Shown in pieces: positions 1-64,000 of a stretch of DNA of 64,000 nucleotides. This stretch comes from an uncultured bacterium (GTDB lineage: Bacteria > Verrucomicrobiota > Kiritimatiellia > RFP12 > UBA1067), in the NCBI GenBank assembly GCA_902802945.1, contig CADCOC010000003.1, forward strand, positions 1,089 to 65,088, written 5' to 3'. Position numbers and translations under genes: made by a program. How positions within the stretch are numbered: position 1 is the first letter of the stretch; the number at the start of each line of letters is the position of its first letter. The notes below the pieces were generated by a model that saw nothing but the letters and a program-made list of their open reading frames with translations, was not told the origin of the DNA and searched no databases.

Positions 1-3000
1 AAGCAAGGCGCCAAGATCAAGGCCACCAACGGCTCCGTGCAGGTCAACCTCCTGACGGGCGACATCTACGACGGCTACGAAAGCCGTTTCATCACCCTGC
101 TTCCGACGCATCTTTGGTCTTCTGCCTACACCTCCCCCGTCGCGACGCCCGTCACGACAAAGAGCGGCACCACGACCTACAACAGCGGCACAAAGATTTG
201 GCTCTACAACCCCGGTTCCTCGGCCATCACCGTCTATTACGAGACAGCCGGCGTGAGCGCCAAGTCCGTTTCCGTACCGGCCAAATCCTCCAAGTATGTA
301 ATCGCCGGCAAGAAGACCACGACCACATCCACCGACACCTACACCGGCTCGACCACTTCAGGTGTTTACGTCTATACGAAGAACGATGCGCCTTTCTACG
401 CCATCGCGACAATCGACTCGACTGGCACGGGCAAGTCGACCAAGACTTCGGGCGGCGACAACCGCACCTGGGACTGGGGTTTCGCGCTGGTCCCGGACAG
501 CTCGATGAGCTCGCAGATCGTCGTCGGCCTCGGCCTCGGACGCGATCCTACCTCCACCACCTCGCCCAACGAGAACGGTGCCCCGATCTGGACCGTTGCG
601 GACAAGGACACCACCCTCTACGTGGACTACGACGGCAACCCCGACACTGGCGCCTACACCGACAAAAACGGCAGCAAGTACGACAAGGCCATCACCGTCA
701 AGCGCCTTGAGCTCGCCAAGGTGTACAACCCCTCCGGCGACCAGACCGGCATGCTCATCTACACCCTCGACGGTGCGAAGATCGCCGCCGCCTGGGGCGA
801 AGATCCGGCGAACTCCTCCCCCGGCCAGCCCGGCCTCGACCTTGGCACCGGCATCCCGCCCATGCCCGAATGGGTCATGCGCAAGTCGTCGAAGCTCGTC
901 GAAGACGCCGATGACGACGGCTTCATGACGCCCGGCGACACGATCGAGTACACGGTCGAGTTCCTCAACGTCGGCCGCCAGCCCGTCTCCGGCCTCACCC
1001 TTAAGGACGAACTCCCCGCCGACGTCACCTACGTCGCGGGCTCCTCCGCCTTCTCCTCCACCCACCGCGAATCCTCGAACAACACCAGCCACAACATCGC
1101 CGACAACGCCTCGGGTGACGCGTTCCCGTTCGGCGGCAACGGCCTCGACCTGACCATCGACGCGAACAGCGAGAACGGCGGCAACCTCCGCGTCGGCGGC
1201 GCCTGGTACTACACCTATCGCGTCCGAATCAACAACTCCGTCAACTCCGACGCGATCCGCAACGTCGCAATCGCGATTGGCCCCGGTGCCTCCGTCACGA
1301 ACTCGATCACGGACTCGCTCCGCGCCCTCGTGGGCGACAAAGTCTGGCTGGACACGAACGGCAACGGCATCCAGGACGCGAATGAAGCGCCCGTCGCGGG
1401 CATCGTCGTCAGCCTCGTGGACGCCAACGGCAACCTCGTCTTGAACGACAAGGACATCCCCTATCAGGTCGCGACCGATGAGAACGGCAACTACCTCTTC
1501 AAGGGCGTCCGCCCCGGCACCTACCAGGTTGTCTTCGACCTCCCGCCCTACTACACAGCGACCACGAAGGACGCAGGCTCCGATGACGAAGCCGACTCCG
1601 ACATCGGCGCAACGGGCGCGACGGAGCAGTTCACGCTCCGCGGCGGAGAGGTCAAGGACGATGTTGACGCAGGTCTCGTCCTCGTGGACGACCCCGCATC
1701 CATCAAGATCGTCAAGACCGCCGGCAACGCCCCTGACGGCACCGTTCTCGCGCTCGACGCCAAGGGCGTGCCCGTCACCTACACCTACAAGGTCACCAAC
1801 ACCGGCAAGACCTACCTCTCCGGCGTGACCGTCACGGACGACATTCTCGGCGACATCGGCACCGTCGAGGGCCTCCTCGCCCCCGGCGCGACGGTCATCC
1901 TCACCAAGACCACGACGATCACCAGGGGTGTCGTCAATGTCGTCAATGTCGTCGGCACGCCCTGCGCGAAGGATGGTACGCAGATTTCCTTCCTCAATGA
2001 CGTTACGGACGAGGACGACGCGGAAGTCACCGTCCCCGCCGACCCCGCCACAATCGGTGACCGCGTCTGGGCCGACATTGACGACGACGGCTTCCAGGAC
2101 GAAGGCGAGCCCGGAATTCCCGACGTGACCGTCACGCTCAAGGATTCCAACGGCAACGTCGTCGCCTCCATGAAGACCGACGCCAACGGCAACTACCTCT
2201 TCGAGGACATTCCCGCTGGCTCCTACACCGTCGTATTCACCTCGCCCGACAGCGTCTATGAGTTCACCGCGAAGGACGCCGGCTCCGACGACGCCAGCGA
2301 CTCCGATGCCGACGCCTCGGGCGTTGCGTCCGTCACGGTCGGCGAAGGCGACGTAAACCTCACGATTGACGCGGGCCTGAAGCTCAAGAGCGGCGCGGCC
2401 GCCATCAATCTTGTCAAGACGGCCGGTGACGCCGCAGACGGCACGGCCCTCCAGCTCGCCCGCTACGGCGACACCGTCACCTACACCTACAAGGTCACCA
2501 ACACCGGCCTTGCCCCCCTCATTAATGTGAGGGTCACGGACGACAAGCTCGGCACCATCGGCACCATCGCCTCCCTCGCGCCTGGCGCCTCCGCGACGCT
2601 GACCGCCTCGACCGCGCTCACCGAGGATACGACCAACGTCGGTACCGTCACCGCCACCCCGACGACCAAGTCGGGCGACGCCATTCCCGGCGTTCCCTCG
2701 GTCACGGACACCGATGACGCCGTCGTCAAAGTTCCCGAGCAGACCGCCACCATCGGCGACCGCGTCTGGATCGACGCAGACGGCGACGGTATCCAGGACG
2801 CTGACGAGATCGGTCTCGGCGGTGTGACCGTTGACCTCAAGGACGCGAACGGCAACGTCGTCGCTACGAAGACGACCGACGGAAACGGCAACTACCTCTT
2901 CACGGACGTCAAACCTGGCGCCTACACCATCGTCTTTACGGCCCCGACCGACTGGACCTTCACCACGCAGAACGTCGGTGCCGATGCCGCCGACAGCGAC

Positions 3001-6000
3001 GCCGACCTCGTAACGGGTGCCGTGTCCGTCACGGTCGCCCCGGGCGACGACAACCGCACGATCGACGCGGGCCTGAAGCTCGCCGACGGCGTCGCCGCCA
3101 TCCAGATCGTCAAGACAGCAGGCAACGCTCCTGACGGTACGACGCTCCGCACCGACACCATCGGCGAGGCGGTCACCTACACCTACAAGGTCACCAACAC
3201 CGGCCGCACTTACCTCAAGGATGTCGAGGTCACGGACGACAAGCTCGGCACCATCGGCACCGTCACCGGTACCCTCGCCCCCGGTGCGTCCGCGACGCTG
3301 ACCAAGACGGCCACGATCTCTGTGGATACGACCAACGTCGGCACCGTCACCGGCACGCCGTGCGACGAGAACGGCACCGTCCTCGACACGGACAAAGTCT
3401 CCGCCACGGACGATGCCGTAGTGGACGTCCCGGACGAACCCGCCTCCATCGGCGACCGCGCATGGGTTGACCTCAACGGCAACGGCGTGCAGGACGCCGG
3501 CGAGCCCGGACTTCCTGGCGTGATCGTCACGCTTCAGGACAGCACCGGCGCCGACATCGCGACGACGATGACCGACGAGAACGGCAACTACATCTTCCCG
3601 GACATCAATCCCGGCGACTACACCGTGACCTTCGCACCGACGCAGACCTGGTGGAAGGTCACCGAGCAGGACGTCGGCAACGACGACGCCGCGGACAGCG
3701 ACATCGACGCCGATGGCGTGACGGAGACCTTCACGCTCGTCTCGCTCGTTGACGACCTCAGCCGCGATGCGGGCTTCGTCTTCGACGACACCGCCGCTTC
3801 CATCGAGATTGCCAAGACCGCCAGCAATACCGCCATCGGCAAGGGCGATACCGTCACCTACACCTACGTCGTCACCAACACCGGCTCCACCTATTTCAAG
3901 GACGTCACCATTACGGACGACAAGCTCGGTGCCATCGGCACCATCGCCATCCTCGCCCCCGGCGCCGCCCAGACGTTGACCGCCACGGCGGTCCTCACCG
4001 AGGACACGACCAACATCGGCACCGCCACCGGTACGCCCGCAGACTCCACCGGCACGCCAATTCCCGGCGCAGATGACGTCACGGCCAATGACGAAGCCAC
4101 CGTCTCCGTCAACACAGATCCCGCCATCGTCGGCGACCGCGTGTGGAACGACGTGGACGGCGACGGCATCCAGGATGACGGCGAACTCGGCATCCAAGGC
4201 GTGACCGTCAACCTCCTCGACGCCGATGGCAACGTCGTTGCGACCACGACGACGGACGCGAACGGCAACTACCGCTTCGAGATCGGCGACCCCGGCACCT
4301 ACGTCATCGAGTTCGCCCCCAAGAGCGGCTGGACCTTCACCACGAAGGACGCGGGCAACGACGACGCCCTTGACAGCGACGCCGATCCCGCCACGGGCCG
4401 TACGCCGTCCTTCACCGTCTCGGCAGGCCAGACCGACCTCACGCTCGACGCCGGCCTCGTCGGCGGCGTGCCTCCGGGCATCTGCTCGCTCATTGACGTC
4501 GCGAACAAGTTCAACGCCTTCATCGGCGGCAACTTCACGTCCGACGGCGGCGACACCGAGGGCAACCTCCTCGTCGGCGGCAACGCGACGCTCGGCGCTG
4601 GCTACAGCGTCGGCCTCATCGGCCCCGGCAACGGCCGCACCCGTGAAGCCGCAGCCCTCGGCACTGACTCGCTCGTCGTCGCTGGCGACCTCACCGAGAC
4701 GACCGCCCCGGACATGAACGGCAACATCGTGTACGGCGGCACCTACACCAACCAAGGCCAAACCGCCCGCATCCTCGCCTTCTACGACATGCGCAACGTC
4801 AGCCCCGTCACCCTCGATGAGAACTGGAACGTCCCAGAGGACGGTTCGGGCCGCACCCTCGCGGACATCGCCGCCGACCTCAAGCGCTTCAGCTCAATCG
4901 TCGCGACCCTGCCCGAAAGCGAGGGCGTCACGAAGGACTACACGACCGACCCCTGGAACATCGTCTGGACCGGTACCAATACCTTCCGCAACGTCTTCTG
5001 GGCCAACGCGGCCGACTTCAACCTAAAGTACAAGGGCATCTGGCTCAAAGTCCCCGCGGGCAGTAAGGTTGTCGTGAACATCTTCGGTGCCACCATCACC
5101 GAGACCTACAGCGACATCTACCTCCCTCAAGGCGTCGATCCCTCGCAGGTGCTCTTCAACTTCGTGGACGCGACCTCCATCACGACCACGGGCTACGAGT
5201 TCCACGGCTCGGTCCTCGCGCCATACGCCAACGCGAGCTTCTCCGGTGCTTCGATCGACGGCTTCGCCTACATCGGCGGCAACGTCCAGACCGAGAACGG
5301 CTTCGAGTTCCACGACTACGAGTTCAAGGCATTCGACTGCTCGCGGAGCATCGTTACCGTCAACAAGCCCGCCATCGGCGTCTATCTCTCCGCCAACGGC
5401 TATGACGTCGGCCAGATCGTCCGCGTCGCGGAAGGCGGCACCCTTGAGATCGTTCAGAAGGTCGCCAACACCGGCCGTACGAGCCTGGAGAACGTCGTGC
5501 TCGTCGATGTGCTCGGCAACCGCTACGACCTCGGCACCCTCGCCGCCGGCGAGTACAAGACCGTCACGGTCTCCGCCACGGCCGCAGCGAACCTCCGTTC
5601 GGCCACCGCCACGGCCGACGTAATCGCCGCCGACGGTTCCGCCGTTCCGGCCTACGAAGGCGCCAAGGTCTCCGCCACGGGCAGCCTGACGGTCCAGACC
5701 CTCACGGCCGAGGCGCTCGCCGCCTACGATACTGCGAAAGCCGTGGCCGAAGCAGCCAAGCTCGGCTACATACCGCGTCCCGACTTCGAGGTCACGTCAA
5801 TCAACTTCGTGAACGAAGCGCCTACGATCACGGGCGAAGTCTTCTCGGTCATTGCCACGATCAAGAACGTCGGCGAGACGACGGCCTATCCCGGCAAGGT
5901 CGCGCTCTATGTTTCGCACGCCGACATCGTCATGGCAGGCGAGACGCCTAACGCCGTGACGAACACCACGCAGTCTCTCGAACCCGGACAGGTAATGGAG

Positions 6001-6399
6001 ATTAGGTTCACGAATCTCAAGGCCCCGGGCGAGGGCGGACCTCACCACGTCCGTGTCCTCGTGGACGCCGACAATGCGGTGGACGAGCTGAGCGAAGGCA
6101 ACAACCAGCTCCCGCTCTTCTACTTCCTGAACAACATCGCCGTCTCGATCGAGATCGGCAACGGCCAGCTGACCCTCACGTGGAACAGCTATGAAGGCCA
6201 GACCTACACTGTCCGCGCAGCGCCCACGCTCGACGCCTTCGAGGACTACATTCCCGTCGGCGAAGGCGACGAGCTCAACCTCGGCTACTACCACATGGAG
6301 GCCACGCCGCCGTACAACACGGTCACGATCGACCTCGGCGGCACAGACGCGCGCTTCTTCAAGATCCGCGTGGACAACCTCGCAGACGAGGTGCGGTAA
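1..6399 (+). CDS. giant modular surface adhesin, 5' end outside the window (SdrD-B/Cna-B-like + DUF11-like modules, choice-of-anchor-A-like region, CARDB-like module)
   Basis: The frame is open from nt 1, so the true start lies upstream; the GTG at 37 is arbitrary. Five GD[KR].W.D.[ND]G[ND]G...NGNY.F...DSDAD modules alternate with VKTAG...VTYTYKVTNTG modules. These are followed by ANKFNAFIGGNFTSDGGDTEGNLLVGGNATLG (choice-of-anchor-A-like) and PDFEVTSINF...IKNVGETTA...LSEGNNQ (CARDB-like). Stop TAA at 6397-6399. Confidence 0.85.
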   Translation, partial: KQGAKIKATNGSVQVNLLTGDIYDGYESRFITLLPTHLWSSAYTSPVATPVTTKSGTTTYNSGTKIWLYNPGSSAITVYYETAGVSAKSVSVPAKSSKYVIAGKKTTTTSTDTYTGSTTSGVYVYTKNDAPFYAIATIDSTGTGKSTKTSGGDNRTWDWGFALVPDSSMSSQIVVGLGLGRDPTSTTSPNENGAPIWTVADKDTTLYVDYDGNPDTGAYTDKNGSKYDKAITVKRLELAKVYNPSGDQTGMLIYTLDGAKIAAAWGEDPANSSPGQPGLDLGTGIPPMPEWVMRKSSKLVEDADDDGFMTPGDTIEYTVEFLNVGRQPVSGLTLKDELPADVTYVAGSSAFSSTHRESSNNTSHNIADNASGDAFPFGGNGLDLTIDANSENGGNLRVGGAWYYTYRVRINNSVNSDAIRNVAIAIGPGASVTNSITDSLRALVGDKVWLDTNGNGIQDANEAPVAGIVVSLVDANGNLVLNDKDIPYQVATDENGNYLFKGVRPGTYQVVFDLPPYYTATTKDAGSDDEADSDIGATGATEQFTLRGGEVKDDVDAGLVLVDDPASIKIVKTAGNAPDGTVLALDAKGVPVTYTYKVTNTGKTYLSGVTVTDDILGDIGTVEGLLAPGATVILTKTTTITRGVVNVVNVVGTPCAKDGTQISFLNDVTDEDDAEVTVPADPATIGDRVWADIDDDGFQDEGEPGIPDVTVTLKDSNGNVVASMKTDANGNYLFEDIPAGSYTVVFTSPDSVYEFTAKDAGSDDASDSDADASGVASVTVGEGDVNLTIDAGLKLKSGAAAINLVKTAGDAADGTALQLARYGDTVTYTYKVTNTGLAPLINVRVTDDKLGTIGTIASLAPGASATLTASTALTEDTTNVGTVTATPTTKSGDAIPGVPSVTDTDDAVVKVPEQTATIGDRVWIDADGDGIQDADEIGLGGVTVDLKDANGNVVATKTTDGNGNYLFTDVKPGAYTIVFTAPTDWTFTTQNVGADAADSDADLVTGAVSVTVAPGDDNRTIDAGLKLADGVAAIQIVKTAGNAPDGTTLRTDTIGEAVTYTYKVTNTGRTYLKDVEVTDDKLGTIGTVTGTLAPGASATLTKTATISVDTTNVGTVTGTPCDENGTVLDTDKVSATDDAVVDVPDEPASIGDRAWVDLNGNGVQDAGEPGLPGVIVTLQDSTGADIATTMTDENGNYIFPDINPGDYTVTFAPTQTWWKVTEQDVGNDDAADSDIDADGVTETFTLVSLVDDLSRDAGFVFDDTAASIEIAKTASNTAIGKGDTVTYTYVVTNTGSTYFKDVTITDDKLGAIGTIAILAPGAAQTLTATAVLTEDTTNIGTATGTPADSTGTPIPGADDVTANDEATVSVNTDPAIVGDRVWNDVDGDGIQDDGELGIQGVTVNLLDADGNVVATTTTDANGNYRFEIGDPGTYVIEFAPKSGWTFTTKDAGNDDALDSDADPATGRTPSFTVSAGQTDLTLDAGLVGGVPPGICSLIDVANKFNAFIGGNFTSDGGDTEGNLLVGGNATLGAGYSVGLIGPGNGRTREAAALGTDSLVVAGDLTETTAPDMNGNIVYGGTYTNQGQTARILAFYDMRNVSPVTLDENWNVPEDGSGRTLADIAADLKRFSSIVATLPESEGVTKDYTTDPWNIVWTGTNTFRNVFWANAADFNLKYKGIWLKVPAGSKVVVNIFGATITETYSDIYLPQGVDPSQVLFNFVDATSITTTGYEFHGSVLAPYANASFSGASIDGFAYIGGNVQTENGFEFHDYEFKAFDCSRSIVTVNKPAIGVYLSANGYDVGQIVRVAEGGTLEIVQKVANTGRTSLENVVLVDVLGNRYDLGTLAAGEYKTVTVSATAAANLRSATATADVIAADGSAVPAYEGAKVSATGSLTVQTLTAEALAAYDTAKAVAEAAKLGYIPRPDFEVTSINFVNEAPTITGEVFSVIATIKNVGETTAYPGKVALYVSHADIVMAGETPNAVTNTTQSLEPGQVMEIRFTNLKAPGEGGPHHVRVLVDADNAVDELSEGNNQLPLFYFLNNIAVSIEIGNGQLTLTWNSYEGQTYTVRAAPTLDAFEDYIPVGEGDELNLGYYHMEATPPYNTVTIDLGGTDARFFKIRVDNLADEVR
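1333..4450 (+). repeat. five tandem coding modules of about 680-720 bp inside the adhesin gene
   Basis: Module starts (codons for GD[KR][VA]W) are at 1333, 2056, 2755, 3451 and 4132, giving spacings of 723, 699, 696 and 681 bp. There is also a 9-bp tandem duplication, gtcgtcaat x2 (+gtcgtc), at 1930-1953, which encodes VVNVVNVV. Confidence 0.8.
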
Positions 6400-6424
6400 G
6401 TCAACGGAGGCAGTCTCTGATTAG

Positions 6425-7966
6425 ATGGCAACCGACAGGACATCTACGGCAGGGGGAGGAAGAACGCGTAATCGTTTTACGCGTTCCAGTCCCCGTACTG
6501 CCGGTTCCGGGAGCCGCCGCCGAGATACGGTGGAGGTGCGTTCCAGTCGGTGTCCGCACTGTTTGATTGACGTCCAGACCCTGGGGACGGCTCCGCCAAC
6601 GATCTGTCCATACTGCCGCCAGGCGATGGTGCAGAGCACGCTGGAGCGCACGATCGCCCCGCCGATGGCGCCGCCTTCGCAGGAAGAGGTGAAGGCGCGC
6701 CTTAAGGCAATCTACCATCCCCCGCATTTCATATTCGGCTTCATCGTTGCGGTTGGAGCGGTGGGTTTGCTGGCGTGGGCGGTGACGGTGCAGCTGAACA
6801 GCATCGAGAACTACTTCTACCAGCCGCTCGTGTCGATTTACTCCATGATCGCCGGCATCTTCGTGATCACGCGCTTCATCTTCGCCGCCTTCTATAAGGC
6901 ACCGGCCGAAGCCGACTTCGAGCCGACGCTGACGGTGCTGGTGCCGTGTTTCAACGAGGGTTTGGCGATCCGCAAGACCCTGGAGCGCATCTTCTCCTCA
7001 GGCTATCCCCTGGACAAGCTTGAGGTCGTGTGCGTCAACGACGGCTCCTCGGACGATTCGCTCGTCCACATCCAGGAGGCGCAGACGAACCATCCGGGGC
7101 TCGTGCTGGTGAATTTCGAGAGGAACCGCGGTCTCTGCCACGGTTGGGGGGTGGCGACGTTCCTCGCGCGCGGCGAATTCATGGTGTGCGTGGATTCGGA
7201 CACCTTCGTCTTCCCGGGTTCGCTCCACAAGCTGATGCAGGGCTTCGTGGACCCGACGGTGGGCGGCATCTCCGGCCACTGCGACATCGAGAACGCGAAC
7301 GTCAACATGCTCACGCGGATGCAGGACGTGAGGTACTACTTCTCGTACAAGATCATGAAGGCGGCCGAAAGCGTATTCGGCACCGTGAGCTGCCTGCCCG
7401 GATGCTTTTCGGCGTACAGGCGGACGTGCGTCCTCGCCGTGATGGACGACTGGATCAACGCGACCGTGTGGGGCAAGCACGGGAACTACGCCGACGACCG
7501 TTCGCTCACGAACCTCATCCTGAGGGACTACAAGATACTCTACGACGACCAGGCGCTCGCGACGACGATCTGCCCCGAGGGGTGGAAGCAGTACGCGCGC
7601 CAGCAGGCGCGGTGGGTGAGGTCCTACCTGCGCGAAATCTGGAAGACGGGCAAGTTCATGTGGCGCAAGCACCCCGTTCCCGCGCTTTCGTGGTACGCCA
7701 TGATGTGGATGCCGATCGTCGAGCCCGTCGTGATGGTGCAGGCGCTTATCGTCTCGCCCATACAGGAGGGGACGCTACATCCGTCGTATGTGATTGGCGT
7801 GTTCACGATCACGCTGGTGTGGAGCCTACACTTCTGGATCACGAGCGGCCGCAGGTGGTGGTATGCCGGGATCCTGTTCACGCTTTCCTACATCTTCTTT
7901 TTCGGCTGGCAGACCTACTGGGGCTTCCTGACGCTTGACGGCAAGAAATGGGGTACGAGAGGATGA
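6425..7966 (+). CDS. processive family-2 glycosyltransferase (class I hyaluronan synthase / NodC / PgaC-like polysaccharide synthase)
   Basis: The motifs VLVPCFNEG, NDGSSDDS, VDSDT, GCFSAYRR, ADDRSLTN and QQARWVRSYLRE (QxxRW) are collinear with HasA/NodC-type synthases. Hydrophobic helices flank the catalytic core. The start is uncertain: ATG 6425, GTG 6530/6536 or ATG 6626. Confidence 0.8.
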   Translation: MATDRTSTAGGGRTRNRFTRSSPRTAGSGSRRRDTVEVRSSRCPHCLIDVQTLGTAPPTICPYCRQAMVQSTLERTIAPPMAPPSQEEVKARLKAIYHPPHFIFGFIVAVGAVGLLAWAVTVQLNSIENYFYQPLVSIYSMIAGIFVITRFIFAAFYKAPAEADFEPTLTVLVPCFNEGLAIRKTLERIFSSGYPLDKLEVVCVNDGSSDDSLVHIQEAQTNHPGLVLVNFERNRGLCHGWGVATFLARGEFMVCVDSDTFVFPGSLHKLMQGFVDPTVGGISGHCDIENANVNMLTRMQDVRYYFSYKIMKAAESVFGTVSCLPGCFSAYRRTCVLAVMDDWINATVWGKHGNYADDRSLTNLILRDYKILYDDQALATTICPEGWKQYARQQARWVRSYLREIWKTGKFMWRKHPVPALSWYAMMWMPIVEPVVMVQALIVSPIQEGTLHPSYVIGVFTITLVWSLHFWITSGRRWWYAGILFTLSYIFFFGWQTYWGFLTLDGKKWGTRG

Positions 7967-10900
7967 GCGAGAATCCGGACAGAACCAGCTCCGCCGGGAT
8001 GGCGGGCAACGGGTGGACGCGACCGCAGGCGATGCGCAAGGACCAGAACCGCAACGCCTGGCTCGTGTTGTTCGGCCTAGTGTGCCTGGGGGTGGCGACA
8101 TGGGGCGTGCTCAACGGCTTCTACTGGAAACGGCGCGAGCGCGTACAGCGGGCGGCACTGGACATGGCAAAGCGCGAGAGCGATTCGTTCGTGGCCATCG
8201 TCTACGACGGTGTCACGACAAAACCGGAACCCGGCGGGGACTTCGTCTCGACGAAGATGTTCGAGTCGCAGCTGGACGCGCTGAAGGCGGCGGGGTACAC
8301 CCCGATCACACTCGACGACGTGGCGAGGTTCTACAAGGAGAAGCGTCTCCTTCCCGCCAAGTCGCTGCTGATCACGTTCGAGAACTCGCGGCGAAGCTCG
8401 TACTTCACCACCGCCGGCCTACTGGAGAAGCGGCGCTGGCATGCCGTCATGGGGGTGGTGACGGACGACGTGCGCAAGGAGGTGGAGGGGGTCATCCTCG
8501 CGCCGTACCTGGAGCACATGAAATCAAGCCCCACGTGGGAGCTGGCGGTGGAGTCCGACCACGGCACGGGGGAAGTCACTGCGGGCGCGGACGGGCGAAA
8601 GGCGATGTTCTTTTCGGCACCAGCGTGGCTGCCGGACCTTTCGCGATTTGAAACCCTGGAGGAGTTCGACAGGCGCATCCGCGCCGACCATGCCGCGGCG
8701 GTCTCGTTTTTCACGAACAAGCTCGAATGCGCGGCGCGGGCATTCTTCTTCCCCATGGGGAACTACGGACAGTTCGAGGCGCACAACAGGCCACTGCGGG
8801 AAGCCAACCTCAAGGCGGTGGAGGACTTCTACGAAATGGGGTTCGTCATCGACGGCTTCGGCTACAACGACGCCCACTCCGACCCGCGCCGTCTCGCGCG
8901 GCTCAAGGTGGATCCCACGTGGAGCGCCGACGAGCTGGTGCGTATCCTTGACGGCGTGTGGCCGCGCGAGACGCCCGGCGGCTGGAACGACCCGCCGGAA
9001 GCGGGCGACGTGGAAAAGGAAAGGTGGCGCGCGATCTGGGGCGAGTGCATACCAGGCGCCGGCAGTTCCTCGGTCTACCTGCGGGCAAAGGCCCCGGACG
9101 ACCCGGTCGTCTCCGACAAAGGCTCCACCACCGGCTCGAAGGCGCTGGTGATGGGTTCCAACGCCTTTGCGGAAGGCTCGCTTGAAATCAAGTTCCGCAT
9201 GGAGGGAGGCGGCTTCACCGTGTTTCTGAACTACGTGGGCGAAGACGACACGGTGATGCTCACGCTCGGAAATGACAGCTCGGTCATCCTGACGCGCAAC
9301 CAGCCGGAGCGCCCGGGCGGCGAAAGGCTGGCCGCTGAATTCCTGGATTCCCCCATCAGTACGGGCCGCGAGCACTCGCTCGTTCTCGTCTCGCGCAACG
9401 GCGCGCTCTTCACGATGCTGGACGGGCGGATGCTCTTCGCCGGGGGCGTGAGCCTTGGGAACCCTCGGCCCAAGCCCGGATTCGTCGGCGCGGGCGTCTG
9501 GAGCGGCCATCCCGGCGAGGCGGTTGTGGAGATCATGTCCGTGCGCCTCAGGGCGCCGCTACCGCGTTTAGCGGTTTGGGACGCGGAGTCGATACGCGAC
9601 AAGACGGACGTCTTCGCGGAGCTTGAACGGCAGGCCTTCAGGTACGACGGAATCGCGCCGCCGTGGTTCTCGGCGAGCGACGGCATGGCCGGCTTCCAGC
9701 TCGTTGAGGATCTCGACGTCATCAAGGTCGAGGCGGCCAAGGCGTTCTGCGGCGTATGGCCGCGGCTGAAGCTCTCCGGGAAGAACCCGTTCGACAACAT
9801 CCCGCGGGAGACGTCGGCGGAGGCGTTCAAGGACGGCGGTTTCGCGGGGCTCTACATAGACGCGAGCGAGCTGGATGAGACGGGGCTGCCGCTGATGCGC
9901 AGCTGGATTGCGTCGTTCCGCCAGGATACGGGGTATACCAACATGCCGGTAGCGGTCAGGTTCCCGGCATCGTTCGTGTCGGGGAGCCTGGCGGTGGGCT
10001 TTCTTGACACGCTGCCGGGCGTGACCGTGGTGGCTGCGGATGGTTCGGCGGTCACGCCCGTCCTCTGGAAGCGCATGCACGGGCTCCTGCCGGTGGTGCC
10101 GAACGGCAAGGACGGCGCCGTCAACTACTACCAGCTCGCGAAGATCGACGCGAACCCGCAGGACGCGCAGCCCGGCGATCCGGACTTCGTCGTCCGGGTA
10201 GAGCGGCTCCTCACCGAACGCCGTTTCCTTGAGGCAGACGCCGCCGCCAAGCGCTGGACGGAGGCGATGCCGACGAGCGCGGACGCATGGGAATACAAGG
10301 CGCGGCTGAACGTCCGCGAGACGCGTGGCGACGATGCGGCGGCGGCCTATCGGAAGGCCCTCGAACTCGACCCCGGGAGAATCAGCGTGGTGACGGCCTT
10401 CGCCGACTACCTGATGACGACCGGCAAGGCCGAGGACGAGGCGCGCGAGATGCTGGACAGGTACGCGAAGGCCTTTCCCCTGAACCGCGAGATCGCCCTC
10501 GCGCAGGCGCGTTGGCTCGACCACAAGGGCATGCGCGCGGACGCGCGCGCGATCCTAAAGGACTGGGTCAAACGCCAGCCCGACAACATCGACAACAGGG
10601 TGGCGCTGCACAACTACCTCAACGATGCGCCCGAGCGTTACGAAAACCTGTTGCACATCATCGACATGGTCGCGCCCAGCAGCCAGAACCTGATGTGGTT
10701 CCGCCGCAAGATCGAGAGTTCCGGGCTCTTTACGTTTCCTGAGTCAAGCGCGGCGTTCGACTTCCTGCGGCGCGTGGCGAGCGATTCCAAGAATGGCCTG
10801 GTGAGGCGCAACTACATGACGCTGATGCCGCTCGAACAGCCCATTAGCGAGAATTTCTCGATGTCTAGCCTCTCCGACAACTGGGAGGTTTTCGGCAACA

Positions 10901-11976
10901 CCGGGGTGCTGATCGGCGGCGAATACCTGCTGCCGGGCCTGCCCGACCCATCCGAGACCAACCTGAGGCTCAAGCGCAGCGACCTCATCCGCGACGGGTT
11001 CGTGGAGGCGAGGATCGGCGAGTCGCTCGGCGCGTTCTGGCTCTATGCGCGGCGTTCGACGCAGGGCATGGTGCGCTTCGGGTTCGACAGCGACGGATTC
11101 CTGCGCATTCAGGCGTGGCAGAACGGCGAGCCACGGGTACTGGACAGCGTCCTGTGGGTCCGTCCGAAAGACGACCTCACGCTTCGGCTGGAGGTCCGCG
11201 GCGACGGCGCGATTGGCTACTTCAACGGCAGGCACGTGTTCTCCACGTCCCTCGAGATTCCACGCGTGCTCGGCTATGGCTGGTGGGGGGTGGCGGCCTC
11301 CGCATCCGAGACGGGCATGGCTCAGACGCGCCTCAAGGAGCTGTCGTCCGGTCCGTTGAGACCGACAATCGCCGTCATGGACCTGCTGCCGACCGTCATG
11401 GAGGCGGGCACCTCCGAACCCGCGCCGACGCGCGACGTTCTTGAGGCTTTGCGCGCGCGGGTGGGCGACGTGGGCGTGATTGCGCCGGTCGTCGGCCAGC
11501 AGGCGGTGGACCGGACTTTCTCTTCTCCAGACGCCCGCGCGCTAGACGGTCTGCGCGTCTTCGTGCGCTACCACCGTCTGCGGCTAATGCCGATCGTGGA
11601 CCTCGGCTACTACAACGACCCCGAGCCTGCGGACGTCATCGCCTACATGAAGAAGTCCGGCTTCGATGGCCTGTGCCTGCGGGTGAGGCGCCTCCCCGAG
11701 GCGGAATGGTGCGCGAAGATGGAGAAGGCGCTCGAGGCCCTGTTCGCGAACGTCATCCTTATCCAGAGCGACAAGCCGCTCGCGGAGGCCGCGCAGGCCG
11801 ACGCCAAGGTGGTGCTGCACGAACTCCAGCGCGGCAGTCTCTACCTGCAGACGGGTCAGGCGACCTGGGAGACCCAGGCGGAGAAATTCGAGAAGTGGAA
11901 GGCCTCCCCCGCAGGCAAGGACCGTACGGGGACGAAGCCGATGCTAGTGGTCATGCCAAGGGGGAGGGAAAACTGA
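7948..11976 (+). CDS. membrane-anchored PgaB-like (degenerate NodB fold) / TPR protein of the exopolysaccharide locus
   Basis: N-terminal TM helix (AWLVLFGLVCLGVATWGVL). A deacetylase-family pattern follows (FVAIVYDGV...MFESQLDALKAAGYTPITLDDV...LLITFENSRRS), but the TFDDG aspartates are replaced. TPR-like repeats occur mid-protein (AYRKALELDP..., ALAQARWLDHKG...). The alternative start ATG 7963 overlaps the synthase stop (ATGA). Confidence 0.6.
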   Translation: MGYERMSENPDRTSSAGMAGNGWTRPQAMRKDQNRNAWLVLFGLVCLGVATWGVLNGFYWKRRERVQRAALDMAKRESDSFVAIVYDGVTTKPEPGGDFVSTKMFESQLDALKAAGYTPITLDDVARFYKEKRLLPAKSLLITFENSRRSSYFTTAGLLEKRRWHAVMGVVTDDVRKEVEGVILAPYLEHMKSSPTWELAVESDHGTGEVTAGADGRKAMFFSAPAWLPDLSRFETLEEFDRRIRADHAAAVSFFTNKLECAARAFFFPMGNYGQFEAHNRPLREANLKAVEDFYEMGFVIDGFGYNDAHSDPRRLARLKVDPTWSADELVRILDGVWPRETPGGWNDPPEAGDVEKERWRAIWGECIPGAGSSSVYLRAKAPDDPVVSDKGSTTGSKALVMGSNAFAEGSLEIKFRMEGGGFTVFLNYVGEDDTVMLTLGNDSSVILTRNQPERPGGERLAAEFLDSPISTGREHSLVLVSRNGALFTMLDGRMLFAGGVSLGNPRPKPGFVGAGVWSGHPGEAVVEIMSVRLRAPLPRLAVWDAESIRDKTDVFAELERQAFRYDGIAPPWFSASDGMAGFQLVEDLDVIKVEAAKAFCGVWPRLKLSGKNPFDNIPRETSAEAFKDGGFAGLYIDASELDETGLPLMRSWIASFRQDTGYTNMPVAVRFPASFVSGSLAVGFLDTLPGVTVVAADGSAVTPVLWKRMHGLLPVVPNGKDGAVNYYQLAKIDANPQDAQPGDPDFVVRVERLLTERRFLEADAAAKRWTEAMPTSADAWEYKARLNVRETRGDDAAAAYRKALELDPGRISVVTAFADYLMTTGKAEDEAREMLDRYAKAFPLNREIALAQARWLDHKGMRADARAILKDWVKRQPDNIDNRVALHNYLNDAPERYENLLHIIDMVAPSSQNLMWFRRKIESSGLFTFPESSAAFDFLRRVASDSKNGLVRRNYMTLMPLEQPISENFSMSSLSDNWEVFGNTGVLIGGEYLLPGLPDPSETNLRLKRSDLIRDGFVEARIGESLGAFWLYARRSTQGMVRFGFDSDGFLRIQAWQNGEPRVLDSVLWVRPKDDLTLRLEVRGDGAIGYFNGRHVFSTSLEIPRVLGYGWWGVAASASETGMAQTRLKELSSGPLRPTIAVMDLLPTVMEAGTSEPAPTRDVLEALRARVGDVGVIAPVVGQQAVDRTFSSPDARALDGLRVFVRYHRLRLMPIVDLGYYNDPEPADVIAYMKKSGFDGLCLRVRRLPEAEWCAKMEKALEALFANVILIQSDKPLAEAAQADAKVVLHELQRGSLYLQTGQATWETQAEKFEKWKASPAGKDRTGTKPMLVVMPRGREN

Positions 11977-13460
11977 TGCTGTTTCCGACCTTGACATTCG
12001 CCGTGTTCTTCGCGGTCGTCTTCGGCCTCAACTGGGGCCTGGCGGCGCTGGCGGAGCGGTATGCAGGCTGCGAAATGGGGCTCGTCTCGCTGAGGAAGCT
12101 GGTATTGCTCGCCGCGAGTCTCTTGTTCTACGGCTGGTGGAGCTGGCCGTTTGCGCTGATGCTGCTCGCGTCTTCCGTCATCAACCATGGCTTCGCCCTG
12201 TGGATGGCCGGGAGAGGGGGGCGGGCGGGCCGACTGCCGGTGGTGCTTGCGGTCGCGCTCAACATCGGGGTGCTCGTGTTCTTCAAGTACACGGGATTCC
12301 TCTTCAACGGGGCGGTCGCCCCGCTGGGGGTGAAGGTGGCCGGCTGGCTTGGCCGAGGCGATGCGTGGATCGCCTTCCTGGAGTCGGCGCAGCCGTTTCT
12401 GGACATGATTGTCCTCCCCGTGGGCATTTCCTTCTACACTTTCCAGGCGCTGAGCTACGTGATCGACGTGGCGCGCGGCGAGATCAGGCCCGCGAGGCGC
12501 TGGATCGACTTCGCGAACTACCTTGCATTCTTCCCGCAGCTCGTGGCCGGGCCGATCGTCCGTGCGGGCCACCTCATCCCGGCGATGGAGAACCTGCCGG
12601 GAACGCAGACGAAGCTGGATACCGCGCGCGCGGGCGTACTCATCCTCGTGGGGCTCTTCAAGAAGATGGTCATCGCGGACTACCTCGCCGCGAACCTCGC
12701 GGACCCGATCTTCGCCATGCCGGAGGACTTCGGCACCATCGACGCACTCATGGGCGTGTACGCCTACACCTTGCAGATCTACTGCGACTTCTCGGCCTAC
12801 TCCGACATCGCGATCGGTTGCGCGTTGCTGCTGGGCTTCGAGTTCCCGATCAATTTCGACGCGCCCTATTTCTCTGACAGTTTCCAGATGTTCTGGCGCC
12901 GCTGGCACATCTCGCTCTCGTCGTGGCTCCGCGACTACCTCTACATCCCACTGGGCGGCTCGCGCAGGGGGAAGGCGAGAACCTATGTGAACCTCATGCT
13001 CACCATGTTCCTGGGCGGGCTCTGGCACGGGGCGGGTTGGGCGTTCGCGCTGTGGGGGATCCTGCACGGCGCGCTGCTGGCGGTGGAGCGCATGCTCGGC
13101 CGCCTCGTTTCCTTCCGCCCGCCGAAGTGGCTTGCGCGGATATTCGTGTTCCACGTGGTCGCCTTCCTGTGGATTCTCTTCAGGGCGGGTTCTGCAGACG
13201 GCATGGAGACCTTCAAGGGCGTAATCAATGCGTTCATGGCCGTAGGCACGGAGTCTACGCTGCCTGTGGCGGCTGGCGTGGCGGTGCTGGCGGTGGGCTT
13301 CGCCCTGCAGTTCTGCGACGGGGCGCGTCTCGCTTGGCTCACCGACCGCGTGCGCAGGTGGCCCGTGTGGGTGCAGGGCGGCTTGGCGGCGGTCGTGTTT
13401 ACCATCATCCTGGGGCTCGCCCCCGAAGGCGTGGCTCCGTTCATCTATTTCCAGTTCTGA
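11976..13460 (+). CDS. MBOAT-family membrane O-acyltransferase (AlgI/DltB/PatA-like)
   Basis: ATG 11976 overlaps the upstream stop (TGATG). The product is a multi-pass membrane protein of 494 aa carrying the signature RWHISLSSWLRDYLYIPLGGSRRG. The ORF-track extension back to 11673 lies inside the upstream gene. Confidence 0.85.
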   Translation: MLFPTLTFAVFFAVVFGLNWGLAALAERYAGCEMGLVSLRKLVLLAASLLFYGWWSWPFALMLLASSVINHGFALWMAGRGGRAGRLPVVLAVALNIGVLVFFKYTGFLFNGAVAPLGVKVAGWLGRGDAWIAFLESAQPFLDMIVLPVGISFYTFQALSYVIDVARGEIRPARRWIDFANYLAFFPQLVAGPIVRAGHLIPAMENLPGTQTKLDTARAGVLILVGLFKKMVIADYLAANLADPIFAMPEDFGTIDALMGVYAYTLQIYCDFSAYSDIAIGCALLLGFEFPINFDAPYFSDSFQMFWRRWHISLSSWLRDYLYIPLGGSRRGKARTYVNLMLTMFLGGLWHGAGWAFALWGILHGALLAVERMLGRLVSFRPPKWLARIFVFHVVAFLWILFRAGSADGMETFKGVINAFMAVGTESTLPVAAGVAVLAVGFALQFCDGARLAWLTDRVRRWPVWVQGGLAAVVFTIILGLAPEGVAPFIYFQF

Positions 13461-13473
13461 AGGAGGCGTGGAC

Positions 13474-13737
13474 ATGAAGGACACAGAAGAAAGGAACGTG
13501 ACTTGGCGGGCGACGGCGGCCGGCCTTGCCGTGTTCTACGCGCTTGTTGTGCTCATGAACGCGCCGGCGATGGAGAAGAACGCCGAGAACATGGACTACG
13601 GCGTTGCCCGCGACGCGATGAAGGCACTCGTGCGTCCGGTCGCACGCCTCTCGGCGATGTGCCGACTTGATTTTCTCCGTCGGGGAGCCGCGCGCGTTCG
13701 CGGGCGGTGGCTCGACCAGGAGGATAACCCGCAATAG
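13474..13737 (+). CDS. small hypothetical membrane protein
   Basis: RBS GAAGGAGG lies 7 nt upstream of ATG 13474. There is one hydrophobic helix (AAGLAVFYALVVLMNA). No recognisable family. The gene sits between the MBOAT and SGNH genes. Confidence 0.4.
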   Translation: MKDTEERNVTWRATAAGLAVFYALVVLMNAPAMEKNAENMDYGVARDAMKALVRPVARLSAMCRLDFLRRGAARVRGRWLDQEDNPQ

Positions 13738-13751
13738 TAAACAAACATCCA

Positions 13752-14504
13752 ATGAAAAAGGAAGGTAAAATGACAAGGAAACTCATGGCTGCGGCCGTCC
13801 TGATGGCGGCGATTACGGTGACTGGTGCGGAGACGGACGCTCCGAAGATTGGGGAGTCGGTCAAGCTCGACACGCCCGTCATCTTCATTGGCGACTCGAT
13901 GATGAAGATGCTCGGCAAGGGCATGGAGAAGGCCTTCAAGGCTAAGGAGGTGATTCCGGCCGAGTCGTTCTCGTCGCTCGGTTCAGGACTTGCCCGGCCG
14001 TCGGTCTTCAACTGGCCGGCGAAGGCCAAGGAACTCTGCGAGCGGGTGAAGCCGAAGACCGCGTTCATTGCGTTGGGCACGAACGACAGGCAGAGCCTCG
14101 AGAGCCGTACGGGCAGCATGGCCGTGGCGGGGACGGACGAGTGGCGCGTCGAGTACAAGTGCCGCATAGAGGAGCTTCTCGACGCCCTCTACGCGAACGG
14201 CGTAACCCACGCCGTGTGGATGCTTACGCCGCCTATGAAGTCCGACGTCAACGAGCAGCACGCGCAGCTCGTCGCCGGCATAGTCGCCGAGGTCGCAGGC
14301 GAAGAGAAGTACCGTGAACGGTTCCACAGGTACGACATGGGCAAGGTGCTCACGATCCGGCCGGGACGCTACACCCAGACCATCATCTCCAAGACTGGCG
14401 CGGCTCTCACGGTGCGCGACACGGACGGCATCCACCTGTCCTTCCCTGGCGCGAAAATCGTTGCGGAGGATGTGCTCAAGACCTACTGGCCCGACAAGAA
14501 GTAA
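13752..14504 (+). CDS. secreted SGNH/GDSL-fold protein (AlgX/AlgJ/DUF459-type partner of the MBOAT)
   Basis: Signal peptide (KLMAAAVLMAAITVTGA). SGNH blocks FIGDSMM, ALGTNDRQ and DGIHLS are present. The alternative start ATG 13770 is preceded by AAGGAAGG. Confidence 0.75.
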   Translation: MKKEGKMTRKLMAAAVLMAAITVTGAETDAPKIGESVKLDTPVIFIGDSMMKMLGKGMEKAFKAKEVIPAESFSSLGSGLARPSVFNWPAKAKELCERVKPKTAFIALGTNDRQSLESRTGSMAVAGTDEWRVEYKCRIEELLDALYANGVTHAVWMLTPPMKSDVNEQHAQLVAGIVAEVAGEEKYRERFHRYDMGKVLTIRPGRYTQTIISKTGAALTVRDTDGIHLSFPGAKIVAEDVLKTYWPDKK

Positions 14505-14531
14505 AAAGAGAAGTAACCCGCAGGAGGCACG

Positions 14532-17500
14532 ATGAGGATAATTGGACGGGTAATCACGCTGGCGCTGGTCCTGGCCGCCGGTTCGGCTTGCGCCGCTACC
14601 ATCCAGGACGAGTTCAAGCGCGTTATCGACGAATCCCGCCGGACGGACGTTTCGGTAACGCCCGCCCAGGCGCTCCTCTATCACGGACTTGGTCTCCTGC
14701 AGGAGGAGGAGTTCGCCGAGGCAATTCCCTTCCTGGAGGAGGCGATCTCGCGCGACCCCGCGCTGGAGGCCGGCTGGGAGGGCCTCGGCTGGTGCTACGT
14801 GCGGACCGGCCAGCAGAAACGCGCACGCGACCTGTGGTTCCGGATGCGCGACCTGATGCCCGAGAAGGCCAAGCCCCACTCGCTCGTCGCGCAGTACGAG
14901 ATCCTCGAAAAGGACTGGGTGAAGGCGGACGAGTCCTTCCGCAAGGCCCTCGCCATCAATCCGCGGGACTACGACCTAAAATACTCATTCGCGCAGAACC
15001 TGATGCGACTGGGCGAGATCGAGGAGGCCGAAGCGGTTTTGAAGGGGCTTATCAAGGAGAACCCCGACCGCGTCGACATCCAGCACACCTACGCCCAGAT
15101 GCTTGCAAACCGCTTTCAGGACGATGAGGCGCTCAAGATCTACCGCGAGATCGCGGAAATCATCTCGGACAACGCCCTCATAAAACTCGAGCAGGCAACG
15201 CTGGAGCTGCGGGTGGGCGAACTGGAGAAAGCCGACCGCCTTTGCCGGGAGGTTCTCGTGCTGGAGCCCGATAACATGGTGGCCATGCGGCTCCGGGCCG
15301 ATATCGCGGAGATATCGGGCCAGGAGGACGTGACCCCGCTCGTGGCGCTTATCGATGCGACCACCAACCGCCTCATGCGCGCGGAGTACCTCACCCGGCT
15401 AGCGGGCCGGTGCGTGGCCATCAACCGGGTCAACCCCGAGCGCTACAAGACCGACATGATCATCGACCGGCTGCAGGAGGCGGTCAAGGACGATCCCCTG
15501 AACATGCAGGCGCGCGGTCTCCTGGCCGAGCTTTGCTACCAGTCCGGCCGGTTGAGCGCGTGCCGCAGCCAGATCGAGGAAGTCCTCCTCAAGTACAACC
15601 ATCAGGACGTGCGGGCGCTTATGCTGCTCTTCGAGGTGGAGGTCAAGGAGCGGAAATTCGAGGCAGCGCAACGCGTCCTGCGTGAGTGCTTCAAGCATTT
15701 CGACCGCGACGACCCGATGATACACTACTACCGCGCGCGCCTCTATTCCGCCCAGGGCGAATACGCCAAGGCGATGGCGGAGGCGAAACGGCTTGAGGAG
15801 GCGGGTTCTAAGAGTTCCGTGTTCACGCTCAAGTACACCGGCCTCACCGAGAGCGACTGGATGCAGCAGACGAGCGTGAGACGCCTGACGGAGCACATCC
15901 GTTCGCTGCAGCGAGCCGGCTGGGAGCTGGTCTCGGCGGACGAGATTCCCCGGATCATCGGTGCCGTGAGACGCCCCGCAAAAAACGCCAAGGGCGGTCG
16001 CCGGAAAGTGCGGCACCTCATCGACGAGCAGGCCGACGAGGAGGAAGCGCCTCTCCCTGCGAAGTTCTTCGACCATGTCGGCTGGATGGTCACGGGCCGG
16101 CATTACCTCAAGAACGACAAGGAGACGAGAAGGGTCCGCGAGCGCAGGCGATATAGTCAGGATGATGATGACGAGGACGGCGACGAGGACGAGGAAGACC
16201 AGGATGACGAGGATTACTCAGGTCCCCAGTTGACCTTCACGGTGACGTTCGACACAGCCCGCCGCTCGCAAATGGTGCTGGGCACCCGCGTGGCGGAGGA
16301 GTTCGGCGTTCCTTTCGCGATGTTCACACCCTCCGAGGAACCGGAATCTTTCGAGCCCAGCAGGCTTGAGTGGGATGAGATACGCCATTACGCCAACACC
16401 GGCAACTGGATCGTCGGATCCTCGCTCCGCTTCGGCGACAAGAAGGAGCCCGTGGACAAGGAGGGCATCGACATGCGAGACCCACTGCACAACCGCCTGT
16501 GGAAGGCCGACCGCAACAGGATCGAGTCGATGAACGAATGGGACCGGCGCATCCGCCATGAGTTCCGCGACAGCCGCGCCAAAATACGCAAGGAGATGGG
16601 CTCGAACGACTGCGCCGTGGCCATGGTGGCCTACCCCCGCGGCTCGGTGGGGCAGGTTGGCGCGAGCAACATTAGCACCAAGCGCTCGATCTGTGACAGC
16701 ATCATCTCCGAGGCCGCTAGTTCCTATAACCTCGGTTTCGTGCAGAGCACCACCGGCTTCACCTTGACCGGCGACGACCCGATGATCGCGCGCCGCTACG
16801 AGCCCAGCTGGTCGGACGAGGGCGAGGACGTCGTCCGGCACGCCTACGAGTACCATCCCTACTTCCTCGGCCGCCGGATGCGCGCCGAGCTGGCGATGCT
16901 CCTCAACCAGCCGAACGAGGCGAACAAGATCGTGGCCAGCCTGCGCAAGGGCGGCTATCCCGAAGACCTGTGCGTCAAGCTTGACTACAACATTCGCCAC
17001 CGCTTCCGCAACCGCGTCTCCGCCAGCATGCGCCCATTGCTGGAGACGGTATCGGGCGGGACGTCCGCGCACGACGCGGAGCGCGACGACAGCAACGACA
17101 AGACGATCCGCGGGAACGATCCCGGCGAAGGCGTGGGGGCGAAGCAGGTCGCGGGCGAATTCCGCGAACCGGAACTCGAGTGGCAGATGTCCAATGAGAA
17201 GGAAAAACCCTGGTTCGATCCTGGGCATCCCTACTTGCAGGGCGACGTCTCCCACACCAAGGCCAATGACCAGGTGGAGGTCATCAGGTACGGCGCGAAG
17301 GCCGGGGCCAACTGGAACGACAGGGTCAGCCTGTACGGCGAATACCACAAGGGCGAGATCAAGCAGACCGTCCGGCCCTACTGGAACGCGCGGACGATGA
17401 CCGACGTGCCCTACGAGCAGACGAAGTACAAGTTCAAGGTCGACACCGAGGACTGGCGCTTGGGCATGAACTGGCGTCTCGATTCCGGGGTGTTCCTCTT

Positions 17501-18269
17501 CGGCTCGGGGGGGATGGCGAAGCGCAAGCCCGACTACTCCGGCAAGTACGGGTACGATGATTACGAGAACCTGCAGAATCACCGCAACAGCGGCCATTTC
17601 TCGCGGATGCGCAATAACGACGAGGTGGTGTTTTCATTCGGTGCCCGGTGGAACCCCGAGGACAACTTCTCCGTCATGACGCTCTTCGACCACGACTACG
17701 TGGCCTCGGCCGTCAAGGACGTCACGTACGACTCCCTCGCCCTCACGGCGGCGTGGCTGCCGTCCGACTACTGGAAGCTGTCCGGTCGCACGCAGTACTG
17801 GACCTACAGCGACGACAACGCGATGTACTTCATCAACCTCGAGTCCCTGTGGTCCTCCGAGTCCATGCCGACGGTCTGGTACGGCCTGAGATTCAGCACA
17901 ACCACGACGAGCGACGCCAGCGACTTCTACTGGACGCCCTACTGGGACAAGCGCGCGCTGGGCGTGCTGCGCTACGAGACGGATTCGGACAAGATGCGGT
18001 TCCGGGCCGACTTCCTAGGCGGCTTCTCCAAGAGCGACGGGCGCGGCGGCTTTGCGCTGAACGACGAGAACTATTCGAGCTCAGACGACGAGTCATCTTT
18101 CAAGAACGTATCCGACCGAGACACAGACTGGGAGGCCATCTGGGGCTTTGCCGGCCTCTACAGCTACGACATCACCGACTGGCTGACTGTTTCGGTGGAA
18201 TACGACATCCTGGCCATGAGGTCCTACATCGACCACATGGTGCTTCTATACCTCCTAACCCATTTCTAA
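14532..18269 (+). CDS. TPR + degenerate NodB-like + C-terminal beta-barrel protein (PgaA/BcsC-like polysaccharide exporter candidate)
   Basis: RBS AGGAGG lies upstream of ATG 14532, and the product has a signal peptide. Domain order: about 450 aa of TPR-like repeats; an acidic linker (DDDDEDGDEDEEDQDDEDY); the segment LTFTVTFDTARRS; then about 400 aa with alternating aromatic/polar strand patterns ending ...LYLLTHF. A terminal Phe is typical of outer-membrane barrels. Confidence 0.6.
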   Translation: MRIIGRVITLALVLAAGSACAATIQDEFKRVIDESRRTDVSVTPAQALLYHGLGLLQEEEFAEAIPFLEEAISRDPALEAGWEGLGWCYVRTGQQKRARDLWFRMRDLMPEKAKPHSLVAQYEILEKDWVKADESFRKALAINPRDYDLKYSFAQNLMRLGEIEEAEAVLKGLIKENPDRVDIQHTYAQMLANRFQDDEALKIYREIAEIISDNALIKLEQATLELRVGELEKADRLCREVLVLEPDNMVAMRLRADIAEISGQEDVTPLVALIDATTNRLMRAEYLTRLAGRCVAINRVNPERYKTDMIIDRLQEAVKDDPLNMQARGLLAELCYQSGRLSACRSQIEEVLLKYNHQDVRALMLLFEVEVKERKFEAAQRVLRECFKHFDRDDPMIHYYRARLYSAQGEYAKAMAEAKRLEEAGSKSSVFTLKYTGLTESDWMQQTSVRRLTEHIRSLQRAGWELVSADEIPRIIGAVRRPAKNAKGGRRKVRHLIDEQADEEEAPLPAKFFDHVGWMVTGRHYLKNDKETRRVRERRRYSQDDDDEDGDEDEEDQDDEDYSGPQLTFTVTFDTARRSQMVLGTRVAEEFGVPFAMFTPSEEPESFEPSRLEWDEIRHYANTGNWIVGSSLRFGDKKEPVDKEGIDMRDPLHNRLWKADRNRIESMNEWDRRIRHEFRDSRAKIRKEMGSNDCAVAMVAYPRGSVGQVGASNISTKRSICDSIISEAASSYNLGFVQSTTGFTLTGDDPMIARRYEPSWSDEGEDVVRHAYEYHPYFLGRRMRAELAMLLNQPNEANKIVASLRKGGYPEDLCVKLDYNIRHRFRNRVSASMRPLLETVSGGTSAHDAERDDSNDKTIRGNDPGEGVGAKQVAGEFREPELEWQMSNEKEKPWFDPGHPYLQGDVSHTKANDQVEVIRYGAKAGANWNDRVSLYGEYHKGEIKQTVRPYWNARTMTDVPYEQTKYKFKVDTEDWRLGMNWRLDSGVFLFGSGGMAKRKPDYSGKYGYDDYENLQNHRNSGHFSRMRNNDEVVFSFGARWNPEDNFSVMTLFDHDYVASAVKDVTYDSLALTAAWLPSDYWKLSGRTQYWTYSDDNAMYFINLESLWSSESMPTVWYGLRFSTTTTSDASDFYWTPYWDKRALGVLRYETDSDKMRFRADFLGGFSKSDGRGGFALNDENYSSSDDESSFKNVSDRDTDWEAIWGFAGLYSYDITDWLTVSVEYDILAMRSYIDHMVLLYLLTHF

Positions 18270-18314
18270 CGCCACTCCGATCATCTATTCATGACATGGT
18301 AAAGGAACGTATCC

Positions 18315-19157
18315 ATGACAATCCCAACTCATCATTTCAACTTGCATGACGGAGCCCGTGGGGGCGCGAAACCCCTGATTCTGGTCGTCGACGATTCGAA
18401 CGTCGCGCGGACCATCATCCGCATCACATTCCAGAACGACTTCGAGGTTCACGAGGCTTCGGACGGTACCCAGGCCATTGAGATGCTGCGCAGGGGCGAG
18501 TACAACTACTCCGCCATCATGCTTGACCTCGTCATGAAGGAGGTGGACGGATGGGCGGTGCTGAAGTTTCTGCGCGAAAGCGGCATCATCAAGACGGTGC
18601 CAGTAGTGGTGGAGACTGCCTCGGCCATCGAACTTGAGACGGTCACAGAGCTATATGAGTGCGGTGCGTGGGGAGTGATTGGCAAGCCCTTCGACGGAAA
18701 GATGCTGCTGGCGCTGGTGAAGGCCGTCTGCAAGCGGGCGAACGCCGCCGTCGCCGCCATCGCCTCCGCGGGCGGGGAGCTCAACGCCGTCCTCGAGGGG
18801 ACCGCCGCCGCCGTCTTCGCGGTCGATGCCGTCACGGGGAAGATCGTGCGCGCCAATGGCCGTTTCAACGCGCTGGTCGGCTACTCGCGGACGGTCGGCT
18901 TTACGCTTGCGGACGTCGTGGGGCAGAAAGCCGAGCTCTTCAACGGGATTGTCAAGAACACGGTTGATTCCGGTTCCGGAGGTCCCGTCCTGGTTGACTC
19001 GCTCAAGCCCAACCACGTGGACGTGCTTTTCTGCGAGCTGATGAAGTGCTCGGGTGCCCGCAACGACCTGGTGGTGGGCACGCTGATGGACATCACCGCG
19101 ATGGTGAACCGTCTGCGCGAACTTGAAGCTGCAGTGGCGGCGGGGAGGAGGGCCTAA
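18315..19157 (+). CDS. response regulator receiver + PAS-like domain, no recognisable output domain
   Basis: REC motifs LILVVDDS, MLDLVMKEVDG and VIGKPF. The C-terminal ~120 aa are PAS-like (AVFAVDAVTGKIVRANGRFNALVGYS...). Confidence 0.75.
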   Translation: MTIPTHHFNLHDGARGGAKPLILVVDDSNVARTIIRITFQNDFEVHEASDGTQAIEMLRRGEYNYSAIMLDLVMKEVDGWAVLKFLRESGIIKTVPVVVETASAIELETVTELYECGAWGVIGKPFDGKMLLALVKAVCKRANAAVAAIASAGGELNAVLEGTAAAVFAVDAVTGKIVRANGRFNALVGYSRTVGFTLADVVGQKAELFNGIVKNTVDSGSGGPVLVDSLKPNHVDVLFCELMKCSGARNDLVVGTLMDITAMVNRLRELEAAVAAGRRA

Positions 19158-20240
19158 ATGGCAAAGAAGATCATGAAGGTTCCCATCGGGATTCCGGTGC
19201 TGGATGACAAGTTCTCCGGTATCTACGTCGGCCATGTGACGTTTCTGACGGGTGCCTCGGGCGAAGGCCGCGAAGTGGCCGCGGGCGCGGTGCTGAACAG
19301 CTACTACCGGCTGGATGAGCCGGTCCTTGCCGTCTTCGCCGAGTCCGATGACCGTATCGCACTGCGGGCGCGCGAAGTCGGCTACGATCTGGAGAAGGCC
19401 ACTGAAATCGGCGCGCTCTCGATCCACTACCATGCCTACAAGCCGGATGAGGATCTGTCCGTTAGGGAATCGCTTGAGGAAATCATCGCGGAGGCCCGCC
19501 GCATCTCGGTGTCCGTCCTCTTCATCCAGGACGCCCGCCCCTGGCTAGAAGTCCATCCCGTTTCCGCCGTTCCAGAGTGCGTCGCGGAATTCATCTCGAC
19601 ACTCGAGGGGTCCGGGCTTACCACCATCGTGGCCTTGCCGGAACCCGTCTCCGCCGCCGCGAAGAAGGTGTGGGAGGAGATGAAGAACAAGGCCTCGATC
19701 GCAATCCAGTTCCACCGTGACAGGCTGGGCAATTACTTCATGAAGGTGCTCACCTACATGGGACTGACGGCGGACGTCCGCCTGCCATACGAGACGCCGC
19801 TGAAGTTCGTGCCGCGGAAAGGGTTCGTGAAGGACGTGGAGTCCGAGGCAGTCCCAATGTCGTCGGGCGAATTCAATACTCCTACGGAACGAAAGGAGGC
19901 GCCGACGGCCACAGTGTCATTCTCCCATGGGGCAGAACCGGCGATGATGGACATGACGCAGTCCATACTCGGCCAGATTTCGAATCTCGTATCGCCGCCC
20001 GCGCCCAACCCCGCGCCCAACCCCGTACCCGTCCCCGCGCCCGTACCCGCGCCCAACCCCGCGCCCGTACCTGCGCCCGTACCCGCGCCCGCACCCGCGC
20101 CCAACCCCGCGCCTGTGCCCAACCCCGCGCCCGCGCCCGAAAGGGAAAGCGGTACGAAATATTCGTTCGCTGCTGCCGAGACAGAAACGAAAAAACGCAT
20201 AAAATATTCGTTCGCCGCTGCAATGAAGGAGGAAAATTGA
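19158..20240 (+). CDS. RecA/KaiC-superfamily-like protein with degenerate Walker A, Pro-rich linker and duplicated C-terminal KYSFAAA motif
   Basis: ATG 19158 abuts the upstream TAA and is preceded by RBS GGGGAGGAGG. The N-terminus IPVLDDKFSGIYVGHVTFLTGASGEGRE resembles the KaiC/RadA P-loop context but lacks GK[ST]. VLFIQD is Walker-B-like. A PAPNPAPV-type linker follows, then two KYSFAAA motifs. Confidence 0.5.
   Translation: MAKKIMKVPIGIPVLDDKFSGIYVGHVTFLTGASGEGREVAAGAVLNSYYRLDEPVLAVFAESDDRIALRAREVGYDLEKATEIGALSIHYHAYKPDEDLSVRESLEEIIAEARRISVSVLFIQDARPWLEVHPVSAVPECVAEFISTLEGSGLTTIVALPEPVSAAAKKVWEEMKNKASIAIQFHRDRLGNYFMKVLTYMGLTADVRLPYETPLKFVPRKGFVKDVESEAVPMSSGEFNTPTERKEAPTATVSFSHGAEPAMMDMTQSILGQISNLVSPPAPNPAPNPVPVPAPVPAPNPAPVPAPVPAPAPAPNPAPVPNPAPAPERESGTKYSFAAAETETKKRIKYSFAAAMKEEN
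19996..20137 (+). repeat. coding 12-bp-type tandem repeat (cccgcgccc-aac/gta) specifying the (P-A-P-N/V)n linker
   Basis: Visible iteration of cccgcgcccaac / cccgcgcccgta units, translating to PPAPNPAPNPVPVPAPVPAPNPAPVPAPVPAPAPAPNPAPVPNPAPAP. Confidence 0.8.
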
Positions 20241-20241
20241 T

Positions 20242-21072
20242 ATGTACAAGAAATACTGGAATCTCAGGGAAGCGCCGTTCATCAATTCATACAACCCTCG
20301 GCAACTCTACCTCTCGAGTCAGTTCGAGGAAGGCGTGGCACGGCTCTTCTATCTGGTTTCGGAAGGACGGGTCGCCGGTGTCCTCACCGGTCAGTTCGGC
20401 ATGGGCAAGTCCTTTCTCCTGTCCAACCTGACCGAGCGCATCGCCCAGGCGGGCATTCCGTACATCCGCATCGACGCCATCCCCAAGGGGCACCTCGCGC
20501 TGCTGCGCCATGTCATCGCCGGCCTGGGCGTAAAGGGGACGGTCGCCTCAGTTGCGGACGGCCTCATGACGCTCCAGGAGCTCTCCCGCAAGCCGGGCGC
20601 CCTGAAACGTCACGCGATTCTCATCGACGAGGCGCAGTATCTGGGTGATGACGACGGGCTCTACCTCATCCACTACCTGTGCAACCTGCGCCTGGCCTCC
20701 AACGACGGACGCGAACAGCAGTTCGCCACGGTCATCATGGCCGGCATTCCAGAGCTTCTGGACATGGTGCGTTCCTATCAGTCCCTGCGCGCCAGGGTGC
20801 AGCTTACCTGGACGCTTGCCCCCCTCACGCTCAGCGAGACCATCGAGTTCGTCCAGCACAAGATCATGGCGGCGGGCGGCGACATGTGGATCTTCAACCA
20901 TGAGGCCCTGACCGAGCTTTACCGCCTTTCCGGCGGCGTGCCCAGAAGTATCACCAACATCTGCGACACCGCGCTGATGCTCGGCTATGTGGTCAAGGCA
21001 CCCGAGATAGACGCCGTGATCGTGCGGCAGGCGGCTGAGGACGTGGACATCCTGCCGAAGGAGGAGGGTTGA
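20242..21072 (+). CDS. ExeA/GspA/MshM-type AAA+ ATPase
   Basis: RBS AAGGAGG. The N-terminus YWNLREAPF, Walker A GQFGMGKS and Walker B ILIDEAQ match the GspA/ExeA family, which includes the ATPase subfamily found in PEP-CTERM exopolysaccharide loci. Confidence 0.75.
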   Translation: MYKKYWNLREAPFINSYNPRQLYLSSQFEEGVARLFYLVSEGRVAGVLTGQFGMGKSFLLSNLTERIAQAGIPYIRIDAIPKGHLALLRHVIAGLGVKGTVASVADGLMTLQELSRKPGALKRHAILIDEAQYLGDDDGLYLIHYLCNLRLASNDGREQQFATVIMAGIPELLDMVRSYQSLRARVQLTWTLAPLTLSETIEFVQHKIMAAGGDMWIFNHEALTELYRLSGGVPRSITNICDTALMLGYVVKAPEIDAVIVRQAAEDVDILPKEEG

Positions 21073-21077
21073 CCGAT

Positions 21078-21425
21078 ATGAAGGACTTGCTTCAGAACGA
21101 CCTTTTCCATATTGTGTTCGGCATTCTTGCCGCCATCTTCCTTCTGAGCGCGTTGGTAAACGCAATCCGCTCGCGCATCCGTAGCAACCGGCGCGAGACC
21201 GTCCACATCATCAAGGACAACGGCAACACGGGCAACGAGGACGCTCCCGTAAAGCTGGAAAACCCCTTTGCCGCTGTGGAACCTACGGCAGCGGCTCCAA
21301 CACCCGCACCGCCCCTAGCCCAGACGCCCGTTCCGGCATCCGCAACTGTCGCCGCCGCCGACAATCCCACGGACCTGTCCGTCAAAGCACCGGCCGATGA
21401 CGACGAGGAGTACGAGTGGCGATGA
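21078..21425 (+). CDS. small single-pass membrane protein with Pro/Ala-rich acidic tail
   Basis: RBS GAGGAGGG lies 9 nt upstream of ATG 21078. TM helix FHIVFGILAAIFLLSALVNAI. No recognisable family. The gene overlaps the next gene by 10 nt. Confidence 0.45.
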   Translation: MKDLLQNDLFHIVFGILAAIFLLSALVNAIRSRIRSNRRETVHIIKDNGNTGNEDAPVKLENPFAAVEPTAAAPTPAPPLAQTPVPASATVAAADNPTDLSVKAPADDDEEYEWR

Positions 21426-23236
21426 TCTTCCAAAGGGCTATGAAAGGGCTTCTGTCGCCCGTCTGCGCCCTCGCAGCCCTGGTGGTACCGGCCGCCGTGT
21501 CGTCGCTAGAGTGGGACTTCGCGAAAACGGCGGAGGATCGGGTCTTCGTGGACGTGAAGCCGACGCCATTCCGCCCCGGCGTTCCGGCGGGCGCCATCGC
21601 GCTCGACATCAAGCTTTTCGAGGGGGCCGCTTCCGTCAGGGCCGCAACGTTCCACTTGAAAATCGGCGGAGACTGGCTTGCCGCCGCCCAAGTTGACACT
21701 GCCGCGCTCGCCACGTCGCGCCTGCGCGTTCCGTTCGGGAACTTCACGCCGCCCGTTGGCGATGAGCCGAAGATAGAAGAGGTGCGCGTGAGCGTATGGC
21801 GCTCGCCTTCGCCCGGTGCGGGCAGGCTCGCCTTCAGCTCCATCTCGCTCGCCCCCGTCTCTGAAATCGCCGTTCTGTCGGGTCCGGCAGGTTCGTGGAT
21901 GGAAACTCTTGCGTACCGTGTAGCCACCACGCTCTCCCGCAGCCGGCTTGATTGTGACCTCCATCCCTCCGTTTCCGCCGCCGTGAAGTCCGCCCCGCAG
22001 CTCGTTATCGTACCCGACGCCTCGTCGCTCCCCGCCAACGATGCCGAGCTCCTCGCCGGGTTTATTCGCAAGGGCGGCCGCGCCGTCGTCTATTATTCGG
22101 CCAACCCCGTCCTCTCTGAGGCGTTCGGTCTGCGGCCCGGTGCCTGGCATGGCGGACAGCCGTGGTGCGCCATCAAGCCCCTCGACGAGGCCATTCCGCC
22201 ATATCCCCACAGCACCGACAACACCATCGTGCCGTTCTTCGACGGCTCGGCTTCCGCCAAGGTGGTGGCCCGGTTCCTCTCTCCCAACGGCGCGGCCATT
22301 TTGCCGGCCGTGACGCTCACGCCCGCCGGTGCATGGTTCTCGCACATCCCTCCGCTTCCATCGCCCGCAGCGGCAATGCACCTCAGGAGTGTCGTACGGA
22401 AGGTGTTGCCCAACATGGCCTGCCAGGATCTTCCTGATCCAATGAAGCCCATCTCTGCCACGGAACTCGCCAAGTTCAAGTTGCGCGGGGCATGGCTGCA
22501 GAATCCTCCCGGCTTTTCTGGTGGAATGCCGGCGTTGCCGGAATGGATGAAGAGGCACGGCCTTAATGCGCTCTTCGTCCGCCGCGAAGCGCTGGGCTCT
22601 GGGGAGACCGGCGTCAGGCGATTTTTCAGGATGGCCGACAAAGCGGGCGTCGGCGTCCATCTCTGGCTCAATGCGTTCGAACCTTCTTCGGACGGCCGGT
22701 GGACCGTTCCCCATGGCGGAGAAGCACGCGGCAGGCGCGTGCAGGAGCTTCTGGAGTCTATTCCGCAGGATGTCGCCGGCGTCCAGCTCGATTACGTGCG
22801 CTTGCCGTCCGCCGAGGAAGCGACCGCCGAGAAGATGAACGACATCTCGCTTTTCGTCCGGACTTTCTCGCGGATGTTTCGCAGCGCGCGTCCGGGCTGC
22901 GTGCTTTCCGCTGCGGTGTTCCCCACCCCCGAAGCGGCGGCGAAGCGTGGCCAGGACTGGCCCCGGTGGGTGAAGGAGGAGTGGGTGGATTTCGTCTCGC
23001 CCATGATCTACACCGAGTCACCGGCCGCCTTCAAACGCGACCTTGCGCTGTGCAAGGCGGCGGCGCCGGCGTCCGCCCTCGTCCCGGGAATCGCCGCCTG
23101 CGCGGACGAGGCGAGTCCCGACCGGGACTCCGTACGTGCGCAGCTCGAGGCGGCGGGCGCCCTGAAGGGCGTTTCCTTCTTCGCCCTCGACTGGGCACTG
23201 GGCGCGCTGTGCGGCTATACGGACGTCAAACCATGA
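21416..23236 (+). CDS. secreted protein with C-terminal glycoside-hydrolase-like TIM-barrel (GHL10/YngK-like) domain
   Basis: Signal peptide (LLSPVCALAALVVPAAVSS). The C-terminal half carries patterns recalled from GHL10-type proteins: GLNALFVR, GVGVHLWLNAF, GVQLDYVRLP, VDFVSPMIYT. The family call is tentative. Confidence 0.45.
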   Translation: MAMIFQRAMKGLLSPVCALAALVVPAAVSSLEWDFAKTAEDRVFVDVKPTPFRPGVPAGAIALDIKLFEGAASVRAATFHLKIGGDWLAAAQVDTAALATSRLRVPFGNFTPPVGDEPKIEEVRVSVWRSPSPGAGRLAFSSISLAPVSEIAVLSGPAGSWMETLAYRVATTLSRSRLDCDLHPSVSAAVKSAPQLVIVPDASSLPANDAELLAGFIRKGGRAVVYYSANPVLSEAFGLRPGAWHGGQPWCAIKPLDEAIPPYPHSTDNTIVPFFDGSASAKVVARFLSPNGAAILPAVTLTPAGAWFSHIPPLPSPAAAMHLRSVVRKVLPNMACQDLPDPMKPISATELAKFKLRGAWLQNPPGFSGGMPALPEWMKRHGLNALFVRREALGSGETGVRRFFRMADKAGVGVHLWLNAFEPSSDGRWTVPHGGEARGRRVQELLESIPQDVAGVQLDYVRLPSAEEATAEKMNDISLFVRTFSRMFRSARPGCVLSAAVFPTPEAAAKRGQDWPRWVKEEWVDFVSPMIYTESPAAFKRDLALCKAAAPASALVPGIAACADEASPDRDSVRAQLEAAGALKGVSFFALDWALGALCGYTDVKP

Positions 23237-23261
23237 TCCAACAAACAACTACAACTACAGC

Positions 23262-23777
23262 ATGGAGAAGTGCCAAATGAACGATACGAAAGAAGACATC
23301 CCAATGGGCGATGCAGAGTGGCAGAAGGTCGTCAAGTCCATTCCCGTCGTCTGCGATATCACCGAGACGACCGCCGAAGGCGTCGTCCGCCAGGTTCTTA
23401 AGGCCGTTTTCGAGAAGAACGGCTTGCCCATGGACAATCTCGACGCCATGGTCTCGACCGTCATCGCGCACTCTCTGGGCGACATCAGCTTTGCTGCGAT
23501 GCACGGCCTTGCAATTCCACACGGATACGTCTCCGGATTGGAGAAGATGCTGGTGGGCATTGGCATTTTGCGACACGGCTGTTCGATTGATTTCAACGCC
23601 ATAGACGGCTCAAAATCGCACATCTTCTTCGTGATCGTCTGCTCCAGTCACAACCATTCGGAATACCGTAAGTTCCTGGCGCGATTGTGCAGATCCCTCA
23701 TTTCCGACGACATGGTATCCCGCCTTGCCTCCGTTTCCACCTGCAATGATTTAGTGGCCTTGCTCAGCAGCCATTAG
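23262..23777 (+). CDS. PTS EIIA-2 (PtsN/EIIA-Ntr-like) domain protein
   Basis: Active-site context HGLAIPHG and the overall EIIA-2 layout (...SHIFFVIVCS...FLARLCRSL...). No EIIB or EIIC gene is nearby. Confidence 0.6.
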   Translation: MEKCQMNDTKEDIPMGDAEWQKVVKSIPVVCDITETTAEGVVRQVLKAVFEKNGLPMDNLDAMVSTVIAHSLGDISFAAMHGLAIPHGYVSGLEKMLVGIGILRHGCSIDFNAIDGSKSHIFFVIVCSSHNHSEYRKFLARLCRSLISDDMVSRLASVSTCNDLVALLSSH

Positions 23778-23804
23778 CAGCCAGTCCCCCTACAGTACTC
23801 TTTA

Positions 23805-24316
23805 CCTAAAATCCTCATTCCGATTTACCACTCCATGTTATATCTCACGCAGAGGCGCGGAGAGGCAGAGAGCGCAGAGAAAAATCTTCTTGCTTTCGCT
23901 ACTGGGGGTTTTTGAGGCTTGGAGGATTTTTATAATTTCCTCCCAATCTCCCAGTCTCCCAATAGCGAAAGCAAGAAACTTAACCTAAACGTCGCAGTTG
24001 GATTCTAGTATTTTAGCCGCAAAGAACGCAAAGGTCGCAAAGTACATTGTAATGTGTAATTTATTGCGAATTATCCAGATCTGTCTTCTGTTTTTAGCTT
24101 TCACCAATTGGGTGAATTGCCGTACAGAAAGAACGGCAATTATAATCTATAAAAACATCCTTTCTTTGTGTTCTTTGCGTTCTTTGCGGCTAAGAAACAA
24201 GAAGGACGTTTGTTCAACTGCGATTTTTAGGCTTAAGCAACAGACTTTTTGGAAAAATCTCTGCGCTCTCCGCCTCTCTGCGCCTCTGCGTGAGACTTTC
24301 AACCGAGGATTTTAGG
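23805..24316. repeat. mosaic of nested palindromes (REP/MITE-like) filling a convergent intergenic region
   Basis: Outer arms: cctaaaatcctc (23805-23816) / gaggattttagg (24305-24316). Second arms: 23844-23886 / 24252-24294 (ctcacgcagaggcgc...gcgcagagaaaaatc and its complement). Hairpin at 23889-23975 (cttgctttcgctactggg...cccaatagcgaaagcaag). Further arms: gccgcaaagaacgcaaag (from 24016) / ctttgcgttctttgcggc (to 24190). Core hairpin ttgccgt-N9-acggcaa at 24117-24139. Confidence 0.85.
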
Positions 24317-24317
24317 A

Positions 24318-27194
24318 TCAATTGCGGAGGGGTGGAGTAGAAATGGCCTTGCCAAGGGTGGCGGTCGTGATGGGTTTGAGAAGTATGCCGTTGAATCCCA
24401 TGTCGGCGCACGTCACCCGCGATTCCACGTCGGCCGTCACTGCGATGACGCGCAGAGACGCAAGCGCAGGATTGGCGCGAATGGCGTGGATCAGACCCGC
24501 ACCATCCAGATTCGGCATCCACATGTCCGTCAGGACGAGGTCAAATGCCTTTGCACCCTGCTCTTCCAGCACCTTGAGCGCCTCCTGCCCGTCAGACGCC
24601 ATGGCGATCTCGAAATCGCCCATGTTCTTCAGAAGCGCCTTGAGGACCATGAGGTTCATCTTCGAGTCGTCCACAAGGAGGATCCTGTGCGGCATTTGCT
24701 CGGGAAGGGTGCTCTGCTGAGCGTCCGCTGGCGGATTGACGCGCTCCTGCGCGTCCGGCTTTGACTTCGCGATTTTCACGTTCGGAATGAACACCGAGAA
24801 CGTGGAACCTACGCCGGGGGTTGATTCCACCTCCAACCCGCCGCCCATGGCCGCCACGAGCTGCTTGCAGATGGCGAGGCCGAGTCCCGTACCGCCGTTG
24901 CGGGAGATCTTGGAACCGACTTGGACGTATGCCGAGCCGATGCGCTTCAGATCCTCCTCGCTGATGCCGCAGCCGGTATCTTCGATCTCCAGTCGCAGCA
25001 CGCCAGTGTCCGCGTCTTTTCGTCGCTCGAAGCTGGCATGGAGCTCCACGTACCCCTTTTCGGTGAACTTGACGGCATTGCCGACGAGGTTAAACATGAT
25101 CTGGCGCAGGCGCTGCGGGTCGAGCATCAGAAGGGGCATCTCCTCGGCACGGCACCTTAGCTCGACGCCCGGCCTACCGCTGGAGGCGCGGAACGACTCC
25201 ATCACGACGCGCATAAGACGGGAACAGTCCGTGGGTTCGGGGAGTATCTCCATCTTTCCGCTTTCCAGCTTCGAGAGGTCCAGCACGTCGTTGACTAGTC
25301 CCAGCAGGGTCTTGCAGCTCATGAGGATGGAGTCGATCGCCTCCTTGCGCTCGGCCTCGGTCTTGAAACCGGATTCGAGCATCGTCGAGTAGCCGATGAT
25401 GGCGTTGAGTGGCGTGCGGATATCATGGCTGACGGTGGAGAAGAAATAGCTTTTGGCTGCGGCCTTCTCCTGCTCCATGTCGCGTTCACGGCGACGAAGG
25501 ATCGCGTAGAGGCCGAACATGAGGGCAAGGGCAAAGAGGTTGAGCCCGGTCTGGACGAGATTGCTGCGGAAGATTGAACCTTCCACATTGGACAGGTTCT
25601 TCCGCAGGGTGGCGTGCCATTCGCCGTCGTCCCTGGACGTGCGGTTCGCGGCGTCTCGGTTGATGATGGCGTCGAATGCCGTTTCCGTCGTCTCGTGGGT
25701 CGTCTGGCGTATCCACATCACCGACAGGATCATGATGATCACGAAGAGGGAAATCCATGCGACGGAAGACCTGCCGAAGCGGTGCGTGCTGTCGCGGTGG
25801 AAGACGGTGATGAAGGTGGCGAGGGCGGCAATGCACCAGATGATCAGGACGAGGTAGGACTCCGTGGCGATCAGGGTGGTGTCGAACGCCATGAACGGCA
25901 TGACGAAGAGGAAGATGACCGCGATTGAAATAGCAAGTCCGAGGAGGCCCGTCGCCTGCGTGCGCTTGTTGCCCTCCTTGCGCGCGATCTTGAACGCCGC
26001 AGCCGAGGTGTAGGCGTAGGCCACCGCCGCGCCGAGGATCGAGATGTCCACGACGACGCCGATGACCGCCCGCCCCAGCGGCACCACGAGGGCGACCAGC
26101 GCCGCGACGGCGAGAACGGCGTTGCGCGGGACGCCGTCCGCGTTCCTCCCTCCCAGGAACGACGGCAACGCGTTGTCGTCCGCCATCGCCGCCACCAGGC
26201 GGCTCACCGCCACGGTGTTGCCGACGAGGTTCGTGAAGATGGCGCCGACCAGCGTAAGGCCGATGACGACCCCGCCCGCCTTCCCGAGAAAACGGCGGGC
26301 CACATCAAACGCATGGTAGTCGGGCTCGCTTCCGGAGTTGGCCAAGTCGGCCACGGCGCCAGTCCAGCCGGCAGAAGAGGCGTCGCCGAACGAGAGAACC
26401 GGGATGGCGGTCAGAAGCGCGTAGGCGATGACCGACGTGACGAGCGCCGCGAGCATGACCCGGAAGGACTTGCTGACGGGGAACCGGAATTCCGAGGACG
26501 AATTCGAGATGGACTCGAAACCCACGAAGAGCCACGGCGCGATGGCGAGGATGTTCAGGACCTGGAAAAGGCCATGTCCGCGATTGGGGGCGAAAACCGG
26601 GTACATCGTTGCAAGTCCGCCGCTGTGGTTCAGCGCCGCCGCCGCGAAGCAGACGAGGATGCCGGCGGCAAGTACGACCGCCATCACCGTCTGCACGACG
26701 CCCGAAAGGCGGCGGCGGCAGCAGATGGCGGTGGCGACGGCAATGGTGGAGACGGAGAGCAGGATGTCGCCGAGGTAGATGTCGTTTTTCTGGATCGTGT
26801 AGCGGAACCCGAAGCTGAAGACGTCGCCCAGCGTGTAGCGCGCCACGACCACCAGCGCCGTCACGTCAAGGCAGATGATAGCCAAGTAGGCAAAGCCGAG
26901 AAAGACGCCGCAAAGGTATCCGTGGTCGTTGCCAAACGCCTTCGCCGCGTAGGTGTACGATCCGCCCGGTCCCGGCTGTCGGTTGATCATGTAATGGAAG
27001 TTCCACGCGACTACTGTCATCACAAGCCCGCCGATGAGGATGCCGATCACCGTGCCGAGCGGTCCGGCCTTGGGCAGGAAATCGATCCAGGGCATAACGA
27101 AGGCATCGGAACCCACGGCGCAGCCGAAGGCGAGCGCCCACGCACCCAGCATCGAAAGATGCCGCATGGAAGACTTTATCGTGCCATCGTTCAT
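24318..27194 (-). CDS. APC-superfamily permease domain fused to hybrid sensor histidine kinase (HisKA-HATPase-REC)
   Basis: The N-terminal ~470 aa are polytopic with an amino-acid-permease-like start (LSMLGAWALAFGCAVGSDAFVMPW...GPGGSYTYA). Then: H-box FFSTVSHDIRTPLNAIIGY; N/G boxes FNLVGNAVKFT, EDTGCGIS, GGTGLGLAI; receiver LLVDDSKMN...LVLTDMWMPNLDG...LLKPI. Confidence 0.8.
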   Translation of the reverse strand: MNDGTIKSSMRHLSMLGAWALAFGCAVGSDAFVMPWIDFLPKAGPLGTVIGILIGGLVMTVVAWNFHYMINRQPGPGGSYTYAAKAFGNDHGYLCGVFLGFAYLAIICLDVTALVVVARYTLGDVFSFGFRYTIQKNDIYLGDILLSVSTIAVATAICCRRRLSGVVQTVMAVVLAAGILVCFAAAALNHSGGLATMYPVFAPNRGHGLFQVLNILAIAPWLFVGFESISNSSSEFRFPVSKSFRVMLAALVTSVIAYALLTAIPVLSFGDASSAGWTGAVADLANSGSEPDYHAFDVARRFLGKAGGVVIGLTLVGAIFTNLVGNTVAVSRLVAAMADDNALPSFLGGRNADGVPRNAVLAVAALVALVVPLGRAVIGVVVDISILGAAVAYAYTSAAAFKIARKEGNKRTQATGLLGLAISIAVIFLFVMPFMAFDTTLIATESYLVLIIWCIAALATFITVFHRDSTHRFGRSSVAWISLFVIIMILSVMWIRQTTHETTETAFDAIINRDAANRTSRDDGEWHATLRKNLSNVEGSIFRSNLVQTGLNLFALALMFGLYAILRRRERDMEQEKAAAKSYFFSTVSHDIRTPLNAIIGYSTMLESGFKTEAERKEAIDSILMSCKTLLGLVNDVLDLSKLESGKMEILPEPTDCSRLMRVVMESFRASSGRPGVELRCRAEEMPLLMLDPQRLRQIMFNLVGNAVKFTEKGYVELHASFERRKDADTGVLRLEIEDTGCGISEEDLKRIGSAYVQVGSKISRNGGTGLGLAICKQLVAAMGGGLEVESTPGVGSTFSVFIPNVKIAKSKPDAQERVNPPADAQQSTLPEQMPHRILLVDDSKMNLMVLKALLKNMGDFEIAMASDGQEALKVLEEQGAKAFDLVLTDMWMPNLDGAGLIHAIRANPALASLRVIAVTADVESRVTCADMGFNGILLKPITTATLGKAISTPPLRN

Positions 27195-30076
27195 GATGCA
27201 TCCCCTCCCTTGCCCGACAAGGTCTGCTCAAGCGCAGCGGTCGTGATGGGCTTCAGCAGAATGCCGTCAAAGCCCATCTCGGCGGCCTTGTTGCGGATCT
27301 CCACGTCGGCTGTCACCACGAGAACGCGCAACGACGAGAGCGCCGAGTTCGCGCGGATGTCCTTCACAAGTCCCTCGCCGTCCAGGTTCGGCATCCACAT
27401 GTCCGTGAGGACGAGGTCATACGGCTTGGCGCCCGGCGCTTCCAGGACCTTCAGGGCCTCCTGCCCGTCCATCGCCAGCGTGGTCTCGTAGTTGCCGGCC
27501 TTCTTCAGAAGCGCCTTGAGGACCATGAGGTTCATCTTCGAGTCGTCGACTAGGAGGATGCGGTGAACCGGATGCGACGACGCGGCGGGGGGCTTGTCCG
27601 TGGTCTTGTCTGCGGTTTTGTCCGAGGCGGCGGGCGCGGGCGCCTCCGCCAGGACGGTCGCCCGGACGCCTGGAAGCACGATCTCGAAGGTGGAGCCTTT
27701 CCCGAGCGCGGACGTCACCTTCAGTTCGCCGCCCATGGCCTTCACGAGCTGGTTGCAGATGGCGAGGCCAAGCCCCGTGCCGCCGTTGCGCGCGAGCTTG
27801 GCGCCCACCTGCACGTATGCCGAGCAGATGCGCTTCTGGTCCTCTTCGGTGATGCCGCAGCCGGTATCCTCGACCGACAGGCGGAACACGCCCTTCTCGG
27901 CGTCCTTCAGGCGCACGTAGTTGGCGCGCAACGTCACATGGCCCTTCTCCGTGAACTTGACGGCGTTGCCGACGAGGTTGAACACGATCTGCCGCAGACG
28001 CTGCGGGTCGAGCATCAGCGCGGGCATCTCCCCGATTTCGCAGCGCAGTTCCAGCCCCGGTTTCTTGCCCGAGATGCGGAAGGCGTCCATGACGCCGCGC
28101 AGAAGACGCGGACATTCCGTGGGCTCCAGGGCGATCTGCATCTTTCCAGATTCGAGTTTCGAGAGGTCCAGTACGTCGTTGATGAGCCCCAGGAGAGTCC
28201 TGCCGCTCACGAGAATCGAGTCAAGCGCCTGCTCGCGCTCTGCTTCGGTCTCGAAGCCCGCCTTGAGCATCTCCGAAAAGCCGACGATGGCGTTGAGCGG
28301 CGTGCGGATGTCGTGGCTGACGGTGGAGAAGAAGTAGCTCTTCGACATGGTCTTCTCGTGCTCCAGACGTCGCTCGCGCCGACGCAGCATGGCGTAGAGG
28401 CTGAACATGATCGCAAGGGAAACGGCCATCAAGCCGGCCTGGACGAGGCCGACGTGGACGAGCGAGTTGTTAACGGAGTCCAGCTGGCTCGTCATGTTGG
28501 CGCCCCAGCCGTTGTCCCTGGCTTCTTTCGGGTCTGTAGCGCAGATCTGTTCATGGAAGAGGTTTATTTTGGAAAACGACTGCTTCGTGGTGTCGAACGT
28601 CGCCTGGCGCATCCACATGTGGGAAATGAAGAAGATCATCACCAGAAGGGCGATCCACACGATCGTCGAGTGCCCAAAGCGATGGTCCTGGTCGCGGCCG
28701 AAGAGGATTCGGTAGACGACGAATCCAAGAATGCACCACAGAACGAGGATGAGGTAGGATTCGGTCGCCATCATGCTGCCCGCGAAATAGTTCGGCAGGA
28801 TGAAGAGGATACAGATTCCACCCGAAAGCAGCAATCCGCTGATTCCCATTACCTTGCCGAGTCGGCTACCGGTGGCGCGCGCAGTCCGGAACACGGCGGC
28901 GGAGGTGTAGGCGTAGGCGATTGCGGCGCCAATGGTCGCGACGTCCACGATGAAGCCGATCGCCGTCCGCCCGAGGAAAGGAATCAGGAGCGACACGCCC
29001 GCGACAAAGATCACGGCGGCCGTCGGCGTGCCGTCTGCGCCCTTCGCGCCCAAGCGGGCGGGAAGGAGGCCGTCGTCGGCCATCGCGCCCAGAAGCCGGC
29101 TGGAGACCGTCATGTTGCCGACGAGGTTGGTGAAGATCGCCGCAAGGGCCGTTACGCCTATGACGGCGGTTCCGACACGGCCCAAGACCCGGGACGCCGC
29201 CGCGAACGTGGGCAGCGAAGGCGCGCCCACCTGTCCGTCGAGGTGCGCGACGCTGGCCGGCCAACCGCCGGCGTCCCCCGGTGCAAGCGCGGGAAGGACG
29301 ACAAGGAACGCGTATACGAACGCGGACGTCACGACCGCCGCGACCATCACCTGGAATGTCTTCCGACGCGAGAAGCGGAACTCGCCGGACAGGTTCGAGA
29401 TCGCCTCGAACCCCACATAGAACCAGGGGGCCAGCGCGACGATCTTGAGAACCTGCGAGACAGGCGCAGAGCCATCCGGTGCGAAGGCCGGCGCCGCCAC
29501 GCGCAGGTCGCCGCCGCAGTGGAACACGGCCGCCCCGAAGCAAACCGCGATGCCGAGCGCGAACAGGACGGCCAGGACGGTCTCCACGTAGCCCGCAAGG
29601 CACCGCCGGCAGTTGATGGCGGCGGCGACGAGGATTGCAGCTCCCGGAAGCAGGATGTCCCCGAGATAGACGTTATAGCCCGCAATGCTGTAACGGAAAC
29701 CAAAACGGAGTGCGTCGCCGAACAGGCAGCGCGCGACGATCGTGAGCGCCGTGGCGTTCGCCCAGACGATTGCCATGTAGGTCAAGCAGAGAAACCACGC
29801 GCAGAGGAAGCCGTGGTCGACGCCGAAGGCCTGGGAGGCAAACGCAAACGCGCCGCCGGGTCCGGGATAGCGGCGGGTCATGTAATGGTAGTTCCAGGCG
29901 ATGACGGCCATGATCGCGGCGCCGACGAACACGCCGATCGTCGTTCCGAGCGGTCCGGCCTTCGGCAGGAACATGGTTCCGGGCATGACGAGCGAGCCCC
30001 AGCCGACGGCCGTTCCAAACGCAAACGCCCAGGCGCCAAGCCTCGAGAGATGTCGTGAAGACGTCGCCTGCTTCAT
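27191..30076 (-). CDS. APC-superfamily permease domain fused to hybrid sensor histidine kinase (paralog of the downstream gene)
   Basis: Same architecture as the adjacent gene: LSRLGAWAFAFGTAVGWGSLVMP...GPGGAFAFA; FFSTVSHDIRTPLNAIVGF; FNLVGNAVKFT; EDTGCGIT; GGTGLGLAI; LLVDDSKMN...LVLTDMWMPNLDG. Its stop overlaps the next start by 4 nt (ATGA). Confidence 0.8.
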   Translation of the reverse strand: MKQATSSRHLSRLGAWAFAFGTAVGWGSLVMPGTMFLPKAGPLGTTIGVFVGAAIMAVIAWNYHYMTRRYPGPGGAFAFASQAFGVDHGFLCAWFLCLTYMAIVWANATALTIVARCLFGDALRFGFRYSIAGYNVYLGDILLPGAAILVAAAINCRRCLAGYVETVLAVLFALGIAVCFGAAVFHCGGDLRVAAPAFAPDGSAPVSQVLKIVALAPWFYVGFEAISNLSGEFRFSRRKTFQVMVAAVVTSAFVYAFLVVLPALAPGDAGGWPASVAHLDGQVGAPSLPTFAAASRVLGRVGTAVIGVTALAAIFTNLVGNMTVSSRLLGAMADDGLLPARLGAKGADGTPTAAVIFVAGVSLLIPFLGRTAIGFIVDVATIGAAIAYAYTSAAVFRTARATGSRLGKVMGISGLLLSGGICILFILPNYFAGSMMATESYLILVLWCILGFVVYRILFGRDQDHRFGHSTIVWIALLVMIFFISHMWMRQATFDTTKQSFSKINLFHEQICATDPKEARDNGWGANMTSQLDSVNNSLVHVGLVQAGLMAVSLAIMFSLYAMLRRRERRLEHEKTMSKSYFFSTVSHDIRTPLNAIVGFSEMLKAGFETEAEREQALDSILVSGRTLLGLINDVLDLSKLESGKMQIALEPTECPRLLRGVMDAFRISGKKPGLELRCEIGEMPALMLDPQRLRQIVFNLVGNAVKFTEKGHVTLRANYVRLKDAEKGVFRLSVEDTGCGITEEDQKRICSAYVQVGAKLARNGGTGLGLAICNQLVKAMGGELKVTSALGKGSTFEIVLPGVRATVLAEAPAPAASDKTADKTTDKPPAASSHPVHRILLVDDSKMNLMVLKALLKKAGNYETTLAMDGQEALKVLEAPGAKPYDLVLTDMWMPNLDGEGLVKDIRANSALSSLRVLVVTADVEIRNKAAEMGFDGILLKPITTAALEQTLSGKGGDAS

Positions 30077-30098
30077 TTGTACCCTCCCATGAGCAGTT

Positions 30099-33000
30099 TC
30101 ATTCTATTCCGAACAGGGCCCTCAACTTTGCAGCCGTCACCGGCTTGGAAATTACCTTCGCGAACAGGCTCATGTCGTACGACGAGCCTATGTCGACGTC
30201 GGCGGTCACCGCGACTACGGGAATCTCCGCGAGCCGCCTTTCCTTCCGCATCATCTCCGCGAGCTGCGTGCCGTCCATTCTCGGCATCCACATGTCGGTC
30301 AGCACGATGTCCGGCACCCACTCGTCCATGACCGCCAGGGCGGCCTCGCCGTTTATCGCATAGCGTATGTCCTTGATCTTCAGGTTCGCGAGGTGGATGC
30401 CGAGGATCTTGCGGTTCATCGCCATGTCGTCCACGACGAGGACGCGGTCCGGCAGCACCTCGCGGATCGCCTGCTCCGCGGCGCGCGGAGCCATGGAGAT
30501 GTTCTGCACCAGCTCGAGGTTGGGGATGTCGATGAAAAACGTCGTGCCCCTGCCGAGTTCGCTCTCCGCCCGGATCGTGCCGCCTGCGCCGTCCACCATG
30601 CGCTTCACGATCGGGAGGCCGAGTCCTGTGCCCTTGATCTCGCCGGCGCTGGCCTGCATCCGGCTCGCGATGTCCTGTATGAACGGATCGAAGAGTTTTT
30701 CCATCTTGTCCTTCGAGATTCCGCAGCCCGTGTCGCTGATCTCGATGTGAAAGGTCCTCGTCGCGCCGTTCCACCTCACTTTGACGACTATCTCGCCGCG
30801 GTCCGTGAACTTGGACGCGTTCCCCACGAGGTTAATGAGTATCTGGCGCATTCCCTGCTGCGCGAGCACGACGATTGGAAGCTCTTCCGGCGGCGGCGCG
30901 TCGATCCGGAGCTTGACGCCGTGGCGTCGCACGCGGTAGCCGAAGATCGCCGGAAGCTCCCGCAGGAGCTGGTCGATGTCGCATGCGCCCGAGCGCATCT
31001 TCATCGCGCCAGCCTCGAGCTTGGAGAGGTCGAGGATGTCGTTGATGAGGTCCAGCAGGGCGTTCGCGCTCAGGAGCATGCCGTCGGTGTACTCCCCGCG
31101 GAGCTTCTCGTCCAGGTCCTTCTGCGTCATGAACTCGGCGAAGCCGATGACGGCGTTGAGCGGCGTCCTCAGCTCGTGCGACATCATCGCGAGGAAGCGC
31201 GTCTTCGCCTGCGCGTGGTCCTCGGCCACTTCGGCGGCCTTGTTGGCTCGCCTCGTCTGGCGGACGAGCATGGTGATCATCACGGAGCCGAACAGGACGA
31301 CCAGTACCAGGATGACCGAGGCCACGACCGCTATGGTGTGCGTAAGCTCGTCCTTCGTCATGCCGAACAGGCGGTGTACCACTTGGCGCTCGGCCACGTC
31401 TGCCATGAACATCTCCTGCAGATGCGTCTGGTCTATGCCCGTCATGACCTTGTTCAGAATCGACACGAGCTCCTGCGGCACGCTGGGCCGTGCGAACAAC
31501 TCGAACTCCTGATACAGGTCTTCTGCGCCGAGATCCTGTGCGGCGGATTGCGGCACGGGGACCGCGAACACCGACGTCGCGCCGTACGTGGCGGCGGACG
31601 CCTTTGCGGGATAGGGGACCCAGAGGTCCGTGTCGCCTCGGAGGAACTTTGCCTCTGCGGTCGTGATGTCTGTCTGCGGCGCGAGTTTTATCGTGAGGCC
31701 GGTCCGCGCGCTGATCTCGTCCAAGAGGTTGCCCACTAAGCCCGTCAGATTGCCCTGCTTGTCCACGAGGGGGAAGGGCCAGGGCGAGAAGTCGATGACG
31801 ACCGGCGAGGTGTTCAACTGACGGCGCGCGAGCCAGTTGCTCTCCGCCAGGGAGAGCGCGGCCATGTCGCTGTGCCTGCCGTAGTGGCGCTCGCTGATCA
31901 TGCGGAGGTACTTGGGGAAGTCGTCGCAAATGCTGTCCAGCGCATTCTCCAGCTCCTCGAAAAGGTCCTTGCGCTGAAGCGACGTGCAGATGTACATCGG
32001 ATGCGACGCATAGAGGTGGAGAGCCTTCTCGTTCATCAGCTCCGGCATCTCGACGTCCACGCATGCGTCAACGGTCCCCTTGGCGTATGCGGTGAGCATT
32101 TCGCGGTCGGACGAGAACTCCACGCAGGAGATGCTCGGTTCGTTGGCGAACTGGCGGCGGGCGCGCTGCGCGCTGATCGAGCTGGCGAGTAGGCCGACCT
32201 TCATCCCGTGCCAGGTCTTCGGGTCGCCGGGCTTGTACGGGCTGTCCGGCTTGGCCCAGAGGTAGACGCGGAGCATCCCCATGGGCGTGTGCGGATAGCG
32301 GAAGGTGTCGCGGCGCTGCGGCGTGAAGCCCACGCCGCCCACGACGTCCAGCCGGCCGCTCTGAACGTCCGCGATGCTCTGGTCGTAGTCGCCATAGACG
32401 TAGTCAAGGTTCCAGTGGGTGTGGCCGACGATGGACTTCATCCACATTTCGAGCGCGCCCGACCGCTCGCCGTCTGGCGACACCTCGAAAAGGTCGCCGC
32501 GGCTGTACGCCGCCACGCGCACGCGCCTGCCCGGCTTCGGGACGCCGAGGAACTTCTCCCTCAGGGCGTCGTACCTGTCGATGTTGTTGATGTAGCATTC
32601 GCGGTAAGCCCTTTCGAGCTTCTTCAGGAGCTGCGGGTTCCTCTTGCTGACGGCGAAGTACACGTTGCGCGAGCCGATCGGCACGACCTCCACTACCCCC
32701 TCCGGGCGCTTGCCGAACGGCGTGTAGAGGAAGAGCGCGTCGATCTCGCCGTCGTGCAGGGCCTTCACCGCGCCGGCGCTGGTGGGAATTTCCACGTAAG
32801 TCGGCGACAGGCGGGCGTGCTCGAAGTACTTCACGCGGTCGTCGTTGGAAATCTGCCCCTGCGACACGGGCGAGTAGCCGATGCGCATTCGCGGCCATTC
32901 CGTGATCTTCGTGGACATCAGCTCCATCGCGCGCGACGGCGTGGCGTACAGCGCGAAGTGCATCAGCCCAAGGGGCTGGACGGGGAAGTCGAAGTCCTGC

Positions 33001-33314
33001 AGCAGTTTGCTCGTGCGGAACGCGGAGCATATCACGTCGGCTGTTGCCGCGTCCATCATGTGGTCCTTGCCGAACTCGAGGCGGACGGTCTCCACGCCGG
33101 CCGTCTTGAACACGTCGGACATCACCGCAGTGCAGAAGTCGTTGTCAGCCTTCGCCCAGAAGTCGAGTTCGGGGTCGCGCTCGCAGTCCGCGACCCTGAC
33201 GCTTTCGGCATTCGCCGAAAGCGAATGTAAAATGAAAAGTGTAAAGTGTAAAATGAAAAGTGTAAAGCGTAAAAGGGTGGCGCGGGCCGACTTTACACTC
33301 TCAAAACTTGCCAT
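30099..33314 (-). CDS. BvgS/EvgS-like hybrid sensor kinase with tandem periplasmic solute-binding (SBP family 3-like) domains, HisKA-HATPase-REC, no Hpt
   Basis: Signal/anchor sequence, followed by at least two SBP_bac_3-like segments (VRVAAYSRGDLFEV...GRLDVVGGVGFTPQRRDTFRY; VVIDFSPWPFPLVDKQGNLTGLVGNLLDEISARTGL). Then a TM helix (IAVVASVILVLVVLFGSVMITML); H-box FLAMMSHELRTPLNAVIGF; INLVGNASKFT; SDTGCGIS; GTGLGLPI; REC VLVVDDMAMN...IVLTDMWMPRMDG. Confidence 0.8.
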   Translation of the reverse strand: MASFESVKSARATLLRFTLFILHFTLFILHSLSANAESVRVADCERDPELDFWAKADNDFCTAVMSDVFKTAGVETVRLEFGKDHMMDAATADVICSAFRTSKLLQDFDFPVQPLGLMHFALYATPSRAMELMSTKITEWPRMRIGYSPVSQGQISNDDRVKYFEHARLSPTYVEIPTSAGAVKALHDGEIDALFLYTPFGKRPEGVVEVVPIGSRNVYFAVSKRNPQLLKKLERAYRECYINNIDRYDALREKFLGVPKPGRRVRVAAYSRGDLFEVSPDGERSGALEMWMKSIVGHTHWNLDYVYGDYDQSIADVQSGRLDVVGGVGFTPQRRDTFRYPHTPMGMLRVYLWAKPDSPYKPGDPKTWHGMKVGLLASSISAQRARRQFANEPSISCVEFSSDREMLTAYAKGTVDACVDVEMPELMNEKALHLYASHPMYICTSLQRKDLFEELENALDSICDDFPKYLRMISERHYGRHSDMAALSLAESNWLARRQLNTSPVVIDFSPWPFPLVDKQGNLTGLVGNLLDEISARTGLTIKLAPQTDITTAEAKFLRGDTDLWVPYPAKASAATYGATSVFAVPVPQSAAQDLGAEDLYQEFELFARPSVPQELVSILNKVMTGIDQTHLQEMFMADVAERQVVHRLFGMTKDELTHTIAVVASVILVLVVLFGSVMITMLVRQTRRANKAAEVAEDHAQAKTRFLAMMSHELRTPLNAVIGFAEFMTQKDLDEKLRGEYTDGMLLSANALLDLINDILDLSKLEAGAMKMRSGACDIDQLLRELPAIFGYRVRRHGVKLRIDAPPPEELPIVVLAQQGMRQILINLVGNASKFTDRGEIVVKVRWNGATRTFHIEISDTGCGISKDKMEKLFDPFIQDIASRMQASAGEIKGTGLGLPIVKRMVDGAGGTIRAESELGRGTTFFIDIPNLELVQNISMAPRAAEQAIREVLPDRVLVVDDMAMNRKILGIHLANLKIKDIRYAINGEAALAVMDEWVPDIVLTDMWMPRMDGTQLAEMMRKERRLAEIPVVAVTADVDIGSSYDMSLFAKVISKPVTAAKLRALFGIE

Positions 33315-33327
33315 GGCTACATCGCCT

Positions 33328-33636
33328 TTAGAGCTGTTCCGCGAGCGCCTTCATGTCCGCGATGAGCTGTGCCGCCTGGCCGCGATCCTGCGACTTGGCG
33401 GCGCTGCGGAGCGCAATGGCAGCATCGGCCATCTGCTGGTCGCCGGCGGCGAGCGAGTTGCCCTTGACGGTGTGCGCCACCTTGTCCAGCGTGTCCCACG
33501 CGCTTGTGGCCAGCGCCGCGTCGGCCTCGGCCGTCTTGGCACCGACGGAGGAGACGTACTCGGCGTAGATCGCGTCCACGACCTCCGCGTCGTCCCCGAA
33601 CTGTTCGTTCAGGTATTTTTTGCAGCATTCCTTCAT
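33328..33636 (-). CDS. stand-alone histidine phosphotransfer (Hpt) protein
   Basis: 102 aa, helical, with the Hpt signature HTVKGNSLAAG. It lies 13 nt upstream of the BvgS-like kinase gene on the same strand. Confidence 0.75.
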   Translation of the reverse strand: MKECCKKYLNEQFGDDAEVVDAIYAEYVSSVGAKTAEADAALATSAWDTLDKVAHTVKGNSLAAGDQQMADAAIALRSAAKSQDRGQAAQLIADMKALAEQL

Positions 33637-33905
33637 GGTTTACTCCTTTTCCGTATAATTGCCCAACTTGATATGGTCTCTACAGGTTTTTACCGTTGCT
33701 CTAATCTTACGGGCGGATATAATACCATATTCGAGCATTTACTGTAAAGCGGGAAGATGTGAAATTCGTAACTGCTTTTTCTGGATTACGGCTTGTTTCC
33801 CGCCAGATGGCGTGGTAAAATATACGTTGGTTTTCAACCAGAAAAAAGGTGCGGTAGCAATGAATCAGTAAGAAATTGGAAGGAGTCCGTCTGAACGGTA
33901 CGTCC
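33637..33905. promoter_or_regulatory. AT-rich divergent promoter region between the Hpt operon (-) and the 7TM kinase/T3SS genes (+)
   Basis: Clear local drop in GC. A sigma70-like candidate on the + strand: TTGCTC (33696-33701), 16-nt spacer, TATAAT (33718-33723). A second TATAAT is at 33654-33659. No experimental support. Confidence 0.35.
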
Positions 33906-35729
33906 ATGCACAACCATTTCTACTACTATTTCTATTCAATCGTGTCAGGTATCGCGCTGTGCGTTCACCTGATAATCAACTGGCATCAGCTTGTCAATAG
34001 GCCAAGCGACAAGGCGCATGTCGGTGCGCTTGAGTTCAGGCATTTCCTCGTCTATCTGTCGGTCTTCTTCGTCACAGACGTCCTATGGGGCGTGTTCGCT
34101 GCGTTTAAATGGCCGCGCGTCCTATACGCCGATACGTTCGTGTTCTTCGTCGCCATGGCGCTTTCCGTTCTTACGTGGACGCGCTTCGCGGCCACGTACC
34201 TGGAACTGGAAGGCAAGGCGCGTGCGTACCTGTTGTGGTCGGGGCGCGGAATGATGGCGTTCTTCATCGCCGCACTTCTGATGAACGGTTTCACCGGCAT
34301 TTTCTTCACGATCGACTCTCAGTGCGTATACACCGCCGGGCCGTTGCGCCAGCTGGCGTTCTCGCTGCTGGCCGCGTTCAACGCGATCGCCTCCGCGATG
34401 ACGCTGCACAAGGTGTTTCGCACGGAGGGCAAGACGCGCCGGCACAACAAGATGGTGTTCGCATTCGGAGTCTCGATGACGGCGGCGATCCTGATCCAGC
34501 TCTGCGACCCGCTGATTCCGTTCTACTCGATCGGGTGTCTCTTCGGGTGCTGCTTCCTGCACGTGTTCGTGGTCGAGGACGAACGCGACGAGATGCACCG
34601 GCAGGAGCTGCTCGCGCGCAGCTACGAGGCGCAGCTCGAAGCCGAGCGCACGGCGACTCAGGCAAAGAGCCTATTCTTCTCAAGCGTTTCGCACGACATC
34701 CGCACGCCGCTCAACGCCATCATCGGCTTTTCTGAACTGCTCGAAAGGGGCGTGGGGGACGAGGACGAGCGCTCGCGCTGCATTTCATCCATCCGCTCCA
34801 GCGGAAAGGTCCTCTTGCGGCTCGTGGACGACATCCTCGACCTTTCGAAGCTGGAAAGCCGGAAGCTGGAGATCGTCGAGGAGCCGACCGACATTCCGAC
34901 GCTCGCCCGCGAAATCATTGCGGCATGCGAAGTCGCACGTCAGCGCAAGTCGCTGGCACTGAAAACCGAAATCGGGGAAATGCCGTGGGTCAGCGTGGAT
35001 CCGCAGCGCATCCGCCAGATCCTCTTCAACCTTCTGTCGAACGCTTACAAGTACACGGACCACGGCACGATCACGGTTCGCGCCCTCTGGCAGGACGGCA
35101 CGCTGTCGCTCTCGGTGGCGGACACGGGCAAGGGCATATCGGAGGAGGACATCGCCCGCATCCTCCAGCCGTTTGTACAGCTGGCCGACAGGAACCACCG
35201 CGACGGCACGGGACTCGGTCTGCCTATATGCCAGAGACTCGCCGCGCTCATGGGCGGGAAACTGGAGATCGCCTCAAAGGTCGGCGAGGGCTCGACATTC
35301 ACGGTCACCATCCCCAACGTCAAAACAGTCGCTCCACCGGCAAAACATTTGGAGGATTGTGCGCATTTGGGGCATACCCCGTCCCGCGTCCTCGTCGTGG
35401 ACGACTCCCCCGTCAACCGCGCGGTGCTCAAGGCCATGCTGGCGAAAAGCGGCGTGGCCGAGGTCGTGATGGCGCAGAACGGACGCGAGGCCCTTGCTGT
35501 GCTGGAGGGCAATGGCAATTTCGACATCGTGCTTTCGGACCTCTGGATGCCGGAGATGGACGGCTACGGACTGGTGAACGCCATCCGCGCCGACGCAAGG
35601 TTCTCGCGCCTCCCGGTCTATCTCCTCACCGCCGACGTCGAGGCGCGCGGCCAGCCCGAAGCAAGCGGTTTCACGGGAATCCTCCTCAAGCCAATAACAC
35701 TTGAAAAGCTACAGGAGCTGTTCGCATGA
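33906..35729 (+). CDS. 7TM-receptor-type hybrid sensor histidine kinase (HisKA-HATPase-REC)
   Basis: Seven hydrophobic helices in the first ~230 aa and no large extracytoplasmic domain. H-box FFSSVSHDIRTPLNAIIGF; FNLLSNAYKYT; ADTGKGIS; GTGLGLPI; REC VLVVDDSPVN...IVLSDLWMPEMDG...LLKPI. ATG 33906 is preferred over the TTG at 33876 (RBS GGAAGGAG at 33878-33885). Confidence 0.8.
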   Translation: MHNHFYYYFYSIVSGIALCVHLIINWHQLVNRPSDKAHVGALEFRHFLVYLSVFFVTDVLWGVFAAFKWPRVLYADTFVFFVAMALSVLTWTRFAATYLELEGKARAYLLWSGRGMMAFFIAALLMNGFTGIFFTIDSQCVYTAGPLRQLAFSLLAAFNAIASAMTLHKVFRTEGKTRRHNKMVFAFGVSMTAAILIQLCDPLIPFYSIGCLFGCCFLHVFVVEDERDEMHRQELLARSYEAQLEAERTATQAKSLFFSSVSHDIRTPLNAIIGFSELLERGVGDEDERSRCISSIRSSGKVLLRLVDDILDLSKLESRKLEIVEEPTDIPTLAREIIAACEVARQRKSLALKTEIGEMPWVSVDPQRIRQILFNLLSNAYKYTDHGTITVRALWQDGTLSLSVADTGKGISEEDIARILQPFVQLADRNHRDGTGLGLPICQRLAALMGGKLEIASKVGEGSTFTVTIPNVKTVAPPAKHLEDCAHLGHTPSRVLVVDDSPVNRAVLKAMLAKSGVAEVVMAQNGREALAVLEGNGNFDIVLSDLWMPEMDGYGLVNAIRADARFSRLPVYLLTADVEARGQPEASGFTGILLKPITLEKLQELFA

Positions 35730-35862
35730 TGCTATCCGGTAAAAATCTTCCCAGATTCGCGCAATTACGCTTGAAAATAATTTTGGAAAAAATTTTGTAA
35801 CCTTGTCTTGGGTGGTGCGTATACGGGGCAACCAAACAACTTTTCAAAGAAGGAGCAACAAA

Positions 35863-37380
35863 ATGATCAACGTTAACACAAACACCAGCCTCCAGGGCAT
35901 TCAGAACTGGGAAAATCTGGCAAAATTGCTTGAGACGAACAGTACTGGAAACGTCAAAAACGGCACGATTGACCTCGACAAAGGTCAGATAACCATTACC
36001 ATCAACGACGGTACGAATACGCAGTCGGTGAATGTGTCCGTTCCGAACCTCGGTACGGTCGACGGGGCGCCGGATACCGCAGCGCTCAAGACGCTGGCGG
36101 ACAAGATCATAGCCGTGGCTACCGAGTTGTCGGCCTCCGGGTCCATTGAGGCCGACGGCACGCTCAGCGCGCAGCTGAAAGACGCGATTACCAAGCTCGA
36201 GGCAGCCCTCTCCGCCTCGGGGGCGAATCCGACCTCGGCGAACACCGTGAACACGTCCAAGGCGCTCTTCGACCTCTACAAGCTGATGGCCATCATGGTG
36301 GAAGTCGCCCAGAAGCAGCGCGACACGTCGCGCGAGATCCGTCTCGTCGAGAACCAGCAGGTACAGAACTCGATCAAGCAGCAGGCTGCCGACATCCGCA
36401 GCGCGGCGATCATCTCACTCGGGTTCGGCCTCGCCTCGGCCGTCGTGTCGGGCATCATGAGCGGCTTGGCCATGTACAAGCAGGGCAAGGCGTTCGACCA
36501 GCAGACCAATGCGGCGAAGAATCTGAACACGCCAATGGAAAACCTGAAGACGGCGCAGCTCGCCTCCAGCCCGGCGGCGGCGGAGGCGAACCTCCAGTCC
36601 GTTACGGCAAAGACGCCGCAGAACATCATTGACAAGGTGAACCAGCAGTTCGACGCCGCAAAGACGGACTTCGTCCGGGACATCACGGCGGCGGACACGC
36701 GCCTCCGGACTGCGGAGCAGGCGCAGGACACGGCGGGCGACGAGCTGAACGCCATCCGCAACCGTCAGCCTCCCGCCACGCAGGAGGAGATCCAGGCCAA
36801 GGTGGACGCCTACGACAATGCGAGCAACGAGGTGCTGGCGGCCAAGCAGAACCGCGCCTCGATCGAGAAGAGCTTCTTCGACAAGCTGGACACGCAGCTG
36901 AAGGCCAACGAGGTCGAGATCAATACCAAGGAGGGACTGGGCGAGGACGTGACGGCCCTCAAGCAGGAGAACACCTACCTGCGCGCCTACACGGCAAAGT
37001 TGAAGGCCGACCACGCCTCCGACTCCACGAAGAACCTCGACCTCTCGGTCGCGCAGAACAAGTACGACTTCGCCAAGCGCGCGATGGAACTGGACAATAA
37101 GTACATGGGCTCACAGAAGATGATGAACCGCTGGATGGGCATCCAGCAGCTTCAGATGAGCCTCGCGCAGATGGCAAACGCGTCCGGCAACATGATCAGC
37201 CAGATGGTGCAGGCCAAGGCGACGATGGAAGGCGCGGAGCAGACGCAGCACAACGAGCAGCTCGACCAGATCAAGGACCTCTTCTCGCAGGCCGAGACGG
37301 TCATCCAGGCGGTCATCCAGCTCATGCAGGCCGTGCTGTCCGCAGAAAACGATTCGTTGATGGAGGCGATCCGCGCCTAA
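35863..37380 (+). CDS. type III secretion translocator-like coiled-coil protein with one central hydrophobic segment (second translocator candidate)
   Basis: RBS AAGGAG at 35850-35855, ATG 35863. Long helical/coiled-coil regions rich in Q/A/K and a single hydrophobic stretch (AAIISLGFGLASAVVSGIMSGLAMY). The gene lies in an operon with an LcrH-type chaperone. The call rests on architecture and context only. Confidence 0.4.
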   Translation: MINVNTNTSLQGIQNWENLAKLLETNSTGNVKNGTIDLDKGQITITINDGTNTQSVNVSVPNLGTVDGAPDTAALKTLADKIIAVATELSASGSIEADGTLSAQLKDAITKLEAALSASGANPTSANTVNTSKALFDLYKLMAIMVEVAQKQRDTSREIRLVENQQVQNSIKQQAADIRSAAIISLGFGLASAVVSGIMSGLAMYKQGKAFDQQTNAAKNLNTPMENLKTAQLASSPAAAEANLQSVTAKTPQNIIDKVNQQFDAAKTDFVRDITAADTRLRTAEQAQDTAGDELNAIRNRQPPATQEEIQAKVDAYDNASNEVLAAKQNRASIEKSFFDKLDTQLKANEVEINTKEGLGEDVTALKQENTYLRAYTAKLKADHASDSTKNLDLSVAQNKYDFAKRAMELDNKYMGSQKMMNRWMGIQQLQMSLAQMANASGNMISQMVQAKATMEGAEQTQHNEQLDQIKDLFSQAETVIQAVIQLMQAVLSAENDSLMEAIRA

Positions 37381-37408
37381 GAAACTGCAAAAAGAAGGGA
37401 GAAAAACA

Positions 37409-38209
37409 ATGGACATATCTCTTAGCAACGCAATCATCGCAGAGACGGCGCAGGCGCGCGACCTGTCGACGGAAGGCGGCGGGGTGGGGGCCGCCGCTGA
37501 GCGCGTCCTGCGTCCGATCCTCGGCGGCGACAACGTGCGCGTGAGCAGCGCGATCACCGGCGACCTTCAGAAGCTTCTGGCGCAGGTCCGCGCAGAGCAG
37601 GAGGACAAAAAGGTCCAGCTCGCCCACCTGCAGCTGAGCGCGGTACTGAGCCACCTCTCCGCGATGGCGGATCTCACGGCCTCCCAGCAGGCGCAGGTCA
37701 GCGCGATGCAGATGCAGATCGACGCGCTGGAGGCGGCGGTCGAGCGCGAGAGGACCACGTCCGCGGAACGCAAGAAGGCGATTGAGACGAAGCGCCAGCT
37801 GGAGTCCGACGCGCAGGATGATCTGAGGGCGGCCGAGCAGGCCGGCGACGAGGCTGCGGTGGAGGCCGCCCAGAAACGTCTCGCCGCCGCCCAGGCCCAG
37901 GTCGCCACGCTGGAGGCGGAGATCGCGAAGATCGACGCGGACATCAGGGACGCGGAGAAGGAGATCACGGGATACAGCGACGATCTCACCGCCCTGCTCG
38001 CCAAGCTCGACTACCCCGCACTCGTGCTGGTGCTGGCCGCGATCTCCATCTCGGCGAGCGACGCGACCCCGTCCGAGGCGAGGGTCGAGGACGATGAGCA
38101 GAAGGGCAAGAAGATCCCCACTACCCTCGATGTCGTGCGCGAGTCCCTGGAGAAGGCCGTCGAGGACATCCGCGATGAAATCGTGGAGAAGCGCATTGAA
38201 TCGGTCTGA
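37409..38209 (+). CDS. coiled-coil T3SS-associated protein (tip/translocon accessory candidate)
   Basis: RBS AAGGGAG. About 150 aa of heptad-like A/E/Q-rich sequence (LEAAVERERTT...AQVATLEAEIAKIDADIRDAEKEI) and a short hydrophobic patch (YPALVLVLAAISISA). No family recognised. Confidence 0.3.
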   Translation: MDISLSNAIIAETAQARDLSTEGGGVGAAAERVLRPILGGDNVRVSSAITGDLQKLLAQVRAEQEDKKVQLAHLQLSAVLSHLSAMADLTASQQAQVSAMQMQIDALEAAVERERTTSAERKKAIETKRQLESDAQDDLRAAEQAGDEAAVEAAQKRLAAAQAQVATLEAEIAKIDADIRDAEKEITGYSDDLTALLAKLDYPALVLVLAAISISASDATPSEARVEDDEQKGKKIPTTLDVVRESLEKAVEDIRDEIVEKRIESV

Positions 38210-38261
38210 CCGACGGAGTCATTTTTTCACCAGTTAAAACCCAACAGAAAGGAACCAGAAA

Positions 38262-38753
38262 ATGAGCGAAAACACCAACACGAAACTTGCCGAGGAACTT
38301 GACAATGAAATCAAGGACGTGGCGAAGAAGCTCTTTCAGGACGGAGCGACGCTTGGAGAGCTCAAGGGCATCACGCCCCGCGAGCTGAACGCAGTGTACC
38401 AGATGGGGCTCGGCTTCTACAACACGGGCCGGTACGACGACGCCGAGAAGGTGTTCTCCTTCCTCGTGATGTTCGACCACCTGGAGCCGAAGTACTGGCT
38501 GGCCGCCGGGGCGGTGCAGCAGGTGAAGAAGAACTTCGAGAAGGCGAAGGCTGCCTACGTACAGGCCGCCATGCTCGACATCCACGGCCCCAAGCCCCAG
38601 TACTACGTGGCGGAATGCTACCTCGCGCTCGGGCAGAAGGACGACGCGCTCGCCTCGCTCGAGACGCTGCTCGAGTACTGCAACGGCCAGGACGAGGTGA
38701 CGAAGGAGTTCCGCGCCAAGGCGGAGGCGCTGAAGAAAAAAATCTTAGGATAA
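38262..38753 (+). CDS. class II type III secretion chaperone (LcrH/SycD/IpgC/SicA family, TPR)
   Basis: Collinear by eye with Yersinia LcrH/SycD. This protein: GATLGELKGITPRELNAVYQMGLGFYNTGRYDDAEKVFSFLVMFDHLEPKYWLAAGAVQQ...AAMLDIHGPKPQYYVAECYLALGQKDDA. LcrH: GGTIAMLNEISSDTLEQLYSLAFNQYQSGKYEDAHKVFQALCVLDHYDSRFFLGLGACRQ...GAIMDIKEPRFPFHAAECLLQKGELAEA. Confidence 0.85.
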   Translation: MSENTNTKLAEELDNEIKDVAKKLFQDGATLGELKGITPRELNAVYQMGLGFYNTGRYDDAEKVFSFLVMFDHLEPKYWLAAGAVQQVKKNFEKAKAAYVQAAMLDIHGPKPQYYVAECYLALGQKDDALASLETLLEYCNGQDEVTKEFRAKAEALKKKILG

Positions 38754-38823
38754 TTGTACCGGGGGCGTAACCTTTCCGTAGGTTGCGCGTAAACAGGGCA
38801 AAGAGAAAACGGAGGTACAACAA

Positions 38824-39897
38824 ATGAGCAACATGACAATAGATCCGAACGCGCGTATGCCAATCGGCAACACGCAGACCGCAGCGCAGCTGGCCGGCGG
38901 CAGCAACGACGGCAAGGTCAAGGACAAGACGACCACCCTCACGCGGGAGATCACCTCCCTCGCCCAGCGGGCGATTACGGTCATGACGACGAACAGGGCC
39001 CAGACCCAGCAGACGACCGGTGCGAGCGGCACCACGGGCGTTCCCGTGCTTGACGACCCCGAGGACCCCAAGGCCCTCCTTCAGGACCTCGAGAGGCTCG
39101 TGGCGTTCCTGCAGCTTGACAACGACCAGCGCCAGAGCGAAATGGCGCGGGCCCGCATCGAGAACCAGCAGGGCGTCATGGACAAGGAGCACCGCACGCG
39201 CCTGGATAAGATCGACGAGTCGATCAAGGCGGCCAAGAAGGCCGAGAAGGCCGCCAAGGCGAGCCGCATACTCGGCTGGCTCGGCGCAATCGTCGCAGTC
39301 GTGGCAGCCATCGTGGTGACGGCCGTCACGGGCGGCGCTGCGGCCGGCTTCGCGATCGCAGGCGCGGCTCTTGCCGTGACGCAGCTCGTGTTGAGCGAGA
39401 CGGGCGCGGCGGACAAGATCATCGACAAGATGGCGGAATCCATGCAGAAAAACTTCGGACTGAGCAAGGCCGACGCAAAAGCCTGGGCGGCCGGCATCTA
39501 TTCGGCCATCTTCGTGGTGCTGGGCCTCGCATCGGCCGGCGTCGGAATCGGCATGTCCGCCGTGAGCGCGGCCAAGGCAACGGCCGACACGATCTCCAAC
39601 ACCGCGAAGATCGCGCTGTTCGCCACGCAGGTCGTCAACATAGGGATGGGACTCGCCGGCGCTGCCACAGGCGGCGTGCAGACCAGCCTCAACTACAAGG
39701 CGTCCGAGGCGAGCGCGGAGGTTTCCGACGTCAACCGCTACATGGCCGTCATCCAGCAGCTGCTCGAGGAGTCCGAAGAGGAGCTGGAGCAGATCATGAA
39801 CCAGATCCAGGCCCTGTTCTCCCAGCTCGTCGCGATCATCCAGAGCAAGACCGACACGGGCAACATGATCGTCGAGAACATGACACAGATGATCTAA
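38824..39897 (+). CDS. hydrophobic type III translocator (YopB/PopB/SseC/EspD-like, SctE candidate)
   Basis: The gene lies immediately downstream of the class II chaperone, as in lcrH-yopB, ipgC-ipaB and sicA-sipB. A coiled-coil is followed by a basic stretch, then hydrophobic helices (KAAKKAEKAAKASRILGWLGAIVAVVAAIVVTAVTGGAAAGFAIAGAALAV...; AAGIYSAIFVVLGLASAGVGIGMSAV; IALFATQVVNIGMGLAGAATGG). Confidence 0.6.
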   Translation: MSNMTIDPNARMPIGNTQTAAQLAGGSNDGKVKDKTTTLTREITSLAQRAITVMTTNRAQTQQTTGASGTTGVPVLDDPEDPKALLQDLERLVAFLQLDNDQRQSEMARARIENQQGVMDKEHRTRLDKIDESIKAAKKAEKAAKASRILGWLGAIVAVVAAIVVTAVTGGAAAGFAIAGAALAVTQLVLSETGAADKIIDKMAESMQKNFGLSKADAKAWAAGIYSAIFVVLGLASAGVGIGMSAVSAAKATADTISNTAKIALFATQVVNIGMGLAGAATGGVQTSLNYKASEASAEVSDVNRYMAVIQQLLEESEEELEQIMNQIQALFSQLVAIIQSKTDTGNMIVENMTQMI

Positions 39898-39935
39898 CGC
39901 CTCGGCAAATAGCAGAAGTAGAAAGGAACTCTAAA

Positions 39936-40193
39936 ATGAATATCCGCCTTGACACGAACTCAATCCCTGCGCAGACGCAGTTCCAGCCCGCCTCAGTGCG
40001 GGCGACGGACGACGCCACGCGGGACCAGTCCAACACCGTGACCGTCACGAAACGCGAGTTTCCCGGCTTCACGGGCACGGAGGAGGTCGACGCCGTGACG
40101 GAGGCGGATGTTTCCACGCGCGACGATGCGCTGGGGAAGCTCTTCCGCAGCGTCTTCGCCTACGCACCGCCGCCGATGCCGAACTTCGTCTAA
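39936..40193 (+). CDS. small hypothetical protein in the T3SS operon
   Basis: RBS-like GAAAGGAA upstream of ATG 39936. 85 aa, acidic, no hydrophobic segment. It does not look like a helical-hairpin needle subunit. Confidence 0.35.
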   Translation: MNIRLDTNSIPAQTQFQPASVRATDDATRDQSNTVTVTKREFPGFTGTEEVDAVTEADVSTRDDALGKLFRSVFAYAPPPMPNFV

Positions 40194-40205
40194 GGAGCGT
40201 GCGCC

Positions 40206-41897
40206 ATGCCGCCAATCGTTGGATTCCAGACTTATCTCTCGAACGCGCAGAGGCTCATCTCGCAGGACGCGCAGCCGCCGAAGAAAGGCGAGGCGCGTCC
40301 TGCGGACTGCACCTTGGGCCTGAGCGGACGTAAGTTGTCGGCAGTTCCCGCAAACGGGCCTTCGGCGGACATCGAACTGGCCCGCCGGGACTTCATCGAG
40401 TCGTTCGTCGTGCAGTTCGGCGAGGGATGCCGCCCGCTGGTCGAGAGCGCCCTGCTGGGAAAGAACGCCAAGCCGCTCACCGCGCGGATGATCGTGGCCC
40501 TGAACGAACAGGCGATCGCGCTGAAGCCCTCCGACCTGACCGCGTCGCTCTCCGACCTGCTGCGCCGCGCGGCGCAGGAGAACGCCGGGGGCGTGACGCA
40601 CGCGCAGTTCCAAGCTCTCATCGACGAGAATCCGGAGCTGCGCGCGGAACTCGAGCCGCTGAACGCCGTGCGTAAGCAGGCGGAGGAGGCCCTGGCGCGC
40701 CTAGGCGCGTTCACGGGCGCGGAGATCGCCGCCGCGTTTCGTCCGGGGGCCGCGGCCTCCAGGGAGGAGCAGGCGCTGAAAGACACCATACTGTTGCTGG
40801 TCCGCACGGCGACCAACAAGCTCTTAGACCTTGCGGACGGCCTTCGCCGCATCTACAGCCAGCATGGCGACGAGACCGGGATGCTGTTCGGCCTGATCAC
40901 GCGCTGCAACAACCGCGCGATCGAGGTGCAGCGCATGGTCGCCGAGCTCTCGCAGCTGGATTCCGACTCCGACGACCTGCGCCTTTCAATGTACGCGGCG
41001 GAGCTGCTGCCGAAGATCGCGCTGCAGATGCACGGCACCGGCCGTGCGATTGAGCAGCTGAGCCTATCGCTGCAGCCTCTGGCCAACCGCTTTGACTCGA
41101 TTCGGGCCGAGGCCTCGCGCGACGGGCGGGTCAGCATCGAGGATGTGGCGCTGCTTCTCCGCGAGATAACCGTGGCGCAGGCCGCGCTCCGCGATGCGGC
41201 GAAGCACGGCATAGAGATGCCGGATGGGAGCAAAGAGCGCCCGGATCCAGGCCTGTTCAAGTCAATTGACGAACTGCTCAACAAGCTCAAGACCGACGTG
41301 CTCGATTTCACCACCCAAGCGCTGGAGGAGAAGGCCAAGAACTGGGTGAATGGCGTAGTGCCGACGTTCTCCGCAACGAAACTGTTCACCGTCTACCGCG
41401 ACGTGGTGAAGGACGTCGCGGACGACGCGGAGGAAATGGAGCGTTTCCTGCAGGACATGGAGGCTTTCCGCATGTCCGCGCTCGTGTGGGCGCGGGGACT
41501 GACCAGCATGACCTCGATGGCGGCGCTTAACGACTCCTTCCTGCGCCTGCAGACGTGCCTGAAGGCGTACCAGTTGGCCACCAATGTAATCAACATCCTG
41601 TTGTCGAAGAAGGGCGGCTCGTCGAAACGCTCGGCTAGGACCGAGCACGTGGAGGAGGTGAAGGCGAAGGTCGCGGAGCTGAAGGAACGTTTCCAGAAGC
41701 TCGGCGAGATGCGCGTACACGAGCTTGAAAAGGCTGCGGATGAGGACCGCGTGGAACTCGACAAGTTGCAGAATCTGCTGGAGAACGGATCAGACGTCAT
41801 GAGCGAGGCGGTGAGCATACAGCGCCTGTACGAAATACTGGTGGGACGAAGGGAGGAGAGCGAAGAGGAACGCGAGTCGAATGGAAGCGGAGTTTGA
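40206..41897 (+). CDS. 563-aa hypothetical helical protein in the T3SS operon (secreted substrate or gatekeeper candidate)
   Basis: RBS AAGGAG at 40192-40197. Codon usage is good. No TM segment and no motif I recognise. Confidence 0.5.
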   Translation: MPPIVGFQTYLSNAQRLISQDAQPPKKGEARPADCTLGLSGRKLSAVPANGPSADIELARRDFIESFVVQFGEGCRPLVESALLGKNAKPLTARMIVALNEQAIALKPSDLTASLSDLLRRAAQENAGGVTHAQFQALIDENPELRAELEPLNAVRKQAEEALARLGAFTGAEIAAAFRPGAAASREEQALKDTILLLVRTATNKLLDLADGLRRIYSQHGDETGMLFGLITRCNNRAIEVQRMVAELSQLDSDSDDLRLSMYAAELLPKIALQMHGTGRAIEQLSLSLQPLANRFDSIRAEASRDGRVSIEDVALLLREITVAQAALRDAAKHGIEMPDGSKERPDPGLFKSIDELLNKLKTDVLDFTTQALEEKAKNWVNGVVPTFSATKLFTVYRDVVKDVADDAEEMERFLQDMEAFRMSALVWARGLTSMTSMAALNDSFLRLQTCLKAYQLATNVINILLSKKGGSSKRSARTEHVEEVKAKVAELKERFQKLGEMRVHELEKAADEDRVELDKLQNLLENGSDVMSEAVSIQRLYEILVGRREESEEERESNGSGV

Positions 41898-42468
41898 AAA
41901 CGGGTTTGCCCGGGTGGAAGGCGGCGACTGGATGTTCGGTGAACTCCAGCCGTCCGCCGTTTCCGGCACTCTCACGCCGAAGCGGCTTCCGCGCGAGGAC
42001 GTGTCGTGGTGGCGGCGTCTGTTCCAGCCTGACCGCCGACGCCTCCGGTGCGCGTCGCTCTCCGGCCGGATGTGGTGCGGGGACCGGGCGCATCCCTTCC
42101 TCACGCGGATCGACCTCGCCGAGCGCGTGACGGCTGTCACGGCGAAACTGCTCCTCGCGCCCGCTTCCTCGCGCCGCGCGGGCGGGTTGCTGCGCGTCGT
42201 GCCTTTTTCCGTCCGCGGCGCGATCTGCACCACCGCCCTGGAGGGCGGATGGGCGGTTCTGGCCACGCAGGGTCGGACGACGCGGGTTGTCGTGGCGGAC
42301 GGCGAGACCCTTGGCGTGAAGCCGGAGTCCGCAGTGGCGTGGACCGGGCGCGCGCCGACCGGGTTCTGTCCGCGCCTACGCGCGCGCGATGTCTTTCTGC
42401 CGCGCACGCCGAAGTGCCTGCGCCTGAATTTCCACGGTCCGTGCGTGGTGTGGTTCGAGGGGTCGTAG
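41881..42468 (+). CDS. hypothetical protein, possibly AIM24/TRAP-fold-like
   Basis: Overlaps the upstream gene by 17 nt. The C-terminal pattern GGWAVLATQGRTTRVVVADGETLGVKPESAVAWTG...LNFHGPCVVWFEGS resembles AIM24-family strands. Arg-rich composition makes the coding call less certain. Confidence 0.3.
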   Translation: MEAEFENGFARVEGGDWMFGELQPSAVSGTLTPKRLPREDVSWWRRLFQPDRRRLRCASLSGRMWCGDRAHPFLTRIDLAERVTAVTAKLLLAPASSRRAGGLLRVVPFSVRGAICTTALEGGWAVLATQGRTTRVVVADGETLGVKPESAVAWTGRAPTGFCPRLRARDVFLPRTPKCLRLNFHGPCVVWFEGS

Positions 42469-42472
42469 CGCC

Positions 42473-43264
42473 ATGCAGTTCACCGACTTCCACCGAATGA
42501 TCATTGCCTTCGTGCTGGCCGCCGCCCGGGTTGGCGGCGCGCTCGCCATCTGTCCCGCCACGACCAGCTCCATGATCACGGGCGTTGCGCGCAACGCGGC
42601 CACGCTCTCCTTCGCCGCGCTGATCGTGCCGTGCGTGCTTCGGTGGATGCCGCCGGGAGAGCTCTCCACGGGGTTCCTCTGCGTGGTTGCGTTTAAGGAG
42701 GCGCTGGTGGGGTTCCTCATCGGGTTCTTCGCCTCCATCCCGTTCTGGGTCGCGGAGAACGTGGGCAACTTCATCGACAACCAACGTGGCGCGACGATGG
42801 GCGAGGTTTACTCGCCGCTGTCGGGCACGCAGGTCTCCACCACGGGAATCTTCTTCACTCAGATCGTCTCGACCATCTTCTTCGTCGGCGGGGCGGTGCT
42901 CGTGTTTCTCGCCGCCATCTACGCGAGCTACGGCGTGGTGCCGCTCTTTGGCGACTGGCCGGCCATGCGCGGGGACGCTCCCGGATTCGCGCTGGACACC
43001 CTCGACGGAATGATGCGAACGACGTTCATCATCTCCGCGCCCGTCATCATCCTCATGTTCCTAGCCACCATCGGCCTCGGGTTCGTGAACCGCACGGCCC
43101 CGCAGCTCAACGTGTTCTTCCTGTCGATGCCGATCAAGTCCGCACTCGGCGTCGCCATGCTCGTGGTGTACCTGCGGTACATCATCGACATGCTCATGTA
43201 CACGGACGAATCGTCCATCCTCGGACCGCTCTCGCGCATCTTCGCGTCGGCCGCGCCAGTTTAG
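42473..43264 (+). CDS. sctT: type III secretion export-apparatus protein SctT (YscT/SpaR/FliR family)
   Basis: Polytopic membrane protein. The core FKEALVGFLIGFFASIPFWVAENVGNFIDNQRGATMGEVYSPLSGTQVSTTGIFFTQIVSTIFFVGG is collinear with YscT (GKEIILGLLIGFVATIPFWALESAGFIVDNQRGAAMASLLNPGLDSQTSPTGLLLTQTLITIFFSGG). Confidence 0.85.
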   Translation: MQFTDFHRMIIAFVLAAARVGGALAICPATTSSMITGVARNAATLSFAALIVPCVLRWMPPGELSTGFLCVVAFKEALVGFLIGFFASIPFWVAENVGNFIDNQRGATMGEVYSPLSGTQVSTTGIFFTQIVSTIFFVGGAVLVFLAAIYASYGVVPLFGDWPAMRGDAPGFALDTLDGMMRTTFIISAPVIILMFLATIGLGFVNRTAPQLNVFFLSMPIKSALGVAMLVVYLRYIIDMLMYTDESSILGPLSRIFASAAPV

Positions 43265-43276
43265 TGAAAGGCAGAT

Positions 43277-43567
43277 ATGGAAATAGAAAAGAAAACCGAA
43301 GGAACCAAACTGACCGTCTCCGTGACGGGTCACATCGACACCGTGACCGCGCCGCAGCTGGAGGCGGAGCTTGTGCTTGACGCCGTGGACGAGCTGGTAC
43401 TCGACCTCTCAGGCGTCGCATACGTCTCGTCGGCCGGACTGCGCGTTTTCCTCTCGGCCTACAAGGCGATGTCGAAGAAGGGCGGCATGACGATCGTCGG
43501 CGCGCAGCCCGCCGTGCTGGAGGTGTTCAAGATCACCGGATTCGCGACAATCTTCAAGCTTGCCTGA
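43277..43567 (+). CDS. STAS-domain anti-sigma-factor antagonist-like protein (SpoIIAA/RsbV/BtrV/HsbA type)
   Basis: 96 aa. The layout is TGHIDTVTAPQLEAEL...LVLDLSGVAYVSSAGLRVFLSAY...VFKITGF. The canonical phosphorylatable serine context is DLSGV.YVSSAGL (Ser codons at 43427-43432). Confidence 0.8.
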   Translation: MEIEKKTEGTKLTVSVTGHIDTVTAPQLEAELVLDAVDELVLDLSGVAYVSSAGLRVFLSAYKAMSKKGGMTIVGAQPAVLEVFKITGFATIFKLA

Positions 43568-43572
43568 CCTCG

Positions 43573-45654
43573 ATGAACGCCTACCGCAAGTACCGGGTGC
43601 TGATTGTCGCCGCAGCCTGCGTGGCGGCGGTGGCCGCGTATTTCGTCTCCAGCGAGGTGGAGACGCGGCTTATGCGCGCGCGCGTGGAGGCGCTGATGGG
43701 TCCGGCCGTGCACGACATGCGTGAGGAGATGCTCGCGGGGGCGGACCCGATTCTCTACTACCTCGCCAACTGCATCCAGCGCGAACTGCCGACCGTCGCG
43801 TCGGCCGCGGCCAGCCCCCAGAAGGTTTCGGCCCTGATGCGCACGTACGCGCTCGACGAGGTCAACTTCGCCGACAGCAACGGCGTCATCCGCGCGACCA
43901 CACATGCCAGCCAGAAGAACTACTGGATGGGGACGGATCCCGACCCCGCAAAGGCCGCGGGCTTCCTCTGCCTTCTCACCAACCACCTCTGGTACACCCA
44001 GCCGCCGCGCCGTTCCGTGCGCGCAGACGGCGCCTACCGCAAGTTCGCCGGCGTGCGTCTGCCGGACGGCTATCTCCAGCTCGGCTTCGACTTCGAGCGC
44101 CTTTCGCGGGAGCTGAAGGAGCGCTTCGCCGACACTGCGGTGGACTGGCATGTCGGGGATGGCGGCTACTACGTGATCGCCGACGCCAAGACGGGCGAGG
44201 TGATATCCGACGGCAACCCGAAAATACGCTTCCGCCCGGGCCTTGAACGGAAGCCGATCATGGTCGCCGACCTCGGCTTCGAGCCGTGGATGCTCAAGAA
44301 GGGTGAAGGCGAGTCGTTTAGGGCTAAGATCGCGGGCGAGGATGCGGTCTGCCGGGTCGTCCCCCTGCCGGAGAGCGGACACGTCTTCTTCGTGGTCGTG
44401 CCCATGCGTGACATCCTGCACGCGAGGAACGTCTCCGTGGGGACCATGATGTTCATCCTGCTCGTCCTGATCGCGGCCGCCGCGTCCGTGGGCCTGCGCG
44501 CCGTCGCGTTGCGCGAACGCGCCGAGGAGGCGCGTCTCGCGGAGGAGGCCCGGCGACAGAAGGAGCTGATGCTCGCCACGTCCATCCAGAGCGCCGCGCT
44601 ACCAAGCGTGTTCCCGCCGTTCCCGCCGATCGCCGACTGTCTTGACATCTACGCGAGGATGCACGCCGCGAAGGAGGTGGGCGGCGACTTCTACGACTTC
44701 TACTACGTTGGCGAACGCCATTTGGCCATGATGGTGGCCGACGTCTCCGGGAAGGGCGTTCCGGGCGCCATGTTCATGATGCGGGCGAAGACAACGCTCA
44801 TCGACCTCCTGTCGCGCGGTGGCGACCTGGGCACGGCCGTCGCCGACGTGAACTCCCGCCTCGCGGAGGGCAACGACGCGAACATGTTCGTGACAGCGTG
44901 GATCGGCGTGATCGACCTCGAGACGGGCGTGGTGGAGTACGTTAACTGCGGACACAACCCGCCGATCATTCGGCGCGCGGACGGCGGCCTTGAATGGGTG
45001 CGCGACACCTCGGGGCTTGCGCTCGCCGCGCTCGACGGCATGGCCTACGAGCCGCACACGCTCCTTCTCCGTCCGGGCGACGGACTGTTCCTCTACACGG
45101 ACGGCGTGGTTGAGGCGCAATCGCGCGGCGAGCTGTTCGGGGAGGAACGCCTCGCCGCCGCGCTTGCGACCGACATCGCGGACGCCAAGGCCGCCTGCCA
45201 CGTGGTGGAGATGGCCGTCAACGCGTTCGCGGCGGGCGAGCCGCAGGCGGACGACATCACGATGCTCGCGATCGGCTTCAACGGCGCCCGACGCACGTTC
45301 GCCGCCACCACGGAGGGCCTCGCCGCCGCCGCCGCCTACGTGAGGGGCTTCTGCGACGACCACAGGGCTGCGATAGTGATCGACGAGATCGCCTCCAACA
45401 TCGTGCGCTGCTCCGGGGCGACGACCTTCGACCTGACGTACCGCCGCGCGGAGACAGGCTACGCGCTCGTGTTCTCGGACGAAGGCACGCCGTTCAACCC
45501 GCTCACGCAGCCCAGTCCGGACGTGACGGCCTCGGCCGAGGAACGCCAGATCGGCGGTCTCGGCATATTCATGGTCAAGCAGATGGCGGAGTTCGTCAAC
45601 TACGAGCGGCGCGACGGACGCAATGTCCTGACGGTCTGCATGAGGAGGCGCTGA
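43573..45654 (+). CDS. membrane sensor: TM - Cache-like periplasmic domain - TM - PP2C/SpoIIE phosphatase - RsbW/SpoIIAB-type GHKL serine kinase fusion
   Basis: TM1 VLIVAAACVAAVAAYFV. The ~250-aa periplasmic segment has Cache-like patterns (VNFADSNGVIRATT; GGYYVIADAKTGEVIS; HVFFVVVPMRDI). TM2 GTMMFILLVLIAAAASVGL. PP2C motifs: EVGGDFYDF, MVADVSGKGVPGAMFM, CGHNPP, LFLYTDGV, DDITMLAI. The C-terminus IDEIASNIVRCS...GGLGIFMVKQMA...NVLTV is typical of anti-sigma kinases. Confidence 0.8.
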   Translation: MNAYRKYRVLIVAAACVAAVAAYFVSSEVETRLMRARVEALMGPAVHDMREEMLAGADPILYYLANCIQRELPTVASAAASPQKVSALMRTYALDEVNFADSNGVIRATTHASQKNYWMGTDPDPAKAAGFLCLLTNHLWYTQPPRRSVRADGAYRKFAGVRLPDGYLQLGFDFERLSRELKERFADTAVDWHVGDGGYYVIADAKTGEVISDGNPKIRFRPGLERKPIMVADLGFEPWMLKKGEGESFRAKIAGEDAVCRVVPLPESGHVFFVVVPMRDILHARNVSVGTMMFILLVLIAAAASVGLRAVALRERAEEARLAEEARRQKELMLATSIQSAALPSVFPPFPPIADCLDIYARMHAAKEVGGDFYDFYYVGERHLAMMVADVSGKGVPGAMFMMRAKTTLIDLLSRGGDLGTAVADVNSRLAEGNDANMFVTAWIGVIDLETGVVEYVNCGHNPPIIRRADGGLEWVRDTSGLALAALDGMAYEPHTLLLRPGDGLFLYTDGVVEAQSRGELFGEERLAAALATDIADAKAACHVVEMAVNAFAAGEPQADDITMLAIGFNGARRTFAATTEGLAAAAAYVRGFCDDHRAAIVIDEIASNIVRCSGATTFDLTYRRAETGYALVFSDEGTPFNPLTQPSPDVTASAEERQIGGLGIFMVKQMAEFVNYERRDGRNVLTVCMRRR

Positions 45655-45655
45655 A

Positions 45656-46774
45656 GTGGCGGACGAGGGCGGCGAGAAAACCGAGATGCCCACCGCGAAG
45701 AAGCTTCGCGACGCACGTCAGAAGGGGCAGGTTTGCACGTCCAAGGACGTCGTATCCACTGCGCTGCTCGTCGTGCTGATGTACCTCACCGCCATGCTGG
45801 CCGCGATGCTCATGGACGACATTGAACAGCTCATCACGTTCATCGGCCGTGCCTTGTCGTCGCAGAACGTGGACGGCGCGGTGCGGCAGGCGGGGGTGAA
45901 CGCGGTCACTGTTATCTGCAAGCACTCGTTCATCTTCGTGTGCGTCGCCGCCGTGGTGGGCGTGGTCGCAAACCTGTGTCAGGTCGGCTTTCTCTTCACG
46001 TTTGAGCCGCTGAAACCCTCGCTCAACAAGCTGAACCCTGTCGAGGGCTTCAAGCGCATCTTCTCGATGAAGAACTTGTTTGAGTTCCTCAAGAACTGCG
46101 TGAAGGTGACGTTCCTCGGATACCTCATCTGGAAGCTCATCGTTGCGTCCTATCCCGAGCTTCTCACGCTCTGCTACGGCACGATCGACGACATCATGCC
46201 CTGCCTTGCCGTGATCATGAAGCGCCTCGCGGGCTACACAGCCTTCGGCTACATCGTGATTGCCGTCGTGGACCGCCTCTTCCAGCAGAAGAACTTCACG
46301 AAGCAGATGATGATGACGAAGGACGAGGTGAAGCGCGAGTATAAGGAGATGGAAGGCTCCGCGGAAGTCAAGCAGGCGCAGCGCCAGTTCCGAGACGAGA
46401 TTCTCAACGGCCCTGACCCCGTGAAGGCCACGAAGAATTCGTCCGTGGTCATCACCAACCCGACGCACATCGCCGTGGCCATCTCGTACAAGCCGGAGGA
46501 GGCGCCGCTCCCCAAGATCGCGGTCATGGGTGCGGACAAGGTGGCGGCGATAATCCGCCGCACTGCAATGGACGAGGGCATCCCGATTACAGAGAACGTG
46601 CCGCTCGCCCGCCGCCTCTACGCCGAGGCGAAGGTGGAGGAGTTTGTCCCCCTGGCGCTAGTCGAACCCGTAGCACAGGTGTTGAAATGGGTGAAGTCCC
46701 TCAACGACGCCAAGAAGGAAGAGGCCGCGCTAGATTCCGTCCAGATCGAAGACCTCGGCGCGCCTGAGACGTGA
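45656..46774 (+). CDS. sctU: type III secretion export-apparatus switch protein SctU (YscU/SpaS/FlhB family)
   Basis: GTG 45656 lies 1 nt after the upstream stop, with RBS GAGGAGG. GEKTEMPTAKKLRDARQKGQV, KLNPVEGFKRIFSMKNLFEFLKN, MTKDEVKREYKEMEGSAEVK and the autocleavage site VVITNPTHIAVAISY are all collinear with YscU. Confidence 0.9.
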   Translation: MADEGGEKTEMPTAKKLRDARQKGQVCTSKDVVSTALLVVLMYLTAMLAAMLMDDIEQLITFIGRALSSQNVDGAVRQAGVNAVTVICKHSFIFVCVAAVVGVVANLCQVGFLFTFEPLKPSLNKLNPVEGFKRIFSMKNLFEFLKNCVKVTFLGYLIWKLIVASYPELLTLCYGTIDDIMPCLAVIMKRLAGYTAFGYIVIAVVDRLFQQKNFTKQMMMTKDEVKREYKEMEGSAEVKQAQRQFRDEILNGPDPVKATKNSSVVITNPTHIAVAISYKPEEAPLPKIAVMGADKVAAIIRRTAMDEGIPITENVPLARRLYAEAKVEEFVPLALVEPVAQVLKWVKSLNDAKKEEAALDSVQIEDLGAPET

Positions 46775-46814
46775 TTGTTCAAAAATCTCAAATGAGGTAT
46801 AGCATCTTGGTTAG

Positions 46815-47366
46815 AAGTCTCACGCAGAGGCGCAGAGAGGCTGAGAGCGCAGAGAAAAATCTTCTTGCTTTCGCTACTGGGAGTTTTGGAGGCTCGGAGG
46901 ATTTTTATAATTTCCTCCCAATCTCCCAGTCTCCCAATAGCGAAAGCAAGAAAGTTAACCTTAATTCCTCAGTTCGATTTTCCACTCCACGTTATATCTC
47001 ACGCAGAGGCGCAGAGAGGCAGAGAGCGCAGAGAAAAATCTTCTTGCTTTCGCTACTGGGGGTTTTGGAGGCTCGGAGGATTTTTATAATTTCCTCCCAA
47101 TCTCCCAATAGCGAAAGCAAGAAAGTTAACCTAAATTCCTCATTTCGATTTACCACTCCACGTTATATCTCACGCAGAGGCGCAGAGAGGCTGAGAGCGC
47201 AGAGAAAAATCTTCTTGCTTTCGCTACTGGGAGTTTCGGAGGCTCGGATGATTTTATAATTTCCTCCCAATCTCCTAATCTCCCAATAGCGAAAGCAAGA
47301 AACTTAAGCAACAGGCTATTTGGAAGAATCTCTGCGCTCTCCGCCTCTCTGCATCTCTGCGTGAAA
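46815..47366. repeat. three tandem copies (~171-179 bp) of the palindromic repeat unit plus a closing inverted arm, in a convergent intergenic region
   Basis: cacgcagaggcgcagagagg starts at 46821, 47000 and 47171. Each unit contains the hairpin cttgctttcgctactggg...cccaatagcgaaagcaag. The closing arm at 47323-47364 (gaagaatctctgcgctctccgcctctctgcatctctgcgtga) is complementary to the unit starts. The same unit occurs at 23820-23980. Confidence 0.9.
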
Positions 47367-48212
47367 TTACCCTACTACAGCAAAATGCCGTAGGGCTTCG
47401 GCCACGCCGTCTTCGTCATTGGAAAGCGTCACATAGTTGGCGGCAGCCAGCACCTCCGGAGCGGCGTTCGCCATTGCCACGCCGATACCGGCCATGCGTA
47501 CCATTGAGAGGTCGTTGAGACCGTCGCCGAACGCCATGCAGTTGTCGAGCGTCCAGCCGAAATGCGCGGCGAAACGCTCAAGGGCGCGTCCCTTGTGGGC
47601 GGAGGCAGCGTTAAACTCAAGGTTGTTGAAAGTGGAGGATGAAACGGCTAGGCCGTCGAAATGCGTCTTGACGTCGGCCGCGATCGCGTCGCGCACCGCC
47701 GGATCGCGCGCGAAGAGCATGATCTTCTGCACATCGCGCCCCTGTCCTGCAAGGTATTTCTTCAAGTCGGGATAGGGCTTGCGGAACTCGCGGATCATCT
47801 TTGTGTAGTGCGGACACTGTGCGTATTCCTCAGCCTTCTCCTGCATCGCCTGCGTCATGCGGCCCCAGTTGTCCTGGTAGCAGTCGTAGATCACGTCGAA
47901 ACCGTCGAGGTAACGCATAATCGCGAGCGCCTTTTCGAGAGGAAGCTCCTCGCGCACGATGGCCGTATCCGTCTCGCGGTCATACACCTGCGCGCCGTTG
48001 ACGGTGATTGCGTAGCGCACGAAGGGGAGGTCGCGCACGGCGGGCGGCATCATGCCGAAGAAGCGTCCCGTGGTGGGCACTACGAGGATACCCTTTGCCG
48101 CAGCAGCGGCGAGGGAATTTCGGTTGACCTCCGACAGCCGCTTCTCCGAGTCGAGCAGCGTACCGTCAAGATCCAAAGCGAGTATACGTATCTGACGCGT
48201 TTCCTTTTGCAT
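47367..48212 (-). CDS. HAD-superfamily Cof-type (IIB) phosphatase
   Basis: Motif I LALDLDGTLL, motif II VVPTTGR and motif IV AFGDGLNDLSM, with Cof-like length (281 aa). Confidence 0.8.
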   Translation of the reverse strand: MQKETRQIRILALDLDGTLLDSEKRLSEVNRNSLAAAAAKGILVVPTTGRFFGMMPPAVRDLPFVRYAITVNGAQVYDRETDTAIVREELPLEKALAIMRYLDGFDVIYDCYQDNWGRMTQAMQEKAEEYAQCPHYTKMIREFRKPYPDLKKYLAGQGRDVQKIMLFARDPAVRDAIAADVKTHFDGLAVSSSTFNNLEFNAASAHKGRALERFAAHFGWTLDNCMAFGDGLNDLSMVRMAGIGVAMANAAPEVLAAANYVTLSNDEDGVAEALRHFAVVG

Positions 48213-48250
48213 GGCTTCCTTGTCTACAACTTCCTTTTGACTACACTTAT

Positions 48251-48349
48251 TTGCTTTCGCTGCTGGGAGTTTTGGAGTTTAGGAGGCTTGGAGGATTTTT
48301 AGTCTTCTCCAAAACTCCGAATCTCCAAATCTCCAAGTAGCGAAAGCAA
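48251..48349. repeat. hairpin repeat of the TTGCTTTCGCT...AGCGAAAGCAA family
   Basis: ttgctttcgctgctgggagttttggag...ctccaaaactccgaatctccaaatctccaagtagcgaaagcaa. The termini match the hairpins at 23889-23975 and inside 46815-47366. Confidence 0.8.
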
Positions 48350-48527
48350 TTATCAGAGTTATCCTCATTTACATTCCCGTGCGAAGCGTGAGTTACGGGC
48401 TTTTAATGGCTTCCTCCTAAATAGTTTTCTGTTGCATGGGTGCTATTCTACCATATCCTCCTTCCGCCACGCAAGCATTAGCTAGCAGTTTTCGCGGGAG
48501 AGCAGGAGGTAAAGCATGTGATGACGC

Positions 48528-48666
48528 TAGACGTGAGACGAGAGACGTGAGACGTGGGACGTGAGACGCGAGACTAGCAGCCGTTAGACGACAAGGCGAT
48601 GCGGCTTCGCCAATGTCTCATCGTCTCACGTCCCATCGCGTCTCTCGTCTATCGTCTCACGTCCGC
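48528..48666. repeat. imperfect long hairpin built from GAGACG/GTGAGACG words (arms about 48528-48574 and 48613-48666)
   Basis: The left arm agacgtgagacgagagacgtgagacgtgggacgtgagacgcgagac is complementary to gtctcatcgtctcacgtcccatcgcgtctctcgtctatcgtctcacgtc. The loop contains ggcgatgcggcttcgccaat. Confidence 0.8.
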
Positions 48667-48667
48667 C

Positions 48668-48811
48668 CACGTTCCGCACCATAATCGCACGCCCGTTCCC
48701 ACTCACGTTCCGCACCGTAATCGCACGCCCGTTCCCACCACGTTCCGCACCGTAATCGCACGCCCGTTCCCACTCACGTTCCGCACCGTAATCGCACGCC
48801 CGTTCCCGCCT
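48668..48811 (+). repeat. four direct tandem copies of a 35-36 bp unit (cacgttccgcaccgtaatcgcacgcccgttccca[ct])
   Basis: Copies start at 48668, 48704, 48739 and 48775, and the last copy is degenerate. No spacers separate the copies. A diverged single copy (cactccgcaccgtaatcttacgcctcacgctcc) lies at 49842-49874. Confidence 0.85.
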
Positions 48812-48848
48812 ACGCTCCGCGCAGGAATGAACATGAGGATAACTTTTA

Positions 48849-48938
48849 TTGCTTTCGCTGCTGGGAGATTAGGAGTTTCGGAGGAGATTATAAAAATCCT
48901 CCAAGCCTCCTAAACTCCAAAACTCCCAACAGCGAAAA
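48849..48938. repeat. hairpin repeat of the TTGCTTTCGCT family (diverged right arm)
   Basis: ttgctttcgctgctgggagattaggagtttcggagg...cctcctaaactccaaaactcccaacagcgaaaa. Confidence 0.7.
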
Positions 48939-48941
48939 TGA

Positions 48942-49304
48942 ATGTTTATCGGTAGAGAGCGAGATTTGAAGGATCTTGAGGCACTGTGGGGACGCGACCA
49001 CGGTGTCTTGGTGACGTGTCGAGGACGCCGCCGCATCGGGAAGTCCACGTTAATCGAGGAATTTGCGTCCAGAAGCGCAGATACATTCATTCGCATCGAA
49101 GGATTGCCACCGCGAAAGGGCATGACCGACGCTGCACAGCGTCGCCGGTTCTGCGAGAAGGTCGCCGAATATGCCAGTCGCGATATGGTTCCTGCTTCTA
49201 CATGGGCGCTGGCTTTTTCCCAGCTGGACGAACTTCTGTCATCCGGTCACAGGACGGTGGTGCTTCTTGACGAGATATCCTGGATGGGCGGAAGTGTCCA
49301 TTGA
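48942..49304 (+). pseudogene. N-terminal fragment of an AAA-type ATPase (archaeal-ATPase/DUF234-like family), truncated after Walker B
   Basis: MFIGRERDLKDLEALW...VTCRGRRRIGKSTLIEEF (Walker A) ...TVVLLDEISWMG (Walker B), followed by a stop after 120 aa. Family members I recall are several-fold longer. Confidence 0.5.
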
Positions 49305-49475
49305 ACGTGCGCGTCCCGACGACGTGAAGCGCAAGATCCACCAAGGTTGGTCCAAGCGCAAGAGAAGCGGCCGCTTCACCCAACATTCTTGCTTCCTACG
49401 ACATCTCCATCCGCCACGGCGGCAAGAAGTGGCAGCCCGACGCTGCGCATCGGACTGGAGCGGCTCGACTTCCTT

Positions 49476-49820
49476 ATGGCGCGGCAGTACGCGCAGAAGG
49501 TGTTGCAGACCGATCCCGACTATACTCCGGCGAACTTTGCGATGGGCATGAGCTACCTCAAGGAGGAGCAGTACAACAAGGCCGCCTCCTACTTACGTCG
49601 ATGCGTGGAGAAGGAGCCGAACGACGTGTCCGCCTGGAACAATCTCGCTGTGGTTTACCAACGCCAAGGCTCGCTTGACGAGGCGCTTGCGGCGGCGGAA
49701 CGCGCCCTTGAGGCGGCTAAGTCGCTCAAGACTCCACAGGTGCGGGAACGCGCCCTCAAAGACGTGGGCCGCACGCATCGCTACATTCTGAGTCTCATGC
49801 AGAACAGGGAAAAGCGCTGA
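49476..49820 (+). CDS. short TPR-repeat protein (possibly a C-terminal gene remnant)
   Basis: TPR consensus is visible (ANFAMGMSYLKEEQYNKAASYLRRCVEKEPNDVSAWNNLAVVYQRQGSLDEALAAAERALE). The upstream part of the ORF (49347-49475, TTG start) is low-complexity and shares a frame with the ATPase fragment. Confidence 0.45.
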   Translation: MARQYAQKVLQTDPDYTPANFAMGMSYLKEEQYNKAASYLRRCVEKEPNDVSAWNNLAVVYQRQGSLDEALAAAERALEAAKSLKTPQVRERALKDVGRTHRYILSLMQNREKR

Positions 49821-49942
49821 AAGCGCCAAACGGGCTTTCTTCACTCCGCACCGTAATCTTACGCCTCACGCTCCTATTTCACATATCGCAATAACTGACG
49901 TACCGTGCACGTAACCGCCGCTGGCGGAGTGGGCGTGTGCGC

Positions 49943-50013
49943 GCGGACGTGAGACGATAGACGAGAGACGAGCTAAGACGTGAGACGATGAGACATTGGC
50001 GAAGCCGCATTGC
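49943..50013. repeat. right inverted copy of the GAGACG-word element (pairs with 48596-48666)
   Basis: gcggacgtgagacgatagacgagagacg...gacgtgagacgatgagacattggcgaagccgcattgc is the near-exact reverse complement of 48596-48666. The two differ mainly in a central ~8 nt. Confidence 0.85.
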
Positions 50014-50238
50014 CTTATTATGATTGTTTTTGCTACTGCGTAATTTAGTCCGTTGACGGTGGTCGCACGTATGTGTTATACTATTCGCACTTAAGGAAAC
50101 ACTGTCATGAGCATAACCTTGTTAGCACCACCTGCCGTCGTGCAGGATGTACGTCTCAATGCACTTTAAACAGAAAAACGTCAGTCTCACGATCGACGAC
50201 GGCATGTGCGAGTGGATCGGCGTGCAACAGGAGGCATC

Positions 50239-51099
50239 ATGTTCGACATAACAAAAAAGAAGGCGTTTGTCTGCGACCTTGACGGGACGCTGTTCATGGG
50301 GCCGAACCCCATCAAGCCGGCCGTTGACTTCGTCATCGAAAGCACGAACAGCGGGCGATTCAGGTTCTTCTACCTCACAAACAACACCTCGAAGTGTCCC
50401 GACGAGTACATGAAGAAGATTTCCGGCGCGGCGATCCCCGTGACGGAGGACCAGATTCTGACGCCCCTCATCACGTTGGAGGCGTACATCCGTGAGAAGG
50501 GGTACAGGTCGGTCTATCTTATCGCGAGCGAGAGGGTCAGGGCGCACATGGCCGGACGCCTCGCGGACGCAGGCGTTTCGCTTGAATACGATCCCGAGGC
50601 GAACGAGCTGATCGCGCTCACGTACGACAAGGAGCTCACGTACGACAAGCTCGCCAAGGCGACGGGCCTCTGGAACATGCGGAACTGGCCGCCAAGCCCG
50701 ATGTGCCCGGTTCGCACGGAGAACCAGACGCCCGTGGATTTCGTGGCGACGCACCCGGACAACTGCTGTCCGAGCGAGCACGGGCCCATACCCGACATCG
50801 GCGGCATGATGAAGTTCCTGGAGACCACCAACGGGATGAAGCCGAGCCATGTCTTCGGGAAACCTTCGCCCACGCTGCTCGCGCCGGTCCTGGCGCAGTA
50901 CGCGCCGGAGGAGATCGCCGTCGTCGGGGACAGGCTCTACACGGACAAGGCGATCGCGGACAACGCGGGCGTCGACTTCGTGTGCGTCCTTTCGGGCGAG
51001 ACGACGCCGGAAGACCTTGAAAACTACAGGGGGAAGCCGCCCGCAATCGTCGTGGAGACCTTCGACAAGGTCCAATACGCCAGAGACGCGCCAAGATGA
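50239..51099 (+). CDS. HAD-superfamily subfamily IIA hydrolase (NagD/PGP-like sugar phosphatase)
   Basis: RBS AGGAGG at 50229-50234, ATG 50239. Motif I VCDLDGTLF, YLTNNTS, and C-terminal VVGDRLYTDKAIADNAG. Confidence 0.75.
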   Translation: MFDITKKKAFVCDLDGTLFMGPNPIKPAVDFVIESTNSGRFRFFYLTNNTSKCPDEYMKKISGAAIPVTEDQILTPLITLEAYIREKGYRSVYLIASERVRAHMAGRLADAGVSLEYDPEANELIALTYDKELTYDKLAKATGLWNMRNWPPSPMCPVRTENQTPVDFVATHPDNCCPSEHGPIPDIGGMMKFLETTNGMKPSHVFGKPSPTLLAPVLAQYAPEEIAVVGDRLYTDKAIADNAGVDFVCVLSGETTPEDLENYRGKPPAIVVETFDKVQYARDAPR

Positions 51100-51102
51100 C
51101 AG

Positions 51103-51532
51103 CAAGGTGACGCCGCCGCCGACCGTTCGGCTGGTACGGTCTATTACAAGAGCGGAACGTTCGCGGACGGCTCCTCCGACCTGCGCGTCGTGACGCTCGA
51201 CGGCGAGGGCAACGAAACGGAAACGGTCCTGTTCCCCGGCGACAACGTGGTGTTCGACGATTCGGTGGCGGGTGCGAACGCCGTCGTGCATCGAGGATCA
51301 AGGAAAGCATCTCGTCCAGTTTGAGGGCGAACACCTGACAAAGGGCGATGCCGTCTCGGCCGAAGAGGCGCGGGTGTATGACCTCATCGCCGACGGCAAG
51401 GCTCCGGACCTCCCCGATAATTCAGTCGACAAGAACGGACTACCCGTTGTCAAGGTGCTTACCAACGAACTCGTCGACGAACTTGGTCCGAAGATTCTGA
51501 ATGAGTACTTCCGCACCTCGAGCCAATCATAA
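51103..51532 (+). pseudogene. startless, frameshifted remnant of a larger secreted/adhesin-like gene
   Basis: The frame beginning at 51103 reads ...GTVYYKSGTFADGSSDLRVVTLDGEGNETETVLFPGDNVVFDDSVAGANAVV with no start codon. Coding-like sequence continues in the +1 frame (IEDQGKHLVQFEGEHLTKGDAVSAEEARVYDLIADGKAPDLP... to the stop at 51532). Confidence 0.3.
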
Positions 51533-51604
51533 AGGTGAAAAACCGAGATGCACCCCGGCAACGACAAAAAGTCAGAGACCTATTGACACCGACACGCGGA
51601 TTGG

Positions 51605-51671
51605 CCTTAAGTTGCCTTAAGTTTCTTAAGTTTTTTCTGTGATTGCGCGGAGAGGGGGATTTTGGTATCAT
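51605..51671 (+). promoter_or_regulatory. three phased CCTTAAGTT repeats followed by a sigma70-like promoter candidate upstream of the guaA-like gene
   Basis: ccttaagtt / ccttaagtt / cttaagtt starting at about 51605, 51615 and 51625, a spacing of about one helical turn. These are followed by TTGCGC (51643-51648), a 17-nt spacer and TATCAT (51666-51671). Confidence 0.35.
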
Positions 51672-51753
51672 TTCGGCGTTGCGGCGCGTGGCGCGACCGG
51701 CGGGACGCGGGTTGCCTCAGTATGCCGTGATTTTCAAGGAAAAGGAAAAACAG

Positions 51754-52761
51754 ATGAATCAGGCAGAAAAGGAACGCGCCGCGAAAGTCGGCAAGAAGCT
51801 GAACGTCAAGGCCTACATCAAGGCCGAGATCGAGGCGATCCGCGCCCAGGTGGGCGACAAGAGGGTGTTGCTGGCGATGTCCGGCGGCGTCGACAGCTCC
51901 GTGTGCGCGGTGCTGCTCCACAAGGCCATCGGCAAGAACCTCACGTGCGTGTTCGTGGACCACGGCTGCATGCGCCTCAACGAGGCGAAGGAGGTCAAGA
52001 AGGTCTTCAAGGGCAAGTTCGGCATCAACCTCATCCAGATCGACGCCGAGAAGCGTTTCCTCGACAAGGCGAAGGGCATCACCGACCCCGAGCTGAAGCG
52101 CAAGTGCATCGGCGGCGAGTTCATCACGCTGTTCGCCGACGTCGCGCGCGACCTCAAGAAGAAGCTCGGCGACATCGAGTTCCTCGGCCAGGGCACGATC
52201 TACCCCGACATCATCGAGTCCGGCGTGGGCGGACACAAGGCCGTGAAGGCGCACCACAACGTGGGCGGCCTTCCCAAGGACATCATCTTCAAGGGGCTCG
52301 TCGAACCGGTCAAGTACCTCTACAAGGACGAGGTGCGCAAGGTGGGCAAGGCGCTCGGCATCCCCGACGAGATGGTCATGCGCCAGCCGTTCCCTGGTCC
52401 GGGCCTCGCGGTGCGCTGCATCGGCGAGCTCACGAAGGAGAAGCTCGACATCCTGCGCCAGGCGGACTTCATCTTCCGCGACGAGATGCACAAGGCCGGC
52501 CTCGACAAGAAGGCCCAGCAGTTCTTCGCGATCAACACGAACGTCAAGAGCGTCGGCGTGAAGAACGGCGCGCGCACGTTCGGCTACGTGATCGCCATTC
52601 GCGCGATTTCCACGAGCCAGTTCGTGAAGGCCGGCGTCGTCCCGCTGCCGTTCGCGTTCGTCACGAAGGTGGCCGAGAAGATCGCCACCAAGGTCAAGGG
52701 CGCCAACCGCGTGGTGTGGGACATCACGCCGAAGCCCCCGGCCACGATCGAGTGGGAGTAA
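51754..52761 (+). CDS. guaA: GMP synthase ATP-pyrophosphatase + dimerisation domains only (no glutamine amidotransferase domain)
   Basis: RBS-like AAGGAAAAGGAAAAA upstream of ATG 51754. PP-loop LLAMSGGVDSSV; HHNVGGLP; LVEPVKYLYKDEVRKVGKALGIP; QPFPGPGLAVR; C-terminal IEWE. No GATase motifs are present upstream of 51754. Confidence 0.85.
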   Translation: MNQAEKERAAKVGKKLNVKAYIKAEIEAIRAQVGDKRVLLAMSGGVDSSVCAVLLHKAIGKNLTCVFVDHGCMRLNEAKEVKKVFKGKFGINLIQIDAEKRFLDKAKGITDPELKRKCIGGEFITLFADVARDLKKKLGDIEFLGQGTIYPDIIESGVGGHKAVKAHHNVGGLPKDIIFKGLVEPVKYLYKDEVRKVGKALGIPDEMVMRQPFPGPGLAVRCIGELTKEKLDILRQADFIFRDEMHKAGLDKKAQQFFAINTNVKSVGVKNGARTFGYVIAIRAISTSQFVKAGVVPLPFAFVTKVAEKIATKVKGANRVVWDITPKPPATIEWE

Positions 52762-52764
52762 GCG

Positions 52765-53958
52765 GTGAAGGCGAAGTCCTCCGTGAACATGGTGATCGCC
52801 CAGTCGGGCGGTCCCTCCATGGTGATCAACCAGTCCCTCGTCGGCGCGGTGCTGGCCGCCCGCGCCGCGAAGGGCATTGGCAAAATCCTCGGCGCACGCC
52901 ACGGAATCGCCGGCATCCTCGCCGGCGACTACGTGGACCTGCGCAAGCCGTCCGTCGCGAAGCTGAACGCCATCGCCGACACGCCGAGTTCCGCGCTCGG
53001 CAGCTGTCGGCTCAAGCCGTCGGCGGACGACTGCCGCAAGATCTTCGAGGCGTTCCGTCGCCGGAAGGTCGGCTACTTCTTCTACATCGGCGGCAACGAC
53101 TCCGCCGACGCCGCGCGCATCGTGGCGGAGGAGGCCGAGAAGGAGGGCTATCCGCTCGTCTGCTACCACATCCCCAAGACGATCGACAACGACCTGCGCA
53201 GTTGCGACCACACGCCTGGCTTCGGCTCGGCCGCGCGGTTCGTGGCGTGCGCGCTCAAGGGCGATGACCTCGACAACCGCGCGCTCGGCGGCGTGAAGAT
53301 CGACGTGATCATGGGACGCGACGCGGGCTTTCTCACGGCGGCGTCCGCGCTTGCCCGCGAGAACCGCGGGGACGGTCCGCACCTCATCTACCTGCCAGAG
53401 CGTCCGTTCTCGCTCGACGGGTTCGTGAAGGACGTGCAGGCCGTGATGAAGAAGGAAGGCCGCTGCGTGGTGGCCGTCTCGGAGGGTATCCGCGACGCGC
53501 AGGGCGAACTGTTCGCGAAGAAGTTCGCGGGCGGCGAACGCGACTCCCACGGCAACCTCCAGCTCTCGGGCACCGGCGCGCTCGGCGACTTCCTCGCGAA
53601 GCACCTGAAGTCCGAGGCGGGCGTCTCGCGCGTGCGCGCGGACACCTTCGGCTACTTGCAGCGCTCGTTCCCGGGTATCGCCTCGAAGACGGACCAGAAG
53701 GAGGCGCGCGCCGCCGGAGCCGCCGCCGTGAAGGCCGCGCTGAAGGGGAAGCTCACGAAGGGCACCATCGCCATCGTGCGCAAGCCGGGCGCGAAGTATG
53801 CCGTCACGTTCGAGGCGCAGCCCGTCGCGAACGCCGCGAAGTACACGCGCAGCGTGCCGGACGCGTTCATCGCGCCGAACGGACACGACGTCACGAAGGC
53901 GTTCCTCGCCTACGCACGCCCGATCGTCGGTACCCTGCCACACAGCGAAATCCTCTAG
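52765..53958 (+). CDS. 6-phosphofructokinase, PfkA-family (probably PPi-dependent type)
   Basis: VIAQSGGPSMVINQS, FFYIGGNDSADAA, IPKTIDNDL and MGRDAGFLTAA. GTG start at 52765, 4 nt after the guaA stop. Confidence 0.8.
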   Translation: MKAKSSVNMVIAQSGGPSMVINQSLVGAVLAARAAKGIGKILGARHGIAGILAGDYVDLRKPSVAKLNAIADTPSSALGSCRLKPSADDCRKIFEAFRRRKVGYFFYIGGNDSADAARIVAEEAEKEGYPLVCYHIPKTIDNDLRSCDHTPGFGSAARFVACALKGDDLDNRALGGVKIDVIMGRDAGFLTAASALARENRGDGPHLIYLPERPFSLDGFVKDVQAVMKKEGRCVVAVSEGIRDAQGELFAKKFAGGERDSHGNLQLSGTGALGDFLAKHLKSEAGVSRVRADTFGYLQRSFPGIASKTDQKEARAAGAAAVKAALKGKLTKGTIAIVRKPGAKYAVTFEAQPVANAAKYTRSVPDAFIAPNGHDVTKAFLAYARPIVGTLPHSEIL

Positions 53959-53968
53959 AACTGTTGTC

Positions 53969-54760
53969 ATGCAAATCGAAGCACACGCCAAAATCAACCT
54001 CACGCTTGAGGTGCTCGGGACGCGTCCCGACGGCTACCACGAACTGCGGAGCATCGTCGCGGCGATTCCGCTCCATGACGACGTGGAGCTACAGGACGCG
54101 CCGACGGGCGAAGTGTCGGTGGAGATGGTAGGTGACGGTCTGGAGATACCGGACGTGCCGCCGGAGAAGAACCTCGCCGTGCGCGCGGCGCGCGCCTTGC
54201 AGAAGGCGTGCGGCGTTGCGCGCGGCGTGCGCATCCGCATCGTCAAACGCATCCCCGCCGGAGCGGGGCTGGGTGGCGGCTCGGCGGATGCCGCCGTCGT
54301 GCTGAACGGACTGAACGAGCTGTGGGGGTTGGAGCTATCGACGGAGCGTTTGTGCGCGGTTGGCGCGGAGGTGGGGTCGGATGTTCCGGCGCTCGTGTTG
54401 GGGGGTGTGGTGATGATGGAAGGGAGAGGAGAGAGGGTGAGGGCGTGGGATGCGGGCGAGACGCCCGCATCATATTTGCGGGCACAGAGGCCCGCCACCC
54501 CAGCGGGAGGGCCGCGCTTGTCGCGGCCTTTCGATGAAAATTTCGTTTTGCGCATTCCGGATGTCAATGCGTCGACGGCGCGGGTATATGCGGAGTTTCG
54601 CGAAGAGGATCGCGGGAAGTGCCGAAACGATTTGCAGCCGGCGGCGTGTCGGCTCTATCCAGTCATTGCCGAAACAATCGCGGAGATGGAGTCGGAAGGG
54701 CTGGAGGGCGTCCAGATGTCCGGCAGCGGCAGCGCCGTGTTCGGGTGGAGGAAAGAGTAA
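53969..54760 (+). CDS. ispE: 4-diphosphocytidyl-2-C-methyl-D-erythritol kinase
   Basis: MQIEAHAKINLTLEVLGTRPDGYHELRSI... and the GHMP kinase motif IPAGAGLGGGSADAA. The ORF-track extension upstream overlaps pfk and is rejected. Confidence 0.85.
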   Translation: MQIEAHAKINLTLEVLGTRPDGYHELRSIVAAIPLHDDVELQDAPTGEVSVEMVGDGLEIPDVPPEKNLAVRAARALQKACGVARGVRIRIVKRIPAGAGLGGGSADAAVVLNGLNELWGLELSTERLCAVGAEVGSDVPALVLGGVVMMEGRGERVRAWDAGETPASYLRAQRPATPAGGPRLSRPFDENFVLRIPDVNASTARVYAEFREEDRGKCRNDLQPAACRLYPVIAETIAEMESEGLEGVQMSGSGSAVFGWRKE

Positions 54761-54762
54761 CG

Positions 54763-55359
54763 ATGAAAGTCATTGCAGGATTGGGCAATCCGGGCGCACA
54801 GTATGCGAACACGCCGCACTCGATTGGCTTCGAGGTGGTGAACGCCATCGCGCAGGAGATTGGCGCCACGTGGCAGGCATCGGCGTCGTTCAAGGGAGAA
54901 CTCGCCACGGGGATGTTCGCGGGGCAGAAGGTGTTGCTCTTGAAGCCCATGACGTACATGAACCTCTCGGGCGACTCCGTGGCGCCCGTCGTGCGCTACC
55001 ACAACGCGACGCCGGCGGATTTGCTTGTCGTTTCCGACGATATTGACTTGCCCGTGGGCCGTATCCGCATCCGCGTGGGCGGAAGCGCGGGCGGACACAA
55101 CGGTCTCAAGAGTATCATCGAGCGCGTGGGGACGTCGGCGTTTACGCGTCTGCGCGTGGGCGTAGGACGCGACACGCACGACCGGTCGGAGGTGATCGGA
55201 CACGTGCTCGGGAAGTTCGATCCCGACACGCGCGCAGTCATGGACAAGGTCGTGCCGGCGGCCGTACAAGCGGTGGCGGCGATCATCTCTTCCACGCCCC
55301 AGGCGGCGATGAACGCATGGAACGGCTGGTCGGCCGTTCCCCAAACGCCTAATGCCTAG
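54763..55359 (+). CDS. pth: peptidyl-tRNA hydrolase
   Basis: MKVIAGLGNPGAQYANTPHSIGF..., LLKPMTYMNLSG, and GGSAGGHNGLKSI. Confidence 0.9.
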   Translation: MKVIAGLGNPGAQYANTPHSIGFEVVNAIAQEIGATWQASASFKGELATGMFAGQKVLLLKPMTYMNLSGDSVAPVVRYHNATPADLLVVSDDIDLPVGRIRIRVGGSAGGHNGLKSIIERVGTSAFTRLRVGVGRDTHDRSEVIGHVLGKFDPDTRAVMDKVVPAAVQAVAAIISSTPQAAMNAWNGWSAVPQTPNA

Positions 55360-55443
55360 ACTGGGTCAAATGCCGCAAAACCTTGCCGATACCCCCTGGA
55401 AGGGGCCCGAAAAAGAAGTTTTCATTACTTTGAAGGTTCCCCC

Positions 55444-55472
55444 TTGTCAATCCGCCGCCGATATACTATAAT
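55444..55472 (+). promoter_or_regulatory. near-consensus sigma70-type promoter upstream of secDF
   Basis: TTGTCA (55444-55449), a 17-nt spacer, and TATAAT (55467-55472), about 40 nt upstream of ATG 55511. Confidence 0.5.
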
Positions 55473-55510
55473 ATTCGTTCCGTTTCTTAAGGACAAATGA
55501 GGTTTAAAAA

Positions 55511-58051
55511 ATGAGTTTCGATTCATCGATTCGTGAAAACGCTTGGAAATGGCTGGTTCTGCTGGCCGTTGCGATCTTTTCCGTCTGCGTGACGACGCCG
55601 CTGGGCGAGAAGATTCGCCTAGGGCTTGACCTGAAGGGCGGCACGTCCTTCACCCTCGGCGTGGACGAGGAGGCGCTTCGTGAATCCGTGATGGCACAGG
55701 TCGCGGATACGAACGACACGGCGTCCATCCAGGCCAAAGTCGAGGAGGCGCTGGCCGGCTGCGACGACCGCATCGTAGAGGTGGTGCGCCGCCGCGTGGA
55801 CGGCATGGGCATGAACGAGCCCGTGATCCAGGGCATGAAGGGCCATCGCCTTCTCGTGCAGCTGCCGGGCATTGACGACGCCACGCGCGCAGAGGCTAAG
55901 CGTTCGCTGCAGAGCGCCTCTTACCTTGAATTCCGTCTCACGCATCCCCGCAACCAGGAACTCGCCAGCAAGCTGATGTCGTCCGGCAAGATTCCCGAAG
56001 GCTACGTGCTCAGCTCGGCAGGCGAGGGCTTCGCCCGCGCGACGAACTATGTGGCGATTGCCAAGCGGCCCGGCTACAAGACGCGCCTCAGCTCCTTCGG
56101 CAAGCCACCGCAGGGCTACCAGTTCATGCTGGAGAAGGGCAAGGACGGCTCCTACCATCCGAACTACGTTAGCCGCAAGACGGAGCTGACGGGCGAGTAC
56201 CTCGTCTCGGCTCGCGTCGAGCGTGACCAGGTGGGGCGTCCCGTGGTCGGCTTCAAGCTCAACAGCAAGGGCGGCAACCTCATGCGCAAACTCACGCGCA
56301 ACTACATCGCCCATGGCGCGAAGAACTCCACCGACCGCGGCCGCGAGCTCGCGATCATCCTGGACGGCACGCTCATTTCCGCACCGGTTCTCCAGAGCGA
56401 GATCGAGACGCAGGGACAGATTTCCGGCAGCTTCGACATACCGGAGGCGCAGCGTCTCGCGAACGACCTCAACGCCGGCGCGCTGCCCGTGCCGCTCAAG
56501 TTGCTCGCCGAGGAGTCCGTCTCGCCGACGGTGGGCGAGGACGCGAAGCAGGCCGGCATGGTGGCCGCCATGCTCGGTTTTGCGCTGGTCGCGCTATTCA
56601 TGCTCGTCTACTACTGGTATGCCGGCTTGATTGCCGACGTCGCGCTGTTACTTGACATCGTCCTCCTCCCCGCCGCGCTCGTTATCGTGGCGAACGTGCT
56701 CGGCGTGTTCGCGAAGGACGCCTCGATGGGCGCGACTGGTTCGCTCCAGCTGCCAGTCCTCACGATGCCCGGCATCGCGGGCATCGTCCTCACGCTCGGC
56801 ATGGCCGTGGACGCGAACGTGATCATCTTCGAGCGCATCCGCGAGGAGTTTGCCAACAAGGTCTCCGTCGGTACCGCAATCAAGAACGGCTACGGACGCG
56901 CCTTCACCGCGATTCTCGACTCGAACATCACGACGATCGTCACGGGTATCATCCTCTTCATCGTCGGTACGGGTCCGGTGCGAGGTTTCGCCATCACCCT
57001 CACGGCTGGCGTGGTCATTTCGATGTTCACGGCAGTGGTCGTCACGCGCCTCGTGTTCGAGAAGACGTCGAACCCCGATTCCATGAAGCCCTTCAAGATG
57101 CTCAACATCTTCAAGAAGGTTCCGAACATCGATTTCGTGAAGATCGGCAGGACCGCGCTTATCGCCTCCGCCGCAGTGGTTGTGATTTCGATCGCCATCT
57201 TCGGCATCCGCGCGGCCGTGAAGCCCGCGTCGGTTCTCGCCGTGGACCTCACGGGCGGCACCTCGATCGTGTTTGACGTGAAGGACGGCAAGATGCCTGC
57301 GGTCGCCGACGTGCGCAAGACGCTTGACCCGTTCGACAACGCCACGGTCATCCAGACCCAGGGCGCCGACAAGCTCCTCGTCAAGACGGGCTACACGTCC
57401 GACAATGCGAAGGACAAGGGCGTCACGGATGTGGCGGGCCATGTGACTAAGCTGCTCCAGGGCGCGTTCCCTGACTCCGGCATCCAGATCCGCGACGCCA
57501 GCGAAATCGGTTCGGTCGTTGGTGCGGACCTCAAGAAGTCCGGCACGTGGGCCGTGATCTTCTCGCTCTGCGCGATCCTGATCTACGTCGCCTTCCGCTT
57601 CGAGTTCGGCTTCGGCCTCGGCGCCCTCGTGGCGCTCGCGCACGACGCGCTGATCTCGCTCGGCCTCTTCTCGCTCTGCGGACGTCAGGTCTCCCTGCTC
57701 GTCATCACCGCGCTCCTCACGATCATCGGCTACTCGGTGAACGACACGATCGTGGTGTTCGACCGCATCCGCGAGGACCTGCGCCGCGACCAGAAGAGCA
57801 CGTTCATCGACCTCTGCAACCGCGCCCTCAACGAGTGCCTGAGCCGTACGGTGATCACCTCGATCACCACGTTCTTCGCCGTGCTCGCGCTCTTCGCGTT
57901 CGGCGACGGCTCGATTTTCGACTTCGCGCTCACGATGCTCATCGGCGTGGTCGCTGGTACCTACTCCTCTGTGTTCATCGCGACGCCGATCATGATGTGG
58001 TTCTACAAAGGCCGCCGTCCGAAGTTCACGGCCGAGGGAACCTCGAAGTAA
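55511..58051 (+). CDS. secDF: protein translocase subunit SecDF (fused SecD-SecF)
   Basis: 846 aa. SecD hallmark LGLDLKGGTSF, a large periplasmic domain, two 6-TM RND-like bundles, and the SecF-type C-terminus (VNDTIVVFDRIRE). Confidence 0.9.
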   Translation: MSFDSSIRENAWKWLVLLAVAIFSVCVTTPLGEKIRLGLDLKGGTSFTLGVDEEALRESVMAQVADTNDTASIQAKVEEALAGCDDRIVEVVRRRVDGMGMNEPVIQGMKGHRLLVQLPGIDDATRAEAKRSLQSASYLEFRLTHPRNQELASKLMSSGKIPEGYVLSSAGEGFARATNYVAIAKRPGYKTRLSSFGKPPQGYQFMLEKGKDGSYHPNYVSRKTELTGEYLVSARVERDQVGRPVVGFKLNSKGGNLMRKLTRNYIAHGAKNSTDRGRELAIILDGTLISAPVLQSEIETQGQISGSFDIPEAQRLANDLNAGALPVPLKLLAEESVSPTVGEDAKQAGMVAAMLGFALVALFMLVYYWYAGLIADVALLLDIVLLPAALVIVANVLGVFAKDASMGATGSLQLPVLTMPGIAGIVLTLGMAVDANVIIFERIREEFANKVSVGTAIKNGYGRAFTAILDSNITTIVTGIILFIVGTGPVRGFAITLTAGVVISMFTAVVVTRLVFEKTSNPDSMKPFKMLNIFKKVPNIDFVKIGRTALIASAAVVVISIAIFGIRAAVKPASVLAVDLTGGTSIVFDVKDGKMPAVADVRKTLDPFDNATVIQTQGADKLLVKTGYTSDNAKDKGVTDVAGHVTKLLQGAFPDSGIQIRDASEIGSVVGADLKKSGTWAVIFSLCAILIYVAFRFEFGFGLGALVALAHDALISLGLFSLCGRQVSLLVITALLTIIGYSVNDTIVVFDRIREDLRRDQKSTFIDLCNRALNECLSRTVITSITTFFAVLALFAFGDGSIFDFALTMLIGVVAGTYSSVFIATPIMMWFYKGRRPKFTAEGTSK

Positions 58052-58058
58052 CGCCGAT

Positions 58059-59837
58059 GTGGAAGCTGCGGAACACCAGACCGTCGGGGTCGTCGAACCT
58101 CATGTAACGACGCTCACGCTGCCGTCCGGGGGCTTTCGCCTCGAGGACGGCGGCACCCTCGCGCGCATCGACGTGGCGTGGGAAAGCTGCGGACTCGAGC
58201 GCCCCGAGAACGACAACGTCATCTTCATCTGCCACGCACTCACCGGCGACGCGCATGTTGCCGGACGCCACTCCGGCGAGGAGTCCGCAAGCGGCTGGTG
58301 GGATTCCGTTGTCGGCCCGGGTAAGGCCATCGACACGAACCGCTACCGAGTTGTGTGCGCGAACGTGCTCGGCGGCTGCAAAGGCACGACCGGCCCCTCT
58401 TCAACGAATCCGGCCACGGGCCGTCCCTACGGCTCGTCGTTCCCTCGCTTCACGATTGGCGACACGGTTGAGGTGTACCGCGCGTTCCTGCGCGAAATCG
58501 GCGTCACGCACCTCGCGGGACTCGTCGGCGGTAGCTTTGGCGGCATTCAGGTGATCGAGTGGATCACCGCGCATCCGGGCGAAGTGGACAAGGCGGTGAT
58601 GATCGCCTCCGGCGCGGCGCTCAACGCGCAGGCGCTCGCGTTCGACATCGTGGGCCGCTACGCGATCACGCTCGATCCGGACTGGAAGGGCGGCGATTAC
58701 TACAACGACGGCCCAGGTCCGCGCATGGGCCTTGCGCAGGCGCGCCAGGTCGCGCACATCACCTACCTTTCCCTCGATCTCCTCAACCGGCGCTTCGGGC
58801 GCAAACAGCAGGAGGACTGGCTCAGGCGCGGCAAGGAATGGCTGGAGGAACACGCCGCGCGCTTCGGCACAACCTTCGCGATCGAGAGCTACCTTGAGTA
58901 CCAGGCGCGCAAGTTCCTCGCGCGCTTCGACGCGAACTCCTATCTTCAGATCACGCACGCAATGGACCGCTACGACGCGGCTGCGAAATACGGTTCGCTC
59001 GACGACGTGTGTCGGCGGATTACGTCACGTCTCTTGCTCGTCTCCATCTCCGGCGACTGGCTCTTCTCCGAGGAGCAGAGCCGCACGATCGCCTCGTGCA
59101 TGCTGCGCCAGGGGAAATCCGTCTGCTACGCGCATCTCGACATCAAAGTGGGCCACGACGGTTTCCTCACGCACACGAAGGAGCTCAGCAAGCTGATGGG
59201 AGGTTTCTTCGGAGATGCGTCACGCACGATCTACCCGGAGAAACGTGCGGCGCTCGCGTCCGTGATGGCGCTCGTGCCGGACGGCGCGCGCGTGCTGGAC
59301 GTCGGATGCGGCTCGGGTTCGCTGCTCCATCTTCTCCGAGACGAGAAGCACGTGCGCGGCGCGGGCATCGAGATCGACGGCGACAAGATCGCCGCCGGCG
59401 TCGGTGACGGACTCGACGTGCTCTTCGACGACGCGGATACGGGACTTGACCTCATACCCGACGGCGCTTACGACGTTGCAGTGCTTTCTGAGACGCTTCA
59501 GACGGTCAAGTATCCGCGCGAACTCCTCACGCGGCTTCTCAGCAAGGCAAAGGAGGCCGTCGTCTCGTTCCCGAATTTCGCATCGTACCGCATCCGCCTG
59601 CTGCTTCTTTTCCGTGGCCACTTGCCCGTGAACCCGCAGCTGCCGTTCGAGTGGTACGACACGCCCAACATCCACGTCGTGACACTAAAGGATTTCCGTG
59701 CGCTCTGCGCGAAGAGTGGACTCGTGATTCGCGAGATACGCACTGAGTCAAACCACTTCTTCGGACGTCTGCTCTGCGCGCTCGGACTCAAGAACCTCGG
59801 CGCCTCGCGCGTGGTTGCGCGCATATCCCGAAATTGA
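58059..59837 (+). CDS. metX: homoserine O-acetyltransferase fused to a MetW domain
   Basis: MetX motifs: NVIFICHALTGDAHVAG, GGSFGG, and an alpha/beta hydrolase fold. The C-terminal ~200 aa carry MetW hallmarks: VLDVGCGSGSLL and EWYDTPNIHVVTLKDF. GTG start. Confidence 0.8.
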   Translation: MEAAEHQTVGVVEPHVTTLTLPSGGFRLEDGGTLARIDVAWESCGLERPENDNVIFICHALTGDAHVAGRHSGEESASGWWDSVVGPGKAIDTNRYRVVCANVLGGCKGTTGPSSTNPATGRPYGSSFPRFTIGDTVEVYRAFLREIGVTHLAGLVGGSFGGIQVIEWITAHPGEVDKAVMIASGAALNAQALAFDIVGRYAITLDPDWKGGDYYNDGPGPRMGLAQARQVAHITYLSLDLLNRRFGRKQQEDWLRRGKEWLEEHAARFGTTFAIESYLEYQARKFLARFDANSYLQITHAMDRYDAAAKYGSLDDVCRRITSRLLLVSISGDWLFSEEQSRTIASCMLRQGKSVCYAHLDIKVGHDGFLTHTKELSKLMGGFFGDASRTIYPEKRAALASVMALVPDGARVLDVGCGSGSLLHLLRDEKHVRGAGIEIDGDKIAAGVGDGLDVLFDDADTGLDLIPDGAYDVAVLSETLQTVKYPRELLTRLLSKAKEAVVSFPNFASYRIRLLLLFRGHLPVNPQLPFEWYDTPNIHVVTLKDFRALCAKSGLVIREIRTESNHFFGRLLCALGLKNLGASRVVARISRN

Positions 59838-59891
59838 CCTGTGCTCGACGTACGGGTTTCATTGATGGAAGAACTAAAAAAGGAGAGAGAA

Positions 59892-61049
59892 ATGTTTAAC
59901 CTCAAGAGAACCCTGGTGGCTTCGGCCGCGATTCTGGCCACGCTGACCGCAGTGGCGGACGCCGTGAAGTACGACCCGCGCATGGCGTTGGAAAAATCGG
60001 TCACGGAGAAGGGCGTGCGCTGGATCGACGGCAAGCTCCTGCCGATCGAAGGGCGCGCGTTCGACAACGTGGACCACTACTACGACCGCCTTCCCTCCAA
60101 CGTCACGGCGAAAGTGAACGGAGGCGTGCGGGCGATGCGGCACCACACGGCCGGTATGCAGTTCCGTTTCACGACCGACTCGAAGAAGCTGCACTTCAAG
60201 TGGGTCCCCTACAAGGCGGGGCTGTCGATGGACCACATGCCCTCGACCGGCGTGAGCGGGATTGACGTGTATCAGCAGACGCCGGACGGCGTGTGGCGCT
60301 ACGTGAAGACGGGACGCATCACCAACGCAAAGGGCGGTTCGCTTACCATAGACTGGACGCCCGGCACGCCGTGCCTCGTGAACCTTCCGCTCTACAACGG
60401 CGTCAAGTCATTCTCCCTCGGCATCGATCCGAACGCGAAGATTTCGTCCGCGCCGCCGCACCGTGGCGCGTCGAAGCCCGTCGTGTTCTACGGCACGTCG
60501 ATTACGCACGGCGGCTGCGCGTCGCGTCCCGGCCTCGCGTTCGTGAACGTGGTGGGCCGCACGCTCGATGTGCCCGTCGTCAATCTCGGCTTCTCAGGGT
60601 CGGGCGTGATGGAGTACGAGATGAGCGAGCACCTCGCGGCGATCGACGCGAGCTGCTACGTGCTCGACTGCCTCTGGAACATGGGGATGACGAAGGCGGA
60701 TGACGTTAACAACCGGCGCGGGCGCAACGTCGACGAGAACTACGAGCCGTTCATACGCAACCTGCGCGCGAAGCGTCCGAACGTGCCGATCGTGATGGCG
60801 GAGCGCTGCGACGTGTATTGCCGTCCGCAGAACAGCCAGGACAAGTTCATCCGCAAGCTCTACGAGAAGCTGATTGCGGAAGGCTGGACGAATCTCGTGT
60901 ATCTTCCCAAGGACAAGATGTACATCGGCGACCTGGAGGGCACCGTTGACGGCTGCCATCCGAACGATTGGGGCATGATGTCGATGGGGAAGGCCTTCTC
61001 CGCAGGCGTTGCGCAGGCCCTGCATCTCCCTGCGCCGAGGGACAACTGA
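59892..61049 (+). CDS. secreted SGNH/GDSL-type esterase with N-terminal beta-sandwich-like domain
   Basis: RBS AAGGAGAGAG. Signal peptide (LVASAAILATLTAVADA). Block I VVFYGTSITHGG and block V VDGCHPNDWG. Confidence 0.6.
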   Translation: MFNLKRTLVASAAILATLTAVADAVKYDPRMALEKSVTEKGVRWIDGKLLPIEGRAFDNVDHYYDRLPSNVTAKVNGGVRAMRHHTAGMQFRFTTDSKKLHFKWVPYKAGLSMDHMPSTGVSGIDVYQQTPDGVWRYVKTGRITNAKGGSLTIDWTPGTPCLVNLPLYNGVKSFSLGIDPNAKISSAPPHRGASKPVVFYGTSITHGGCASRPGLAFVNVVGRTLDVPVVNLGFSGSGVMEYEMSEHLAAIDASCYVLDCLWNMGMTKADDVNNRRGRNVDENYEPFIRNLRAKRPNVPIVMAERCDVYCRPQNSQDKFIRKLYEKLIAEGWTNLVYLPKDKMYIGDLEGTVDGCHPNDWGMMSMGKAFSAGVAQALHLPAPRDN

Positions 61050-61065
61050 GCGGCCGAGAGGCCTT

Positions 61066-61707
61066 TTACGAAGGTATCAATTTCGGGGCGGCGGGGTTGC
61101 CGAACACCGTAGTCCCGGCGGGGACGTTGAGCAGCACCACGCTGCCGATGCCCACGACGGCGTTTTCGCCGATGGTGCGGTTGGGCACGATGCGCGCGCC
61201 GGGATACACGGCCGCGCCGTTGCCGATCCGCACGTTGCCGCCGATCGAGCAGAGCGAGTAGACGTGCGCGAAGTCGCCCACGGACGAGTCGTGTCCGATC
61301 TCCGTGCCGTGGAAGATGTCTGCGTGGCGTCCGACTGCGATATCCACCGTGAGCACCACGTTGTGCGCGATAAACGAGCCGGGGCCGACGGTGACGTTCT
61401 GTCCGAGCGAGGCGGAGCGGTGGATCACGGAGATGAACGTGCCGCCGCGTTTTTCGATCAGCTCCACGCAGCGGCGGCGGGAGGCGATGTTGCCGAGCGC
61501 GGTGATGAACACGTCGTTTGGCTGAACGGCGTAGTCTTCGGGCGAACCGAGAATGGACGGGTAGCCGGTGAAGCGGTCGAGCGCGGCGGGGTTCGCGTCG
61601 AGGAAGCCTTTCACGCGGAACTGCTCGCCGAAGCCGACAGCCTCGCGCGCCGCGCTGAAGAGTTCGCGTCCGAATCCGCCCGCTCCGATGATGACGAGGT
61701 TCTTCAT
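61066..61707 (-). CDS. NeuD/PglB-type hexapeptide-repeat sugar O/N-acyltransferase
   Basis: N-terminal Rossmann-like MKNLVIIGAGGFGREL, then left-handed beta-helix repeats (IGHDSSVGDFAHV..IGGNVRIGNGAAV). The start is set at ATG 61707 rather than the track's 61770. Confidence 0.7.
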   Translation of the reverse strand: MKNLVIIGAGGFGRELFSAAREAVGFGEQFRVKGFLDANPAALDRFTGYPSILGSPEDYAVQPNDVFITALGNIASRRRCVELIEKRGGTFISVIHRSASLGQNVTVGPGSFIAHNVVLTVDIAVGRHADIFHGTEIGHDSSVGDFAHVYSLCSIGGNVRIGNGAAVYPGARIVPNRTIGENAVVGIGSVVLLNVPAGTTVFGNPAAPKLIPS

Positions 61708-61718
61708 GCCGTCTCCCG

Positions 61719-62456
61719 TTAGGTCAGTTGGTGTCCGCCGTCCGCCACGAGACACTGTCCCGTGATCCACGCGGACGATTCGCCGAGGAAGAAGTCGATC
61801 ACGTCTGCGACCTTCTCCGGCGTGCCGAACCCGAGCGGGTAACGCGCGCGCCGAGCGGCGATCTGATCTGGCGTGGAGCGCGCCATCCAGGAGTTTTGCG
61901 CCATCGGCGTGTCGACAACGCCGAGCACGACGGCGTTCACGCGCACGCCGCGCGGGGCGAGTTCGGCGGCGGCGGGACGGAGCAGCCCCTCGACCGCGCC
62001 CTTGGCGGCGGCGTAGGCGGCGTTGCCGCAGTCGCCCTCGTGCGCGGCGAGCGACGAGACGAGCACGGCGGCCGCGCCGTCCGCATGGTTCGGACGCTTG
62101 GCGAGCCAGCCGAGGAACTGGAGGGGGAAGAGGGCGTGGACGGAAAAGAGCCGGTGCGCCGTCTCGTCCTGGATGAGTCCGAGCGGGGCGGGGGCGACGA
62201 ATCCGGCGGCGTGGACGAAACCGCGGACGGCGTCGAAACGCTCTTTCACGGCGGCGGCCACGCGCGCGGTGGCGTCGGGCGATTCGAGGTCGGTTGCCAT
62301 GCAGAGGGCGTGGGGGTTTGCGCCGTAGAGGCGCGAGAGTTCTTCTGCGCGGCGCGCGACGGCCACCACGTTTTCGCCGCGCGCGAGGAGGCGGGCGGCG
62401 ACGGCGGCGCCGATGCCGGAGGTGGCGCCCGTCACGACGGTGCAGGCGCCGCTCAT
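61719..62456 (-). CDS. short-chain dehydrogenase/reductase (3-oxoacyl-ACP reductase-like)
   Basis: TGATSGIGAAVA cofactor motif, the catalytic YAAAKGA (YxxxK), and 245 aa in length. Confidence 0.8.
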   Translation of the reverse strand: MSGACTVVTGATSGIGAAVAARLLARGENVVAVARRAEELSRLYGANPHALCMATDLESPDATARVAAAVKERFDAVRGFVHAAGFVAPAPLGLIQDETAHRLFSVHALFPLQFLGWLAKRPNHADGAAAVLVSSLAAHEGDCGNAAYAAAKGAVEGLLRPAAAELAPRGVRVNAVVLGVVDTPMAQNSWMARSTPDQIAARRARYPLGFGTPEKVADVIDFFLGESSAWITGQCLVADGGHQLT

Positions 62457-62668
62457 GCGTCCACCCCCGCGGCGCGTGCGAGATCCGCGACCGTCTCGAT
62501 CTTCATGAAATCATCCACCGTGAGCGTGACGTGGTACTGCTGTTCGAGCAGCACGATGAGGGCGAAGCCCATGAGCGAACTCCAGCCCGGTGCCGAACGG
62601 AACGCGTATTCCGGCGTGACGGACGGCACTTCCAGCACTTCGGCTATTTTTTCAAGAAACTGCGGCAT
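62453..62668 (-). CDS. acyl carrier protein-like small protein
   Basis: About 71 aa from MPQFLEKI. The carrier-protein helix pattern has a serine in GWSSLMGFALIVLLE. Its stop overlaps the SDR start (ATGA). Confidence 0.5.
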   Translation of the reverse strand: MPQFLEKIAEVLEVPSVTPEYAFRSAPGWSSLMGFALIVLLEQQYHVTLTVDDFMKIETVADLARAAGVDA

Positions 62669-62734
62669 TGACTTCTCCGTTGCGTGCGTGAAGTGTAGCA
62701 AACGCTCCCGCTGCCGTCAACCCGGTATAAGATA

Positions 62735-62755
62735 ATCGGCGAAGATTTCGCCGAT
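62735..62755 (-). terminator. 9-bp perfect stem-loop downstream (minus-strand sense) of the tRNA 3' fragment
   Basis: atcggcgaa-gat-ttcgccgat. On the minus strand it is followed by ttatcttat (T-rich). It may be the original tRNA terminator. Confidence 0.3.
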
Positions 62756-62813
62756 CACAGAACGCTTGGGGTGGGTCATCGCACCCTTGATTGGGCGAGA
62801 CGCATCTTTGAAG

Positions 62814-62863
62814 TGGAGCCAGGTAACGGATTCGAACCGCCGACCTGCTCATTACGAATGAGC
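62814..62863 (-). tRNA. 3' fragment only (anticodon arm to CCA) of a tRNA-Thr(CGU)-like gene; probable att-site remnant
   Basis: The reverse complement reads gctca-ttCGTaa-tgagc aggtc ggcgg-ttcgaat-ccgtt acctggc t cca. The sequence 5' of this (gcagatttcg...) has no D-arm or acceptor 5' strand. Confidence 0.6.
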
Positions 62864-64000
62864 CGAAATCTGCATTTTATTGGGAAAAATGAAAGTGCCT
62901 TGATTTTGTCTTGATTATTCTTGCATCTAATCATAGGTTTTGGTATCATAGGGGCGGTTAGGACGCAATAGGGTTTTGTGTCCCGTTTTAACAGAAAGAC
63001 GAGGTACGAGATGGGCAAAAAAGCGGCTTGCAGGGCAAAGGGCACGGGAACGGTTTATCTTGATGGTAAACTGTGGCGCGCCCGTTGGGTAGTGGACGGA
63101 CACACCTACACCCGTGCAACAGGCGAGAAGGACAAGCGCGCAGCCTTGGTGAAACTGGCAGAGTTTGTTCACCCGTATCAAGCCAAGACGGACGCCGCCC
63201 GCATGGAGTCGGCTATCGCTCAACTTGACGGCAAGAAAGCGGAAATCCGAAAGTATGAGGATTCGCTGCCAGCCCTTACCCCCAAAGCCGCTTGGTCTGC
63301 CTACCTTGAATCACAAAGCCGCCCCCGTTCCGGTTCAAGCACATTGAGCTCATACGAACAGGAGTATTGTGATTTTTGTACATGGCTTGCGGAAACACAC
63401 CCCGAAGCAAAGGAACTGCGGAATGTGTCACCGGACATAGGCAGTGAATATGCGCGAGCTTTACTTGCAGGAACACCACCAGAAACTCGTGAAGCGGTAG
63501 AAGCGGCTCGTATGGTTCTTAACTGCTATTCAAAAACGCATGACCTCACAAAGATTCCTACCAACGAAACGAAGGCGGCGGAATACCGTAGAGCCCGCAA
63601 GACGCTTGCGGCTTTCGCATGGAATCCACCTGACGGGGTTTGGGATTGCGGAGACGATGCCGAACCGATAGAGATTCAAAAGGCTCGGCATCTTGTTTCG
63701 CTAAAAATACGCCGACCCGTGAGGGGTTCAACGTTCAATCGTCACTTGAACACCCTTGCCCTTATTTGGCGGACTCTTGCAGTCGAAATGAAGGGGAAGT
63801 CCAAACTTGGCGAAAACCCCTTTGCATGGGACAAGGCCACAGGGCGCGGTATTCGCCGCATAAAACTCAAACACGCAGACCGTCCCCACAAGCGGCAAGA
63901 CCTCAACTTGGAGGAGCTTGCAAAACTCCTCATGATGGCAAAAGGCGAAATGCGCATATTGATTGCCATCGGTTTCTATACGGGCTTGCGCCTTGGTGAT
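62864..64000. mobile_element. left end of an integrated element (genomic island/prophage), continues beyond the window
   Basis: GC drops abruptly right after the tRNA fragment. The first gene inside is a tyrosine integrase. Confidence 0.55.
63011..64000 (+). CDS. tyrosine recombinase/phage-type integrase, 3' end outside the window (not in the ORF track because no stop is reached)
   Basis: ATG 63011 is preceded by GACGAGG. My translation reads MGKKAACRAKGTGTVYLDGKLWRARWVVDGHTYTRATGEKDKRAA... (the arm-binding-type N-terminus common in integrases) ...FNRHLNTLALIWR... and ends ...ILIAIGFYTGLRLGD, which is box I with the catalytic Arg. Confidence 0.75.
   Translation, partial: MGKKAACRAKGTGTVYLDGKLWRARWVVDGHTYTRATGEKDKRAALVKLAEFVHPYQAKTDAARMESAIAQLDGKKAEIRKYEDSLPALTPKAAWSAYLESQSRPRSGSSTLSSYEQEYCDFCTWLAETHPEAKELRNVSPDIGSEYARALLAGTPPETREAVEAARMVLNCYSKTHDLTKIPTNETKAAEYRRARKTLAAFAWNPPDGVWDCGDDAEPIEIQKARHLVSLKIRRPVRGSTFNRHLNTLALIWRTLAVEMKGKSKLGENPFAWDKATGRGIRRIKLKHADRPHKRQDLNLEELAKLLMMAKGEMRILIAIGFYTGLRLGD

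Follow-up and report, generated by a model that had tools for sequence, protein, structure and literature searches.

The 64,000-nucleotide stretch of DNA analysed here (the window), which comes from a rumen Kiritimatiellae genome, carries on its minus strand an operon of signalling genes in the order Hpt, BvgS-like kinase, APC-HK2 and APC-HK1, an order conserved in related MAGs. The last two genes encode paralogous hybrid histidine kinases, each with an N-terminal amino-acid-permease-type domain. The features of the locus, together with two plus-strand signalling genes, are listed below.

33719..33748, minus strand: promoter-like -35/-10 site (TTTACA, 18-nt spacer, TATTAT, with TG), ~83 nt upstream of Hpt; a consensus match only
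33328..33636, minus strand: stand-alone Hpt phosphotransfer protein, 102 aa, HTVKGNS, PF01627 E = 1.1e-6; first gene of the operon
30099..33314, minus strand: BvgS-like hybrid kinase, 1071 aa; periplasmic SBP_bac_3 (Venus-flytrap) domains, one TM helix, HisKA-HATPase-REC (Pfam, motifs)
27191..30076, minus strand: APC-HK2, 961-aa paralogue of HK1, ATG start; ancestral pocket (TM1 G-W-G, TM3 W-A-N)
28691..30049, minus strand: HK2 APC permease core, residues ~10-462 (AA_permease_2 E = 6.3e-23, hydropathy)
27218..28366, minus strand: HK2 DHp, catalytic and receiver domains, residues ~571-953 (Pfam, motifs)
24318..27194, minus strand: APC-HK1, 958-aa hybrid histidine kinase, ATG start; 14-TM APC-permease-fold sensor with a derived pocket (S29/D30/D110/V380)
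25797..27158, minus strand: HK1 APC permease core, residues ~13-466, 12 TM helices (AA_permease_2, hydropathy, CAT1/GkApcT profile match)
25494..25784, minus strand: HK1 TM13, ~51-aa extracytoplasmic helical hairpin and TM14, residues ~471-567 (hydropathy, AF2)
24759..25478, minus strand: HK1 DHp (H590) and catalytic ATP-binding domain, residues ~573-812 (HisKA, HATPase_c, motifs, Foldseek)
24330..24692, minus strand: HK1 receiver domain (D890), residues ~835-955 (Response_reg E = 6.8e-21, motifs)
33876..35729, plus strand: fourth hybrid kinase, divergently transcribed, 617 aa; ~240-aa membrane N-terminus with no family assignment
18315..19157, plus strand: REC-PAS protein, 280 aa (Pfam, REC scan of the six-frame translation)

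The intergenic gaps in the operon were 13 and 22 nt, and Shine-Dalgarno-like sequences were found before Hpt and HK2. The two APC-HK genes overlapped by 4 nt (ATGA), the minus strand reading ...GCATCATGAACGATGGC. The ORF coordinates and Pfam matches therefore bear out the first-pass annotation, which had described two ATGA-overlapping paralogues downstream of genes for an Hpt protein and a BvgS-like kinase. Rfam and tRNA scans of the window returned zero matches, and an ORF at 51607..54003 (minus strand), flagged for its odd codon-position GC, was set aside as a shadow ORF antisense to plus-strand genes.

The N-termini of both paralogues matched the Pfam profile AA_permease_2 across most of the domain (profile positions 1-404 of 427), at 93.9 bits for HK1 (E = 1.4e-26, residues 13-435) and 81.8 bits for HK2 (E = 6.3e-23), against a gathering score of 27 bits. 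HK1 also matched AA_permease (E = 7.6e-17). The transmitter matched HisKA, HATPase_c and Response_reg, every one over its Pfam cut-off, at residues 580-646, 692-805 and 838-951 of HK1 and 579-644, 690-802 and 840-953 of HK2. The catalytic motifs were complete, comprising the H-box FFSTVSHDIRTPLNA (H590 in HK1), the N-box NLVGNAVKFT, G1 DTGCGI and G2 GTGLGL, and the acidic, phospho-accepting and Lys residues of the receiver were present (DD841-843, D890, K940). With these boxes and a complete REC site, the proteins are HisKA-type hybrid histidine kinases, and the kinase core of the HK1 model superposed on HK853 with a TM-score of 0.84 (Foldseek, AF2 model). A complete hybrid kinase is thus attached to the permease domain, as had been proposed. 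Identity between the two paralogues was 69% in DHp-CA and also in REC, fell to 50% in the sensor core and was lowest, at 33%, in the TM13-TM14 loop.

The AF2 model of HK1 had a mean pLDDT of 80.7, with the core mostly at 80-95. Foldseek superposed it on AdiC (5j4n_B) with a TM-score of 0.86 and an rmsd of 3.7 Å; further matches were BasC (0.80-0.81), GkApcT (0.77-0.79) and y+LAT1 (0.78). A profile of the family matched CAT1 (E = 1e-22) and GkApcT (E = 1e-18). Together with the 12 core TM segments seen by hydropathy, these results establish a LeuT-type fold with a 12-TM core, and the sensors of the two kinases are APC-family (TC 2.A.3-type, LeuT-fold) permease domains, their transport function being putative. 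The earlier assignment of the N-terminus to the APC type accordingly holds. The competing identity, an SSS/SLC5-STAC domain of the CbrA/CrbS type, was rejected, as neither SSF (PF00474) nor STAC gave a Pfam match at E ≤ 1 and the best relatives of solved structure belong to the APC family and not to SSS. HAMP, PAS, MASE and 7TMR domains gave zero Pfam matches in the N-terminus at the same threshold, and none was found in residues 1-570 for the named non-transporter sensor domains MASE1-n, 7TMR-DISM, 5TMR-LYT and MHYT. Curated APC subfamilies (TIGR00905 APA, TIGR00909, TIGR00906 CAT, AdiC, ethanolamine permease and others in NCBIfam) were of no use as a guide to substrate, since all scores fell far under the cut-offs; the highest, for TIGR00905, was 74.7 bits where 409 are required.

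The first-pass annotation had placed the kinase directly after the permease core. This needs correction, because two further TM helices and a ~51-aa loop intervene (residues ~471-572). Hydropathy placed TM13 at 477-495 and TM14 at 547-565 of HK1, and a conserved RFG(R/K)S junction precedes the unit. In the AF2 model, helices span 477-517, 525-543 and 546-608; the loop is predicted to be a helical hairpin, and helix 546-608 is unbroken from TM14 through H590. This continuity, together with the lack of HAMP, PAS and STAC domains, leads us to infer from the model that sensor and kinase are coupled directly through TM14 and the DHp, along which the signal is predicted to pass.

The fusion is not peculiar to this genome: it belongs to a large family that spans several phyla and has output domains of several kinds. 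Species-representative genomes contained at least 596 loci with this sensor domain, most densely among Firmicutes of the rumen and gut, Kiritimatiellae and other anaerobes. Every complete ORF of the fetched loci (93/93) was a fusion, in most cases to a hybrid kinase. The APC domain with its TM13/14 unit was joined to HisKA-HATPase-REC, GGDEF, GGDEF-EAL, HD-GYP and LytS-type kinase outputs, and the TM13-TM14 module recurred in the GGDEF and HD-GYP relatives. In a neighbour-joining tree with short internal branches and without support values, the fused proteins stood apart from stand-alone 12-TM permeases, which formed a separate sister group; 15 short proteins, probably fragments, fell inside the fused clade. 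Domain combinations of this kind point to the APC plus TM13/14 unit as a dedicated sensor module. The stand-alone sister permeases were 35-40% identical to the sensors and had the same pocket motifs. Two of them lay in polysaccharide clusters adjoining ATPgrasp_TupA genes, and a third, from Treponema, adjoined a sulphur-transport gene and a pyridine-nucleotide oxidoreductase; as a clue to ligand, these neighbourhoods are suggestive, not decisive.

Names supplied by the sequence sources were confined to 'amino acid permease', 'APC family permease' and generic kinase names, and the NCBI name 'amino acid permease' conceals the signalling role of these proteins. No functional description of an APC-permease/kinase architecture was found in the full-text literature, subscription journals being outside its coverage; the earlier statement that no characterised APC-domain sensor kinase was known agrees with this. 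The precedents that this literature gave were limited to SLC5, Amt, MFS and S-component proteins.

Both motifs of an APC substrate site, TM1 G-x-G and TM6 (W/F)-x-x-x-G-x-(E/D), were recognisable. They read G-W-G and PWFYVGFE in HK2 and G-S-D (the third Gly replaced) and PWLFVGFE in HK1, and align to AdiC G25-S26-G27 and W202...G206-V-E208; HK1 G28-S29-D30 falls on the first of these, the AdiC substrate-binding motif. Among 150 sensor-clade sequences, conservation in TM1 was 97% for G28 and 87% for both W29 and G30. The values in TM6 were 97% for P220 and W221, 100% for G225, 95% for F226 and 93% for E227, and elsewhere 97% for Y103, 92% for N110 and 91% for D383. Most of these pocket residues are thus above 90%, a pattern that indicates selection on the transporter pocket. 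These residues could, alternatively, serve folding or gating and not ligand recognition. Since TM3 does not align unambiguously to AdiC or CAT, N110 is placed in the pocket lining by inference only.

HK1 departs from this pattern by the substitutions W29S, G30D, N110D and W380V. G30D and N110D co-vary, with the mixed state absent among the residue combinations listed. HK2 thus retains the ancestral pocket of the family, and that of HK1 has been remodelled, two aspartates having been gained and two tryptophans lost. Most likely, then, each kinase would respond to a ligand of its own and both would signal into one relay of several kinases, the BvgS-like kinase among them. The earlier suggestion of two solutes, here taken as different ones, gains support from the coupled change between the HK1 and HK2 pockets.

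Linkage of the kinases to an Hpt gene was maintained well outside the window. The Hpt carries an HxxKG motif, with H55 as the predicted phosphorylated histidine, and the gene order Hpt to APC-HK was kept in the Kiritimatiellae loci that extend far enough upstream. Across phyla, Hpt was the commonest of 111 ORFs flanking APC-HK genes (19/111), followed by REC (17) and further kinases (14). In two relatives a SpoIIE-HATPase_c_2 protein was encoded directly upstream of Hpt, one copy (L010) with an additional N-terminal REC; this neighbour was not conserved in the window. The transmitter of the fourth kinase was 50% identical to that of HK1, so this protein may be another input to the relay. Pfam and the REC scan of the six-frame translation found no DNA-binding response regulator within the window. 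The sole stand-alone receiver there was the REC-PAS protein, whose gene also adjoins the cassette in four other loci (L003, L008, L009 and L013) and which is a weak candidate for the acceptor of the relay. Catabolic or uptake genes were not found among the 111 flanking ORFs, the neighbours being signalling genes, and genome context was accordingly discarded as a route to the ligand.

The reading we favour, with somewhat better than even confidence, is that both proteins are membrane sensor kinases whose 14-TM input consists of a 12-TM APC (SLC7/CAT-like, LeuT-fold) core and two added helices, and that this input senses a ligand. The ligand would be a small solute, most probably of the amino-acid or amine class, and would occupy the conserved transporter pocket made by the unwound regions of TM1 and TM6 with TM3, TM8 and TM10. 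Its binding would alter the balance among the outward, occluded and inward states of the permease fold. This change would reach TM14 by way of the conserved RFG junction, which follows TM12, and the TM13-TM14 hairpin. As TM14 is predicted to run unbroken into DHp helix 1, with ~23 residues from the membrane to H590, it could set the balance of autokinase and phosphatase activities. Phosphate would then pass from H590 to D890 of the receiver, to the histidine of the operon Hpt and on to a response regulator.

A rather unlikely alternative is that the proteins are true transceptors, in which the APC domain completes transport cycles and the kinase reads turnover and not mere occupancy. Flux reading has been proposed for CbrA and for transporter/kinase co-sensor pairs, and CbrA provides a precedent for transport and signalling in one protein (PMC7096432, PMC13022988). 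The full 12-TM core is retained here, with both unwound-helix motifs and the gating-type residues W221, E227 and Y393, and the stand-alone sister permeases have the same motifs. However, the universal fusion of the complete ORFs and the separate grouping of the stand-alone permeases fit a dedicated receptor lineage, as with Ks-Amt5. Sensor-clade-specific changes also lie beside the TM6 and TM8 motifs (E227 for D, S230-H231 for P-Q, N326 for F), and catabolic or uptake partners are missing nearby. Some proton-coupled APC transporters carry a coupling lysine in TM5; the TM5 segment here showed no evident charged residue in the hydropathy scan.

It is improbable that the APC domain serves solely as an anchor in the membrane or a scaffold for dimerisation, and that the signal is perceived elsewhere, for example at the TM13-TM14 outside loop, through a partner protein or on the cytoplasmic side. 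The predicted helical hairpin of that loop and its standing as the most divergent part between the paralogues would suit such a role, and dependence on partners is common among intramembrane-sensing kinases. A scaffold would, however, hardly account for a 470-residue domain with transporter pocket residues conserved at >90% across phyla, and the coupled substitutions in HK1 indicate selection on the pocket itself. With no conserved position family-wide, and a length of only ~16 residues in LytS-type members, the loop does not qualify as a conserved binding site. Chimeric assembly or read-through of separate permease and kinase genes can be dismissed, even though the window derives from a metagenome assembly, because the fusion recurs in independent assemblies: the identical protein is an uninterrupted ORF in 3 contigs, 13 loci of related species likewise have the ORF without a break, the 93 fused ORFs come from independent genomes and the fusion is present in at least one isolate in culture (Ruminococcaceae bacterium FB2012, L034). 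Butyrivibrio spp. are further cultured carriers.

Beyond the favoured reading of ligand-sensing membrane kinases, a broader proposal can be put forward tentatively, at slightly less than even confidence. The 14-TM 'APC+2' unit would be a distinct, undescribed class of bacterial receptor domain with a single origin among CAT/APA-like amino-acid permeases. After giving up stand-alone transport it would have been shuffled onto histidine-kinase, diguanylate-cyclase/phosphodiesterase and HD-GYP outputs in at least six phyla of gut anaerobes, its alternating-access motion being passed straight to the output domain by TM14. The ancestral pocket of HK2 and the two-aspartate pocket of HK1 would represent neofunctionalisation in progress, with HK1 perhaps binding a polyamine or other cationic ligand. 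The two kinases would converge on a single multi-kinase relay centred on Hpt, whose targets may be genes for surface polysaccharide or secretion.

Transporter-derived receptors such as CbrA and Ks-Amt5 are called rare in the literature. The APC sensors are a real variant of these, uncharacterised in the literature found, and point to a third, numerically large case from the APC family proper. Given a large gut-anaerobe family for which no functional study was found, a transporter appears to have been repurposed as a general-purpose receptor. Its carriers are anaerobes whose two-component and c-di-GMP inputs are almost wholly undescribed, and the family may show which amino acids or amines gut anaerobes use as signals. 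It is also a clean system for studying how a kinase or cyclase can be controlled by alternating-access motion, because no STAC, HAMP or PAS domain intervenes, one sensor serves several outputs and a natural paralogue pair offers a remodelled pocket.

The closest known parallels are CbrA and CrbS (MxtR), the SLC5(SSS)-STAC-PAS sensor kinases of Pseudomonas and Vibrio (PMC7096432, PMC7918813, PMC13022988). In both groups a LeuT-fold secondary-transporter domain lies N-terminal to a histidine kinase, CrbS also being a hybrid kinase, and both contain candidate or proven 'transceptors', the APC-HKs as candidates by architecture. The transporter domain of CbrA/CrbS, however, is an SSS protein (TC 2.A.21) with 13 TM helices, compared with a TC 2.A.3-like domain of 12+2 TM in the APC-HKs. 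CbrA and CrbS couple through cytoplasmic STAC and PAS domains, whereas the APC-HKs have neither and TM14 enters the DHp directly in the predicted structure. The APC sensor family also bears GGDEF, EAL, HD-GYP and LytS-type outputs.

A second parallel is offered by the ammonium sensors Ks-Amt5, an Amt-histidine kinase called an ammonium sensor/transducer by its authors (PMC5764959), and Sd-Amt1, an Amt-HAMP-diguanylate cyclase (PMC5764959, PMC11152129). There too the receptor is a repurposed transporter fold, and one sensor fold serves kinase and cyclase outputs; that fold is the Amt/Rh trimeric channel, in contrast to the LeuT fold of the APC-HKs. In the trigger-transporter co-sensors LysP-CadC, DctA-DcuS and BceAB-BceS, the state of the transporter controls a signalling protein via transmembrane-helix contacts, and LysP is itself an APC-family permease. 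These pairs are separate polypeptides, whereas in the APC-HKs the permease fold and a two-TM kinase stem form one chain, which by analogy would amount to a covalent version of the same arrangement.

Among eukaryotes, the yeast amino-acid sensors Ssy1 (non-transporting) and Gap1 (transporting) likewise use APC-superfamily amino-acid permease folds as receptors (PMC3166329, PMC6423903). They are YAT-type and signal via associated proteins or the PKA pathway, whereas the APC-HKs would do so via a fused two-component transmitter. The solved transporters AdiC, GkApcT, BasC and CAT1 share the fold (TM-score 0.77-0.86), the TM1 G-x-G, the TM6 (W/F)xxxGxE/D and the TM10 Asp with the APC-HKs at 14-20% identity; the solved proteins stand alone, whereas the APC-HKs add TM13-TM14 leading into a kinase. 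The phosphorelay, finally, resembles those of BvgS and EvgS in its hybrid kinases with a receiver and in the need for an Hpt step, and the first kinase of the operon has BvgS-like Venus-flytrap domains. In BvgS and EvgS the Hpt is a C-terminal domain of the kinase, whereas here it is a separate small protein, presumably common to several kinases.

The following open reading frames encode the two APC-HKs (histidine kinases with an APC-family permease-fold sensor), designated HK1 and HK2, and the kinases and phosphotransfer protein beside them.

27194..24318, minus strand: HK1, 958 aa
30076..27191, minus strand: HK2, 961 aa
33314..30099, minus strand: BvgS-like hybrid kinase, 1071 aa, with SBP_bac_3 periplasmic domains
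33636..33328, minus strand: Hpt phosphotransfer protein, 102 aa (PF01627, motif HTVKGNS)
33876..35729, plus strand: fourth hybrid kinase, 617 aa, divergent from the Hpt operon

The first-pass annotation had described two tandem fusions of an APC-type permease with a hybrid kinase, and this was correct given the Pfam domain order and the complete catalytic and receiver motifs. In HK1, AA_permease_2 spanned residues 13-435 (93.9 bits against a cut-off of 27, E = 1.4e-26); in HK2, it spanned 10-430 (E = 6.3e-23). HisKA, HATPase_c and Response_reg came next in both, each exceeding its cut-off. On motif inspection, the H, N, G1 and G2 boxes were complete in both proteins, as were the acidic pocket, phospho-acceptor Asp and Lys of the receiver. 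No Pfam match to SSS, STAC, HAMP, PAS, MASE or 7TMR was found in either protein at E <= 1, which agrees with the N-terminus having been called APC-type. The reported ATGA overlap was also seen; the minus-strand junction reads GCATCATGAACG, and the TGA stop of HK2 and the ATG start of HK1 therefore share four bases. As had been noted, the pair lies downstream of the Hpt and BvgS-like kinase genes, all four sharing a strand; 22 nt separate HK2 from the BvgS-like kinase, and 13 nt separate that kinase from Hpt. A sigma-70-like site, a consensus match only, was located ~83 nt upstream of Hpt.

By hydropathy, the 12 TM segments of the core are followed by a further pair, ~51 residues apart, which in HK1 lie at 477-495 and 547-565. 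Thus, the full hybrid kinase is attached as claimed, but not directly, since this extra hairpin (TM13-TM14) joins it to the permease. The structure of HK1, predicted from an alignment of 48 homologues, had a mean pLDDT of 80.7 (80-95 over most of the permease core) and a pTM of 0.65. In comparisons with the PDB, the N-terminal half of the model matched the APC transporters AdiC (5j4n_B; TM-score 0.86, rmsd 3.7 A), BasC (0.80-0.81), GkApcT (0.77-0.79) and y+LAT1 (0.78), and the C-terminal half resembled HK853 and other kinase cores. The top solved-structure matches to the sensor-domain profile were CAT1 (E = 1e-22), plant CAT4 and GkApcT (E = 1e-18), yet the best NCBIfam match to the N-terminal 480 residues, a basic amino acid/polyamine antiporter model, reached only 74.7 bits where the cut-off is 409. 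The sensor is therefore a true APC-family fold outside every curated subfamily. TM13, with a small helical hairpin lying outside the membrane, is modelled at residues 477-517 and 525-543, and residues 546-608 are modelled as one unbroken helix from TM14 through the phospho-acceptor H590.

In the alignment, the motifs of the transporter substrate site were strongly conserved across the sensor clade: G24, G28 (97%), W29 (87%) and G30 (87%) in TM1; Y103 (97%), W108 (90%) and N110 (92%) in TM3; P220-W221 (97%), G225 (100%), F226 (95%) and E227 (93%) in TM6; G325, S331 and R332 in TM8; and W380 (81%), D383 (91%) and Y393 (90%) in TM10. G25-S26-G27 of AdiC aligned with G28-x-G30, and W202...G206-V-E208 with the TM6 motif; in AdiC structures, these segments bind the alpha-carboxylate and alpha-amino groups of the substrate. 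HK2 retains the ancestral pocket. HK1 and its Kiritimatiellae orthologues carry W29S, G30D, N110D and W380V. Asp30 occurred only together with Asp110 (134 sequences) and otherwise Gly30 with Asn110 (all aligned sequences), with no mixed state among the residue combinations listed; substitution in step speaks for joint action of the two positions in the pocket. With two carboxylates gained and two tryptophans gone, the pocket of HK1 may hold a cation site or take a ligand that is larger and cationic.

When the 480-residue sensor was compared exhaustively with 1.84 billion cluster representatives by phmmer, 1424 matches were found at E <= 1e-3 (263 at E <= 1e-30). Typing of the best 150 with the window's own domains and Pfam showed a kinase core in ~65, which in most cases also had a receiver; others ended in GGDEF, GGDEF-EAL, GGDEF-REC-EAL, HD-GYP (HD_5) or LytS-type His_kinase outputs. 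With a profile run over single genomes for each GTDB species, at least 596 loci were found. The best 80 came from Kiritimatiellae/Verrucomicrobia, Lachnospiraceae, Oscillospiraceae, Ruminococcus, Butyrivibrio, Blautia, Selenomonadaceae, Acidaminococcaceae, Erysipelotrichaceae, Christensenellales, Atopobiaceae, Flexilinea and Synergistaceae, and were ruminant-gut MAGs in nearly every case, with one isolate, Ruminococcaceae bacterium FB2012. All 93 complete ORFs (92 loci) were fused (72 HK-REC, 17 HK-REC-REC, 2 GGDEF and 2 other kinase forms), a proportion that does not represent the whole family because the ranking favours likeness to a fused query. The kinase, cyclase and HD-GYP forms have the two extra helices and a ~50-residue loop, which is ~16 residues in the LytS-type forms and had no positions conserved across the family. 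The junction after TM12 is conserved (D468, R-F-G474-R/K-S, W480), and the output starts a few to ~25 residues after TM14. With the helices common to the output forms and the junction conserved, the sensor unit is 'APC core + TM13-TM14'. One Acidaminococcaceae MAG (L068) has an APC-hybrid kinase and an APC-GGDEF adjoining (2911-5820; ~8880-11220), one sensor fold on two different outputs.

A second, word-indexed profile search found genuine stand-alone permeases on long contigs (460-475 aa, 35-40% identity). These share the pocket residues but differ in the flanks (P108, D227, P230-Q231, F326). A neighbour-joining tree of 232 domains split cleanly into a group of 82, with 79 stand-alone proteins, and a group of 150, with nearly every fused protein, output types mixed, and 15 short, probably fragmentary proteins. 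That the fusion arose once is likely, on a tree whose internal branches are short and without support values. It is possible that the sensor domain retains transport, its core being fully kept. However, the fused proteins form their own clade with specific changes near TM6 and TM8, and we lean towards the APC-HKs being dedicated receptors. Two 12-TM sisters (P0362 and P0370) lie within polysaccharide-biosynthesis clusters (L093 4056-6407; L096 1262-4344) holding glycosyltransferases, a Polysacc_synt flippase and MBOAT; in two different organisms an ATPgrasp_TupA gene adjoins, or is one gene from, the sister permease. This suggests that the sisters supply or export an amino acid for decorating a cell-surface polymer.

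For the APC-HKs, we infer ligand binding, a coupling path, use of the operon's Hpt and an output. Ligand in the APC pocket would shift the conformational equilibrium of the fold, the conserved RFG junction would tie TM12 to TM13, and, since TM14 and DHp helix 1 make up one helix, a displacement or rotation there would determine the balance between kinase and phosphatase activity. The AdiC dimer interface is formed by TM11 and TM12; an AdiC-like dimer would therefore place TM13 and TM14 of both protomers at the dimer axis, where the DHp bundle must form. Phosphate would then pass from H590 to D890, to Hpt and to a further regulator.

HK1 and HK2 were 50% identical in the sensor core, 33% in the loop and 69% in both DHp-CA and REC, the pattern expected if different inputs feed a common downstream partner. 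Transmitter identity to HK1 was 66% for HK2, 50% for the fourth kinase and 39% for the BvgS-like kinase; the ~240-residue multi-TM N-terminal domain of the fourth kinase matched no Pfam family. An identical HK1 protein was present on three contigs, including a scaffold labelled STEW19, probably for the Stewart 2019 dataset of cattle-rumen metagenomes, and the nearest genomes were Kiritimatiellae MAGs from ruminant gut. Among 13 related loci, Hpt was upstream of the HK1 orthologue wherever sequence extended far enough upstream, the BvgS-like kinase and HK2 were variably present, the HK2-HK1 tandem recurred in seven, some had inserted glycosyltransferase genes and one genome had an additional APC-HK downstream. 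Families were counted over 111 ORFs next to APC-HK genes (60-odd genomes); the most frequent were Hpt (19), Response_reg (17), further HisKA/HATPase kinases (14), GGDEF (10) and SBP_bac_3 (5), so that Hpt-led hybrid-kinase arrays, the window's included, are typical here. Among these ORFs no partner for transport or catabolism was prominent, and context thus gives no ligand.

In two related MAGs, Hpt is separated from the APC kinase by genes for GT4 and WecG/TagA glycosyltransferases (L006 7993-9983; L010 7906-9983), a possible sign of a connection with surface-polysaccharide synthesis. A SpoIIE(PP2C)-HATPase_c_2 protein is directly upstream of Hpt in the same two MAGs (L010 2861-4567; L006 7-1416); that of L010 also has an N-terminal REC and is a candidate terminal regulator. 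A block of REC-PAS, KaiC-like ATPase, AAA_22 (ExeA-like), GHL10-like and PTS EIIA-2-like genes (18315-23777, plus strand) adjoins the Hpt-kinase cassette in L003, L008, L009 and L013 also, with the cassette in either orientation, indicating inversion between species. Divergent from the Hpt operon is a type III secretion-like set (35803-46774, plus strand):

38262-38753, plus strand: TPR class-II-chaperone-like protein
38824-39897, plus strand: SseC-like translocon
42473-43264, plus strand: SctT/FliR
43573-45654, plus strand: SpoIIE(PP2C)-HATPase_c_2 fusion, 693 aa, between sctT and sctU
45656-46774, plus strand: SctU/FlhB

Several ORFs of the set had no Pfam match (35803-37380, 40206-41897). 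The fusion recalls Bordetella BtrU/BtrW, which exert partner-switching control of the T3SS downstream of BvgAS; an injectisome would be notable for a rumen Kiritimatiellae. An adhesion or exopolysaccharide-type locus (37-18269, plus strand) encodes a 2120-aa adhesin (five SdrD_B domains, DUF7507, CARDB, pAdhesive_15), a chitin-synthase-like GT2 (6425-7966), large TPR proteins, a DUF459/SGNH protein and a 1245-aa TPR and beta-barrel outer-membrane protein. The 798-aa ORF at 51607-54003 (minus strand; extreme first-codon-position GC, 0.91) was rejected as a shadow ORF antisense to plus-strand genes.

The APC-HKs, whose anatomy, conservation and distribution were shown, are real and widespread, and source annotations name them 'amino acid permease'. 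Full-text literature searches found no AA_permease/APC-family sensor kinase or cyclase and no functional study of these proteins, in line with the earlier remark, whose author knew of no characterised APC-domain sensor kinase. The transporter-as-sensor concept is already established, and any Pfam scan would show the APC and kinase domains together. TCDB includes a family of sensor kinase-MFS fusions (PMC3924187), and CbrA was still termed a rare transceptor in a 2026 preprint (PMC13022988). The nearest functional analogues are the SLC5-STAC-PAS kinases CbrA/CrbS, Ks-Amt5 and Sd-Amt1 (Amt joined to a kinase or cyclase), the co-sensor pairs LysP-CadC, DctA-DcuS and BceAB-BceS, and yeast Ssy1 and Gap1. 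From these known systems, the APC-HKs differ in transporter family, in having no cytoplasmic coupling domain, in their 12+2 TM topology and in their wider range of outputs.
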